From positions 1-31,113 of IMG/VR virus record IMGVR_UViG_3300017776_000090: a DNA stretch of 31,113 nt. One strand, written 5' to 3'. A program made the position numbers and the translations under genes. Positions 1-31,113 of the stretch are shown piece after piece (the first letter of the stretch is position 1; every line of letters begins with the position of its first letter). Origin of the DNA: a virus. The notes under the pieces were generated by a model, which was not told where the DNA came from, made no database searches, and worked only from the letters and a program-made list of their open reading frames with translations.

Positions 1-123
1 GCAGGTTCAGCTATCACTTATGCGCGAAGATATGCACTACAGTCTATCGCAGGTATACCGACAGCAGACGATGATGCAGAATCTGCAATGCTTAGATCAG
101 AACAGACTAAAACTCAAGAATAC
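1..123. repeat. Terminal direct repeat, copy 1 (identical to 30991..31113)
   Basis: Base-by-base comparison shows gcaggttcagctatcactta...aactcaagaatac at both window ends. The unit genome length is 30990 bp. Confidence 0.95.
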
Positions 124-330
124 CAAGATATGATTGTTGATCTTTTGCCTAGCGTCAAAGCTATTAAAGACGGCATTGCAATGGATGATTACTCAACAGC
201 AAACGAAGCATGGAAAGAATTAAGCGATACTGAGAAACAACTGCTATGGAAAGCACCAAGCAAAGGTGGGGTGTTTAGCACAAAAGAACGCGCCATAATG
301 AAAACCCCTGAATTTAGACAAGCCCAATAG
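1..330 (+). CDS. erf: ERF-family single-strand annealing recombinase, 3' part (the 5' part is at 30697..31113, and 1..123 duplicates 30991..31113)
   Basis: Frame 1 is open from base 1 to TAG 328-330 and continues the ORF that starts at ATG 30697. It contains GSAITYARRYALQSIAG, which I recognise as ERF-type. The joined product is about 207 aa. Confidence 0.8.
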   Translation, partial: AGSAITYARRYALQSIAGIPTADDDAESAMLRSEQTKTQEYQDMIVDLLPSVKAIKDGIAMDDYSTANEAWKELSDTEKQLLWKAPSKGGVFSTKERAIMKTPEFRQAQ

Positions 331-336
331 GAGAAG

Positions 337-663
337 ATGATGAAAGTAGGTATTAACGTAAGACTAGATGTAACAAAGATCGACAAAGAAAGATTATATA
401 AAGGTGCTAAAGGTACTTATTTAGACCTGACAACCTTTGTAGATACTACTAACCAAGACCAATACGAAAACAATGGCTTTGTTAGCCAGAGCCAGACTAA
501 AGAAGAACGAGAAGCAGGTCAGAAAACGCCAATACTGGGCAATGTCAAAGTGTTCTACACTGACACTAGTTCGCCAGCAGGTTCATCACAGTATGAGACT
601 ACACAGAAGGTTGGAAAAGTATTGCAGGAAGCTGAATTGCTAGATGATGACATTCCTTTTTAG
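337..663 (+). CDS. Small ssDNA-binding-like protein carrying a bacterial SSB C-terminal tip (…LLDDDIPF)
   Basis: 108-aa ORF directly after erf. AGGAG lies at 329-333, so ATG 340 has better spacing than ATG 337. The C-terminus DDDIPF (643-660) matches the E. coli SSB acidic tip. The body is too short for a canonical OB-fold SSB. Confidence 0.55.
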   Translation: MMKVGINVRLDVTKIDKERLYKGAKGTYLDLTTFVDTTNQDQYENNGFVSQSQTKEEREAGQKTPILGNVKVFYTDTSSPAGSSQYETTQKVGKVLQEAELLDDDIPF

Positions 664-672
664 CTTAAAAAC

Positions 673-692
673 CCCACCCCCGAAGGGGTGGG
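673..692 (+). terminator. GC-rich hairpin (8-bp stem cccacccc/ggggtggg, loop cgaa) with no U-tract
   Basis: Perfect inverted repeat 10 nt after the stop at 661-663. It is followed by taaaccat rather than a T run. Confidence 0.4.
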
Positions 693-753
693 TAAACCAT
701 AGGAGTGATGGCGGGGAAACCATCCCGACCAATTTAACACATAGGAGAATTAA

Positions 754-948
754 ATGATAGATTTTGGAAAGTCGTTAAAGAGAGCGCAAGAGACTAAAAA
801 CATTAACAGTAGCGATTTAGCTAGGAGTTTAGGCGTTCACAGGCAACAGATTAATATATGGCGTAATAAAAAGAATTGCAGGTTAGATACAGCAGTGAAG
901 ATTTGCACAGCTTTAGATTACAAATTAGACGATTTTATTACCCTATAA
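754..948 (+). CDS. XRE/Cro-like helix-turn-helix transcriptional regulator (64 aa)
   Basis: SSDLARSLGVHRQQINIWRNKKN is a classic HTH_3-type motif. AGGAG lies 6 nt upstream of the ATG. Confidence 0.75.
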   Translation: MIDFGKSLKRAQETKNINSSDLARSLGVHRQQINIWRNKKNCRLDTAVKICTALDYKLDDFITL

Positions 949-955
949 AATAAAA

Positions 956-971
956 CCCCCTATAAAGGGGG
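956..971 (+). terminator. Hairpin ccccc-tataaa-ggggg followed by cttta
   Basis: 5-bp GC stem 8 nt after stop 946-948, with a weak T-rich tail. Confidence 0.35.
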
Positions 972-972
972 C

Positions 973-1001
973 TTTACAAGTGCAAGTATTATTGCAATAC
1001 T
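973..1001 (+). promoter_or_regulatory. Sigma70-like promoter candidate: TTTACA-N14-TGc-AATACT (extended -10)
   Basis: TTTACA at 973-978, TG at 993-994, AATACT at 996-1001, with a 17-nt spacer. It faces into the 408-bp ORF-free region. Confidence 0.3.
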
Positions 1002-1356
1002 GTATGTGCGGATACAGAAAGGATAGTCTAACACATTACTTTAACGTCTAGTAATGTATTTTAATCCCCTTTCTTTACACGCCTAGTTATCGGGCTAGAG
1101 GCTGGCGAATCTCTTAAATCAAACGCCAGAGCGAAGTTGACCCTCTTGACATAGCCCCTGAAGCAGATCGGTTTCTGCTGACGGATAGATTAGATATTCG
1201 ATACGATAACGAAATAACCGCAGAGTAGCGCAAGCCCTTTGATCTAAAAATTTAACTGCGACAGGTTAAAGGGTGAAACTTATCTGAAAAATATATATTT
1301 AAATATACATTTAATAACATAACAGGCGAGGCTAGTCCGAGCCATAGGAGACTAAA

Positions 1357-1581
1357 ATGACACAACATCAAAGAATACATAATTATCTTTTAGAAAATAA
1401 ATTCATCACTGCTAGAGAGGCTATGTTAGATTTAGGTATTTATCGACTATCTGCGAGAATATCGGAAATGCTGGCAGATGGAATATCTATAAGCAAAAAA
1501 AGGATTACAGTAAAAAATAGATGGAATGAAAAATGCAATATTGTTGAATACAGTTTAGGTGATAAAAATGTTACTCAATAA
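1357..1581 (+). CDS. Winged-helix DNA-binding protein (HTH_39-like)
   Basis: The pattern ITAREAMLDLGIYRLSARISEMLADGISI resembles the phage HTH_39 family as I recall it. AGGAG lies upstream. Confidence 0.55.
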   Translation: MTQHQRIHNYLLENKFITAREAMLDLGIYRLSARISEMLADGISISKKRITVKNRWNEKCNIVEYSLGDKNVTQ

Positions 1582-1939
1582 TGGTTCTACCTATATAGCT
1601 GATGACAAGGATGTTATCGCTTGGCAGAAAATATATAAGGCAGTAGATGTGCATCAAGAATTAGCCGCTATGGAATCATGGCTAGATGCTAACCCTACTA
1701 GAAGAAAAACACCTAAAGGAATTAAGCGGTTTATCAACTCTTGGCTGGCTAGAGCGCAAGACAAAGGCGGCTCACCACAGGCAAGGGCTAGAACAACTAG
1801 TTCAAAAGCTATAAGCATTGAAGATAAGCTGGCAGATGTTAGTTGGATACAACACGAAGGTGCTAAGTTAGAAGCTAAACAATTTTATCTTAGAACCAAA
1901 GGCTTTTACTTTGATGGGGGTGAAAGACATGAAGCATAG
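1568..1939 (+). CDS. Conserved phage protein, possibly replication-associated (DnaT-like C-terminal-domain flavour)
   Basis: The track ORF starts at GTG 1559. ATG 1568 has AGGTGA 7 nt upstream. The motif VDVHQELAAMESWLDANPTRRKTPKGIKRFINSWLARAQ recalls a family often found next to lambdoid replication genes. The function is not secure. Confidence 0.45.
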   Translation: MLLNNGSTYIADDKDVIAWQKIYKAVDVHQELAAMESWLDANPTRRKTPKGIKRFINSWLARAQDKGGSPQARARTTSSKAISIEDKLADVSWIQHEGAKLEAKQFYLRTKGFYFDGGERHEA

Positions 1940-2102
1940 AATATATTACGAATACAAAAGTTATGGTTTTGTCGATATTGAATCTAAAGAAAAAGAAACC
2001 GCTGAACAAGATGTTTTAGATATGCTTTGCTGGAATGGAACACAATTTTGCGAAGAAGATTATATGGAAGCAACTATTGAATATGCTACGGAGATAGATT
2101 AG
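1929..2102 (+). CDS. Hypothetical protein (57 aa from ATG 1929; the track start 1911 is TTG)
   Basis: GGGGG at 1916-1920 precedes ATG 1929. The product is acidic and Cys-containing. Confidence 0.5.
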   Translation: MKHRIYYEYKSYGFVDIESKEKETAEQDVLDMLCWNGTQFCEEDYMEATIEYATEID

Positions 2103-2233
2103 TGAAAGAATCTAAGTGGATTGTCTGGGTAGGAAGTACGCCGTACTTTTTTGATTACAGAGAAGATGCACAGGATTTTGCTGACTCTTGGATTGAGCAA
2201 GGGTATGACGACATAATTATTGAGAGGGCATAA
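2102..2233 (+). CDS. Small hypothetical protein (43 aa, GTG start), VKESKWIVWVGSTPYFFDYREDAQDFADSWIEQGYDDIIIERA
   Basis: It fills the gap exactly: the stop of the upstream gene overlaps the GTG (taGTG), and its TAA overlaps the next ATG (TAATG). It is below the track length cutoff. Confidence 0.4.
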   Translation: MKESKWIVWVGSTPYFFDYREDAQDFADSWIEQGYDDIIIERA

Positions 2234-2511
2234 TGGGTAATATTAGAAAAATTGAATATCGAGGCACAAACAATAGTTTAGTTAATGGTGAAAAATACAC
2301 ATATAAAGAATTTGCAGAAGTTGCGGGTGTAAGTTATAGGTGCTTTGTCAGTAGAGCGCACAATAAAAAATACATCACTGATAAAGAACTAGTCCCATTG
2401 AATGCACATAAGATTCCAAACAAGTGGAAAAACAAGCCTGATTTAACTGAGTCAAGGCATGAAACCTATTTTGAAAAAGTTAGTCAGGTTTGGTTAAGCA
2501 AAAGTTTATGA
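2233..2511 (+). CDS. Hypothetical protein with a possible HTH (TYKEFAEVAGVSYRCFVSRA)
   Basis: 92-aa ORF, translationally coupled on both sides. Confidence 0.6.
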   Translation: MGNIRKIEYRGTNNSLVNGEKYTYKEFAEVAGVSYRCFVSRAHNKKYITDKELVPLNAHKIPNKWKNKPDLTESRHETYFEKVSQVWLSKSL

Positions 2512-2966
2512 CTGAGGGGGCGTTTGTGAAGTTTAATAACAAGCAAGATGTAGAGAAAAAAGCTAAGTACCTAATTGACAACATGATGGGCTGGGACTTT
2601 AGTCAGCCTCTTGCGGTTAAGTTAGAGCCATATCAAAGCCCAAGAAGCCTTAACCAAAACGCCTTATTGCATATGTGGTGCAGAGAGATAGCAAAAGGCA
2701 TGGAGAAGAAAGGCTTTAAGGTTACAGAGGGTGATGCTCTGGAAGCATGGAAGCTATGGTTAAAGCGCAGGTTTATAGGTACAGATAATTTCCAGATTAG
2801 TAAGACAGAGATTAAAGGGCAAGTTAAGCGCAGTTCTGATCTAAATAAGGGTGATATGGTGCATTTTATGGATCAGTGCTATCATTGGGCAAGAGAGCAG
2901 GGGATAAACCTAACAATTCCAAAAGAAAGCGAATATGCGGAGTTGCTAAAACAACAGGAGAATTAG
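2508..2966 (+). CDS. ninB: NinB/Orf-like recombination mediator
   Basis: ATG 2508 overlaps the upstream TGA (ATGA). The motifs RSLNQNALLHMWCREIA, EAWK and SSDLNKGDMVHFMD parallel lambda NinB RSLDQNRKLWACLGDVS, ESWK and STSRMRVGEFAELLE. Confidence 0.65.
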   Translation: MTEGAFVKFNNKQDVEKKAKYLIDNMMGWDFSQPLAVKLEPYQSPRSLNQNALLHMWCREIAKGMEKKGFKVTEGDALEAWKLWLKRRFIGTDNFQISKTEIKGQVKRSSDLNKGDMVHFMDQCYHWAREQGINLTIPKESEYAELLKQQEN

Positions 2967-2968
2967 GG

Positions 2969-4150
2969 ATGGACAAGATAGACCCAAGAACACTGTTAGA
3001 GTTAGACATACCAATAACTGATAGACAAAGAGAATACCTAGAAGCCACAATAGAATGTGGATCACACACAAAAGCCGCAAAGAAATTAGGCGTGAGCCGC
3101 AGGGCAGTTGATCGCGGAATAAAATTAGTAGAAGCAAAAGCCGCATCAGTCGGAGTTGCACCCCACCGAGATTTGACCAGACAAACCGCAGAAGGCTTTG
3201 AAGCCAAACGCATTTCCACCGCATATAAAGACGATGGTTCAGTTGCCTTGCAATGGGTTATCCAAGAACCACTTAAACGCGATATGCGAGCAAAAATCGA
3301 AGCCTTACTGGATGGGTTAGTCGATGACATAACAGGGCTTAAAAAGCCACAGAAGCCCCCTAAAGAGGTAGACAGCGACTATTGCGCTATGTATCTGATA
3401 GGCGATCACCATTTTGGTATGCTTGCTGACTCCGATACTAAGCTAGATGACGATGATTGGGATGTAAAAATAGCAACAAAGATTCTAGGCAATGCTGTTG
3501 ATCGACTAGCAAAGAGAGTTGGTAACGCTCATACAGGTGTTTTAGTAAACGTAGGTGATTTTTTTCACGCTGACTCTAGTGCCAATACTACTACAGCGGG
3601 AACGCCAGTAGATGTTGATACACGAATTGGAAAGACGTTTAAACTAGCAGGTCGGTTGTTTCAGTTGCTTATAGATAAGATGCTAGAGACACATCAGGAA
3701 GTTGTTGTTATCAATGTTAGAGGCAACCATGATTCAGATATGGCTTGCCACTTGTCTAGTTGCCTAGAGTTACTATACGACAAAGAACCAAGAGTAGATG
3801 TGCTTAAAAACTACTCAAAATTCCTACACTGGGAATGGGAAAACAACCTATTTGTCTATCATCATGGCGATAGAATTAAACATGAGCAAATTCTACAGGC
3901 GGTAATAACTAACCTAGATGATGAATGGTCGCAATGTAAGAACCGCTACTGCCATTTGGGGCATATACACCACCACATGAGCAGAGAGGTAGGAAGTATG
4001 CAGTTTAGCCATTGGGGTGCTTTGTGTTCCACCGATCAATGGCATAGTGATTCGGGCTTTGGTGCAGAGCGATCTATGACGGCTATTGTTTATCACAAGC
4101 AATATGGTGAAGATTCAAGAGTAAAAATTAATGTCGATGCTGTTAAATGA
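2969..4150 (+). CDS. N-terminal HTH fused to a calcineurin-like metallophosphoesterase (393 aa)
   Basis: ATG 2969 lies 8 nt after AGGAG, and the track start 2876 sits inside ninB. HTH: TDRQREYLEATIECGSHTKAAKKLGVSRRAVDRGI. The MPE motifs occur in order: GDHHFG, VGDFFHAD, RGNHD, HHGD, GHIHHH. Confidence 0.75.
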   Translation: MDKIDPRTLLELDIPITDRQREYLEATIECGSHTKAAKKLGVSRRAVDRGIKLVEAKAASVGVAPHRDLTRQTAEGFEAKRISTAYKDDGSVALQWVIQEPLKRDMRAKIEALLDGLVDDITGLKKPQKPPKEVDSDYCAMYLIGDHHFGMLADSDTKLDDDDWDVKIATKILGNAVDRLAKRVGNAHTGVLVNVGDFFHADSSANTTTAGTPVDVDTRIGKTFKLAGRLFQLLIDKMLETHQEVVVINVRGNHDSDMACHLSSCLELLYDKEPRVDVLKNYSKFLHWEWENNLFVYHHGDRIKHEQILQAVITNLDDEWSQCKNRYCHLGHIHHHMSREVGSMQFSHWGALCSTDQWHSDSGFGAERSMTAIVYHKQYGEDSRVKINVDAVK

Positions 4151-4350
4151 GCAAAGTTATAAAATTTCCTGATGGTGGCGATAATGATAATGAAAAGCAT
4201 ATTACAGTTAATAAAGAATTTTGTTCAACTTGCGGTGGTGGTCTCGAGTTGTGGACTTCTAGCGATCTTGTGGCTTATGGTGTTTGCCCTCTTTGTGATC
4301 TGGGAGTTGGTACACAGCCCATTATACTTGTTAAGAGCAATGAGGAATGA
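4147..4350 (+). CDS. Small zinc-ribbon protein (CSTC…CPLC)
   Basis: 67 aa, ATGA overlap with the upstream gene, two CxxC pairs. Confidence 0.6.
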   Translation: MSKVIKFPDGGDNDNEKHITVNKEFCSTCGGGLELWTSSDLVAYGVCPLCDLGVGTQPIILVKSNEE

Positions 4351-4782
4351 ATGGCTAAGAGAAAGAAACTAACTGTTGCACAAGAGGTAGAGAAAGCCGC
4401 CAAGCTGTTGCAAAGATATGTAAGAATAAAAGCGGCAGATGATAATGGGTATTGCACCTGCGTTACTTGCGGCAAGGTTGACCATTATAAGTCAATGCAA
4501 GGCGGTCATTTTTACAGCAGGCGGCATACAGTCTTTAAGTTGTTTGAAGAAAACATTCACCCTCAATGCCCAGCTTGTAACCAGTGGGGTATGAAAACAA
4601 CTAAGATACAAGAAGCCTACCGCATCTATATGGAAGATATGTATGGTGCTAGACGAATCAGGGCAATGCAAAAACTAGCATGGCGACCAGCACCTAAGTT
4701 TGACAGGCAAGAAGTTATAGAATTTCAAAAGGAATTAAAGGAAAAAATCAGGGATGAAGAGTACAGAATTGGAGAATATTAA
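4351..4782 (+). CDS. ninG: NinG/Rap-like recombination endonuclease
   Basis: CTCVTCGK…QGGHFYSRRH…NIHPQCPACN matches the Cys/His pattern of the lambda NinG family. It has a basic N-terminus. Confidence 0.7.
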   Translation: MAKRKKLTVAQEVEKAAKLLQRYVRIKAADDNGYCTCVTCGKVDHYKSMQGGHFYSRRHTVFKLFEENIHPQCPACNQWGMKTTKIQEAYRIYMEDMYGARRIRAMQKLAWRPAPKFDRQEVIEFQKELKEKIRDEEYRIGEY

Positions 4783-4797
4783 AAAAAGTTAATAAAA

Positions 4798-4863
4798 GGC
4801 TTTACTTTTATAAATATCTGTATAATAATAGTTATACATTAATCAAATACAGAGAGCAATAAC
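4798..4863 (+). promoter_or_regulatory. Promoter-like/5'-leader element, copy A (paralogous to 30265..30331)
   Basis: gcTTTACTTTtaTAAATATcTGtATAAT… followed by TACATTAATCAAAT (4835-4848) and ACAGAG. The 14-mer is identical at 30301-30314. Confidence 0.45.
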
Positions 4864-5028
4864 ATGAAAGATTCATTCGCAACACAGCTAATTGTTAATA
4901 AAATGAACAGTATGCTAAGAAGAGGTCTTACTAGATACGACTGTATCAAAGCCCTAAAAGCAGCTGAGTATAATTCATATACAATAATGTGGCTAATGGA
5001 CAAAGTAGATAAAAATTTAGAGTCATAA
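4864..5028 (+). CDS. Small hypothetical protein (54 aa) MKDSFATQLIVNKMNSMLRRGLTRYDCIKALKAAEYNSYTIMWLMDKVDKNLES
   Basis: Open frame translated by hand. It is the first ORF after element A and is below the track cutoff. Confidence 0.45.
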   Translation: MKDSFATQLIVNKMNSMLRRGLTRYDCIKALKAAEYNSYTIMWLMDKVDKNLES

Positions 5029-5034
5029 TCAAAC

Positions 5035-5052
5035 TGCCCTCGAAAGGGGGCA
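5035..5052 (+). other. RNA hairpin with a GAAA tetraloop (tgccctc-GAAA-gggggca), no U-tract
   Basis: 7-bp stem with one G-U pair. The core ccYcgaaagggggcaac is shared with 30484-30500. Confidence 0.5.
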
Positions 5053-5076
5053 ACTAATCAAACAGAGGTAACAAAA

Positions 5077-5241
5077 ATGAACGACTTATATCAAAGAACT
5101 TATATGGACTATAACAAAGAGGAACGCATGGACAGCGACAGCATCAAAGGCTTAGTTGCCGCAGTAGTTTTATTTGCTATGTATGCTTTTGTTTCAACTA
5201 TGGATTATCAAGACTGCATCAGGGGGGCTGTATCATGCTAA
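5077..5241 (+). CDS. Small membrane protein (54 aa; TM GLVAAVVLFAMYAFVSTM)
   Basis: ATG 5077 lies after GAGG (5065-5068), and the stop overlaps the next gene. Confidence 0.5.
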   Translation: MNDLYQRTYMDYNKEERMDSDSIKGLVAAVVLFAMYAFVSTMDYQDCIRGAVSC

Positions 5242-5720
5242 CCGATTATTCCGATTTGATAGATTTGCACTACGACACTTTAAACAAGGAAGATGCTAGG
5301 CTGTTAGACTTGCCAGATGAAGCAACAGACAGGGCAGTCTACCTATGGCTAAAAACGCACAAGTCATGGTATGACGATATCTACCCTGCAAGCATAAGTC
5401 GTAGCGTAGGCGATATAGCCACAGAAATGCTGTTTGGCAAAACACCAGTTGCAAGCAGAATAGTAACTAATCTGTTTGTTGCAATGGCTGAAGATAGCGA
5501 TTCTGATGACAGGGATGACCTTTGGTGGACTTGTGCAGGTGACTTATACCTAGACACTATAGTCAACTTAGGTAACTTTGCAGATGAGTTTAGAAGCCTT
5601 ATCTACCTGTACCTAGAAGGCGACATAGAGGATGCTGTCTTTGAGCAAAAAGCGCAGTATGATGGCGAGATGCAACGTGAGGCAGGTATTTATTTAAGCG
5701 AAGTAAGGGGAAATTGTTAA
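5235..5720 (+). CDS. Highly acidic hypothetical protein (161 aa)
   Basis: Long ORF with many D/E residues, including EDSDSDDRDD. I recognised no catalytic motif. Confidence 0.7.
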   Translation: MLTDYSDLIDLHYDTLNKEDARLLDLPDEATDRAVYLWLKTHKSWYDDIYPASISRSVGDIATEMLFGKTPVASRIVTNLFVAMAEDSDSDDRDDLWWTCAGDLYLDTIVNLGNFADEFRSLIYLYLEGDIEDAVFEQKAQYDGEMQREAGIYLSEVRGNC

Positions 5721-5890
5721 TGACTGACTTAACAAAAAAATGGGAAAACCTGCGAGACAGCTATCCACAGTTAGAGAATGAGTTTGACAAAGAAGAAAGA
5801 ACAGCATTTGACAGGTGGGTTGAGCAAATGGGATTTGATGGTATTATACAACTGACAGGGGGAAAAGATGACAAAGCAAAAGAAAGCTAA
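5720..5890 (+). CDS. Small hypothetical protein (56 aa) MTDLTKKWENLRDSYPQLENEFDKEERTAFDRWVEQMGFDGIIQLTGGKDDKAKES
   Basis: TAATG coupling to the upstream gene. Translated by hand; below the track cutoff. Confidence 0.45.
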   Translation: MTDLTKKWENLRDSYPQLENEFDKEERTAFDRWVEQMGFDGIIQLTGGKDDKAKES

Positions 5891-6065
5891 AATATCAATT
5901 AAAGAGGCAAACAACATGGCAGATATGGCATTGTTAAAAACTAAGATCAAAGGCTACATTTCTAGCGGAGTAGAATGGCTAGAGTCGGATTTTAAAGGTC
6001 ATAAACGCGGCAAGATTCTATTTATCGCAATAGTTGCCGTAATGGTATTTGCACAAATTTCATAG
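5868..6065 (+). CDS. Small C-tail-anchored membrane protein (65 aa; ILFIAIVAVMVFAQI)
   Basis: GGGGGAAAAG precedes the ATG. It overlaps the preceding small ORF by 23 nt. Confidence 0.45.
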   Translation: MTKQKKAKISIKEANNMADMALLKTKIKGYISSGVEWLESDFKGHKRGKILFIAIVAVMVFAQIS

Positions 6066-6229
6066 TGTAGTCCTAAGTAGCAAGGTGTTACTCCCACCTG
6101 ATTAGCCAGCTTGGTTCACTGGTGCTACGAAACGAACCATTACTAAAGCGCATAACTAATATAATTAAATAGCAGTAGTAGCAACCTGTAACACTCTCTA
6201 TAATCTCGCCTTAACCACTGAGGCATCTA

Positions 6230-6334
6230 ATGAAAACCATTCTTATATTCGCAATCATTGCGCTTGCGCTAATCGCCTATGACGATCTAAAAGGCAGAAA
6301 CCAACACATCACGCGGCACGAAGAAACTAATTGA
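6230..6334 (+). CDS. Candidate 34-aa membrane micro-ORF MKTILIFAIIALALIAYDDLKGRNQHITRHEETN
   Basis: GAGG lies 6 nt upstream and TATAAT sits at 6199-6204. It is the only plausible ORF in the 334-bp gap. Confidence 0.3.
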   Translation: MKTILIFAIIALALIAYDDLKGRNQHITRHEETN

Positions 6335-6399
6335 TTGACCGATTAACATACTATATGATTATAAGTCATAGAAACTAATGCCATAGGCAAGGTGTAACT

Positions 6400-6654
6400 A
6401 TGATTAACTTAGGTCTAAGTATGCGAGTATCTGAGTGCGAGGAGAACGGATGGTTTGATCTGTTGTCTAAGCTAGATGAAATCACACAGAGTCTAATAGA
6501 TAACCCAAGCGCAGGGCATCAAATAAAAACTGCTTTGATATACTGGAAAGACGCAGTAGACAGCAGACATAACAACCTGCCGCCAGAAGAAAACGAAATA
6601 ATCTTAAAAAACCCTATTATGAACGTCCGAGAGGCGTTTGGAGCGGATATGTAA
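6400..6654 (+). CDS. Hypothetical protein (84 aa)
   Basis: AAGGTG RBS. It abuts the terS start, which follows directly after its TAA stop (taaatg). Confidence 0.6.
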   Translation: MINLGLSMRVSECEENGWFDLLSKLDEITQSLIDNPSAGHQIKTALIYWKDAVDSRHNNLPPEENEIILKNPIMNVREAFGADM

Positions 6655-7020
6655 ATGGGCAGACCCAAGTGGATACCTGATGCAGATATATGCGCTAGAG
6701 CCAAAGACATGGCATCTAGGGGATTAACTGTATCTCAAATAGCTGATTGCTTGGGGGTTGCTGAATCGACCTTATACAACAAGCAGTCAGAGTATTTAGA
6801 GTTAATGGAGTCTATAAAAAGGGGTCGAAGCATTGGAATGGATCAAGTGACTAATGCCCTGTATGAAAAAGCTGTTAATGGCGACAATACTGCTATGATA
6901 TTTTACTTAAAGACTAGAGATCGCGTTAATTGGGGAGAGCAGTACATAGAGCCAATTAAAGAGATACCCCCTATCAATATAACTGTTCACCCTGATGCAA
7001 TTAACAAAGCCGCAGAGTGA
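6655..7020 (+). CDS. terS: Terminase small subunit
   Basis: N-terminal HTH (RGLTVSQIADCLGVAESTLYN) and …NGDNTAMIFYLKTRDRVNWGE, typical of HTH-type TerS. It sits directly upstream of TerL. Confidence 0.75.
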   Translation: MGRPKWIPDADICARAKDMASRGLTVSQIADCLGVAESTLYNKQSEYLELMESIKRGRSIGMDQVTNALYEKAVNGDNTAMIFYLKTRDRVNWGEQYIEPIKEIPPINITVHPDAINKAAE

Positions 7021-8206
7021 GATATTTTGCTCACCCTCTAGGTTTAGGGCGGTAGTAGCAGGTAGGCGATTCGGCAAGACGTTTCTCTCAACAGGGGAGA
7101 TTCTAAGAGCCGCTATTGGGGGTGCTAATAAAAACTGCTGGTATGTTGCTCCCACATATGGGGCGAGTAAGGAGATTGCGTGGGATATGCTCATACAGAC
7201 AATACCAGAAGAGTACATACAAAAGACTAATGAAACATCTTTAACTATTAGGTTAATTAACGGATCAGTAATAAGCCTTAAAGGTGCTGAGAAGCCAAAC
7301 AACTTACGAGGCAGGGCGTTAGACTTTGTTGTGCTAGATGAATTTGCAGATATGAGACCAGAGGCATGGTATGAGGTTTTAAGACCATCTCTATCAGATA
7401 GGCAAGGTCATGCACTGTTTATTGGTACACCTAAAGGTAGAAACCATTTCTACGATATATGGGCATCAGGCTTAGATGGCGCAGAAGGATGGGATAGCTT
7501 TCAGTACACAACGCTAGATGGCGGCAACGTACCACAAGAAGAGATAGAACAAGCTAGAAGTGATCTAGATGAGCGCACATTTAAGCAAGAATATTGTGCA
7601 GAATTTGTCACTTACAGCGGTTTAATATATTATGCGTTTAGTAGAGAACTATCAGTTATCAACTTAGACGATAATGGTGGTACACTACACATTGGTATGG
7701 ACTTTAATATTGATCCTATGAGTGCTGTTGTATGCTTACGGCATGGGCAAGACTTACAGGTAATTGATGAATTAGTTCTATATGGATCAAATACAGATGA
7801 GGTTGTTGCTGAGATAAAGGATCGTTATCCTAATCGCAATATCATTATCTACCCTGATCCAGCATCAAGACAGCGCAAAACAAGTGCTGGTGGTCGGACT
7901 GATTTGTCGATCTTACAAAACGCAGGATTTAGCGTTAAGGCAAAGAAGGCTCACCCATTGGTCAGGGATAGAATCAATGCGGTTAATAGTCGTTTACTGT
8001 CAGGTGATGGTAAGAGGCATTTGTTTGTAAGCCCTAAGTGCAAACAAACTGTTAAGAGTTTAGAAAGACAAACATATAAAGAAGGCACAAGTATTCCAAA
8101 CAAAGATGGCTTTGACCACATGAATGACGCTCTTGGCTACCTAGTAGAATACCTGTTTCCAATTAGAACAGAATATAACACCGACCAACCGACTAGGTGG
8201 ACTTAA
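6995..8206 (+). CDS. terL: Terminase large subunit
   Basis: Walker A AGRRFGKT, Walker B-like LDFVVLDEF, C-terminal nuclease-like acidic motifs (IGMDFN, DHMNDALGY), and its position before the portal gene. Confidence 0.9.
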   Translation: MQLTKPQSEIFCSPSRFRAVVAGRRFGKTFLSTGEILRAAIGGANKNCWYVAPTYGASKEIAWDMLIQTIPEEYIQKTNETSLTIRLINGSVISLKGAEKPNNLRGRALDFVVLDEFADMRPEAWYEVLRPSLSDRQGHALFIGTPKGRNHFYDIWASGLDGAEGWDSFQYTTLDGGNVPQEEIEQARSDLDERTFKQEYCAEFVTYSGLIYYAFSRELSVINLDDNGGTLHIGMDFNIDPMSAVVCLRHGQDLQVIDELVLYGSNTDEVVAEIKDRYPNRNIIIYPDPASRQRKTSAGGRTDLSILQNAGFSVKAKKAHPLVRDRINAVNSRLLSGDGKRHLFVSPKCKQTVKSLERQTYKEGTSIPNKDGFDHMNDALGYLVEYLFPIRTEYNTDQPTRWT

Positions 8207-9711
8207 TGACCGAGATTACATATACACACCCCGACTATGACGCATACAAGCACAGATGGGAGTTTTATCTGCGAAGCTACATGGGCGGCGATGATTACAA
8301 GGATGGGAAATACCTAACAAGCTACGTTTCAGAAACCAAAGATGAGTATTCTAGGAGACTGGATTTAACGCCGATTGATAACCACTGTAAAAATATAGTG
8401 CATATCTATTCTAGCTTTTTATGGCGAGTTGCGCCTACCAGAGCATTTAATACCCTGCAAAATGATGCGGCGTTAGAGCCATTTATGAAGGATGCTGATT
8501 TAGACGGCAGAACCTTTAATGCGTTTATGAGGCAAGCCCAAGTTTGGTCAAGCGTATATGGTCATGTTTGGCTAATGGTTGATAAGCCCCAATCTAACGC
8601 TAACACCAGAGCAGAAGAATTAGATCAAGAAATACGCCCATATATGACACTGCTAACTCCAGAGAATGTGTTTGACTGGAAATATGAGCGCAGTGCGAGT
8701 GGTAAGTTTAGATTAACCTATTTAAAAGTTAGAGAATCTATAGATCGCGTAAATGATACAGAAACAGTTGTATATTGGAGAGTATGGCGAGAAGATACAA
8801 TTGAATACTGGCGAACTACAAATGATACAGATGAAAAGCTAGAAACCATTGATAACAAGATAGGTAAAATACCTGCTATATTCTTGCCAGCTAATAGATC
8901 AATACTGCGCGGTATAGGAATATCTGACATAGCGGATGTTTCAGAAATGCAACGTGCCATTTATCAAGAACTGTCAGAAGTAGAGCAGTTAATTCGAATT
9001 AGTAACCACCCGACATTGGTTAAAACATTTGAAACAGATGCAACTGCTGGTGCTGGTGCTATCATTAATCTACCTGATGATATGGATGGACAACTAAAGC
9101 CTTATCAAATGCAACCTAGCGGTGCTAATTTAGACGCTGTAAGAGCATCAATAACTGACAAGATAGAATCTATAAACAGAATGTCACACATGGGTGCGGT
9201 AAGAGGCACAGAGGCAATGACGCAGTCTGGCGTAGCAATGCAAACAGAGTTCCAAATGCTTAATGCTAAACTATCTGAGAAAGCAGATATATTAGAGTTA
9301 GCAGAGGAGCAGATATTTGATTTGTTCTGTCAGTGGCAACAAGTGTCTAATGACGTAGAAGTATTCTATCCTGATGCGTTTGACCTAAGAGACTACGACA
9401 AAGAGTTAATATTCCTACAGCAGATGCGAGCCACTGGCGTTAAGTCTGTTACCCTTGCACAAGAGATCGACAAAAAGATTGCTGATCTAGTGCTTGATGA
9501 CGATATGCTAGCTAAGGCACATAACGAGATTGAGACTACCACACAGACTGTTGGCGACTTCTCAGAGAAAACGCAGATTTACAGCTACCACATTGATGCT
9601 GGTGTTGTTACTCCTAACGAGGTTAGAGAGAAGATTGGTCTGGAAGATGTGGCTGGTGGTGATGTTCTTATCGAGCCGCGTGAAGATGGCGGTAGTACAG
9701 AGCAAGTCTAA
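8206..9711 (+). CDS. Portal protein
   Basis: 501 aa immediately after TerL. ATG 8206 has AGGTGG 5 nt upstream and a TAATG overlap; the track start 8197 is GTG. Confidence 0.8.
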   Translation: MTEITYTHPDYDAYKHRWEFYLRSYMGGDDYKDGKYLTSYVSETKDEYSRRLDLTPIDNHCKNIVHIYSSFLWRVAPTRAFNTLQNDAALEPFMKDADLDGRTFNAFMRQAQVWSSVYGHVWLMVDKPQSNANTRAEELDQEIRPYMTLLTPENVFDWKYERSASGKFRLTYLKVRESIDRVNDTETVVYWRVWREDTIEYWRTTNDTDEKLETIDNKIGKIPAIFLPANRSILRGIGISDIADVSEMQRAIYQELSEVEQLIRISNHPTLVKTFETDATAGAGAIINLPDDMDGQLKPYQMQPSGANLDAVRASITDKIESINRMSHMGAVRGTEAMTQSGVAMQTEFQMLNAKLSEKADILELAEEQIFDLFCQWQQVSNDVEVFYPDAFDLRDYDKELIFLQQMRATGVKSVTLAQEIDKKIADLVLDDDMLAKAHNEIETTTQTVGDFSEKTQIYSYHIDAGVVTPNEVREKIGLEDVAGGDVLIEPREDGGSTEQV

Positions 9712-10457
9712 TGGCTTCAGATACCGATCATTTTGCGATCTTAGACCGATTAGCAGACAGGCATGAAGAGCGTTTAGCTTCTGCCTTAAACGTCTTAGAA
9801 GAGCGCGTAAGCGATCTAATGGCTACTGCACCGATAAGGGATGGTCAGTTGTTTGATTTAGAGTGGGCGTTAAATACTCGCACACAGCTAAGACAAATGA
9901 TTGATGAAGAATACTTAGGTACAGTTGATGGCATCATTAGAGAGTATGATGATGTTGCTGTTGGTGCAGCAGATATGCTCAGAGAGTATGGCGATATAGT
10001 CAACTTAGATCAGTCGGTTGTAAGCCAGTTACAGCAGTTGACGTTTCAGGGCTTTGAGGACATTGGCACAGAGTATCTTGATGTTATTGCTAAGCAGGTA
10101 TATGAAAGCACTCTTACAGGCACTACGTTTGCACAGAGTGTTGCCGCAGTCAAAGATGTAGTCGGTAAGGATATGTCTCGATATGCAAGCCAGCAGGTGC
10201 ATGATGCTTTGACTCAGTTTGATCGCACAGTGAATACTAAGATAGCGTTAGACTCAGGAGCAGAGAAGTTTAAGTACAGAGGCTCTGATGACAGTAAGAC
10301 TAGATCGTTTTGCCGTAAGCACGTTAATAAGACGTACACGATAGATGAGATCAACGAGATATGGCAAGGAGAGTGGTCTGGTAAAAGCAGTAGCAATGCT
10401 TTTGTGAGTGCAGGTGGCTATAACTGCCGCCATAGATTTAGACCAGTTTTTGACTAA
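9711..10457 (+). CDS. Head morphogenesis protein (Mu F / SPP1 gp7 family)
   Basis: C-terminal KTRSFCRKH…GGYNCRHRFRPV matches the Mu-F-type Cys/His signature. It follows the portal gene. Confidence 0.8.
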   Translation: MASDTDHFAILDRLADRHEERLASALNVLEERVSDLMATAPIRDGQLFDLEWALNTRTQLRQMIDEEYLGTVDGIIREYDDVAVGAADMLREYGDIVNLDQSVVSQLQQLTFQGFEDIGTEYLDVIAKQVYESTLTGTTFAQSVAAVKDVVGKDMSRYASQQVHDALTQFDRTVNTKIALDSGAEKFKYRGSDDSKTRSFCRKHVNKTYTIDEINEIWQGEWSGKSSSNAFVSAGGYNCRHRFRPVFD

Positions 10458-10469
10458 GAGGTAAAGACA

Positions 10470-10544
10470 ATGCCACAAGGTAAAGGTACATACGGAAGCA
10501 AGGTCGGTAGACCTAAAAAGAAGAAACGCAAAACTAAGAAATAA
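10470..10544 (+). CDS. Candidate 24-aa polybasic micro-ORF MPQGKGTYGSKVGRPKKKKRKTKK
   Basis: AAGAGGT lies 6 nt upstream of the ATG. It occupies an otherwise empty 134-bp gap. Confidence 0.35.
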   Translation: MPQGKGTYGSKVGRPKKKKRKTKK

Positions 10545-10591
10545 TGTGTTAAGCTATTAATTCACCAACTACTCCTAGTGAGGTTCGTAAC

Positions 10592-11254
10592 ATGAGCGAT
10601 GAAATCATGGAAACCGTAGAAGCTGAAACTGAGACAGCAGCAGTAGAAACTCAGGCAAAGACATTTTCACAAGAAGAACTAGACCGAATCGTTGCTGATC
10701 GGATTGCTAGAGAACAGCGCAAGTTTGATAAGAAGCTAGGTGGCATCAACTTAGATGAAGCCAAAGAGTTACTTACTCAAAAGGAACAAGCTGAGATTGA
10801 GCAACAAAAACAGCGCGGAGAGTTTGATTCTATCTTAAAGCAAACTGTCGAAAAGAAAGATGCAGTTATCAACAGCTATAAAAGCAGGTTGCAAGAGACG
10901 TTGATTGATGGACAATTAACCAGTGCGGCTAGTCGAAATAATGCAGTTGATACAGCACAAGTAACAGCCTTATTAAAAAGTAATACTCGACTAAATGAAG
11001 ATGGGGCAGTCGAGATTGTGGATTCTAACGGAACTCCGCGTTACAATGATAAAGGTGATCTGTTATCTGTCGATGAGATGGTTACAGAATTTTTGACTGT
11101 AAACCCACACTTTGTACGTGCCTCACAAGGCGGTGCAGGTAGCTTGGGTAGCGCAGGTGGCTCAACTCCGAAGCCTCAATCGGTGGAATGGATGGTCGAG
11201 AATTGGAATAGCGGTGGCAAAGAAGCCTATGCCGCTACGAAAAGAAAGACCTAA
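10592..11254 (+). CDS. Scaffolding protein
   Basis: Acidic N-terminus and a helical region rich in Q/E/K (FSQEELDRIVADRIAREQRKFDKK). It lies immediately upstream of the capsid gene. Confidence 0.7.
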   Translation: MSDEIMETVEAETETAAVETQAKTFSQEELDRIVADRIAREQRKFDKKLGGINLDEAKELLTQKEQAEIEQQKQRGEFDSILKQTVEKKDAVINSYKSRLQETLIDGQLTSAASRNNAVDTAQVTALLKSNTRLNEDGAVEIVDSNGTPRYNDKGDLLSVDEMVTEFLTVNPHFVRASQGGAGSLGSAGGSTPKPQSVEWMVENWNSGGKEAYAATKRKT

Positions 11255-11293
11255 TTTTAAATTTTATTCTTTCTATTTTTTGAGGTTATTATT

Positions 11294-12163
11294 ATGAGTT
11301 TTACAGGTAGTGCAGTACATGATGCTGGCGGTGGTGCTGGCAATGAGAACAATCTATCGGATTTGTTCACCAATATTATTGCTCAAGCGCGTTTTACAGC
11401 CGAAGAGCAATCACTAATGCTAGGTCTAGTTACTCAATACAACATTGGTAACGTAGCTGGTAAAACAATCCAAGTGCCTAAGTATCCAGCAATTGCGGCG
11501 GCAAATTTAACAGAAGGTACTGACATGAGTTCAACTCGCGTTAATACTACATCTGTTTCTGTAACTGTTGGCGAAGTAGGCGCACAAGTTGTTCTTACTG
11601 ATCTAGCGGCTATGGGTGCTGGCAATCCAGCAGACGAGTTAGGCACAGTTCTTGGTAATGCTATTGCTACCAAGATTGATAAAGACCTAATTGCTTTGTT
11701 TGACGGCTTCAGCACTTCTTTCGGTGCAACTACTGAAGAACTAACTGTTGCACACTTGTTTAAAGCGGCGGCAACTTTGCGTAACAACAAAGTGACTGGC
11801 TCAATGGCTTGTGTTCTAAACCCATTAGCGGCTTACAACTTAAAAGCTAACCTTACTAACACATTTGCTAACCCTAATGGTGGCGACTTACAAAACGAAG
11901 CTATGCGTAATGGCTACGTTGGTTCTATTGCTGGTATCGATGTATATGAGTCAGCTAATGTTGCTGTAGACGGTTCTGGTGATTCTAAAGGTGCAGTATT
12001 TGCTCCTGAAGCTCTTGCAATCGCTCTTAAGTCTGATTTCAACTTAGAAGTACAACGTGACGCATCACTACGTGCTAACGAGTTGAACGCTACTGCTGTA
12101 TATGGTGTAGCTGAGTTAGACGATGACTTCGGTGTTGAACTATACGTTGACGCAGGTCTTTAA
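11294..12163 (+). CDS. Major capsid protein (HK97-fold type)
   Basis: 289 aa, strong GAGG RBS, higher GC and biased codons, followed by a hairpin, and positioned after the scaffold gene. Confidence 0.85.
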   Translation: MSFTGSAVHDAGGGAGNENNLSDLFTNIIAQARFTAEEQSLMLGLVTQYNIGNVAGKTIQVPKYPAIAAANLTEGTDMSSTRVNTTSVSVTVGEVGAQVVLTDLAAMGAGNPADELGTVLGNAIATKIDKDLIALFDGFSTSFGATTEELTVAHLFKAAATLRNNKVTGSMACVLNPLAAYNLKANLTNTFANPNGGDLQNEAMRNGYVGSIAGIDVYESANVAVDGSGDSKGAVFAPEALAIALKSDFNLEVQRDASLRANELNATAVYGVAELDDDFGVELYVDAGL

Positions 12164-12170
12164 GTCGAAT

Positions 12171-12200
12171 GCCCCTGCTTAGGTGGGGGCTATTCTTTTT
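12171..12200 (+). terminator. Hairpin gcccc…ggggc followed by tattcttttt
   Basis: 5-bp GC stem with a 10-nt loop and a T-rich tail, 8 nt after the capsid stop. Confidence 0.5.
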
Positions 12201-12211
12201 CTGAGGTTAAT

Positions 12212-12487
12212 ATGGCGATTACATATAGGGGCGAAAGGTTCAACGGCTACAACAAGCCAAAGCGGACATCTGGTCACAAGACTAAGTCTCATGCCGTATT
12301 AGCCAAAGAAGGGGATAAGATTAAGCTGATAAGATTCGGTCAGCAGGGGGCAGATAACAAGCCACCTAGAAAAAACGAATCGGCGGCAGATAAAGCAAAG
12401 CGTAAGGCGTTTAAAGCTAGACACGCTAAGAACATAGCCAAAGGCAAAATGTCTGCGGCATTCTGGTCAGATAAGGTGAAATGGTAA
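12212..12487 (+). CDS. Conserved basic virion-region protein (91 aa, K/R-rich)
   Basis: GAGG RBS. The sequence GYNKPKRTSGHKTKSHAVLAKEGDKIKLIRFGQQG…RKAFKARHAKNIAKGKMSAAFW looks to me like a widespread marine-phage family of unknown function. Confidence 0.65.
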   Translation: MAITYRGERFNGYNKPKRTSGHKTKSHAVLAKEGDKIKLIRFGQQGADNKPPRKNESAADKAKRKAFKARHAKNIAKGKMSAAFWSDKVKW

Positions 12488-12900
12488 TGGCATTTTCAAC
12501 AGATTCAGATTTAATAACATTAGTGCCTGATATATTAGAGTTGGGCATTGACTCATTCAGCACAGAACACGCTAAAGCTGAAAACGATATAATGCGCGAA
12601 TTGCGAATAGGCTGGTGGAATAGAAAACAAATTGATGGCGATATAATTAATGCCTATTTGACCAAAACGCAATTTACTCGATGTTCAGCTTATTTAGTAT
12701 TATGGAAATATGCCTTGCCACAATTAACTAATTGGACAGATGGCGATAGATTCCAGACAATGATTGAATTTTATAAAGCACGATATGCAGAAGAATTAGA
12801 TTCTATTTTGCGTGATGGCGTTGAATATGATGCAGATAATAATGCCACAATTACGGATGATGAAAAGAAAACCTTTTATACTGGTAGATTAGCAAGATAA
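12487..12900 (+). CDS. Head-tail connector/adaptor candidate
   Basis: Assigned by position. ATG 12487 (TAATG overlap, AAGGTGA 6 nt upstream) is preferred over ATG 12481. Confidence 0.45.
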   Translation: MAFSTDSDLITLVPDILELGIDSFSTEHAKAENDIMRELRIGWWNRKQIDGDIINAYLTKTQFTRCSAYLVLWKYALPQLTNWTDGDRFQTMIEFYKARYAEELDSILRDGVEYDADNNATITDDEKKTFYTGRLAR

Positions 12901-13322
12901 TGCAAATTACAGTAAAGACTAACGAAAAAAAGGTTAGGGCGGCATTAAGAAAAAAAGGAAAAGATGTTGATAAGAGCCTAAAACGTGCATTATCGCGTAC
13001 CGCACAAGAAGGTATCAACATAATTCAAGATAGAACCGAAGATGGAAAGGGCTATAAGAGTGGCGCATTCAAAGGCTATTCAGAAAAGTACGCTAAGTTT
13101 AGAAGAAAGAAAGGCAGAGGCAAAAAAGTTGATCTGCAATTTACTGGCAGAATGTTAGGCTCTATGACCAGCAAGGCTGATAAAAAGAAAGCTAATATCT
13201 TTTTTACAAGGGCAACAGAGGCTAAAAAAGCCGCAATGAATAACAAAACTAGACCTTTTTTCGGCTTTAGCAAGAAAGAAGAAACACTACTAGGAAATGT
13301 ATTCTTTAGGAACATCAAATGA
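12900..13322 (+). CDS. Head-tail joining protein (HK97 gp10-like)
   Basis: …YSEKYAKFRRKKGRGKKVDLQFTGRMLGSMT… resembles the gp10-family signature, and the position fits. Confidence 0.55.
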   Translation: MQITVKTNEKKVRAALRKKGKDVDKSLKRALSRTAQEGINIIQDRTEDGKGYKSGAFKGYSEKYAKFRRKKGRGKKVDLQFTGRMLGSMTSKADKKKANIFFTRATEAKKAAMNNKTRPFFGFSKKEETLLGNVFFRNIK

Positions 13323-13753
13323 GCGTTAGAGAGCAGATAGCAGAAAACCTGATTAATACCATTAAGGATATTGAAACGCCTGTAGCGGTCAAATATGCAA
13401 CAAGAGAGCAGTTTGATTTTGAAAAGCTATCAAGCGCACAATTTCCAGCAGTATTGGTTAGAAGTTCAGATGAAGATAGAGAAGATACAACTATAGGTGG
13501 TACACTATCATCACGAATGGCAACAATAAATTATGAATTAATTTGTTATGTTAAAGGCGGAAAATTAGACACCGCTAGAAATAACATAATTGAAGCAATA
13601 GAAGAATCGCTCGATGTTGATAGAACCAGAGGCGGAAACGCACTGGATACGCAAATAATCAACATTGAGACTGATGAAGGTTCGATTGACCCCATTGGTG
13701 GGGTAATCATAACTCTCCGCGTACTGTATAAATATACTCGCGGTACACTTTAA
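13319..13753 (+). CDS. Neck/tail-terminator candidate
   Basis: Last gene before the tail tube gene, with an ATGA overlap. Confidence 0.45.
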   Translation: MSVREQIAENLINTIKDIETPVAVKYATREQFDFEKLSSAQFPAVLVRSSDEDREDTTIGGTLSSRMATINYELICYVKGGKLDTARNNIIEAIEESLDVDRTRGGNALDTQIINIETDEGSIDPIGGVIITLRVLYKYTRGTL

Positions 13754-13771
13754 CTTTATGAGGTAATTACA

Positions 13772-14197
13772 ATGGCAACAGCAACAGGTAATAGCGGAGT
13801 TGTAAAATTAGTAACTGACACTGGTGGTACTGATACTTTACTAGTGGTTGGCGAAATACGCTCCTTTAGCATTGAAGAATCAGCAGACACTATCGAAAGC
13901 ACTGTAATGGGCGATTATCATCGTTCATACTTGACTGGTAATAAAAGCGCAACAGTATCAATAGAATGCTATTTTGACCCAACTGATCCCGGTCAGGCAG
14001 AAGCGGATGATGCTATAAGAACAGCAAATGCTGCAAAAGTAGATTGGGAAATTTTACCTACTGGCGATAATGTAGGCAAAAAATACACAGGTGTTGGAAT
14101 TATGACTAGCAGATCAATTAGTTCTTCAGCAGATGGCATGATTGAAGCAAGTTTTTCGATACAATGCACAGGTGTAATTACTGAAGGTTCAGCTTAA
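13772..14197 (+). CDS. Major tail (tube) protein
   Basis: 141 aa, strong GAGG RBS, directly upstream of the G/GT chaperone pair. Confidence 0.7.
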   Translation: MATATGNSGVVKLVTDTGGTDTLLVVGEIRSFSIEESADTIESTVMGDYHRSYLTGNKSATVSIECYFDPTDPGQAEADDAIRTANAAKVDWEILPTGDNVGKKYTGVGIMTSRSISSSADGMIEASFSIQCTGVITEGSA

Positions 14198-14218
14198 TAA
14201 ATCTGGGGAGATAAAACT

Positions 14219-14566
14219 ATGGGATTAGCTAAAGAGTTACGCACAAGAAGGAAAGTACAGACACGCGAAGTAGTAGTGCCTGAATGGGGTGATGAATCTG
14301 GTGACTTTAAGTTATATTGCAGACCTATAACCTGTAATGACCTTAACAGACTACAGAAGAAGCACCCTAGTTTTCTGACTAATACAACCATCGCTGCTAT
14401 GGTCGATCTGATTTTAATGAAAGCAGAAGATGCTAGTGGCGAGAAGTTGTTTACTTCGGCTGACGATAAGATTGAACTAATGGGCGAGCAGACTGATGTT
14501 ATATCAGATATTGCCAACCAAATGTTTGCTGATATTGAATCAGAGGATGCTTTAGCAAAAAACTAA
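14219..14566 (+). CDS. Tail assembly chaperone (gpG analogue)
   Basis: 115 aa between the tube and tape-measure genes. It ends in a slippery heptamer. Confidence 0.75.
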   Translation: MGLAKELRTRRKVQTREVVVPEWGDESGDFKLYCRPITCNDLNRLQKKHPSFLTNTTIAAMVDLILMKAEDASGEKLFTSADDKIELMGEQTDVISDIANQMFADIESEDALAKN

Positions 14567-14706
14567 AAACCGATCACTTTAGAATGAACCTTTATTCTTT
14601 AGCTGATCGGCTTCACAAAACAATAGATGAAGTAGAGCATATGAGCATTACTGAGTTTAATGAGTGGATGGCATATTTCACAATATTAAAGGATTCCGAT
14701 GGCTAA
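14219..14706 (+). CDS. Tail assembly chaperone GT fusion (via -1 frameshift at 14557-14563)
   Basis: The -1 frame is open from 14563 to TAA 14704-14706. It encodes …LKTDHFRMNLYSLADRLHKTIDEVEHMSITEFNEWMAYFTILKDSDG, which resembles the MS..E…W.AY signature of gpT segments. Confidence 0.65.
14557..14563 (+). promoter_or_regulatory. -1 programmed frameshift site A_AAA_AAC
   Basis: X_XXY_YYZ heptamer in the zero frame (gcA AAA AAC taa), immediately before the G stop codon. Confidence 0.7.
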
Positions 14707-16540
14707 TCAGAAAATGAATATAACAATTAAGGCTTTTGATAAAACAAAGGCTGGTCTAGGTTCTGCCGCTAAAGGAATAAAAGCTGTAGCGGGTTCAGTA
14801 TTAAGTCTTAAAACAGCATTGATTGGCGTTGCTGGCGTTGCTGGTTTCGGAATGATGATAAAAAGTTCAATGACTGCAACAGATTCATTGGGTAAAACAG
14901 CTAGGAAAATTGGTGTAACAACCGAGGCATTAGCCAAGATGCGTTATGCGGCAGACCTTACAGGTGTAGCGGCAAGCACAATGGATATGGCTTTACAGCG
15001 TTTCACAAGACGTACAGCAGAAGCCGCAAAAGGAACTGGTGAAGCTAAAGGCGCACTGCGAGAACTAAACATAGACGCTAAGGCAATGCTAAACCTGCCA
15101 CTTGATGAGCAAATGAAAGAGTTATCAAGCGCGTTTGAAAAGGTTAAAACACCTGCTGACAAAGTTAGACTAGCAATGAAGCTGTTTGACTCTGAGGGTG
15201 TTGCGCTTGTCAATACTTTAGGACTAGGCAAAGAAGCCCTAACTGAAATGATGGATGAGGCTGACGCGCTAGGCATAACACTTTCAACTAAAGCGGCTAA
15301 GGGAGTAGAGGACGCAAACGACTCTTTTACACGACTAGGTTCGCTTCTAAGAGGGTTTAGAGACAATACAGTAGCGCAACTAGCACCTGCAATACAAGCT
15401 GTCACAGACAAATTGGTAGCGTTTGGCAAAGAAGCCTCTGGCGGTGATTTTGAGAACATCGGTACTGTAATAGCCAACAAGATAATTGAAGGTTTTAAAA
15501 CGATTGTTGTTGTATTTCAAAACATCTTAAATATTATTGGCGAAACAGCGCATCAGATGAAGCGCATCTACAGAAACATTTTTTCGAGTCAGGAAACAAA
15601 AAAGAACGAAGCTGAACTAAAAAGATTGCAAAAAGTCGCTATAAGGGCAGGGATTACAATAACTAAGGCATTACAGCCACCAAACTATGCTGAAAAATTA
15701 AGTGCTGAAAATAGAAACATTTTAAAAGAAATTAACTCATTAGAGGGCAAACTTAATCAAATAGAAAATAGAGAGACATCAGCATACGTTCCTTTCGATT
15801 TCACTGCGCTTTTAAAGAACTTAACTGACGTACAAAATAAAATTGGTGACGTTGAAGCAAGCGTTGATATTAAGACAAAAATTGACGTTGATTCAGTAAC
15901 AAATGCTAGAGAAGCGTTTAAGGCTTGGTCTGATACTATTGACCCAATAGAAACGCAGTTGCAAAACATGGCAACTGGCGCAATGAATGGATTCACTGAC
16001 TCAATAACTAACGCCATTACTGGCACTGCTAAATTTAGTGATTCAATTAAGTCAATGGCTAGAAGTGTTATAGACTCTTTAACAAAGATGTTGGTACAGT
16101 ATTACATTACAAAGCCGCTATTTGACGCTATCACTGGCATGATTGGTAGCAGTGGCGGTAGTGCAGGTGATCCAATGTTAGGTAAGCAAGTAAAAGGATT
16201 TGAAATTGGAAGCAGTGTCAGTGCGCCAAGCTATAATGGCGGTGGATTTACTGGCAGTGGTTCAAGGTCTGGCGGTATAGATGGTTTAGGCGGTTTCCCT
16301 GCTATACTGCATCCTAATGAGACAGTTATAGACCACACAAAAGGTCAGGGTTTAGCGCAAAAAACAAGCAATCAAAACATAGTTGTTAATCAAACTGTCA
16401 ACATAACAACAGGCATTCAGTCAACAGTTAGAGCAGAGATACAAAATCTAATGCCACAAATTAATGAGTCTACTAAGGCGGCTGTTGCAGAAGCACGATC
16501 CCGCGGTGGTAGCTACAGTAAAGCATTACTTGGAGTTTAA
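14699..16540 (+). CDS. Tail tape measure protein
   Basis: 613 aa, helical and Ala/Lys-rich, with a Gly-rich C-terminal part (GGFTGSGSRSGGIDGLGGFP). It follows the G/GT pair. Confidence 0.9.
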   Translation: MANQKMNITIKAFDKTKAGLGSAAKGIKAVAGSVLSLKTALIGVAGVAGFGMMIKSSMTATDSLGKTARKIGVTTEALAKMRYAADLTGVAASTMDMALQRFTRRTAEAAKGTGEAKGALRELNIDAKAMLNLPLDEQMKELSSAFEKVKTPADKVRLAMKLFDSEGVALVNTLGLGKEALTEMMDEADALGITLSTKAAKGVEDANDSFTRLGSLLRGFRDNTVAQLAPAIQAVTDKLVAFGKEASGGDFENIGTVIANKIIEGFKTIVVVFQNILNIIGETAHQMKRIYRNIFSSQETKKNEAELKRLQKVAIRAGITITKALQPPNYAEKLSAENRNILKEINSLEGKLNQIENRETSAYVPFDFTALLKNLTDVQNKIGDVEASVDIKTKIDVDSVTNAREAFKAWSDTIDPIETQLQNMATGAMNGFTDSITNAITGTAKFSDSIKSMARSVIDSLTKMLVQYYITKPLFDAITGMIGSSGGSAGDPMLGKQVKGFEIGSSVSAPSYNGGGFTGSGSRSGGIDGLGGFPAILHPNETVIDHTKGQGLAQKTSNQNIVVNQTVNITTGIQSTVRAEIQNLMPQINESTKAAVAEARSRGGSYSKALLGV

Positions 16541-17107
16541 ATGAGTGTAAGCTATCCAATCACATTTCCAAGCGTAGGCATAACAAGATTTGATCTGCGT
16601 TTTAGAAAGTCAGTTGCAATGTCAGAGTCGCCATTTACTTATAAACAGCAAGTGCATGATTTTGGCGGTGGGAAATGGGAAGCAGAGGTTACGTTAGCAC
16701 CTTTAACTTATGCACAATCCAGAAGTGTAGATGCTTTTTTTGTTGGCTTAGAAGGCAAAAAAGGCACGTTTTTAATGAACCACCCTTTGCATACAACTAC
16801 AGGTTCAGCTACAGCAGGATACGGTGCTATAGGCGCAACTGCACTAGCTATTACAGGCAATACGTTTGCGGCAGGAACATTTTTTTCTATAGCTAATCAT
16901 TTATACATGATGACTGAAGCAAAAGGTGCGGGCAACCCAACTACAGTAAACATACAGCCGCCACTAAGAACAGTGCATTCAAATGGCGACTCTCTTGACC
17001 TTACACTGCCGAAAGGCACTTGGCGACTATCTACAAACGAAGTTAACAGCTACACAGATATTAATGGGTTGTTCTATTATTCATTTTCTTGCACTGAGGC
17101 TGTTTGA
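16541..17107 (+). CDS. Minor tail protein (distal tail protein candidate)
   Basis: First gene after the tape measure, with a TAAATG junction. Confidence 0.5.
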   Translation: MSVSYPITFPSVGITRFDLRFRKSVAMSESPFTYKQQVHDFGGGKWEAEVTLAPLTYAQSRSVDAFFVGLEGKKGTFLMNHPLHTTTGSATAGYGAIGATALAITGNTFAAGTFFSIANHLYMMTEAKGAGNPTTVNIQPPLRTVHSNGDSLDLTLPKGTWRLSTNEVNSYTDINGLFYYSFSCTEAV

Positions 17108-17709
17108 TGTCTAGGGCTTTAGCAACACAAATGGAAGCGGCTGTTACTGCTGATCTAGTGCGTCCAGTATTCCTAGTTGATTTAATGTTTTCATCGCCAA
17201 TTTACCTTTCAACCATTATAGGAGAGACTGTTTTCAATAACGGTTCTGGAAACAACAACTATTATGGAGTTGGTGAACTATTAAAAATGTCTACAGTTGA
17301 AGAAGTGCAAGATTTAGGCGCGGCAGGAATAACGCTCAATCTATCAGGTATCAACGGCACAGAACTATTGACTAAGGCACTTACTGAAGATTATCAAGGA
17401 AAGACTGTAACAATAAGGCTTGGGGCTTTAGACGCGCAGGGTGCGCTAGTTACTGATCCAGTTATAATATTTGCAGGTTTTATGGATGTTATGTCGCTTA
17501 ATGAAGGCGGTGGAACTGGTGAGATACAATTGAAAGTAGAAAATAAACTTATACGTTTAGATAGAACTAGGGTTCGCAGATACACTAGTCAGGATCAAAG
17601 GGCGGTACATCCGACTGATAAGGGTTTTGATTACGTTACAAACATAGCGCAAAAAGATATTACATGGGGCGCACAAACAGAAAAGGCGGCAAAACAACAA
17701 CTGCAATAG
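17107..17709 (+). CDS. Tail hub protein (DUF2163 / BR0599-like as I recall it)
   Basis: ATG 17107 (TGATG overlap). The pattern VRPVFLVDL…YYGVGELLKMSTVEE…GKTVTIRLG…RRYTSQDQ resembles the family found in GTA-like tails. Confidence 0.5.
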   Translation: MSRALATQMEAAVTADLVRPVFLVDLMFSSPIYLSTIIGETVFNNGSGNNNYYGVGELLKMSTVEEVQDLGAAGITLNLSGINGTELLTKALTEDYQGKTVTIRLGALDAQGALVTDPVIIFAGFMDVMSLNEGGGTGEIQLKVENKLIRLDRTRVRRYTSQDQRAVHPTDKGFDYVTNIAQKDITWGAQTEKAAKQQLQ

Positions 17710-17717
17710 GGGGCAAT

Positions 17718-18167
17718 ATGAAGCTACAAGAGGAATCATATTTAGAAGTTTGTGAGGATATAAAGCCATTAATAAAGATGCACTGGGAACAAATAGCACT
17801 CAACAAAGACAAGATTATTTTAAATCCAGATTGGGATGAATATCAAAGGCTATACAATTCAGGCAATCTAAAGATTTACACAGCGCGAAAAAAGCATGAA
17901 TTAGTTGGCTATTTCATAGTAGCGGTTGCAAAAAACATACATTATAAAGATCATTTGTTTGCTAATTGCGATATTATATACGTTAAGCCAGATAGCAGGG
18001 CAGGCATGACAGGATATAAGTTAATAACTTTTGCAGAGAACGAATTAAAAAATTTAGGCGTTTCAGTGCTGAACATAAATACAAAAATACACACACCTTT
18101 TGATAAGCTATTAGTGCGTATGCACTTTGGGCTTATAGAAAGACTATACTCAAAGTTTATAGGTTAA
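17718..18167 (+). CDS. GNAT-like N-acetyltransferase (149 aa) embedded in the tail-tip module
   Basis: ATG 17718 lies after AGGGGG. LVGYFIVAVAKNIHYKDHLFANCDIIYVKPDSRAGMTGYKLITFAENELKNLGV resembles the GNAT beta4-alpha3 acetyl-CoA motif. The match to R/QxxGxG/A is imperfect. Confidence 0.5.
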   Translation: MKLQEESYLEVCEDIKPLIKMHWEQIALNKDKIILNPDWDEYQRLYNSGNLKIYTARKKHELVGYFIVAVAKNIHYKDHLFANCDIIYVKPDSRAGMTGYKLITFAENELKNLGVSVLNINTKIHTPFDKLLVRMHFGLIERLYSKFIG

Positions 18168-18169
18168 TT

Positions 18170-20929
18170 ATGGCAGTTGCGGCATTTGCAGCATTAGTTC
18201 AAACAGTCGCTACAATAGCAGGCGGAACTGCTTTTGGGGCTATGACTTTTTTTGGCGCAACAGGATTTACAGCATATCTAGCTATGACTGCTACTTATGC
18301 CGTACTAGGCGCAATTAGTAGAGAACTGTTTGCACAGCCAAGCCTAGACACTATGAATGGCATAAACTTTAATGTGCGCGATCCTGCCGCCACAAGAAAA
18401 ATCATCTATGGTAAGTGTCGAGTTGGTGGCGCAATTGTTTTCTTTAATACATCAGACACCGATAACAACTTTTTGCATTTAGTTATTGCGGTTGCAGGGC
18501 ATGAGATTGAAAGCTACGAAGAAGTTTATTTTGGCGACACAAAGGTATGGGAAAATGGAAACTATGTAGACGATGAAACTACAGATTGGCAAGATCACTG
18601 CCTATTAAGTTTTCACAAGGGCGATCAGACTACGGCAGACACTACGCTAGTTAGTGCCGCAACTGGATTTACTAACGATCACAAACTTCTTAATACTGCT
18701 TATGTTTATGTGCGACTAGATTACAACGCTGAAGTTTACGTTTCAGGCGTTCCTAATATTTCGTTTGTTGTTAAAGGTAAAAAGATTTTAAATCCTAGTA
18801 ACGGAGCAACAGCATACAGCAACAACCCTGCACTTATTGCCTATGACTATTTGCGAGACACTGATTATGGTTTAGGTGAAAGCGCGGCAAACATAGACAC
18901 CCCTTCAGTCATAGCATCTGCGGCAGTATGCGATGCTACTGTAAATATTACTGGCGGCACACAGAAAGCCTTTGAATGTGATGGTGTTTTAGATAGCGGA
19001 ACAAATATAAAAGCAAACTTGGAAGCAATTTTGTCAAGCATGATTGGCACAGTCAGTTATTATAATGGCAAGTTTTCAATCATAGCGCACAAACACTACG
19101 CGCCTGTATCTGACGCAGTTGAAACTTCTATGATAGTTGCACCAATACAGGTCAGCACAAAGCGAAGCAGAAAGTCACAACACAACACAGTCAAAGGTCA
19201 ATTCATTTCAGAAGAAAATAATTATATTGTTGCTGACTACCCTATACAAAAAAACGCATCTTACATAACACAAGATGGCGAAGAAATGCCTTTAAACTTA
19301 ACTCTAGCTATGACAACTAACAATGTCAGGGCGCAAAGAATCGCTAAACTTGTAATGGAAAAGTCGCGGCAACAAATGACAATTAGCATGGAGTTAAATT
19401 TAAACGGTTTAAAATATGCTGTTGGTGATAATATAAAAATTAACTACGCTCGGTTTAGTTGGTCAAACAAAGAGTTTGAGATAACAAGGTTACAATTAAT
19501 ACCAGACCCAGAGCGAGGAATGATTGTTGCTGTTGAGGCGGTAGAAAACAGCAGTTCTGCCTATGATTGGGTTGCAGGTGATGCGACTGCCTTTGTTGTT
19601 GCGCCTGCAATTAGTGTTTACAGCGGAACTGAAGTAGTAGCACCTACAAATTTAAACGTATATAAACATGCAGATAATGTTGATAGAAAGTTTAGATTCA
19701 CATGGGCAGGTGTAGAAGCGGCAGATAATGCAAGCCCAAGTGAACCCTATTTTAAGCATTACAGAATAGATTTCCGCGATGGACATAATGGGCGTAGTAA
19801 TTTTTCTGCAACAACGACTGAGACGCATTTCGATGTAATATTGAATGAAATTACTTGGAGAGGTCAACACTTTTCATGGAGAGTGACAGTTTATGCAGTT
19901 AATGTACGTGGTTATAGTAGCATTGAAAGCAATACGAAAGTCGTTACAGTTAGAGATTATGGCGATTTTGCACCAGACCCAAGACAAGATAATTTTGTGC
20001 AAGGTCTAAGTGATAGCCCGACTGTTTCAGATATTAACAGTCTGGCATACGACAAAGGCATAGAGATAGTAAATGGTACAGTTATTACTTACTTACAGGT
20101 TAATCCAGCTAACGTAATTTTGAACACTACAGAGTTTGTATACGAAGATGGAAGTATATTACCTGTGAGAAATGCAGGCTCAATAACCGAAAATCAAGAC
20201 ACAAGCACTGAATTAGTAAGCGGTGGTAATCCGATGAGTGCCACTGAATGGGTGCATGGATCAAATGACACTAGCATTGCTAATGGTGTTTTGACAGGTA
20301 CAGGTATATTACTAGGTCAAAATTTTGTTATTAAATCAATACAGCTAGCAGATGTCACTGCTAATTACACAGTTAAAATAGTTATTGATTCTATAACTGT
20401 TAATGGCGGTGGGCAGCTTAAAGTAAAAATACATGATGCAGAAACTTTTGCGACTTTGTCAGAACAATCCTACACTACAACAGGGACAAAAACATTTACT
20501 TTTGACAGTGTTGGGGCTTTGATTATACTCTCTGTGCAAGGAACAAGTCTCACTGACAGTATTGACTATGCAATCAGTCAAATCTCTATAAAACAAACGC
20601 CAATTAATGCTTTTGAAGAATATAAATTTTTTACGCCAAGTTGGGCAACTGGAGAAGTAACTTGGAATGGACTTCAAGGCGAACAAACTGGAATTACTGA
20701 TAGCGGTGTCACATACACATTAACTGGCTTTAGTGGTGCTAACTTGATAGAAGATGAAAGAAAATATGTTGCTGTAAGGCTTGAAAGAAGCAGTGCGAGT
20801 GTTGGTTTTTCACAGTCTACCATTACTATAAGTGCTGAATGGTCTGAACCAGAAATCATTAATGGTGTTACCCATAACACTGTTAAAAGAGCATCCATTA
20901 CTAAAACTTTATCTGCGAGAATAACTTAA
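18170..20929 (+). CDS. Host-specificity / central tail fibre protein (lambda J / GTA g15-like)
   Basis: 919 aa. RKIIYGKCRVGGAIVFFNT…HLVIAVAGHEIESYEEVYFGD is the Phage-tail_3-type motif. It has an Ala/Gly-rich hydrophobic N-terminus and an FN3-like segment (APTNLNVYKH…FRFTW). Confidence 0.8.
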   Translation: MAVAAFAALVQTVATIAGGTAFGAMTFFGATGFTAYLAMTATYAVLGAISRELFAQPSLDTMNGINFNVRDPAATRKIIYGKCRVGGAIVFFNTSDTDNNFLHLVIAVAGHEIESYEEVYFGDTKVWENGNYVDDETTDWQDHCLLSFHKGDQTTADTTLVSAATGFTNDHKLLNTAYVYVRLDYNAEVYVSGVPNISFVVKGKKILNPSNGATAYSNNPALIAYDYLRDTDYGLGESAANIDTPSVIASAAVCDATVNITGGTQKAFECDGVLDSGTNIKANLEAILSSMIGTVSYYNGKFSIIAHKHYAPVSDAVETSMIVAPIQVSTKRSRKSQHNTVKGQFISEENNYIVADYPIQKNASYITQDGEEMPLNLTLAMTTNNVRAQRIAKLVMEKSRQQMTISMELNLNGLKYAVGDNIKINYARFSWSNKEFEITRLQLIPDPERGMIVAVEAVENSSSAYDWVAGDATAFVVAPAISVYSGTEVVAPTNLNVYKHADNVDRKFRFTWAGVEAADNASPSEPYFKHYRIDFRDGHNGRSNFSATTTETHFDVILNEITWRGQHFSWRVTVYAVNVRGYSSIESNTKVVTVRDYGDFAPDPRQDNFVQGLSDSPTVSDINSLAYDKGIEIVNGTVITYLQVNPANVILNTTEFVYEDGSILPVRNAGSITENQDTSTELVSGGNPMSATEWVHGSNDTSIANGVLTGTGILLGQNFVIKSIQLADVTANYTVKIVIDSITVNGGGQLKVKIHDAETFATLSEQSYTTTGTKTFTFDSVGALIILSVQGTSLTDSIDYAISQISIKQTPINAFEEYKFFTPSWATGEVTWNGLQGEQTGITDSGVTYTLTGFSGANLIEDERKYVAVRLERSSASVGFSQSTITISAEWSEPEIINGVTHNTVKRASITKTLSARIT

Positions 20930-22149
20930 TGAGTTGGCAGAAAAAACCACCAAGAATATCTGGCAACTTTATTGTTGATGGTACGCTTGAAGCTAAACAT
21001 ATAAAAGCAACCACCATTACTGCGGACAAGTTTAGCGGTGCAGTTGAGGAAGAATATTGGGCTTATATTAGCGATAAAGATGTTTCTTTTGCTTATAGCG
21101 GATATACAACTGCGCTAGAGTTCACATTTCCAAAAACTGATCTAGAGATATTTAAAGGTAGGCACGTTCATTACTGCGGTGAAGCTGAAATGAACACAGG
21201 GACTAGTACACAATATGACGGTTTTTTGTTTTTAAGATTAGAAGCAGAAGTTCCTAGCGTACAGGCATCGACTATTATTGGAGACGCAAAGCATCTAGTT
21301 ACATCAGGTTCGTATCAGCTTGTTTATTTTGACGGAAACTTAGCAACAAATCGCATTGGTAGCGGCGGTAGCATTGGTACACTTGGTGGGAACTATAGAA
21401 CATATAGAAAACTTTCTTACGATCCGAAAGGGGCGCAAGGCAGTGAGTTAGTAACTAACGGTGCATTTAACTCAGGCACAGCTAATTGGACTGTTGGCGC
21501 GGGCGGTCACTCATCTGGATATGGTGCTTACTCTGTGACTAGTGATGTAACTAATAACGGATTTACCTATCAGGCTATAACAACTGTTGTTGGCGAGAAG
21601 TATCAGGTGACTGGCAATATAGTTAATGGTGTTGCGAACGGTGAAATAAGGATTACATCTGCGCCTAACCTTGATAGCGAAAGTCAGATTGCTACTAGTA
21701 CAGTTTACACTGGCTCACAGGCGGTTGATTTTGAATTTACAGCTACAAGCACAACAACTTATATCGTGCTAAAAGCATCAGGAACATCAGCTGGTCAAAG
21801 TGTCGGTTTTGATAACATAGTTTGCAAGCAGTATCTAAGAAGAACGTATCTTGAATTAAGCACAACTGGTGGAGCGATTGTAAACACTGATGGCAGTACA
21901 GCGGTCAGCCTTTACTATCACCCTTATAGTGGTGCATCATCTGGAACTTACCAAGTAGTAGATAACTATACGCAAAAAACTAGAACAAAAGCATATACAA
22001 ACTTCTTTAGGTTTCAAACTGAGGCGTATATAGGTTGGTTTAATGATGATATTAAGTTGAGATTAACTTGCCTTAATCAGATTGCATTTGGCAAGACTGT
22101 AACCTTAAACGATGTTAAGATATTCATGCAGAGTAGGATAGTAGAATGA
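20929..22149 (+). CDS. Tail fibre / receptor-binding protein with a carbohydrate-binding-module-like domain
   Basis: GSELVTNGAFNSGTANWTVGAGG…YQVTGNIV… is typical of CBM4/9-like jelly-roll starts. TAATG coupling to the J-like gene. Confidence 0.55.
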   Translation: MSWQKKPPRISGNFIVDGTLEAKHIKATTITADKFSGAVEEEYWAYISDKDVSFAYSGYTTALEFTFPKTDLEIFKGRHVHYCGEAEMNTGTSTQYDGFLFLRLEAEVPSVQASTIIGDAKHLVTSGSYQLVYFDGNLATNRIGSGGSIGTLGGNYRTYRKLSYDPKGAQGSELVTNGAFNSGTANWTVGAGGHSSGYGAYSVTSDVTNNGFTYQAITTVVGEKYQVTGNIVNGVANGEIRITSAPNLDSESQIATSTVYTGSQAVDFEFTATSTTTYIVLKASGTSAGQSVGFDNIVCKQYLRRTYLELSTTGGAIVNTDGSTAVSLYYHPYSGASSGTYQVVDNYTQKTRTKAYTNFFRFQTEAYIGWFNDDIKLRLTCLNQIAFGKTVTLNDVKIFMQSRIVE

Positions 22150-22361
22150 TAGTGATCGGATACCAGAAATTAGTTAACGATGAAGAAATAGTAGACGTTG
22201 TTTTTGAAGAACACGAAGATAGAGATGATGCTGAGGACGCTTTAAACAGGCTTGTAGCGACTGAAGCAGACTTAGAAAATATCATTAACTATTTCTGGGC
22301 GATTAAACACGACAACAGCTATAAGATAATGGCTATAAAAGACAAAATTATTGAGGTTTAA
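22146..22361 (+). CDS. Small acidic hypothetical protein (71 aa)
   Basis: ATGA overlap with the upstream gene. No motif recognised. Confidence 0.55.
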   Translation: MIVIGYQKLVNDEEIVDVVFEEHEDRDDAEDALNRLVATEADLENIINYFWAIKHDNSYKIMAIKDKIIEV

Positions 22362-22362
22362 A

Positions 22363-22713
22363 ATGACAGCGGCTAAATATGATATTGAAATTGATCAAGG
22401 CTCTAGCTTTGCACTATCTATAACTGTAAGTGAGAATGGCTCACCAAAAAACCTATCACAATTTACACCAAGAGCGCAAATGCGCCCTTCTGTTGATTCG
22501 CCAGATACAGATAAAGTAGATTTTACCTTTGATTCTACAAATCTTGCATCAGGCATTATAATTTTGAAATTAACTCATACTGCTAGTAGTGCAATGGTTG
22601 CTGGTAATTATTTTTACGACTTAGAAATTTTTACTGGTACTGCTCCTAATGAAACTTCTGTGACTAGAATCATGCAAGGCAAAGCTGTTGTTAATCCAGA
22701 GGTAACTAAATAA
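22363..22713 (+). CDS. Ig-like beta-sandwich structural protein (BppU-N-like flavour)
   Basis: ATG 22363 lies after GAGG; the track start 22351 is TTG. The pattern YDIEIDQGSSF…NLSQFTPRAQMR…GNYFYDLEI matches this fold class. Confidence 0.4.
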   Translation: MTAAKYDIEIDQGSSFALSITVSENGSPKNLSQFTPRAQMRPSVDSPDTDKVDFTFDSTNLASGIIILKLTHTASSAMVAGNYFYDLEIFTGTAPNETSVTRIMQGKAVVNPEVTK

Positions 22714-25343
22714 TGACTATTACTGTATCTGTAACTAAAGATGTAACATCCTTATCAGTAACAGATTCGGTTACTCAGTTAAATATTGTCCCACAAACAA
22801 CTAGCATTGCCCTACAAAATATTGCAATAACTCAATCTAATAATGCCAGCGTTATTGGATATACTCCTAGTGGGCATCTTGAAGCTACAACAATACAAGC
22901 CGCATTAGATGAAATTGCCGCATCACCAGAGTTTACTGCCGCGCTAAATACCAAGTTACAAAATTTAAGCGCATCAGCAGATGAAACAAATACGGCTAAT
23001 GTGGTTAGCGCATTAAGTGCTGGTTCTAATATTTCCATTGCAGAAGATGGCACAATTGCCGCTAATGTATTAGGCGCAATATCGGGCGGTACAGGAATAG
23101 ATATTGATGCTGGTGGCGTAATAAGTGTCAGTGATATTGCCATTGCAACAGTTCAAACAGCCGCAGATGAAACAGCGCACTTAGCATTAACTACCCAGCA
23201 AGGTGATGTTGTTATTAGAACCGATGTTAATAAATCCTATATTCATAATGGTGGCACTGCTGGAACAATGGCTGATTTTACAGAATTGGCAACAAATACG
23301 AATGGCGTTATTTCTATAAATGGCGCAACTGGCGCAGTAACATTCGGTAAATCTAATTTAAATGATTATAGTGCTAATGAGTTTATAGATTGGACTATTT
23401 CACAGACAGAAAACATACACGCTGACAATTATACTAATACCACCTATTCGGCTGGCACAGGCATTCAAATAAGTGAATCAAATGAAATATCTGCAACTGG
23501 TGGTGGTTCGGGCGGTACAAGTTTTACTGCAAGTGGAAATATAAACTTAGATAACCAAAACAATCTTGACACGATTAGCAATCCATTATTTGATGAAGTT
23601 CGCTTTAGTAGCCTTGACGGCACTGCTGACTCTGGTGTTCTTATCAAGAGATTCCCTATAGAACTATACACATCGGGATTATACGGAGAAGGGCTAGGAA
23701 TATTTTTTAATAATAACGGCAATGAGCAGGTAGTAGGGGCAATACTTGAAACTGGATTCGCTGTTTTGGGTGAATTTGATACTAATACAGGCTTGAAAAT
23801 TGCAGGTTACAGATTTTTATTTGAAGCACAAGGATGGGATGAAAGAGGCGGCGTGTTAGCGACAGGTGGTCAACAGTATGTAGCACCGCAGGTATATAAT
23901 TTTGAAACTGACACAGCTACTTTTAATGCAGGTAGCGGTGATAATACAAGGCAAGACCACCGCAACCACAATCTATGGATACATCCTAACACTAGCGTTT
24001 TCATGCGTGATGAAGATGATGGTGGGAATATAAGTGGTGACTATAATCTAGTTAACAAAAAATACGTTGATGATAATCTTAATAACCTAAACGTGCCGAA
24101 CCTGCCTAATGTAAGCGGCACAACTTCAGAAGATAAACAATATTTGCTTGCAGGTAGTAATAGCTACTCAAGTTTAGGTTTTAATACTTTTTTAGGTGCA
24201 TCTGTTCACGTTTCTGGCGGAATGCACTTCGGACTTGTAGACCAAAATGTTAGCACTACTAAGTTTGGATTGCGTCTTGAGGCTGGTTCAGGCGTAACTT
24301 TAAACCGAACTAATGACTTTCATTGGACAATTAACGCTAATCCAGATGGATTGCCTGACCAAACTTCAGGAACAGATGGCTATGTTTTAACTAGTGTTAA
24401 TGAATCTGCCGCTTGGCAACCTGTAGGCAACGTAGTTTTTCCTACGCAAAGTGCCAACACTATCGGCTATGTTTTAACTAGCAATGGACTAACTGCACAA
24501 TGGCAACCTAACGACAGCTATCCATCACAAACTGACAACAGCGGCAAGTTTTTACAAACATTCAACGGCAGTGTTAGATGGGCAGAGGTAGATGCACTGC
24601 CAACACAATCTACCAATACAAGTAGTAATGATTACAGCGCAGGTAAGTTTCTTGCTAGTAACGGAGATAACGCATATTGGCACGTTCCTTCTAGCAGTGT
24701 TCCTGACCAAGATTCACATAACGGAAAGTTTCTAACAACTAATGGCTCACAATTAAGCTGGTCAACGATTAACACAGCAGGGACAACTGGCAATATTTCA
24801 TTTAGCACAAACACTATTTCGTCAAGCGATACGAGTATAAATATAGACGATGATTTGAATGTTCAGGGCGTATTAGATGCCGAAAGATTAGATGTTAGCG
24901 GAGCAGGTGCGCCTACTATAGAATCTATTGGTGCTTTTAACATTACCGCTCCTGATGGCGTTTATTGTAACCAGAAGCGCGTAGATGTTGATACGCCATT
25001 TGCTGTTCTTTATATTAGCTTTACAGCTAATATGGGGCAAATTACTAATTCAACTTTCATAGGCGAACGATATAACGGAAGTCCAACCGCACCTAATATG
25101 TTCATACAATCATCAGGGAATGGAAAGCAGATTGTTATTTCGTCTGTAGGCGCGAACGCGGCTAGTGATTATTTTGTTGAGGTTGCGCATAATTATGATA
25201 CGTTTATTACTAGAGACGATGAACCAGTTCGCATTGGCGTTCACAAATCAGGCTCTCAAGTTAATATTGTCTTAGCGCAGGGCGACAGCGTTTCTGCACC
25301 AGAGCAATCAGGTATGGTAAAGGTAAAATATTATGCTGTCTAG
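22713..25343 (+). CDS. Tail fibre protein (876 aa) with five tandem P-x-Q…G[KY][FV]L…W repeats
   Basis: The N-terminal …VIGYTPSGHLEATTIQAALDEIA motif is common in fibres. The protein is Gly/Asn/Thr-rich, with repeats at 24351-24773. Confidence 0.8.
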   Translation: MTITVSVTKDVTSLSVTDSVTQLNIVPQTTSIALQNIAITQSNNASVIGYTPSGHLEATTIQAALDEIAASPEFTAALNTKLQNLSASADETNTANVVSALSAGSNISIAEDGTIAANVLGAISGGTGIDIDAGGVISVSDIAIATVQTAADETAHLALTTQQGDVVIRTDVNKSYIHNGGTAGTMADFTELATNTNGVISINGATGAVTFGKSNLNDYSANEFIDWTISQTENIHADNYTNTTYSAGTGIQISESNEISATGGGSGGTSFTASGNINLDNQNNLDTISNPLFDEVRFSSLDGTADSGVLIKRFPIELYTSGLYGEGLGIFFNNNGNEQVVGAILETGFAVLGEFDTNTGLKIAGYRFLFEAQGWDERGGVLATGGQQYVAPQVYNFETDTATFNAGSGDNTRQDHRNHNLWIHPNTSVFMRDEDDGGNISGDYNLVNKKYVDDNLNNLNVPNLPNVSGTTSEDKQYLLAGSNSYSSLGFNTFLGASVHVSGGMHFGLVDQNVSTTKFGLRLEAGSGVTLNRTNDFHWTINANPDGLPDQTSGTDGYVLTSVNESAAWQPVGNVVFPTQSANTIGYVLTSNGLTAQWQPNDSYPSQTDNSGKFLQTFNGSVRWAEVDALPTQSTNTSSNDYSAGKFLASNGDNAYWHVPSSSVPDQDSHNGKFLTTNGSQLSWSTINTAGTTGNISFSTNTISSSDTSINIDDDLNVQGVLDAERLDVSGAGAPTIESIGAFNITAPDGVYCNQKRVDVDTPFAVLYISFTANMGQITNSTFIGERYNGSPTAPNMFIQSSGNGKQIVISSVGANAASDYFVEVAHNYDTFITRDDEPVRIGVHKSGSQVNIVLAQGDSVSAPEQSGMVKVKYYAV

Positions 25344-27366
25344 ATATATGGTTTTGTCGGCAGAAGGTATTAATGTCTCTGAAATAGATGCTTTAGTAGC
25401 AGGTAGCATAATCACAAATAGTATACCTGATAGGTCAGTAGAAGTTTTGCCAGAAAACGTGCTTTCTAAACGATGTTCAGTTTATAAATTAACTACAGAA
25501 GAAGCGGATGAACTGAAAAAAAGCAATTTAGTAAAATCTGTTGAATTACATATTGAAGATAACCCAAACGTACTGTCAGTACATACAGGCGTTAGCAGTG
25601 ATAATTACGATAGAAAAAGTTTTGATGCTAATAATCTTAGTTATGCTAATTATGGTTTGATTAGGCACACAAGTAGGGAATCATCATTATATGATTTAGA
25701 TGGCAGTATTAATTCACAGTTTAGTGACCAATATAAATATTCTAATTCTGGTGAAGGTGTAGATATATTTATTATGGATACTGGAGTTCAAGCTAACCAC
25801 CCTGACTTTTTAGATGAATACGGAAAAAGCAGAGTACAGCAAATAGATTGGACAAAATATATAGAACAAAACTATCCTAATTATTTTACATCCGAGAGGC
25901 GAGAGGCTTTAAAACCTGAAAACTATTATCAAGACAATGAAGGTTTTCATGGCACTCAATGCGCGAGTATAGCTGCAGGGAATCGCTATGGTTGGGCTAA
26001 AAAAGCACATATATATTCATTGAAAATAAATCTAGCAGGCTATAATTATCATCTGCCCTCACACTATCAGATGCTAGTGGCTATGAAAAGTTTTATTGAA
26101 GAAAGACAAGCTAACGGAATCAATAGACCTGCGATTTTAAGTAATAGCTGGGGGATTATAAGGCTATTTTCTAGCATGAGTAATGTTACTGGTGGATTTT
26201 ATGCTGATGAAAATACAACTGGCACACAATGGTCGAGAGGTAATTTAACAAATAGTCAGATACAAGCTACCTATAAAATACTACCGACTACATATCTAAC
26301 TGCCAACTACGAATCTATTAACCAAGATGTACAAGATTTGATAGATATAGGCGTACACATTGTAGCTAGTGCCGCTAATCATGGTGCTAGAATGTTGCCA
26401 AGAAATGACGCAGAATATAATAATATAATTAATTGGACTGATGACGAGGGAGAAAGTCAATCAGCACCATATAATCAAGTGTCAACACCTCACGCCGATG
26501 AAGCAATTATAGTAGGTGGACTGTCAGAAAATTTGCACAATAACAATGGAAACACACAAGAACAAATTGTTAATTATAGTGTTCGCGGAAAGCGCGTAGA
26601 TGTAATGGCAGCTAGTGACGGTTGCTTTGCGGCTGTTAGTGAATTGGCAACTAATAAACCTAACCAACGACAACACCCTGATAATTCATCACAGTTTATA
26701 GGCGAGTTTGGCGGCACAAGTTGCTCTTGCCCACAGACAGCAGGTGTAATGGCTCTGCACTTGTCTAATAAGCCGCACCTAAAACCTGATGCCCTAAGAG
26801 AATTAATAATAAATGAATCTACTAAAGACGTTATTCTTGGCACTGGCGGCTTTGCTGATGTAAATCCTTTTTTAGATACGCCTAACAGGATGCTTTATAG
26901 CAAGTTTAATCAAGATGTTAGTCTAACTACGGCAGGTGCATATAAGATTATTAATGCTAATATTAGCGGTGAATATAAATTTAAAACTAAGTTTAGGTCA
27001 GATAATGTTATATTTAAAACTAACGGAGTAGCACAAGATAACGATGGTTTTTTTGTATTAACAGATACTGACGCTTTATATGAAGGTTCTACTATACGTT
27101 ACATAGAAATATGGCAAGCGGCTCGCAGAACGCAGTTGAATTTGGTTTTTGATGCACACCCTGTTAAAATGAAAACACATAATTGGAATACTTTAGAAAT
27201 ACAGAACCATACTCTAAATGTGTTTGTAAAATTACATAGAACTGACGCTGTTTTTGATCCAATTAAACAATCTTTTTATTGGGATACAGATAAATATACT
27301 AGTTTTAATACAAGCCCAATTTTATCAAACAGTGGCATACCAGATAATTCAATAGGCATAAGATGA
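25333..27366 (+). CDS. Subtilisin-like serine protease (peptidase S8) with an I9-like propeptide and a C-terminal extra domain
   Basis: The catalytic triad motifs occur in S8 order: IMDTG (Asp at 25777-25779), HGTQCAS (His at 25948-25950), GGTSCSCPQTAG (Ser at 26719-26721), plus NSWG. The N-terminal VYKLTTEEADELKKSNLVKSVE resembles an I9 propeptide. There is no signal peptide. Confidence 0.85.
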   Translation: MLSRYMVLSAEGINVSEIDALVAGSIITNSIPDRSVEVLPENVLSKRCSVYKLTTEEADELKKSNLVKSVELHIEDNPNVLSVHTGVSSDNYDRKSFDANNLSYANYGLIRHTSRESSLYDLDGSINSQFSDQYKYSNSGEGVDIFIMDTGVQANHPDFLDEYGKSRVQQIDWTKYIEQNYPNYFTSERREALKPENYYQDNEGFHGTQCASIAAGNRYGWAKKAHIYSLKINLAGYNYHLPSHYQMLVAMKSFIEERQANGINRPAILSNSWGIIRLFSSMSNVTGGFYADENTTGTQWSRGNLTNSQIQATYKILPTTYLTANYESINQDVQDLIDIGVHIVASAANHGARMLPRNDAEYNNIINWTDDEGESQSAPYNQVSTPHADEAIIVGGLSENLHNNNGNTQEQIVNYSVRGKRVDVMAASDGCFAAVSELATNKPNQRQHPDNSSQFIGEFGGTSCSCPQTAGVMALHLSNKPHLKPDALRELIINESTKDVILGTGGFADVNPFLDTPNRMLYSKFNQDVSLTTAGAYKIINANISGEYKFKTKFRSDNVIFKTNGVAQDNDGFFVLTDTDALYEGSTIRYIEIWQAARRTQLNLVFDAHPVKMKTHNWNTLEIQNHTLNVFVKLHRTDAVFDPIKQSFYWDTDKYTSFNTSPILSNSGIPDNSIGIR

Positions 27367-27530
27367 TGGCACAGGAAACAAAACAAGCAATGGATTTAGT
27401 CGCGGCATCAACAGGTATTCTTTCATTAGCCGCTTGGCTACCACCCATTGCCGCAATATTCACTATTGTTTGGTATGGAATTAGGATTTGGGAAAGCGAC
27501 ACTGTAAAATCTATTCGTTGTAAAAAGTGA
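27363..27530 (+). CDS. Two-TM microprotein, holin/antiholin-like (55 aa)
   Basis: MMAQETKQAMDLVAASTGILSLAAWLPPIAAIFTIVWYGIRIWESDTVKSIRCKK has two hydrophobic segments and a basic tail. ATGA overlap with the S8 gene. It is below the track cutoff. Confidence 0.5.
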   Translation: MMAQETKQAMDLVAASTGILSLAAWLPPIAAIFTIVWYGIRIWESDTVKSIRCKK

Positions 27531-28141
27531 AAAAATTATTATTATTATTTTTATTTAGCAGTTTTGTTAATGCAAACCAGCAAGAAGGTTCGCTAAATAC
27601 ATATAATGGAGAAGGTGCAACCACCAATTCCAACAATACAACAGAAGATAATTCCACTAGCAATTCTTATTCAGGCGCAGGTGCGTCTAGTCAAATACCT
27701 GTTGGTTCTGCAATATCTCCGACTTATATGAGCAATGGCGTTGAAACTTGTTTAAAAGGTACAGGTTCGTCTTTCCAAACAGTGTTGCTAGGTTGGTCTA
27801 GGGGTAAGTATGTAGATTCAGAAGGATGCACTAGGCGAAGGGATGCGCTAGTTTTAAACCAATTAGGAATGGCTGTTGGCGCAATTAGCAGATTGTGCGA
27901 TTCAGTTAAAGTGTTCAGGGCTATGCTTAACAGTGGCACACCTTGTCCGATTTTATCAGGGGGAAAATTAGTGGTTGGTCGAAAAGCTATCATGGTTTTG
28001 AAGGCACAGCCAGAAACTTACATTCCAGATTACAGTGACGACAAAGAATATTATGACGCACTGTTACAAATTGGCGAGGTTGTAGAAAATGAAGAAGGCG
28101 ATATTGATATTGTTGCTAAGTTCCGCACTAGCAAGCAGTAA
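27527..28141 (+). CDS. Secreted protein (204 aa, Sec signal peptide, N/S/T-rich linker, 4-Cys domain)
   Basis: The GTG start overlaps the upstream TGA (GTGA). VKKLLLLFLFSSFVNA|NQQ is a signal-peptidase-I-type leader with no lipobox. Confidence 0.6.
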   Translation: MKKLLLLFLFSSFVNANQQEGSLNTYNGEGATTNSNNTTEDNSTSNSYSGAGASSQIPVGSAISPTYMSNGVETCLKGTGSSFQTVLLGWSRGKYVDSEGCTRRRDALVLNQLGMAVGAISRLCDSVKVFRAMLNSGTPCPILSGGKLVVGRKAIMVLKAQPETYIPDYSDDKEYYDALLQIGEVVENEEGDIDIVAKFRTSKQ

Positions 28142-28910
28142 CGAATTAGACTATTTGATAGAGTCAACATCTAGCATTGTTGACCAAATGAACAAAGGCG
28201 TTCAAATGGTTGGTGCAGGTCTTGAATACTCACATCAAGGCACAGGCTTATCTGATGGTACAATGCACCTAGAGGCGCAAATTACTAGCGCACAATTGTC
28301 TGCATACAACTCAGCCCTGATTAATATGTCAAACTACTTGCCTTATGGCGACACAAAACAGACGCTTTTAGATATGGCAGACGAGCATTTGCAAATTGTC
28401 GATGAAAGCGTAGATGTTTTTACTAGTGCCGTAGTACAAATGCAGACAGCGCATCAGGTGGTTGAAATGGCAGAGACAGCCGCCACCCCCAACGAAGAAG
28501 AACAGGTTAAAGACTTTGTAACAGCTAACGTAGAAAGCCTACAAATAACACAAGAGACTGTTGACGATTATAATAGCAGTCTGGAGTCGATTGAAGAAAA
28601 TGCTAACATTGCATCTAGCTTTATTGCAGTTGCTAACAACACTGAAGCTACTGAATTTTTGCGACAAGGTGCAGAAGACAATAGCACAACAGCAGAAATG
28701 TCTACTGTAGCTTATGACGCTAATCAGCAATGGGTTAAAATGACCTACAGCAACGGCAACGCAAACGCTGTTTTTCTTAATGGTCAAAGTTTTGGTTTGG
28801 ACTTATATCTAACTGGCGCAGAAATATTAGCCGCAGGTAGTGAATCTGAATATTATCAAACTAGCCCAATGCTTAATGGCTACAACTGCTACTTTAATCA
28901 GGATTGCTAA
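28089..28910 (+). CDS. Secreted protein (273 aa, Sec signal peptide)
   Basis: MKKAILILLLSSALA|SSNE leader. The start lies 53 nt inside the preceding gene. The product is acidic with C-terminal Cys residues. Confidence 0.65.
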   Translation: MKKAILILLLSSALASSNELDYLIESTSSIVDQMNKGVQMVGAGLEYSHQGTGLSDGTMHLEAQITSAQLSAYNSALINMSNYLPYGDTKQTLLDMADEHLQIVDESVDVFTSAVVQMQTAHQVVEMAETAATPNEEEQVKDFVTANVESLQITQETVDDYNSSLESIEENANIASSFIAVANNTEATEFLRQGAEDNSTTAEMSTVAYDANQQWVKMTYSNGNANAVFLNGQSFGLDLYLTGAEILAAGSESEYYQTSPMLNGYNCYFNQDC

Positions 28911-29386
28911 TGTCTTTAGAAGATACAGAAATAAAAATAGGCGGCACATCATTCAAGGGCATTTATGTGGCTATAGTATTGTCATTAGCAACAAGTCTTG
29001 GTGGGGTATTCTGGAGTGCTAGTAGCCTGTATAGTAGACTAGAAGCAGTCGAATCAATAACTATTCCAGACGTACAGCCTATGCAAGAAGAACTACAGTT
29101 AATAAAACAGCAGTTACAAGACAACGAAATTGGTGCTTTAAGCGCAAAATTAGCGACTTTAGGCACTAACCTTGCAACCATAATGGATCAGCAAGAAAAG
29201 CTGTTAGAACTCAAATCTGAGCTTTCTACGCTATCTAAAGAGATAGAGGCTATGAAAGGCACAGTTGCGGCGGCTGAAATTACAACCAGAGATAACGAAG
29301 ATATTGCAGATCGTATAACTGTACTTACAAAAGAGGCAGAAGATTTGTGGCAAGCAATCTCATATTTATCGAACCCCTATAGGTGA
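28910..29386 (+). CDS. N-terminally anchored coiled-coil membrane protein (i-spanin-like topology)
   Basis: ATG 28910 (TAATG overlap; the track start 28904 is TTG). TM segment IYVAIVLSLATSLGGVFW, followed by heptad-like E/L/Q-rich sequence. Confidence 0.6.
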   Translation: MSLEDTEIKIGGTSFKGIYVAIVLSLATSLGGVFWSASSLYSRLEAVESITIPDVQPMQEELQLIKQQLQDNEIGALSAKLATLGTNLATIMDQQEKLLELKSELSTLSKEIEAMKGTVAAAEITTRDNEDIADRITVLTKEAEDLWQAISYLSNPYR

Positions 29387-29389
29387 TTT

Positions 29390-29761
29390 ATGTGGCAATC
29401 ATTAATAAGCCCAATAGCTAACATAGCAGGTGGCTACTTAAAGAACAAAGCAGAAGAAAAGCAAGCCAAGCACAAAGCAAAAATGAGCATGATTAAAAAC
29501 GATGCTGAGTGGGAAAATAAGATGGTTGATGCCTCTGCAAACAGCCTTAAAGATGAATTTTGGACTGGCGTTTTGGCTATCCCAATTTTTATGATTGGTT
29601 ATGCTATAGTAGTTAATGATTTGACAGTTATTGATAGAGTTGAGCAGGGCTTTGCGGCATTAAGTCAACTGCCAGAATGGTATCAATACCTATTATTTAT
29701 TTGCATCAGTTCCAGTTTTGGAATTAAAGGTGCATCAAAACTTATGAATTTGAGGAAGTAA
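29390..29761 (+). CDS. Holin (3-TM type, resembling the GTA-release holin family as I recall it)
   Basis: AGGTGA RBS. It has an N-terminal amphipathic/basic region then hydrophobic segments (WTGVLAIPIFMIGYAIVV, YQYLLFICISSSFGI). It lies directly upstream of the endolysin. Confidence 0.55.
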   Translation: MWQSLISPIANIAGGYLKNKAEEKQAKHKAKMSMIKNDAEWENKMVDASANSLKDEFWTGVLAIPIFMIGYAIVVNDLTVIDRVEQGFAALSQLPEWYQYLLFICISSSFGIKGASKLMNLRK

Positions 29762-29762
29762 C

Positions 29763-30191
29763 ATGACAGACACTAAGCCAAAGGCAAAAGCCAAGCCAAA
29801 ACAAAGCGCAAAAAACTATTTTACTGAAAAAGAGTTAAAGTGTAAGCACACTGGCGAGTATTTTTTTGATGAAAAGTTTTTAGAAAAGTTAAACAAAATT
29901 AGAGAAGAATGCGGTTTCCCTTTTCCAGTATCATCTGCTTGTAGATCGCCCCTACATCCAATTGAACAGCGGAAACAATTTGTTGGGGTACATACAACTG
30001 GCAAGGCCGTTGATATTTTATGTAGAGGCGAAGATGCCTTAAAGCTAATTTCTGTAGCACAGAAGCATGGCATCACTAGAATTGGAGTACAGCAAAAAGG
30101 TACTGGTAGATTTATCCATATAGATGGTTGCACTAAAGAAGATTTTCCTGATGTAGAAAACTACCCAGAAGTGTCAATCTGGTCTTACTAG
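29763..30191 (+). CDS. Endolysin, peptidase M15 (zinc D-Ala-D-Ala / L-Ala-D-Glu peptidase type)
   Basis: The motifs VHTTGKAVDI (H..G.A.D) and RFIHID (H.D), together with EKELKCKHTG…LNKIREECGFPFPVSSACRSP, match Peptidase_M15_3. Confidence 0.8.
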   Translation: MTDTKPKAKAKPKQSAKNYFTEKELKCKHTGEYFFDEKFLEKLNKIREECGFPFPVSSACRSPLHPIEQRKQFVGVHTTGKAVDILCRGEDALKLISVAQKHGITRIGVQQKGTGRFIHIDGCTKEDFPDVENYPEVSIWSY

Positions 30192-30222
30192 CGGACATAA
30201 ACTACAACCTTTTGTCCGAAAC

Positions 30223-30246
30223 GCCCCTTAATTGGGGCTTTTTTTT
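30223..30246 (+). terminator. Rho-independent terminator gcccc-ttaatt-ggggc + T8
   Basis: 5-bp GC stem, 6-nt loop and eight consecutive T residues. It lies 32 nt after the endolysin stop. Confidence 0.8.
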
Positions 30247-30264
30247 GCCTAATAGTTAAATAAA

Positions 30265-30331
30265 TGTTTTACTTTCTCTAAATATGTGATATATTTGCTT
30301 TACATTAATCAAATTTACAGAGGAAATACAC
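30265..30331 (+). promoter_or_regulatory. Promoter-like/5'-leader element, copy B (TTTACT-N16-TGaTATATT, then TACATTAATCAAAT)
   Basis: TTTACT at 30268-30273, TG at 30287-30288, TATATT at 30290-30295, and the 14-mer at 30301-30314 identical to 4835-4848. Confidence 0.5.
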
Positions 30332-30475
30332 ATGACTTTAATCCAGCTACTAAAAAAACTTAACAGCGAAAATGTTAAGTACAACGCAGAAGCAACAATT
30401 AAGCATAATGCACAAGTAAACGCTTACATTGAAAAGCTAATAGAAGAAAAAATGCAAACTATTGATGCAATATAA
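30332..30475 (+). CDS. Small hypothetical protein (47 aa) MTLIQLLKKLNSENVKYNAEATIKHNAQVNAYIEKLIEEKMQTIDAI
   Basis: First ORF after element B. Translated by hand; below the track cutoff. Confidence 0.45.
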   Translation: MTLIQLLKKLNSENVKYNAEATIKHNAQVNAYIEKLIEEKMQTIDAI

Positions 30476-30483
30476 TTATAAAC

Positions 30484-30497
30484 CCCCCGAAAGGGGG
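30484..30497 (+). other. RNA hairpin ccccc-GAAA-ggggg, no U-tract
   Basis: Perfect 5-bp GC stem with a GNRA tetraloop, in the same context as 5035-5052. Confidence 0.5.
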
Positions 30498-30515
30498 CAA
30501 CCAAAGGAGACTATT

Positions 30516-30704
30516 ATGACAGACTTAAACAAACTAACTGACTACGAAGCTGGCGAATGGGACTGCGTACACGCTAGACCAGCTAGGGAATGTGAGTCAG
30601 CGCAATATTATGCAGGTTATGGGGATGCCTATGCTAGTGAGCAGAGTGCTACTTGGTATTCAGAACGTAAATTTTTAGAAATCATGGGAGAAGCAAATGA
30701 ATAG
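30516..30704 (+). CDS. Small acidic hypothetical protein (62 aa)
   Basis: ATG 30516 lies 6 nt after AAGGAG. The track start 30462 is TTG and would run through the hairpin. Confidence 0.55.
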   Translation: MTDLNKLTDYEAGEWDCVHARPARECESAQYYAGYGDAYASEQSATWYSERKFLEIMGEANE

Positions 30705-31113
30705 TAGTACAGAAACAAATGAACTAGCGTTAGCATTGTGTCTAGCGCAAGGTCAGATGGGGGGTGCTGTCAAAGACAGTGCCAACCCATTCTTTAAATC
30801 AAGCTATGCTGATCTAACGTCAGTCATCAAGGCTATCAAGCAACCATTTGGTGATAATGGTCTAAGCTACACGCAGTTGCCTGTAAGCAATGAAATAGGC
30901 GTAGGCGTAGCAACTAGACTAATGCACGTTTCAGGACAATGGCTAGAGTCAGAGTTTGTACTGCCTATTGTAAAACAAGACCCACAAGCGGCAGGTTCAG
31001 CTATCACTTATGCGCGAAGATATGCACTACAGTCTATCGCAGGTATACCGACAGCAGACGATGATGCAGAATCTGCAATGCTTAGATCAGAACAGACTAA
31101 AACTCAAGAATAC
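30697..31113 (+). CDS. erf: ERF-family recombinase, 5' part (continues at base 124 of the window after the repeat)
   Basis: ATG 30697 lies after GGGAG and is open to the window end (139 codons). It reads in frame with 1..330 through the 123-bp repeat. Confidence 0.8.
   Translation, partial: MNSSTETNELALALCLAQGQMGGAVKDSANPFFKSSYADLTSVIKAIKQPFGDNGLSYTQLPVSNEIGVGVATRLMHVSGQWLESEFVLPIVKQDPQAAGSAITYARRYALQSIAGIPTADDDAESAMLRSEQTKTQEY
30991..31113. repeat. Terminal direct repeat, copy 2 (identical to 1..123)
   Basis: Exact 123/123 identity with the window start. Confidence 0.95.

Follow-up and report, generated by a model that had tools for sequence, protein, structure and literature searches.

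The window, which is the whole stretch of 31,113 nucleotides analysed here, raises the question of what a subtilisin-like serine protease gene is doing directly behind the tail fibre gene of a phage. The gene closes the tail-fibre module of a siphovirus-type genome that is complete at about 31 kb. The phage itself is small and marine, and all of its close relatives are metagenomic contigs. ORF calling bore out a real reading frame of 677 aa, and a Pfam HMM search upheld the predicted S8 assignment (Peptidase_S8, PF00082, 88.1 bits, E=8e-25, cut-off 21.8 bits). The protein also matched PHROG 9158 (E=5e-52) and PHROG 3677 ('protease'). A dN/dS of 0.26 was obtained against a 98.9%-identical relative, and the gene is under purifying selection.

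The Asp/His/Ser triad recognised in the original prediction (MDTG with D149, HGT with H206 and GTSCSCPQTAG with S463) was confirmed as near-invariant in alignments, where residue conservation was scored in 21 full-length homologues and 62 wider relatives. The catalytic residues are also intact in cyanophage and Melnitz-like homologues. The two Cys residues of the Ser motif are indeed present, but they do not make a hallmark of the family: Cys464, right after the catalytic Ser463, is conserved within its own subfamily only, Cys466 is not conserved, and Met occupies the position after the catalytic Ser in 52 of the 62 wider relatives, as in ordinary subtilisins. The 677-aa protein is an S8A proteinase-K-type subtilase precursor with intact Asp, His, Asn and Ser and is apparently an active protease.

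The AlphaFold2 model (pLDDT 81.7, pTM 0.81) displays three parts: an I9-like prodomain, a proteinase-K-type core with insertions and a C-terminal beta-sandwich. DSSP analysis of the model gave a beta-alpha-beta-beta-alpha-beta topology for the prodomain, and its Foldseek matches were pro-forms (ProN-Tk-SP 3afg, unautoprocessed pro-subtilisin E 3whi and PCSK9). At the sequence level Pfam Inhibitor_I9 matched only 3 of 16 homologues weakly (best E 0.047), so that the proposed I9-like propeptide holds for the predicted fold and is weak in sequence. Almost all relatives have this domain conserved at their N-terminus. No signal peptide was found in the protein, as predicted, the N-terminus being the first strand and helix of the folded domain. 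The linker carries the conserved motif N(Y/W)GLxR(H/C) at aa 106-112, with R94, N106, G108, L109 and R111 invariant among full-length homologues, and the motif recurs in the cyanophage and Melnitz-like homologues. It presumably corresponds to WGLxRI of proteinase K, which directly follows the pro-peptide cleavage site of that enzyme. As in other subtilases, the prodomain would aid folding and then be self-cleaved, at a site that we infer to lie at about aa 90-103. The core superimposes on proteinase K, aqualysin and Vibrio proteinase with target-normalised Foldseek TM-scores of 0.75-0.81.

The C-terminal domain remained unrecognised, as had been noted, although its size is about 150 aa (530-677) rather than the 190 aa first proposed. 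The PDB fold search with this beta-sandwich returned nothing better than E=0.06. A profile of the domain, searched against 1.84 billion representative proteins, matched only at the C-termini of proteins of 620-690 aa, the exceptions being three sequences of just 161-293 aa and three weak multi-stretch matches. No other part of the protein is as divergent. Relatives of about 520 aa are devoid of it, and longer ones have Ig-like extensions in its place or carry added Ig-like, Reeler or Calx-beta domains, which are typical of surface-binding modules. No virion-anchor or trimerisation domain could be recognised in the S8 protein.

Table 1. Positions in the window of the S8 subtilase gene, its parts and the neighbouring features.
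Feature	Position	Strand	Basis or detail
Tail fibre gene, 876 aa, directly upstream	22713..25343	+	PHROG tail matches, fibre repeats
Conserved fibre module, fibre aa 605-756	24525..24980	+	Iterated HMM, alignments
Variable distal fibre tip, 120 aa	24981..25340	+	Identity among relatives
Fibre/S8 junction	25320..25343	+	AAGGT Shine-Dalgarno-like site; S8 ATG 25333; fibre stop TAG 25341-25343
S8 subtilase gene, proteinase-K type, 677 aa	25333..27366	+	Pfam PF00082, PHROGs, AF2 model, dN/dS
N-terminal I9-like prodomain, aa 1-84	25333..25584	+	DSSP topology, Foldseek
Low-confidence linker, aa 85-139	25585..25749	+	pLDDT 45-66
Catalytic subtilase core with insertions, aa 140-525	25750..26907	+	Pfam match aa 140-498; Foldseek
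Catalytic Asp149 (MDTG)	25777..25779	+	Invariant 21/21 and 62/62
Catalytic His206 (HGTQC)	25948..25950	+	Invariant 21/21; 61/62
Oxyanion-hole Asn349 (SAANHG)	26377..26379	+	Invariant 21/21 and 62/62
Catalytic Ser463 (GTSC)	26719..26721	+	Invariant 21/21 and 62/62
C-terminal beta-sandwich, aa 530-677, subfamily-specific	26920..27363	+	AF2 models
55-aa membrane protein, start overlaps S8 stop (ATGA)	27363..27530	+	
Two overlapping signal-peptide-protein genes, 204 aa and 273 aa	27527..28910	+	
Lysis genes: 160-aa membrane-anchored coiled-coil, 123-aa holin-like, 142-aa M15 endolysin	28904..30191	+	
Terminator-like hairpin with T-run, closes late operon	30223..30246	+	

The fibre-like nature claimed for the upstream product was borne out by its PHROG tail matches and by repeats of the motif G(K/Y)(F/V)L..(N/D)G...W. 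This fibre is homologous to the product of the gene immediately upstream of S8 (position -1) in loci L002, L003, L015-L019 and L095. Among relatives the distal tip is only 10-39% identical (two near-identical pairs excepted) versus 41-66% for the conserved module, and in other loci it is replaced by a motif of 41-50 aa or by other tips. The predicted 11-nt overlap between the S8 start and the end of the fibre gene was found exactly (Table 1), with the Shine-Dalgarno-like AAGG located 9 nt upstream of the ATG. The same overlap occurs in L002, L015, L017, L018 and L095, persisting in relatives of just 32-50% identity, and one of 4 nt in L003 and L019. Fibre followed by S8 with an overlapping start was seen in all siphovirus-type relatives examined, even at 31-50% identity, which makes the link to the tail fibre stronger than originally claimed. 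The S8 stop, however, overlaps with the following start codon as well (27363-27366), which makes overlap a general trait of the late operon; since the lysis cassette adjoins S8 too, the coupling is not confined to the fibre. No site comparable to the terminator-like hairpin occurs between the fibre and endolysin genes, and the fibre and S8 genes share one late operon. Further downstream in this operon, a 54-aa gene takes the position of the 55-aa gene in L001, L002 and L095. The endolysin was identified by Pfam Peptidase_M15_3 and PHROG 894, and the holin by GTA_holin_3TM on the L002 homologue, together with transmembrane and coiled-coil features in the lysis genes.

In viral contigs 208 relatives of the S8 clade were counted, whereas 185,579 species genomes of bacteria and archaea yielded 2, both weak; the clade is essentially restricted to phages. 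Within both siphovirus-like and T4-like (myovirus) contigs, its genes are located in fibre or baseplate modules. In a neighbourhood survey of 75 S8 loci, 64 of the -1 genes clustered together by similarity with the fibre of the window, whose conserved module is carried by the -1 gene in 38 loci. With the iterated module HMM, 44 S8-neighbouring proteins were matched, 38 of them at -1, and many -1 proteins have in common a conserved junction and a tail of 41-50 aa after the module. The module was absent from the -1 gene of the cultured cyanophages checked. Downstream genes differ in the wider family and are mostly unannotated, and synteny of the S8 gene is kept down to about 30% identity. Fibre or baseplate genes nearly always adjoin S8. 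Since the clade is phage-restricted and embedded in such modules, its members are not the host-derived cargo unlinked to tail genes that the original prediction had considered as a counter-explanation.

More distant relatives give hints on the location of the protein. Baseplate or tail-fibre genes flank the S8 gene on both sides in cyanophages S-SCSM1 and S-CREM1. Its neighbour in L021 is a gene for a 'baseplate wedge tail fiber connector', and a Melnitz-like contig has it in the structural module, following the gp23 capsid gene. In cyanophage S-SCSM1 the fused homologue gp144 (24% identical) has an N-terminal S8 domain and is annotated 'virion protein'; the S-SCSM1 paper describes mass spectrometry of purified virions with 45 proteins detected, and the virion status of gp144 is that of an annotation. 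S-TIM54 displays an S8 domain within a 2140-aa 'virion structural protein', and a 'sheath subtilisin' serves as structural marker gene for Melnitz-type myophages. A search of the accessible literature gave no functional characterisation of the cyanophage and Melnitz-type S8 proteins. The 677-aa protein is a member of an already catalogued phage family. The tail-linked protease had been called an unusual strategy; the tail link stands by synteny, but the strategy is less unusual than proposed, given the S8 genes already annotated in T4-like cyanophages and the 'sheath subtilisin'.

A tail-linked protease is well supported by synteny; its place in the virion and its substrate are inferred. Because the family is almost phage-only and nearly always found beside fibre or baseplate genes, the S8 protein is probably part of the host-attachment machinery. 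The leading reading, to which we give slightly less than an even chance, is that it rides the distal tail as an accessory enzyme cutting a host surface protein. It would be made alongside the fibre and be located on the fibre or baseplate periphery, where the variable beta-sandwich would attach to either the host surface or the fibre itself. The target could be an S-layer, an outer-membrane protein, a pilus or a proteinaceous sheath. Its cleavage during adsorption might uncover or trigger the receptor; at release it might eliminate receptors on cell debris. Within their proteins, no regions diverge faster than the C-terminal domain of S8 and the tip of the fibre, which was counted in favour of a role on the tail. 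Against it were counted the N-terminal prodomain, typical of free secreted proteases, the lack of an anchor, the adjoining lysis cassette with the second gene overlap and the missing fibre module in the checked cultured cyanophages.

Two other readings are each rather unlikely. In the first, the enzyme would be a maturation or assembly protease acting inside the infected cell, trimming the C-terminal tip or a chaperone-like segment of the upstream product as an in-trans equivalent of S74 chaperone domains, which cleave themselves off other fibres, and retention in the virion would be unnecessary. The slot directly downstream of a fibre gene is classic for fibre assembly factors (lambda Tfa, T4 gp38), and the strict adjacency to a gene with a conserved near-C-terminal module, the conserved junction and tail after that module and the conserved overlapping start all fit such a function. 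However, S8 domains fused into very large annotated virion proteins point to a function within the particle, the variable C-terminal extensions of Ig-like or beta-sandwich type resemble binding modules and not a housekeeping processing enzyme, no similarity to known fibre chaperones was found, and the tips of the -1 proteins are so diverse that a common cleavage site is not evident.

In the second reading, of the same low probability, a soluble late protease set free by lysis, unattached to the virion, would degrade envelope or receptor proteins of the host on cell debris and on cells nearby, and would act as a receptor-destroying, lysis-assisting or nutrient-freeing enzyme. Free extracellular subtilases, Tk-SP among them, have the same layout of prodomain, core and C-terminal binding domain; a protein devoid of a signal peptide could exit only via holin lesions or lysis; and in the window genome and L003 the S8 gene lies just upstream of holin and endolysin in the same operon. 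The positional linkage in the family is nevertheless to the fibre gene, no lysis gene was identified downstream of S8 in the wider-family loci sampled, and both the embedding among baseplate and fibre genes in T4-like contigs and the fusions to structural proteins argue for the tail.

It is very unlikely that the S8 protein is a dedicated processing enzyme for the downstream 204-aa and 273-aa proteins, as had been suggested in alternative. Their products do have the signal-peptide-like N-termini that were predicted, and the genes are adjacent and overlapping in the window and in closer relatives. They are missing, however, beside S8 in L003, L019 and the whole wider family, where the fibre link persists, and an S8 protein without signal peptide would be kept apart from exported substrates, in another compartment, until the cell lyses.

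The gene had also been described as noticeably AT-rich relative to a capsid gene of about 50% GC, hinting at separate acquisition. This was overstated: the GC content is 35.3% for the S8 gene, 39.5% on average for the window and 43.2% for the capsid gene. With a between-gene SD of 2.9 points, the S8 gene lies about 1.5 SD under the gene mean, several core genes are as AT-rich, and 60-nt lines within it range from 22 to 50%. Codon usage compared with the rest of the genome is ordinary (cosine 0.93, inside the range of other long genes), and separate acquisition is not supported. Recently acquired host cargo (a 'moron') with no tail role is the least probable reading of all, the slightly low GC being its one argument, and it is contradicted by codon usage, phage-restricted distribution and conserved synteny.

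The best PDB sequence matches of the phage protein are proteinase K-type subtilases (MEROPS S8A; proteinase K, aqualysin I, Meiothermus keratinase). Both have in common the Asp-His-Ser order and oxyanion Asn, the motifs G.GV.I.I.DTG...HP.F, HGT.CA and GTS...P, a WGLxR-like motif after the prodomain and the predicted fold. The phage enzyme differs by the lack of a signal peptide, a catalytic region about 120 residues longer through insertions, Cys instead of Met after the catalytic Ser, a new C-terminal beta-sandwich and a gene inside a phage tail module. Tk-SP of Thermococcus kodakarensis (3afg), the top Foldseek PDB match, and other jelly-roll pro-subtilases display the same three-part layout of I9-type prodomain, S8 core and C-terminal beta domain. 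Tk-SP is, however, a secreted cellular enzyme of 15% identity, and no relationship between the two C-terminal domains could be demonstrated.

In the viral structure library, the S8 proteins of T4-like cyanophages and of the Melnitz/HTVC008M type (PHROG 9158 and 3677; S-SCSM1 gp144, S-CREM1_165, 'sheath subtilisin') matched best. They belong to the same clade, with a prodomain and an intact-triad S8 domain encoded among baseplate and fibre genes. The cyanophage and Melnitz-type proteins are 24-30% identical to the window protein, are found in T4-like myovirus genomes, have Met after the catalytic Ser and either do not carry this C-terminal domain or have long Ig-like or structural extensions instead. 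Virion-associated depolymerases and tailspikes likewise have an enzyme gene in the fibre module, co-expression with a receptor-binding fibre and a variable distal domain. The phage S8 protein is a protease and not a glycanase or lyase, and is devoid of a trimeric beta-helix or a recognisable N-terminal anchor domain. Peptidase S74 domains of tail fibres and endosialidases are likewise serine peptidases tied genetically to the C-terminal end of a fibre; they are fibre-fused and self-cleaving with a Ser-Lys dyad, whereas the phage S8 protein is a classical Asp-His-Ser subtilase encoded by a separate gene.

The two ends of the window carry an exact direct repeat of 123 nt, which indicates that the phage genome is complete and was assembled as a circle of approximately 30,990 bp. 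All long genes are located on the plus strand and the gene content is that of a siphovirus-type genome. The gene for the 677-aa subtilase (S8 gene) and the gene for the 876-aa fibre overlap as originally predicted, the S8 ATG lying 11 nt ahead of the end of the fibre TAG stop codon. An AAGG sequence precedes this ATG with a spacing of 9 nt, and the S8 TGA overlaps the ATG of the following gene. The sole convincing terminator-like hairpin of the stretch was found after the endolysin gene, which places the fibre, S8 and lysis genes in one late transcription unit.

Features of the window and of related viral contig loci (L001 to L075, loci holding relatives of the S8 gene)
Feature	Sequence	Position	Strand	Remark
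Direct repeat	window	1-123 and 30991-31113		123 nt, exact
Recombination and Nin-type genes	window		+	first in gene order
Terminase, portal, Mu-F-like protein, scaffold, major capsid protein	window		+	after recombination and Nin-type genes
Interval between portal and capsid genes	window	9711-12163		Mu-F-like and scaffold proteins
Major tail protein, tape measure, distal tail protein	window		+	after capsid genes
Gene at the position of the GNAT gene of relatives	window	17664-18167		
J-like central fibre	window	18170-20929	+	followed by three small genes
Fibre, 876 aa	window	22713-25343	+	precedes S8 gene
S8 ORF	window	25333-27366	+	far end of tail module
55-aa membrane protein, then two signal-peptide proteins	window		+	downstream of S8 gene
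Membrane-anchored coiled-coil protein, holin-like protein, M15 endolysin	window		+	after signal-peptide proteins
Four genes between S8 and holin genes	window	27363-29386		55, 204, 273 and 160 aa
Terminator-like hairpin	window	30223-30238		after endolysin gene
GNAT-type acetyltransferase gene	L001	2801-3253		directly before J-like fibre
GNAT-type acetyltransferase gene	L002	653-1120		directly before J-like fibre
Gap in source gene calls	L001	7645-10011		2.3 kb, upstream of S8
Second S8-like stretch	L023	5634-8310		just upstream of main S8
Second S8-like stretch	L025	8175-10902		just upstream of main S8
Second S8-like stretch	L032	10022-12731		just upstream of main S8
Second S8-like stretch	L075	10160-12887		just upstream of main S8

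Pfam PF00082 (Peptidase_S8) matched residues 140-498 of the S8 protein with 88.1 bits, against a gathering threshold of 21.8. The catalytic motifs of the original prediction were all located, in the order Asp, His, Ser and with the oxyanion Asn, each within its canonical motif. In the alignment of full-length homologues (31-98% identical), D149, H206, N349 and S463 were invariant in 21 out of 21 sequences, and they were conserved in 61-62 of 62 distinct relatives from viral contigs. The catalytic residues were also present in the distant homologues of the phages S-SCSM1 (a cyanophage), S-CREM1 and S-TIM54, and in one contig resembling the myophage Melnitz. Comparison with a 98.9%-identical relative gave a dN/dS of 0.26 for the S8 gene and a similar value (0.24) for the fibre gene. 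The closest PDB sequence matches were of the proteinase K type (keratinase, aqualysin, proteinase K), the NCBIfam search returned sub-threshold matches only, and the protein was assigned from its sequence to the proteinase K subfamily (S8A). Its NYGLIRH motif (residues 106-112) is conserved as N(W/Y)GLxR(H/C), which we take to correspond to the WGLxRI directly following the pro-peptide cleavage site of proteinase K.

An AlphaFold2 model obtained from the 21-sequence alignment (pLDDT 81.7, pTM 0.81) displayed a domain at residues 1-84, a poorly defined linker, a subtilase core with insertions and a beta-sandwich at residues ~530-677. With this predicted structure, Foldseek matched proteinase-K-type structures with E values of 1e-13 to 1e-16 and TM-scores (normalised to target) of up to 0.81. 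The top PDB matches were the unprocessed pro-forms ProN-Tk-SP, pro-subtilisin E and PCSK9, followed by the proteinase K family, and the subtilisin alpha/beta fold was assigned to the modelled core. DSSP analysis of the model gave a beta-alpha-beta-beta-alpha-beta topology for residues 1-84 (E3-9, H15-23, E37-39, E48-53, H55-61, E67-72), directly N-terminal to the core. Pfam I9 (PF05922) did not match the S8 protein of the window; of 16 homologous N-domains it matched three, with a best E of 0.047. Searching the PDB sequences with an N-terminal domain profile found nothing. Owing to this weak sequence support, the propeptide, initially described as I9-like, deserves the name at the level of the predicted fold only. 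The absence of a signal peptide at the N-terminus held. The data firmly establish a conserved, selectively maintained and, as judged from its residues, catalytically intact proteinase-K-type subtilase precursor.

Two cysteines in the Ser motif had been pointed out as unusual. Cys464 is indeed a trait of the subfamily, the wider family having the usual Met at this position, and Cys466 is not conserved. A possible redox pair of Cys210 and Cys464 beside the catalytic His and Ser was considered but is not proposed here; other residues take the place of Cys210 in part of the subfamily and in half of the wider family.

The C-terminal domain modelled alone reached a pLDDT of 77. Foldseek gave no significant match for the isolated domain, the best one (E=0.06) being the lectin part of coronavirus haemagglutinin-esterase, and hhalign detected no relation to the fibre tip (the distal 120 aa of the window's fibre). 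When 1.84 billion representative proteins were searched with a profile of the domain, it was almost confined to the C-termini of proteins of 620-690 aa with the same layout. The predicted beta-sandwich is, on this distribution, specific to this S8 subfamily. Longer S8 relatives bear Ig-like, Reeler or Calx-beta-like C-terminal extensions. Enzymatically, the protein is an ordinary S8A member with an unusual C-terminal domain.

Megablast of window positions 22000-28200 against 50,697 phage records gave no match, and the window has thus no close cultured relative at the DNA level. Translated searches revealed distant homologues in T4-like cyanophages, with identities below 30%; their annotations read peptidase, subtilisin-like protease, baseplate wedge subunit or virion structural protein. 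A metagenomic protein database contained about 20 full-length homologues of ~680 aa and many ~520-aa versions without the C-terminal domain. Scanning one genome per species for 185,579 bacterial and archaeal species retrieved only two weak relatives, one of them in a metagenome-assembled genome, on a contig of 3 kb, while the viral contig collection yielded 208, so that the clade is essentially phage-specific. The families are already catalogued (PHROG 9158, PHROG 3677), and genomes of cyanophages and of pelagiphage type already have them annotated. Searches of the open-access literature for a characterised virion or tail subtilase yielded annotations only, and no paper studying the function of this one. 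New from the comparison are the phage-only clade, its invariant catalytic residues, a strong pairing with a fibre module and the C-terminal domain of the subfamily.

Homologues were surveyed for synteny with fibre genes, as originally proposed. Gene order was identical in every siphovirus-type contig examined: a J-like fibre, three genes of which the last two are small, a fibre of ~840-880 aa, and S8. The proteins upstream of S8 in these relatives are homologous to the window's fibre, and the 11-nt overlap is kept in five loci (L002, L015, L017, L018, L095), with 4 nt in L003 and L019. The neighbourhood survey covered 75 viral loci with a single delimitable S8 gene. Here the S8 gene nearly always started with the prodomain and was flanked by large genes on the same strand; 64 of the immediately upstream genes clustered by similarity with the window's fibre. 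An HMM of fibre residues 605-756 (the fibre module) matched 44 neighbouring proteins of 230-876 aa, 38 of them immediately upstream of S8. The module is followed by variable tips, some of ~120 aa as in the window. Other module proteins end in a conserved motif of 41-50 aa (FRLP..TT.ER.AL....GDMIYN.T.NK.Q.Y.NG.W..L), which the window's fibre lacks. In many fibre-like upstream proteins this C-terminal motif (also written as FRLPSFTTTERDAL....GDMIYNTTTNK.Q.Y.NGAW..L) stands directly after the shared module (L020, L024, L028, L039, L042, L049, L056, L058, L060, L071, L094), with no Pfam match in the three proteins scanned (L020, L049, L094). A tblastn search of cultured phages with the module returned one weak match. 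The module was not found in the genes immediately upstream of S8 in S-SCSM1 and S-CREM1; the pairing is therefore frequent, not universal. Across seven loci, the domain-by-domain identities of fibre and S8 all correlated, as a result of shared ancestry.

The association extends to other morphotypes. In the Melnitz-like T4-type contig the S8 gene lies within the structural module, and the Melnitz paper takes a 'sheath subtilisin' as one of four structural marker genes (PMC9004378). Baseplate genes are located on either side of the S8 gene in S-CREM1, and in locus L021 a 'baseplate wedge tail fiber connector' gene follows S8. A 1411-aa protein of S-SCSM1 (gp144), encoded among tail-fibre genes and annotated as 'virion protein', has the S8 domain as its N-terminal part. 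The S-SCSM1 paper reports mass spectrometry of CsCl-purified virions (PMC9602691); the virion status of gp144 is that of its annotation. At the level of gene order, the phage-restricted clade is firmly shown to be positionally tied to fibre and baseplate genes.

Several further features were observed in these neighbourhoods. Four loci contain, besides the main S8 gene, another S8-like stretch that is divergent (25-40% identity to residues 200-472 of the query or less), which suggests either tandem S8 paralogues or an S8 domain ending the upstream gene. The tail module of two loci includes a GNAT-type acetyltransferase gene (Pfam Acetyltransf_1), and the window gene in the corresponding position had no Pfam match. 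Glycosyltransferase, epimerase, aminotransferase and methyltransferase genes flank S8 in L008, L009, L033, L041, L044, L063, L078 and L092, and look like a phage-borne sugar-modification cluster beside a large fibre-like gene. The gap in the gene calls of L001 holds an uninterrupted fibre ORF, which contains the conserved module and extends over at least 788 aa.

Association of the S8 protein with the virion is a plausible reading, to which we give slightly less than even weight. The protein would be a component of the distal tail acting on a host surface protein, as argued by the synteny across morphotypes, the S8 domains built into large structural proteins, one of which is annotated as virion protein, and the variable, binding-domain-like C-termini. 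Against it stand the lack of a recognisable anchor or trimerisation domain, a prodomain-bearing layout typical of free secreted proteases, and the position of the S8 gene in the window, equally near the lysis cassette and the fibre gene. A more specific proposal is tentative: in marine phages of several morphotypes, an active subtilase on fibres or baseplates, docked via the preceding conserved fibre module, would by proteolysis open or trigger a proteinaceous structure of the host surface at adsorption. If true, the docked subtilase would represent a protease class of virion 'depolymerase'.

In more than 200 marine viral contigs a conserved and apparently active protease is linked to fibre genes, which points to a so far unstudied step in adsorption or in fibre maturation. 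We regard the latter role as less likely than virion association, and equally so that of a soluble protease freed at lysis; interest would be narrower if the enzyme only served fibre maturation or worked after lysis. That the enzyme processes the secreted proteins encoded downstream, as raised in the original prediction, is unlikely, because the genes for these proteins do not travel with the S8 gene. The four genes between S8 and holin are kept in closer relatives only, and almost no family matches were obtained for them (only PHROG 20531, unknown function, for the 204-aa protein). The 204-aa and 273-aa products are the signal-peptide proteins and the 160-aa product is the coiled-coil protein; spanin-like or superinfection-exclusion functions may be among them.

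Acquisition of the S8 gene as host-derived cargo is contradicted by the near-absence of the clade from cellular genomes and by the composition of the gene. The separate acquisition suspected from low GC did not stand: the S8 gene has 35.3% GC, versus 39.5% for the window and 43.2% for the capsid gene (per-gene SD 2.9 points), several core genes are equally AT-rich, and in codon usage it is as close to the remaining genome (cosine 0.93) as other long genes are, falling within their range. On this comparison the case for horizontal acquisition from GC was rejected.

Phages carrying relatives infect bacteria that are abundant in the ocean, namely cyanobacteria and, for the Melnitz-like contigs, OM43-type hosts. 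This small, self-contained family is easy to express and has cultured relatives (S-SCSM1, S-CREM1, Melnitz), so that the question is directly testable.

Among known systems, prohead protease genes are located between the portal and major capsid genes and code for members of families S14, S77, S78 or S80. A role as capsid maturation protease was rejected, the S8 gene being last in the tail module and T4-like relatives carrying an additional S77 protease. Only Mu-F-like and scaffold proteins were recognised in the portal-capsid interval, and no prohead protease, so that the capsid probably matures without proteolysis. With the tail fibre chaperones Tfa and gp38 only the gene position fits, no match to these families being found in Pfam, PHROG or NCBIfam. 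The Peptidase S74 intramolecular chaperone is a domain fused to the fibre C-terminus and uses a Ser-Lys dyad, whereas S8 is a separate gene with an Asp-His-Ser triad; the C-terminal 276 aa of the fibre had no Pfam match. Virion-associated depolymerases and tailspikes resemble the S8 protein in being encoded in the tail module beside receptor-binding genes. The S8 model differs from them: a prodomain is followed by a globular S8 core and a beta-sandwich, and it shows neither a beta-helix nor a recognisable N-terminal anchor domain or trimeric fibre body. Virion-borne enzymes that open the path to the receptor are, as far as characterised, mostly glycan-degrading. We rate the S8 protein as a putative enzymatic tail accessory of protease rather than glycanase chemistry.

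What the first reader, a model, noticed from the sequence alone, without database searches (positions are those of the whole stretch)
27363..29386. Four-gene envelope-directed cassette in front of the holin/endolysin, in a lysis region with no recognisable spanins
Four tightly coupled genes lie between the S8 protease and the holin-endolysin pair. Each product is predicted to leave the cytoplasm. They are a 55-aa two-TM microprotein, a 204-aa protein with a Sec leader (VKKLLLLFLFSSFVNA|NQ) and a 4-Cys domain, a 273-aa protein with a Sec leader (MKKAILILLLSSALA|SS), and a 158-aa N-anchored coiled-coil protein. Phages of Gram-negative hosts normally carry an i-spanin/o-spanin pair or a lipoprotein u-spanin next to the endolysin. 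I found no lipobox (L-x-x-C) leader anywhere here. I found no out-of-frame ORF embedded in the coiled-coil gene. Nothing is coded between the endolysin stop and the terminator. The coiled-coil protein has i-spanin topology but no partner. The cassette may therefore be a non-canonical outer-membrane disruption or envelope-remodelling system, or a superinfection-exclusion module, that does not match the described spanin or disruptin types.
Basis: partly seen in the sequence, partly recalled or inferred. Interest (0 to 1): 0.78.

Follow-up and report, generated by a model that had tools for sequence, protein, structure and literature searches.

The report
Exported three-protein module in phage lysis cassette
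A complete 31-kb marine phage genome with no recognisable spanin carries, inside its holin-endolysin cassette, three uncharacterised genes for envelope-targeted proteins; the same genes recur in the same order in many ocean phages and may perform or control the last, outer-membrane step of host lysis.

Summary
Genes g55 (27363-27530), g204 (27527-28141), g273 (28089-28910) and g160 (28910-29386) are translationally coupled. They lie between an S8 subtilase and a holin-like gene plus an M15 endolysin, followed by a terminator.

The window is a complete genome (123-nt terminal repeat). It has no credible lipoprotein ORF, so it has no canonical spanin.

The unit is three genes plus one, not four. 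g55 travels with the holin, even in relatives that lack the other three. g204-g273-g160 is an invariant triad: 77 of 77 untruncated related loci, in both sipho- and podovirus backbones.

Two of its families form a much wider core.
- The signal-peptide, four-cysteine protein has 1227 clusters at 50% identity.
- A transmembrane, coiled-coil protein ending in N-P-L/Y lies downstream in 62 of 62 diverse loci.
- One to four other signal-bearing proteins lie between them.

Roseobacter phages add an unannotated lipoprotein paralogue of the cysteine domain.

None of the proteins matches Pfam, NCBIfam, PADLOC, PDB sequences or PDB folds. g204 matches one PHROG of unknown function.

Best reading, about 0.4 and inferred: an envelope complex substituting for spanins. 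Rivals are lysis-timing control and superinfection exclusion. The membrane orientation of g160 and mutual exclusivity with spanins remain unresolved.

The parts
27363..27530 (+). g55: 55-aa small membrane protein. It is a partner of the holin set and not part of the triad.
   Evidence: It has a hydrophobic stretch at residues 12-40 with a central PP and a basic C-terminus. It is 69% identical to the L007 54-aa protein. In relatives, this protein or an unrelated 60-68-aa tail-anchored protein sits next to the holin, whether or not the triad is present.
27527..28141 (+). g204 (component A): signal peptide, conserved N/S/T/G-rich arm, P-x-x-S-A-I-x-P motif, four-Cys helical domain, acidic stretch, F-R-[ST]-S tail.
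   Evidence: The alignment of 36 homologues shows a cleavage-type leader ending in A just before N-Q-Q-E-G-S and conserved Cys residues. It matches phrog_20531, of unknown function (7e-10). A profile search finds 1227 clusters at 50% identity. Pfam finds no domain in 114 representatives. The AF2 model has pLDDT 55, with only residues 120-180 at about 80, and gives no fold match.
28089..28910 (+). g273 (component B): signal peptide, very acidic helical bundle, small C-terminal domain with a conserved Cys pair.
   Evidence: The mature part has 38 D/E against 5 K/R. The AF2 model has pLDDT 85, with helices at 19-197, strands at 206-229, and C267 and C273. There is no significant PDB fold match (best E 0.34). 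BFVD matches are all uncharacterised phage proteins (1e-10). Homologues occur only in the window-type and roseophage-type clades.
28910..29386 (+). g160 (component C): N-terminal E-x-x-I-G-G-x-x-F-K-G motif, one TM with a (S/T)-L-G-G motif, juxtamembrane R-L-E-x-V-E..I-P-D-V-x-P, coiled coil, C-terminal N-P-Y/L.
   Evidence: Shown. 147 of 162 family members end in NP[LYFIMV] plus 0-5 residues. All Pfam, NCBIfam and PADLOC hits are sub-threshold coiled-coil noise. Orientation is undecidable.
29390..29761 (+). Holin-like protein, 123 aa.
   Evidence: It matches phrog_2524 (7e-36) and has hydrophobic segments at about 57-76 and 96-115. It lies directly upstream of the endolysin. An alternative holin type at the same position in relatives matches PF11351 GTA_holin_3TM. 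That family includes the tested holin TeaA of phage ICP1 (PMC7182436).
29763..30191 (+). Endolysin, Peptidase_M15_3, with no signal or SAR segment.
   Evidence: Pfam 1.7e-8 and phrog_894 endolysin 1.4e-20. It has no hydrophobic window.
30223..30246 (+). Terminator-like hairpin plus T-run that closes the late operon.
   Evidence: GCCCC-TTAATT-GGGGC followed by TTTTTTTT.

Best explanation
The real unit is a mobile three-gene envelope module, g204-g273-g160. It is inserted into a holin-endolysin cassette between the small holin partner g55 and the holin.

Shown:
- g204 and g273 carry cleavable Sec-type leaders and conserved cysteines, which fits disulfide formation in the periplasm.
- g160 is a single-pass membrane protein with a long, acidic coiled coil and an invariant C-terminal N-P-L/Y tail.
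- The three genes are always contiguous and in the same order.
- This complete genome has no lipoprotein, so it has no canonical spanin.

Inferred:
- g160 sits N-in and C-out, like an i-spanin.
- g160, the helical rod g273 and g204 assemble into a complex that reaches across the periplasm.
- The extended Ser/Thr/Asn-rich N-terminal arm of g204 provides the reach towards the outer membrane.
- After the holin fires and the M15 endolysin removes the peptidoglycan, the complex destabilises or removes the outer membrane. It would thereby do the job that Rz/Rz1-type spanins do elsewhere.

In Roseobacter phages a lipoprotein paralogue of the g204 cysteine domain would supply a lipid anchor. In many distant relatives the g204-type protein instead has its own C-terminal membrane anchor. 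That gives it a spanin-like two-ended architecture without a lipobox.
For: - Tight translational coupling runs from the S8 gene through to the endolysin, and a terminator follows.
- The triad is contiguous and in order in 77 of 80 related IMG/VR loci. The other three are cut by contig ends. It occurs in this siphovirus (tape measure and major tail protein) and in SU10-like podoviruses.
- In those loci the triad abuts a holin-like gene, and in about half an M15 peptidase. The same adjacency is seen in pelagiphage HTVC023P and in L115 and L140.
- The genome is complete (123-nt terminal repeat). It has no credible lipobox ORF, and its only TM-plus-coiled-coil protein is g160.
- The conserved cysteines and the signal-peptide pattern are seen.
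- In 62 of 62 diverse loci the Cys-domain gene is followed by a TM-coiled-coil-xPL gene. The genes between them almost always begin with a signal-like segment.
- CRP-810 and CRP-207 carry a lipoprotein paralogue (lipoboxes LLSA|C and LLAG|C) homologous to the g204 cysteine domain. The same paralogue occurs in 12 further roseophage-type loci.
- C-terminal TM variants of the Cys-domain protein are seen.
- The module is almost absent from 185,579 bacterial genomes: 3 short MAG contigs. This fits a lytic-cycle function.
Against: - No lipid anchor or other outer-membrane attachment is evident in the window's version.
- Sixteen close relatives with a 70-78% identical holin lack the triad. They also show no lipoprotein nearby, except L243. 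The triad is therefore dispensable in that backbone, and no mutual exclusivity with spanins was seen.
- The orientation of g160 is undecidable. Mean K+R is 1.57 in the N flank and 1.82 in the C flank over 115 members.
- The TM of g160 carries a conserved (S/T)-L-G-G motif and a conserved juxtamembrane segment. That is more than a passive anchor needs and suggests an interaction within the membrane, for example with a holin.
- In the wider superfamily only 4 of 150 immediate neighbours have a recognisable endolysin domain.
- Variants of the Cys-domain protein with a C-terminal TM place that domain near the inner membrane, not the outer one.
- There is no experimental evidence for any member.
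Confidence: 0.4

Rival explanations
1. Lysis-timing control. In this reading g160 is an antiholin-like or holin-accessory membrane protein, or a releasin-like N-out/C-in tethered cytoplasmic protein. The exported proteins g204 and g273 are periplasmic sensors or regulators. The system would resemble the T4 holin T and its periplasmic antiholin RI, or ICP1 TeaA and ArrA.
For: - g160 lies directly upstream of the holin-like gene, and in most window-type relatives the triad abuts a holin-like gene on one side or the other.
- 42 of 62 diverse loci have a TM protein among the first two ORFs after it.
- Its TM has a conserved Gly-Gly motif and a conserved juxtamembrane segment.
- Its soluble domain is anionic (21 D/E against 11 K/R), like the cytoplasmic domain of Mu gp25 (PMC9239132).
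- The triad is optional in otherwise similar cassettes, as expected of a regulator.
- PF11351-type holins can support lysis inhibition with an adjacent membrane antiholin (PMC7182436).
Against: - No homology to RI, RIII, ArrA or gp25. The DUF2730 hits are 13-16 bits against a cutoff of 24.9, among dozens of coiled-coil hits.
- The endolysin has no SAR segment, so a releasin has no obvious substrate.
- About 635 residues of strongly conserved exported protein is a large investment for a timing device in a 31-kb genome.
- The wider family often lacks a recognisable holin next to it.
Confidence: 0.2
2. Superinfection exclusion or progeny protection. The exported proteins mask or modify a receptor or an envelope entry route from the periplasmic side, as T5 Llp, Cor and T4 Sp/Imm do.
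For: - All products are envelope-directed.
- Roseophages carry a small Cys-containing lipoprotein version.
- In many loci the module lies next to tail-fibre genes.
- The triad is optional among close relatives.
Against: - It sits at the end of the late operon, translationally coupled to the holin and endolysin, rather than among early genes.
- It is essentially absent from bacterial genomes and prophages.
- Its upstream neighbour varies: S8 protease or different fibre types. Its link to the holin set is constant in the window clade.
- There are no PADLOC hits.
- A three-part complex with a long coiled coil is unlike known single-protein exclusion factors.
Confidence: 0.1
3. Virion or ejection proteins. 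The hydrophobic N-termini would be membrane-insertion segments used during infection rather than Sec signals.
For: In SU10-like podoviruses the module lies among adaptor, capsid and tail-fibre genes.
Against: - The same triad occurs in a siphovirus with a tape measure.
- The leaders have canonical A-x-A cleavage sites just before a conserved mature N-terminus.
- The conserved cysteine pairs point to an oxidising compartment.
- There is no similarity to any PHROG structural family.
Confidence: 0.03

Closest known systems
Two-component spanins (lambda Rz/Rz1, T7 gp18.5/18.7, P2 LysB/LysC)
   Same: They sit in a lysis cassette of a phage of a Gram-negative host. One subunit has an N-terminal TM and a long coiled coil. 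Partner proteins are exported to the periplasm and carry conserved cysteines. The C-terminal end of the membrane subunit is conserved, as expected for a docking site.
   Different: The window has no lipoprotein partner. There are three subunits rather than two. The exported genes precede the membrane subunit and are neither embedded in it nor following it. There is no sequence similarity (best spanin PHROG E = 0.19). The TM of g160 is itself conserved. The orientation of g160 is unproven.
Unimolecular spanins (T1 gp11; roseophage SIO1 and the cobaviruses, PMC6775973)
   Same: Many distant relatives of g204 have an N-terminal export signal and a C-terminal TM anchor joined by an extended periplasmic segment. 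That is the same two-ended layout.
   Different: The signal is a type I (A-x-A) signal, not a lipobox, so there is no outer-membrane lipid anchor. The window's g204 lacks the C-terminal TM. The protein is always accompanied by the xPL coiled-coil protein.
Disruptin (phiKT gp28; bioRxiv 10.1101/515445)
   Same: It would be an alternative to spanins in a genome without spanins.
   Different: Disruptin is a single small cationic amphipathic peptide. The proteins here are large, are exported by signal peptides, and are acidic (g273) or near neutral (g204).
Mu gp25 releasin (DUF2730; PMC9239132)
   Same: It is a single N-terminal TM followed by an anionic helical domain, encoded within a few genes of the endolysin.
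   Different: The Pfam match is below threshold and indistinguishable from coiled-coil noise. The endolysin here is not a SAR endolysin. g160 has a 17-residue conserved N-tail, whereas gp25 has about 4 periplasmic residues.
T4 holin T with periplasmic antiholin RI; ICP1 TeaA/ArrA
   Same: A membrane lysis protein with a large extramembrane domain works with exported or periplasmic partner proteins. In relatives, a PF11351-type holin sits at the same position.
   Different: There is no homology. No evidence exists for lysis inhibition in these phages. The partner proteins here are much larger and more numerous.

Membership tests
Two-component spanin | i-spanin: type II (N-in, C-out) inner-membrane protein with a periplasmic coiled-coil domain | tested here: inconclusive
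   The TM at about 17-39 and the heptad pattern at 76-150 are present. Orientation is not decidable: over 115 family members the flanking K+R averages 1.57 against 1.82.
Two-component spanin | o-spanin: small outer-membrane lipoprotein with a lipobox, encoded within, overlapping or next to the i-spanin gene | tested here: not met
   No lipobox ORF occurs in the cassette or in the whole complete genome. The alt-frame ORF 28840-29022 is not conserved.
Two-component spanin | Sequence membership in a known Rz or Rz1 family | tested here: not met
   Pfam gives no spanin family. The best PHROG spanin hit is phrog_739 at E = 0.19.
Two-component spanin | Location in the lysis cassette with holin and endolysin | tested here: met
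Two-component spanin | Required for outer-membrane disruption; a null mutant arrests as spherical cells | not testable with these tools
   This needs genetics in CRP-207, CRP-810 or a pelagiphage, or complementation of lambda Rz/Rz1.
Unimolecular spanin | One protein with an N-terminal lipobox signal and a C-terminal TM domain | tested here: not met
   g204 has an A-x-A type leader and no C-terminal hydrophobic segment. Distant relatives have a C-terminal TM but still no lipobox.
Disruptin | Small, strongly cationic amphipathic peptide without an export signal | tested here: not met
   Mature g273 has 5 K/R against 38 D/E. Mature g204 has 17 against 21. Both have leaders.
Releasin (DUF2730) | Pfam PF10805 match above the gathering score | tested here: not met
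   There is no hit for the window protein at E <= 1. Relatives score 13.4-16.1 bits against a cutoff of 24.9.
Releasin (DUF2730) | Paired with a SAR endolysin | tested here: not met
   The M15 endolysin has no hydrophobic N-terminal segment.
PF11351 GTA_holin_3TM (for the 123-aa protein downstream) | Pfam match | tested here: not met
   The window protein has no PF11351 hit and matches only phrog_2524. The alternative 132-aa protein at the same position in L007 and L008 does match PF11351. The holin role of the window protein is inferred from position and TM content.
Anti-phage defence / exclusion systems (PADLOC) | Match to any PADLOC model | tested here: not met
   g55, g204 and g273 give no hits. 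g160 gives only coiled-coil noise (E >= 9e-4).

The most novel reading that the evidence does not exclude
The signal-peptide four-Cys protein and the TM-coiled-coil-N-P-L protein, with the exported protein or proteins encoded between them, form a previously undescribed class of phage envelope machinery that needs no lipoprotein. It would carry out the outer-membrane step of lysis, or a comparable trans-envelope task, in a large share of marine and freshwater phages. These include pelagiphages and roseophages, for which no outer-membrane disruptor is known.
Probability: 0.3. Interest if true: 0.88.

Novelty: new variant of a known kind. Interest (0 to 1): 0.7.

Why it matters

The module found here is strictly syntenic. 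It is built from protein families with no Pfam, PDB or literature coverage. It is large: 1227 clusters at 50% identity for one component alone. It sits in the lysis cassettes of uncultured ocean phages and of isolates that infect SAR11 and Roseobacter, which are among the most abundant host-virus pairs on Earth.

If the module is the outer-membrane disruptor, it would be a third mechanistic class. It would also explain how these phages escape cells in Mg2+/Ca2+-rich seawater. If instead it controls lysis timing, it would be a new periplasmic sensing system.

Either way it turns an open question into defined constructs that can be tested in the culturable phages CRP-207, CRP-810 and HTVC023P. 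It also corrects database labels ('lysozyme', 'OmpA family protein') that currently hide the module.

Tried and rejected
- **Near-identical phage DNA:** megablast of the region against 50,697 phage records found nothing.
- **Profile and sequence libraries:** no informative hit for the four proteins. Libraries searched were Pfam, PHROGs, NCBIfam, PADLOC and PDB sequence profiles.
- **g204 structure:** the AF2 model was too poor (pLDDT 55) for a fold search to mean anything.
- **g273 structure:** the model is good (pLDDT 85), but it matches only generic helical bundles in PDB (F-BAR, HlyD, E about 0.3). In BFVD it matches only uncharacterised phage proteins.
- **DUF2730/releasin lead:** this arose from 'faint' precomputed hits. 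It was rejected as coiled-coil noise.
- **Annotations in CRP-810 and CRP-207:**
  - The 'lysozyme' label on the g160 homologues is probably coiled-coil-driven, because automatic source names for this family include 'CwlO-like', 'SbcC' and similar labels. Pfam finds no lysozyme domain in them.
  - The 'OmpA family protein' label on the g204 homologue has no Pfam support.
- **Hidden o-spanin:** the out-of-frame ORF 28840-29022 with an L-A-Q-C motif was rejected. It has no real signal peptide and is broken by stops in L013 and L015.
- **Positive-inside analysis to orient g160:** inconclusive.
- **Mutual-exclusivity test:**
  - The question was whether relatives without the triad carry canonical spanins.
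  - The result was inconclusive or negative. Sixteen triad-negative loci were found, and only one has a nearby lipoprotein.
- **Bulk Pfam scan of neighbours in the wider family:** it did not generalise the endolysin adjacency.
- **Literature:** searches on pelagiphage or roseophage spanins, spanin-less phages, PF11351, CRP-207 and CRP-810 found no description of the module.
- **Residue covariation between subunits:** not attempted, because there are too few non-redundant triplets.

Full report
**1. What is in the window**

The window is a complete phage genome. Its first and last 123 nt are identical, so the unique length is about 30,990 bp.

PHROG matches identify a siphovirus-type late region: large terminase, portal, major head protein, major tail protein, tape measure and a J-like central fibre. 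An 876-aa fibre protein follows, and then a 677-aa Peptidase_S8 protein.

From the S8 gene onward, seven genes are joined by overlapping or nearly abutting stop and start codons (ATGA, GTGA, a 53-nt overlap, TAATG, a 3-nt gap and a 1-nt gap). The series ends in a GC hairpin with a T-run at 30223-30246.

- g55, 27363-27530
- g204, 27527-28141, with a GTG start
- g273, 28089-28910
- g160, 28910-29386

Next come a 123-aa membrane protein (phrog_2524, function unknown) and a Peptidase_M15_3 endolysin with no hydrophobic segment.

**2. Checking the individual claims**

Alignments of 36 and 40 metagenomic homologues show that both leaders behave like signal peptides. They vary in sequence but always have K/R, a hydrophobic core and small residues at -3 and -1, and they end just before a conserved mature N-terminus. 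The four cysteines of g204 and the two of g273 are invariant or nearly so. This fits export and disulfide formation.

g160 has one hydrophobic segment followed by heptad-patterned, acidic sequence.

g55 has one 29-residue hydrophobic stretch with a central Pro-Pro. 'Two TM' is therefore not established.

No lipobox ORF exists in the cassette or anywhere else in the genome. The only plus-strand candidate, at 4172, is a doubly hydrophobic micro-ORF in the early region and is not spanin-like.

The 60-aa out-of-frame ORF at the g273/g160 junction is interrupted by stops in close relatives.

**3. The unit is three genes plus one**

A scan of IMG/VR with the g204 alignment returned 80 loci with at least 54% identity. 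g204, g273 and g160 are contiguous and in the same order in 77 of them. The remaining three are cut by contig ends.

Around this triad the cassette is shuffled:
- The small membrane protein comes in two unrelated types. One is the g55 type. The other is a 60-68-aa tail-anchored coiled-coil type.
- The holin-like gene also comes in two types. One is the 123-aa window type. The other is a 132-aa type that matches PF11351.
- The order is small-TRIAD-holin-M15, small-holin-TRIAD-M15 or, once, TRIAD...M15-small-holin.

A second scan was anchored on the holin.
- Of 54 loci with enough flanking sequence, 38 have the triad and 16 lack it.
- The triad-negative loci keep the small protein next to the holin (g55 type in L227 and L231).
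- They add a 144-161-aa membrane protein.

So g55 belongs to the holin set, and the triad is an optional, mobile insert.

The triad occurs in this siphovirus and in podoviruses with SU10-type portal and adaptor genes. It is nearly absent from 185,579 bacterial genomes, where only three short MAG contigs were found.

**4. A much wider core**

tblastn found the module in Roseobacter phages CRP-810 and CRP-207 (27-39% identity, same order). It found the g204 cysteine domain in six pelagiphages and in Ralstonia phage RSP15.

Three observations extend the picture.

(a) An extra lipoprotein in roseophages.
- Both roseophages carry an unannotated small lipoprotein gene directly upstream of the g204 homologue, with lipoboxes LLSA|C and LLAG|C.
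- Its mature part is homologous to the g204 cysteine domain.
- Twelve further roseophage-type metagenomic loci have the same gene.

(b) The g160 family is recognisable across all these clades. Its features are the TM with a (S/T)-L-G-G motif, a juxtamembrane R-L-E-x-V-E..I-P-D-V-x-P segment and an invariant C-terminal N-P-L/Y.

(c) The pairing holds in diverse loci.
- Eighty loci were fetched with a roseophage/pelagiphage Cys-domain profile, from contigs up to 331 kb.
- In 62 of the 62 with at least 3 kb downstream, a g160-type gene lies 0.7-3 kb downstream on the same strand.
- The one to four genes in between almost always begin with a signal-like segment. Only the window-type and roseophage-type clades use a g273-type protein there.

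Many distant Cys-domain proteins have a long Ser/Thr/Asn-rich arm after the leader (40-400 residues), a conserved P-P-P-S-A-I-x-P motif, the Cys domain and a C-terminal TM anchor.

A profile search of 1.84 billion cluster representatives found 1227 Cys-domain clusters at E <= 1e-3. None of the 114 representatives scanned has a real Pfam domain.

**5. What the proteins are**

No protein of the module matches Pfam, NCBIfam, PADLOC or PDB sequence profiles. g204 matches one PHROG of unknown function.

- **g273:** it gives a confident AF2 model (pLDDT 85). This is a bundle of roughly 30-residue helices plus a small C-terminal domain holding the Cys pair. No PDB fold match is significant, and the BFVD matches are all uncharacterised phage proteins.
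- **g204:** it modelled poorly.
- **g160:** database names for its homologues ('SbcC', 'CwlO-like peptidoglycan hydrolase') are coiled-coil artefacts. This probably explains the 'lysozyme' label on CRP-810 gp51 and CRP-207 gp73.

**6. Function**

The following is shown:
- The triad encodes envelope-targeted proteins.
- It is under strong constraint and is inherited as a block.
- In the window's clade and in several others (HTVC023P, L115, L140) it sits inside the holin-endolysin cassette of lytic phages.
- This complete genome has no canonical spanin.

My best inference (about 0.4) is that the triad is a spanin substitute. An inner-membrane coiled-coil subunit (g160), a periplasmic rod (g273) and an arm-bearing Cys-domain subunit (g204) would act on the outer membrane once the endolysin has removed the wall. 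The roseophage lipoprotein paralogue and the two-ended SP...TM variants fit a trans-envelope role.

Against this reading:
- The window's version has no visible outer-membrane anchor.
- The triad is dispensable in close relatives, and those relatives show no spanin nearby either.
- g160 cannot be oriented from sequence.
- The conserved TM and juxtamembrane motifs of g160 suggest an interaction inside the membrane.
- In the wider family a recognisable endolysin is rarely adjacent.

The main rival (about 0.2) is control of lysis timing. It is modelled on T4 T/RI, on ICP1 TeaA/ArrA (PMC7182436) or on the Mu releasin (PMC9239132). The DUF2730 similarity is only noise, and the endolysin is not a SAR type.

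Superinfection exclusion (about 0.1) and a virion role (about 0.03) are less likely. The reasons are the late-operon position, the cleavable leaders, the occurrence in different virion types and the absence from prophages.

**7. Comparison and novelty**

The module works most like a spanin in context and in the architecture of one subunit. It fails the defining membership tests for two-component spanins (no lipoprotein), for unimolecular spanins (no lipobox, and no C-terminal TM in the window) and for disruptin (neither small nor cationic).

I found no paper describing it.

I rate it a new variant of a known kind, namely an envelope component of a phage lysis cassette built from unknown families. 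There is a real chance (about 0.3) that it is a categorically new class of trans-envelope lysis machinery that is widespread in aquatic phages.

Noticed in passing
window 1-123 and 30991-31113: The first and last 123 nt are identical. The window is therefore a complete genome of about 30,990 bp, either circularly assembled or terminally redundant.
   Followed up: partly
L001 4397-4657 (CRP-810, OR671924.1, about 46390-46650, minus strand) and L002 1725-1940 (CRP-207, MZ892987.1): These are unannotated small lipoprotein genes (lipoboxes LLSA|C and LLAG|C). They are paralogous to the cysteine domain of the neighbouring g204-type gene. The same gene is present in 12 more roseophage-type IMG/VR loci.
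   Followed up: yes
L001 6001-6423 (CRP-810 gp51 'lysozyme'), L002 3292-3873 (CRP-207 gp73 'putative lysozyme'), L001 4615-5370 (CRP-810 gp53 'OmpA family protein'): These GenBank product names are not supported. The first two are TM-coiled-coil homologues of g160. The third is the g204 homologue and has no OmpA domain. The real endolysins of these two phages were not located.
   Followed up: partly
window 25333-27366: This is a 677-aa Peptidase_S8 (subtilase) protein with no signal peptide. It is translationally coupled to the fibre gene upstream and to g55 downstream. In relatives this position is taken by different tail-fibre proteins, so it is probably a tail-associated protease. Its role is unknown.
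   Followed up: no
L207, L217, L232, L236, L243 (about 3.1-4.3 kb) and L227/L231: Triad-negative relatives carry an extra 144-161-aa membrane protein upstream of the small protein and holin. It starts M-I-D-P-x-T-A and has a C-terminal TM. Similar proteins follow the g160-type gene in distant loci (L125, L155). Pfam does not recognise it as PF11351.
   Followed up: partly
L125 7757-8329: A Lipase_3 (class 3 lipase, GHSLG) gene lies just downstream of the module and the holin-like genes in one distant locus. It could be a lipid-directed lysis enzyme, in the way LysB is in mycobacteriophages.
   Followed up: no
L001 6425-6676, L002 4228-4506, L227 4869-5147, L133 7991-8278, L124 3619-3867: A small, very basic protein (DUF5872, ...KRTPxHPxKSH...SAAYWAxKVKW) recurs next to the module. 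In L227 it lies between the holin and the M15 endolysin.
   Followed up: no
L009 5526-5885, L010 5264-5605, L011 2844-3170: The pelagiphage versions of the g160-type protein contain a His-rich insert, for example HSHDMPKHSHEVGEHQHDEHGH. This suggests metal binding.
   Followed up: no
L133 5367-6786; also L135, L147, L153, L157, L159: In one clade, four signal-bearing genes of about 290, 170, 130 and 160 aa lie between the Cys-domain gene and the g160-type gene. One of them has N- and C-terminal cysteines. None has a Pfam match.
   Followed up: no
window 30462-30704: This 80-aa ORF lies after the terminator and contains ...GEWDCVHARP...YYAGYGDAYASEQ. It has clear counterparts after the lysis cassette in L207, L217 and L236. 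It is a conserved gene of unknown function at the start of the next transcription unit.
   Followed up: no
window 30482-30498 (minus strand): A strong GC hairpin with a T-run on the minus strand lies inside the start of the 80-aa ORF, although all genes are on the plus strand.
   Followed up: no
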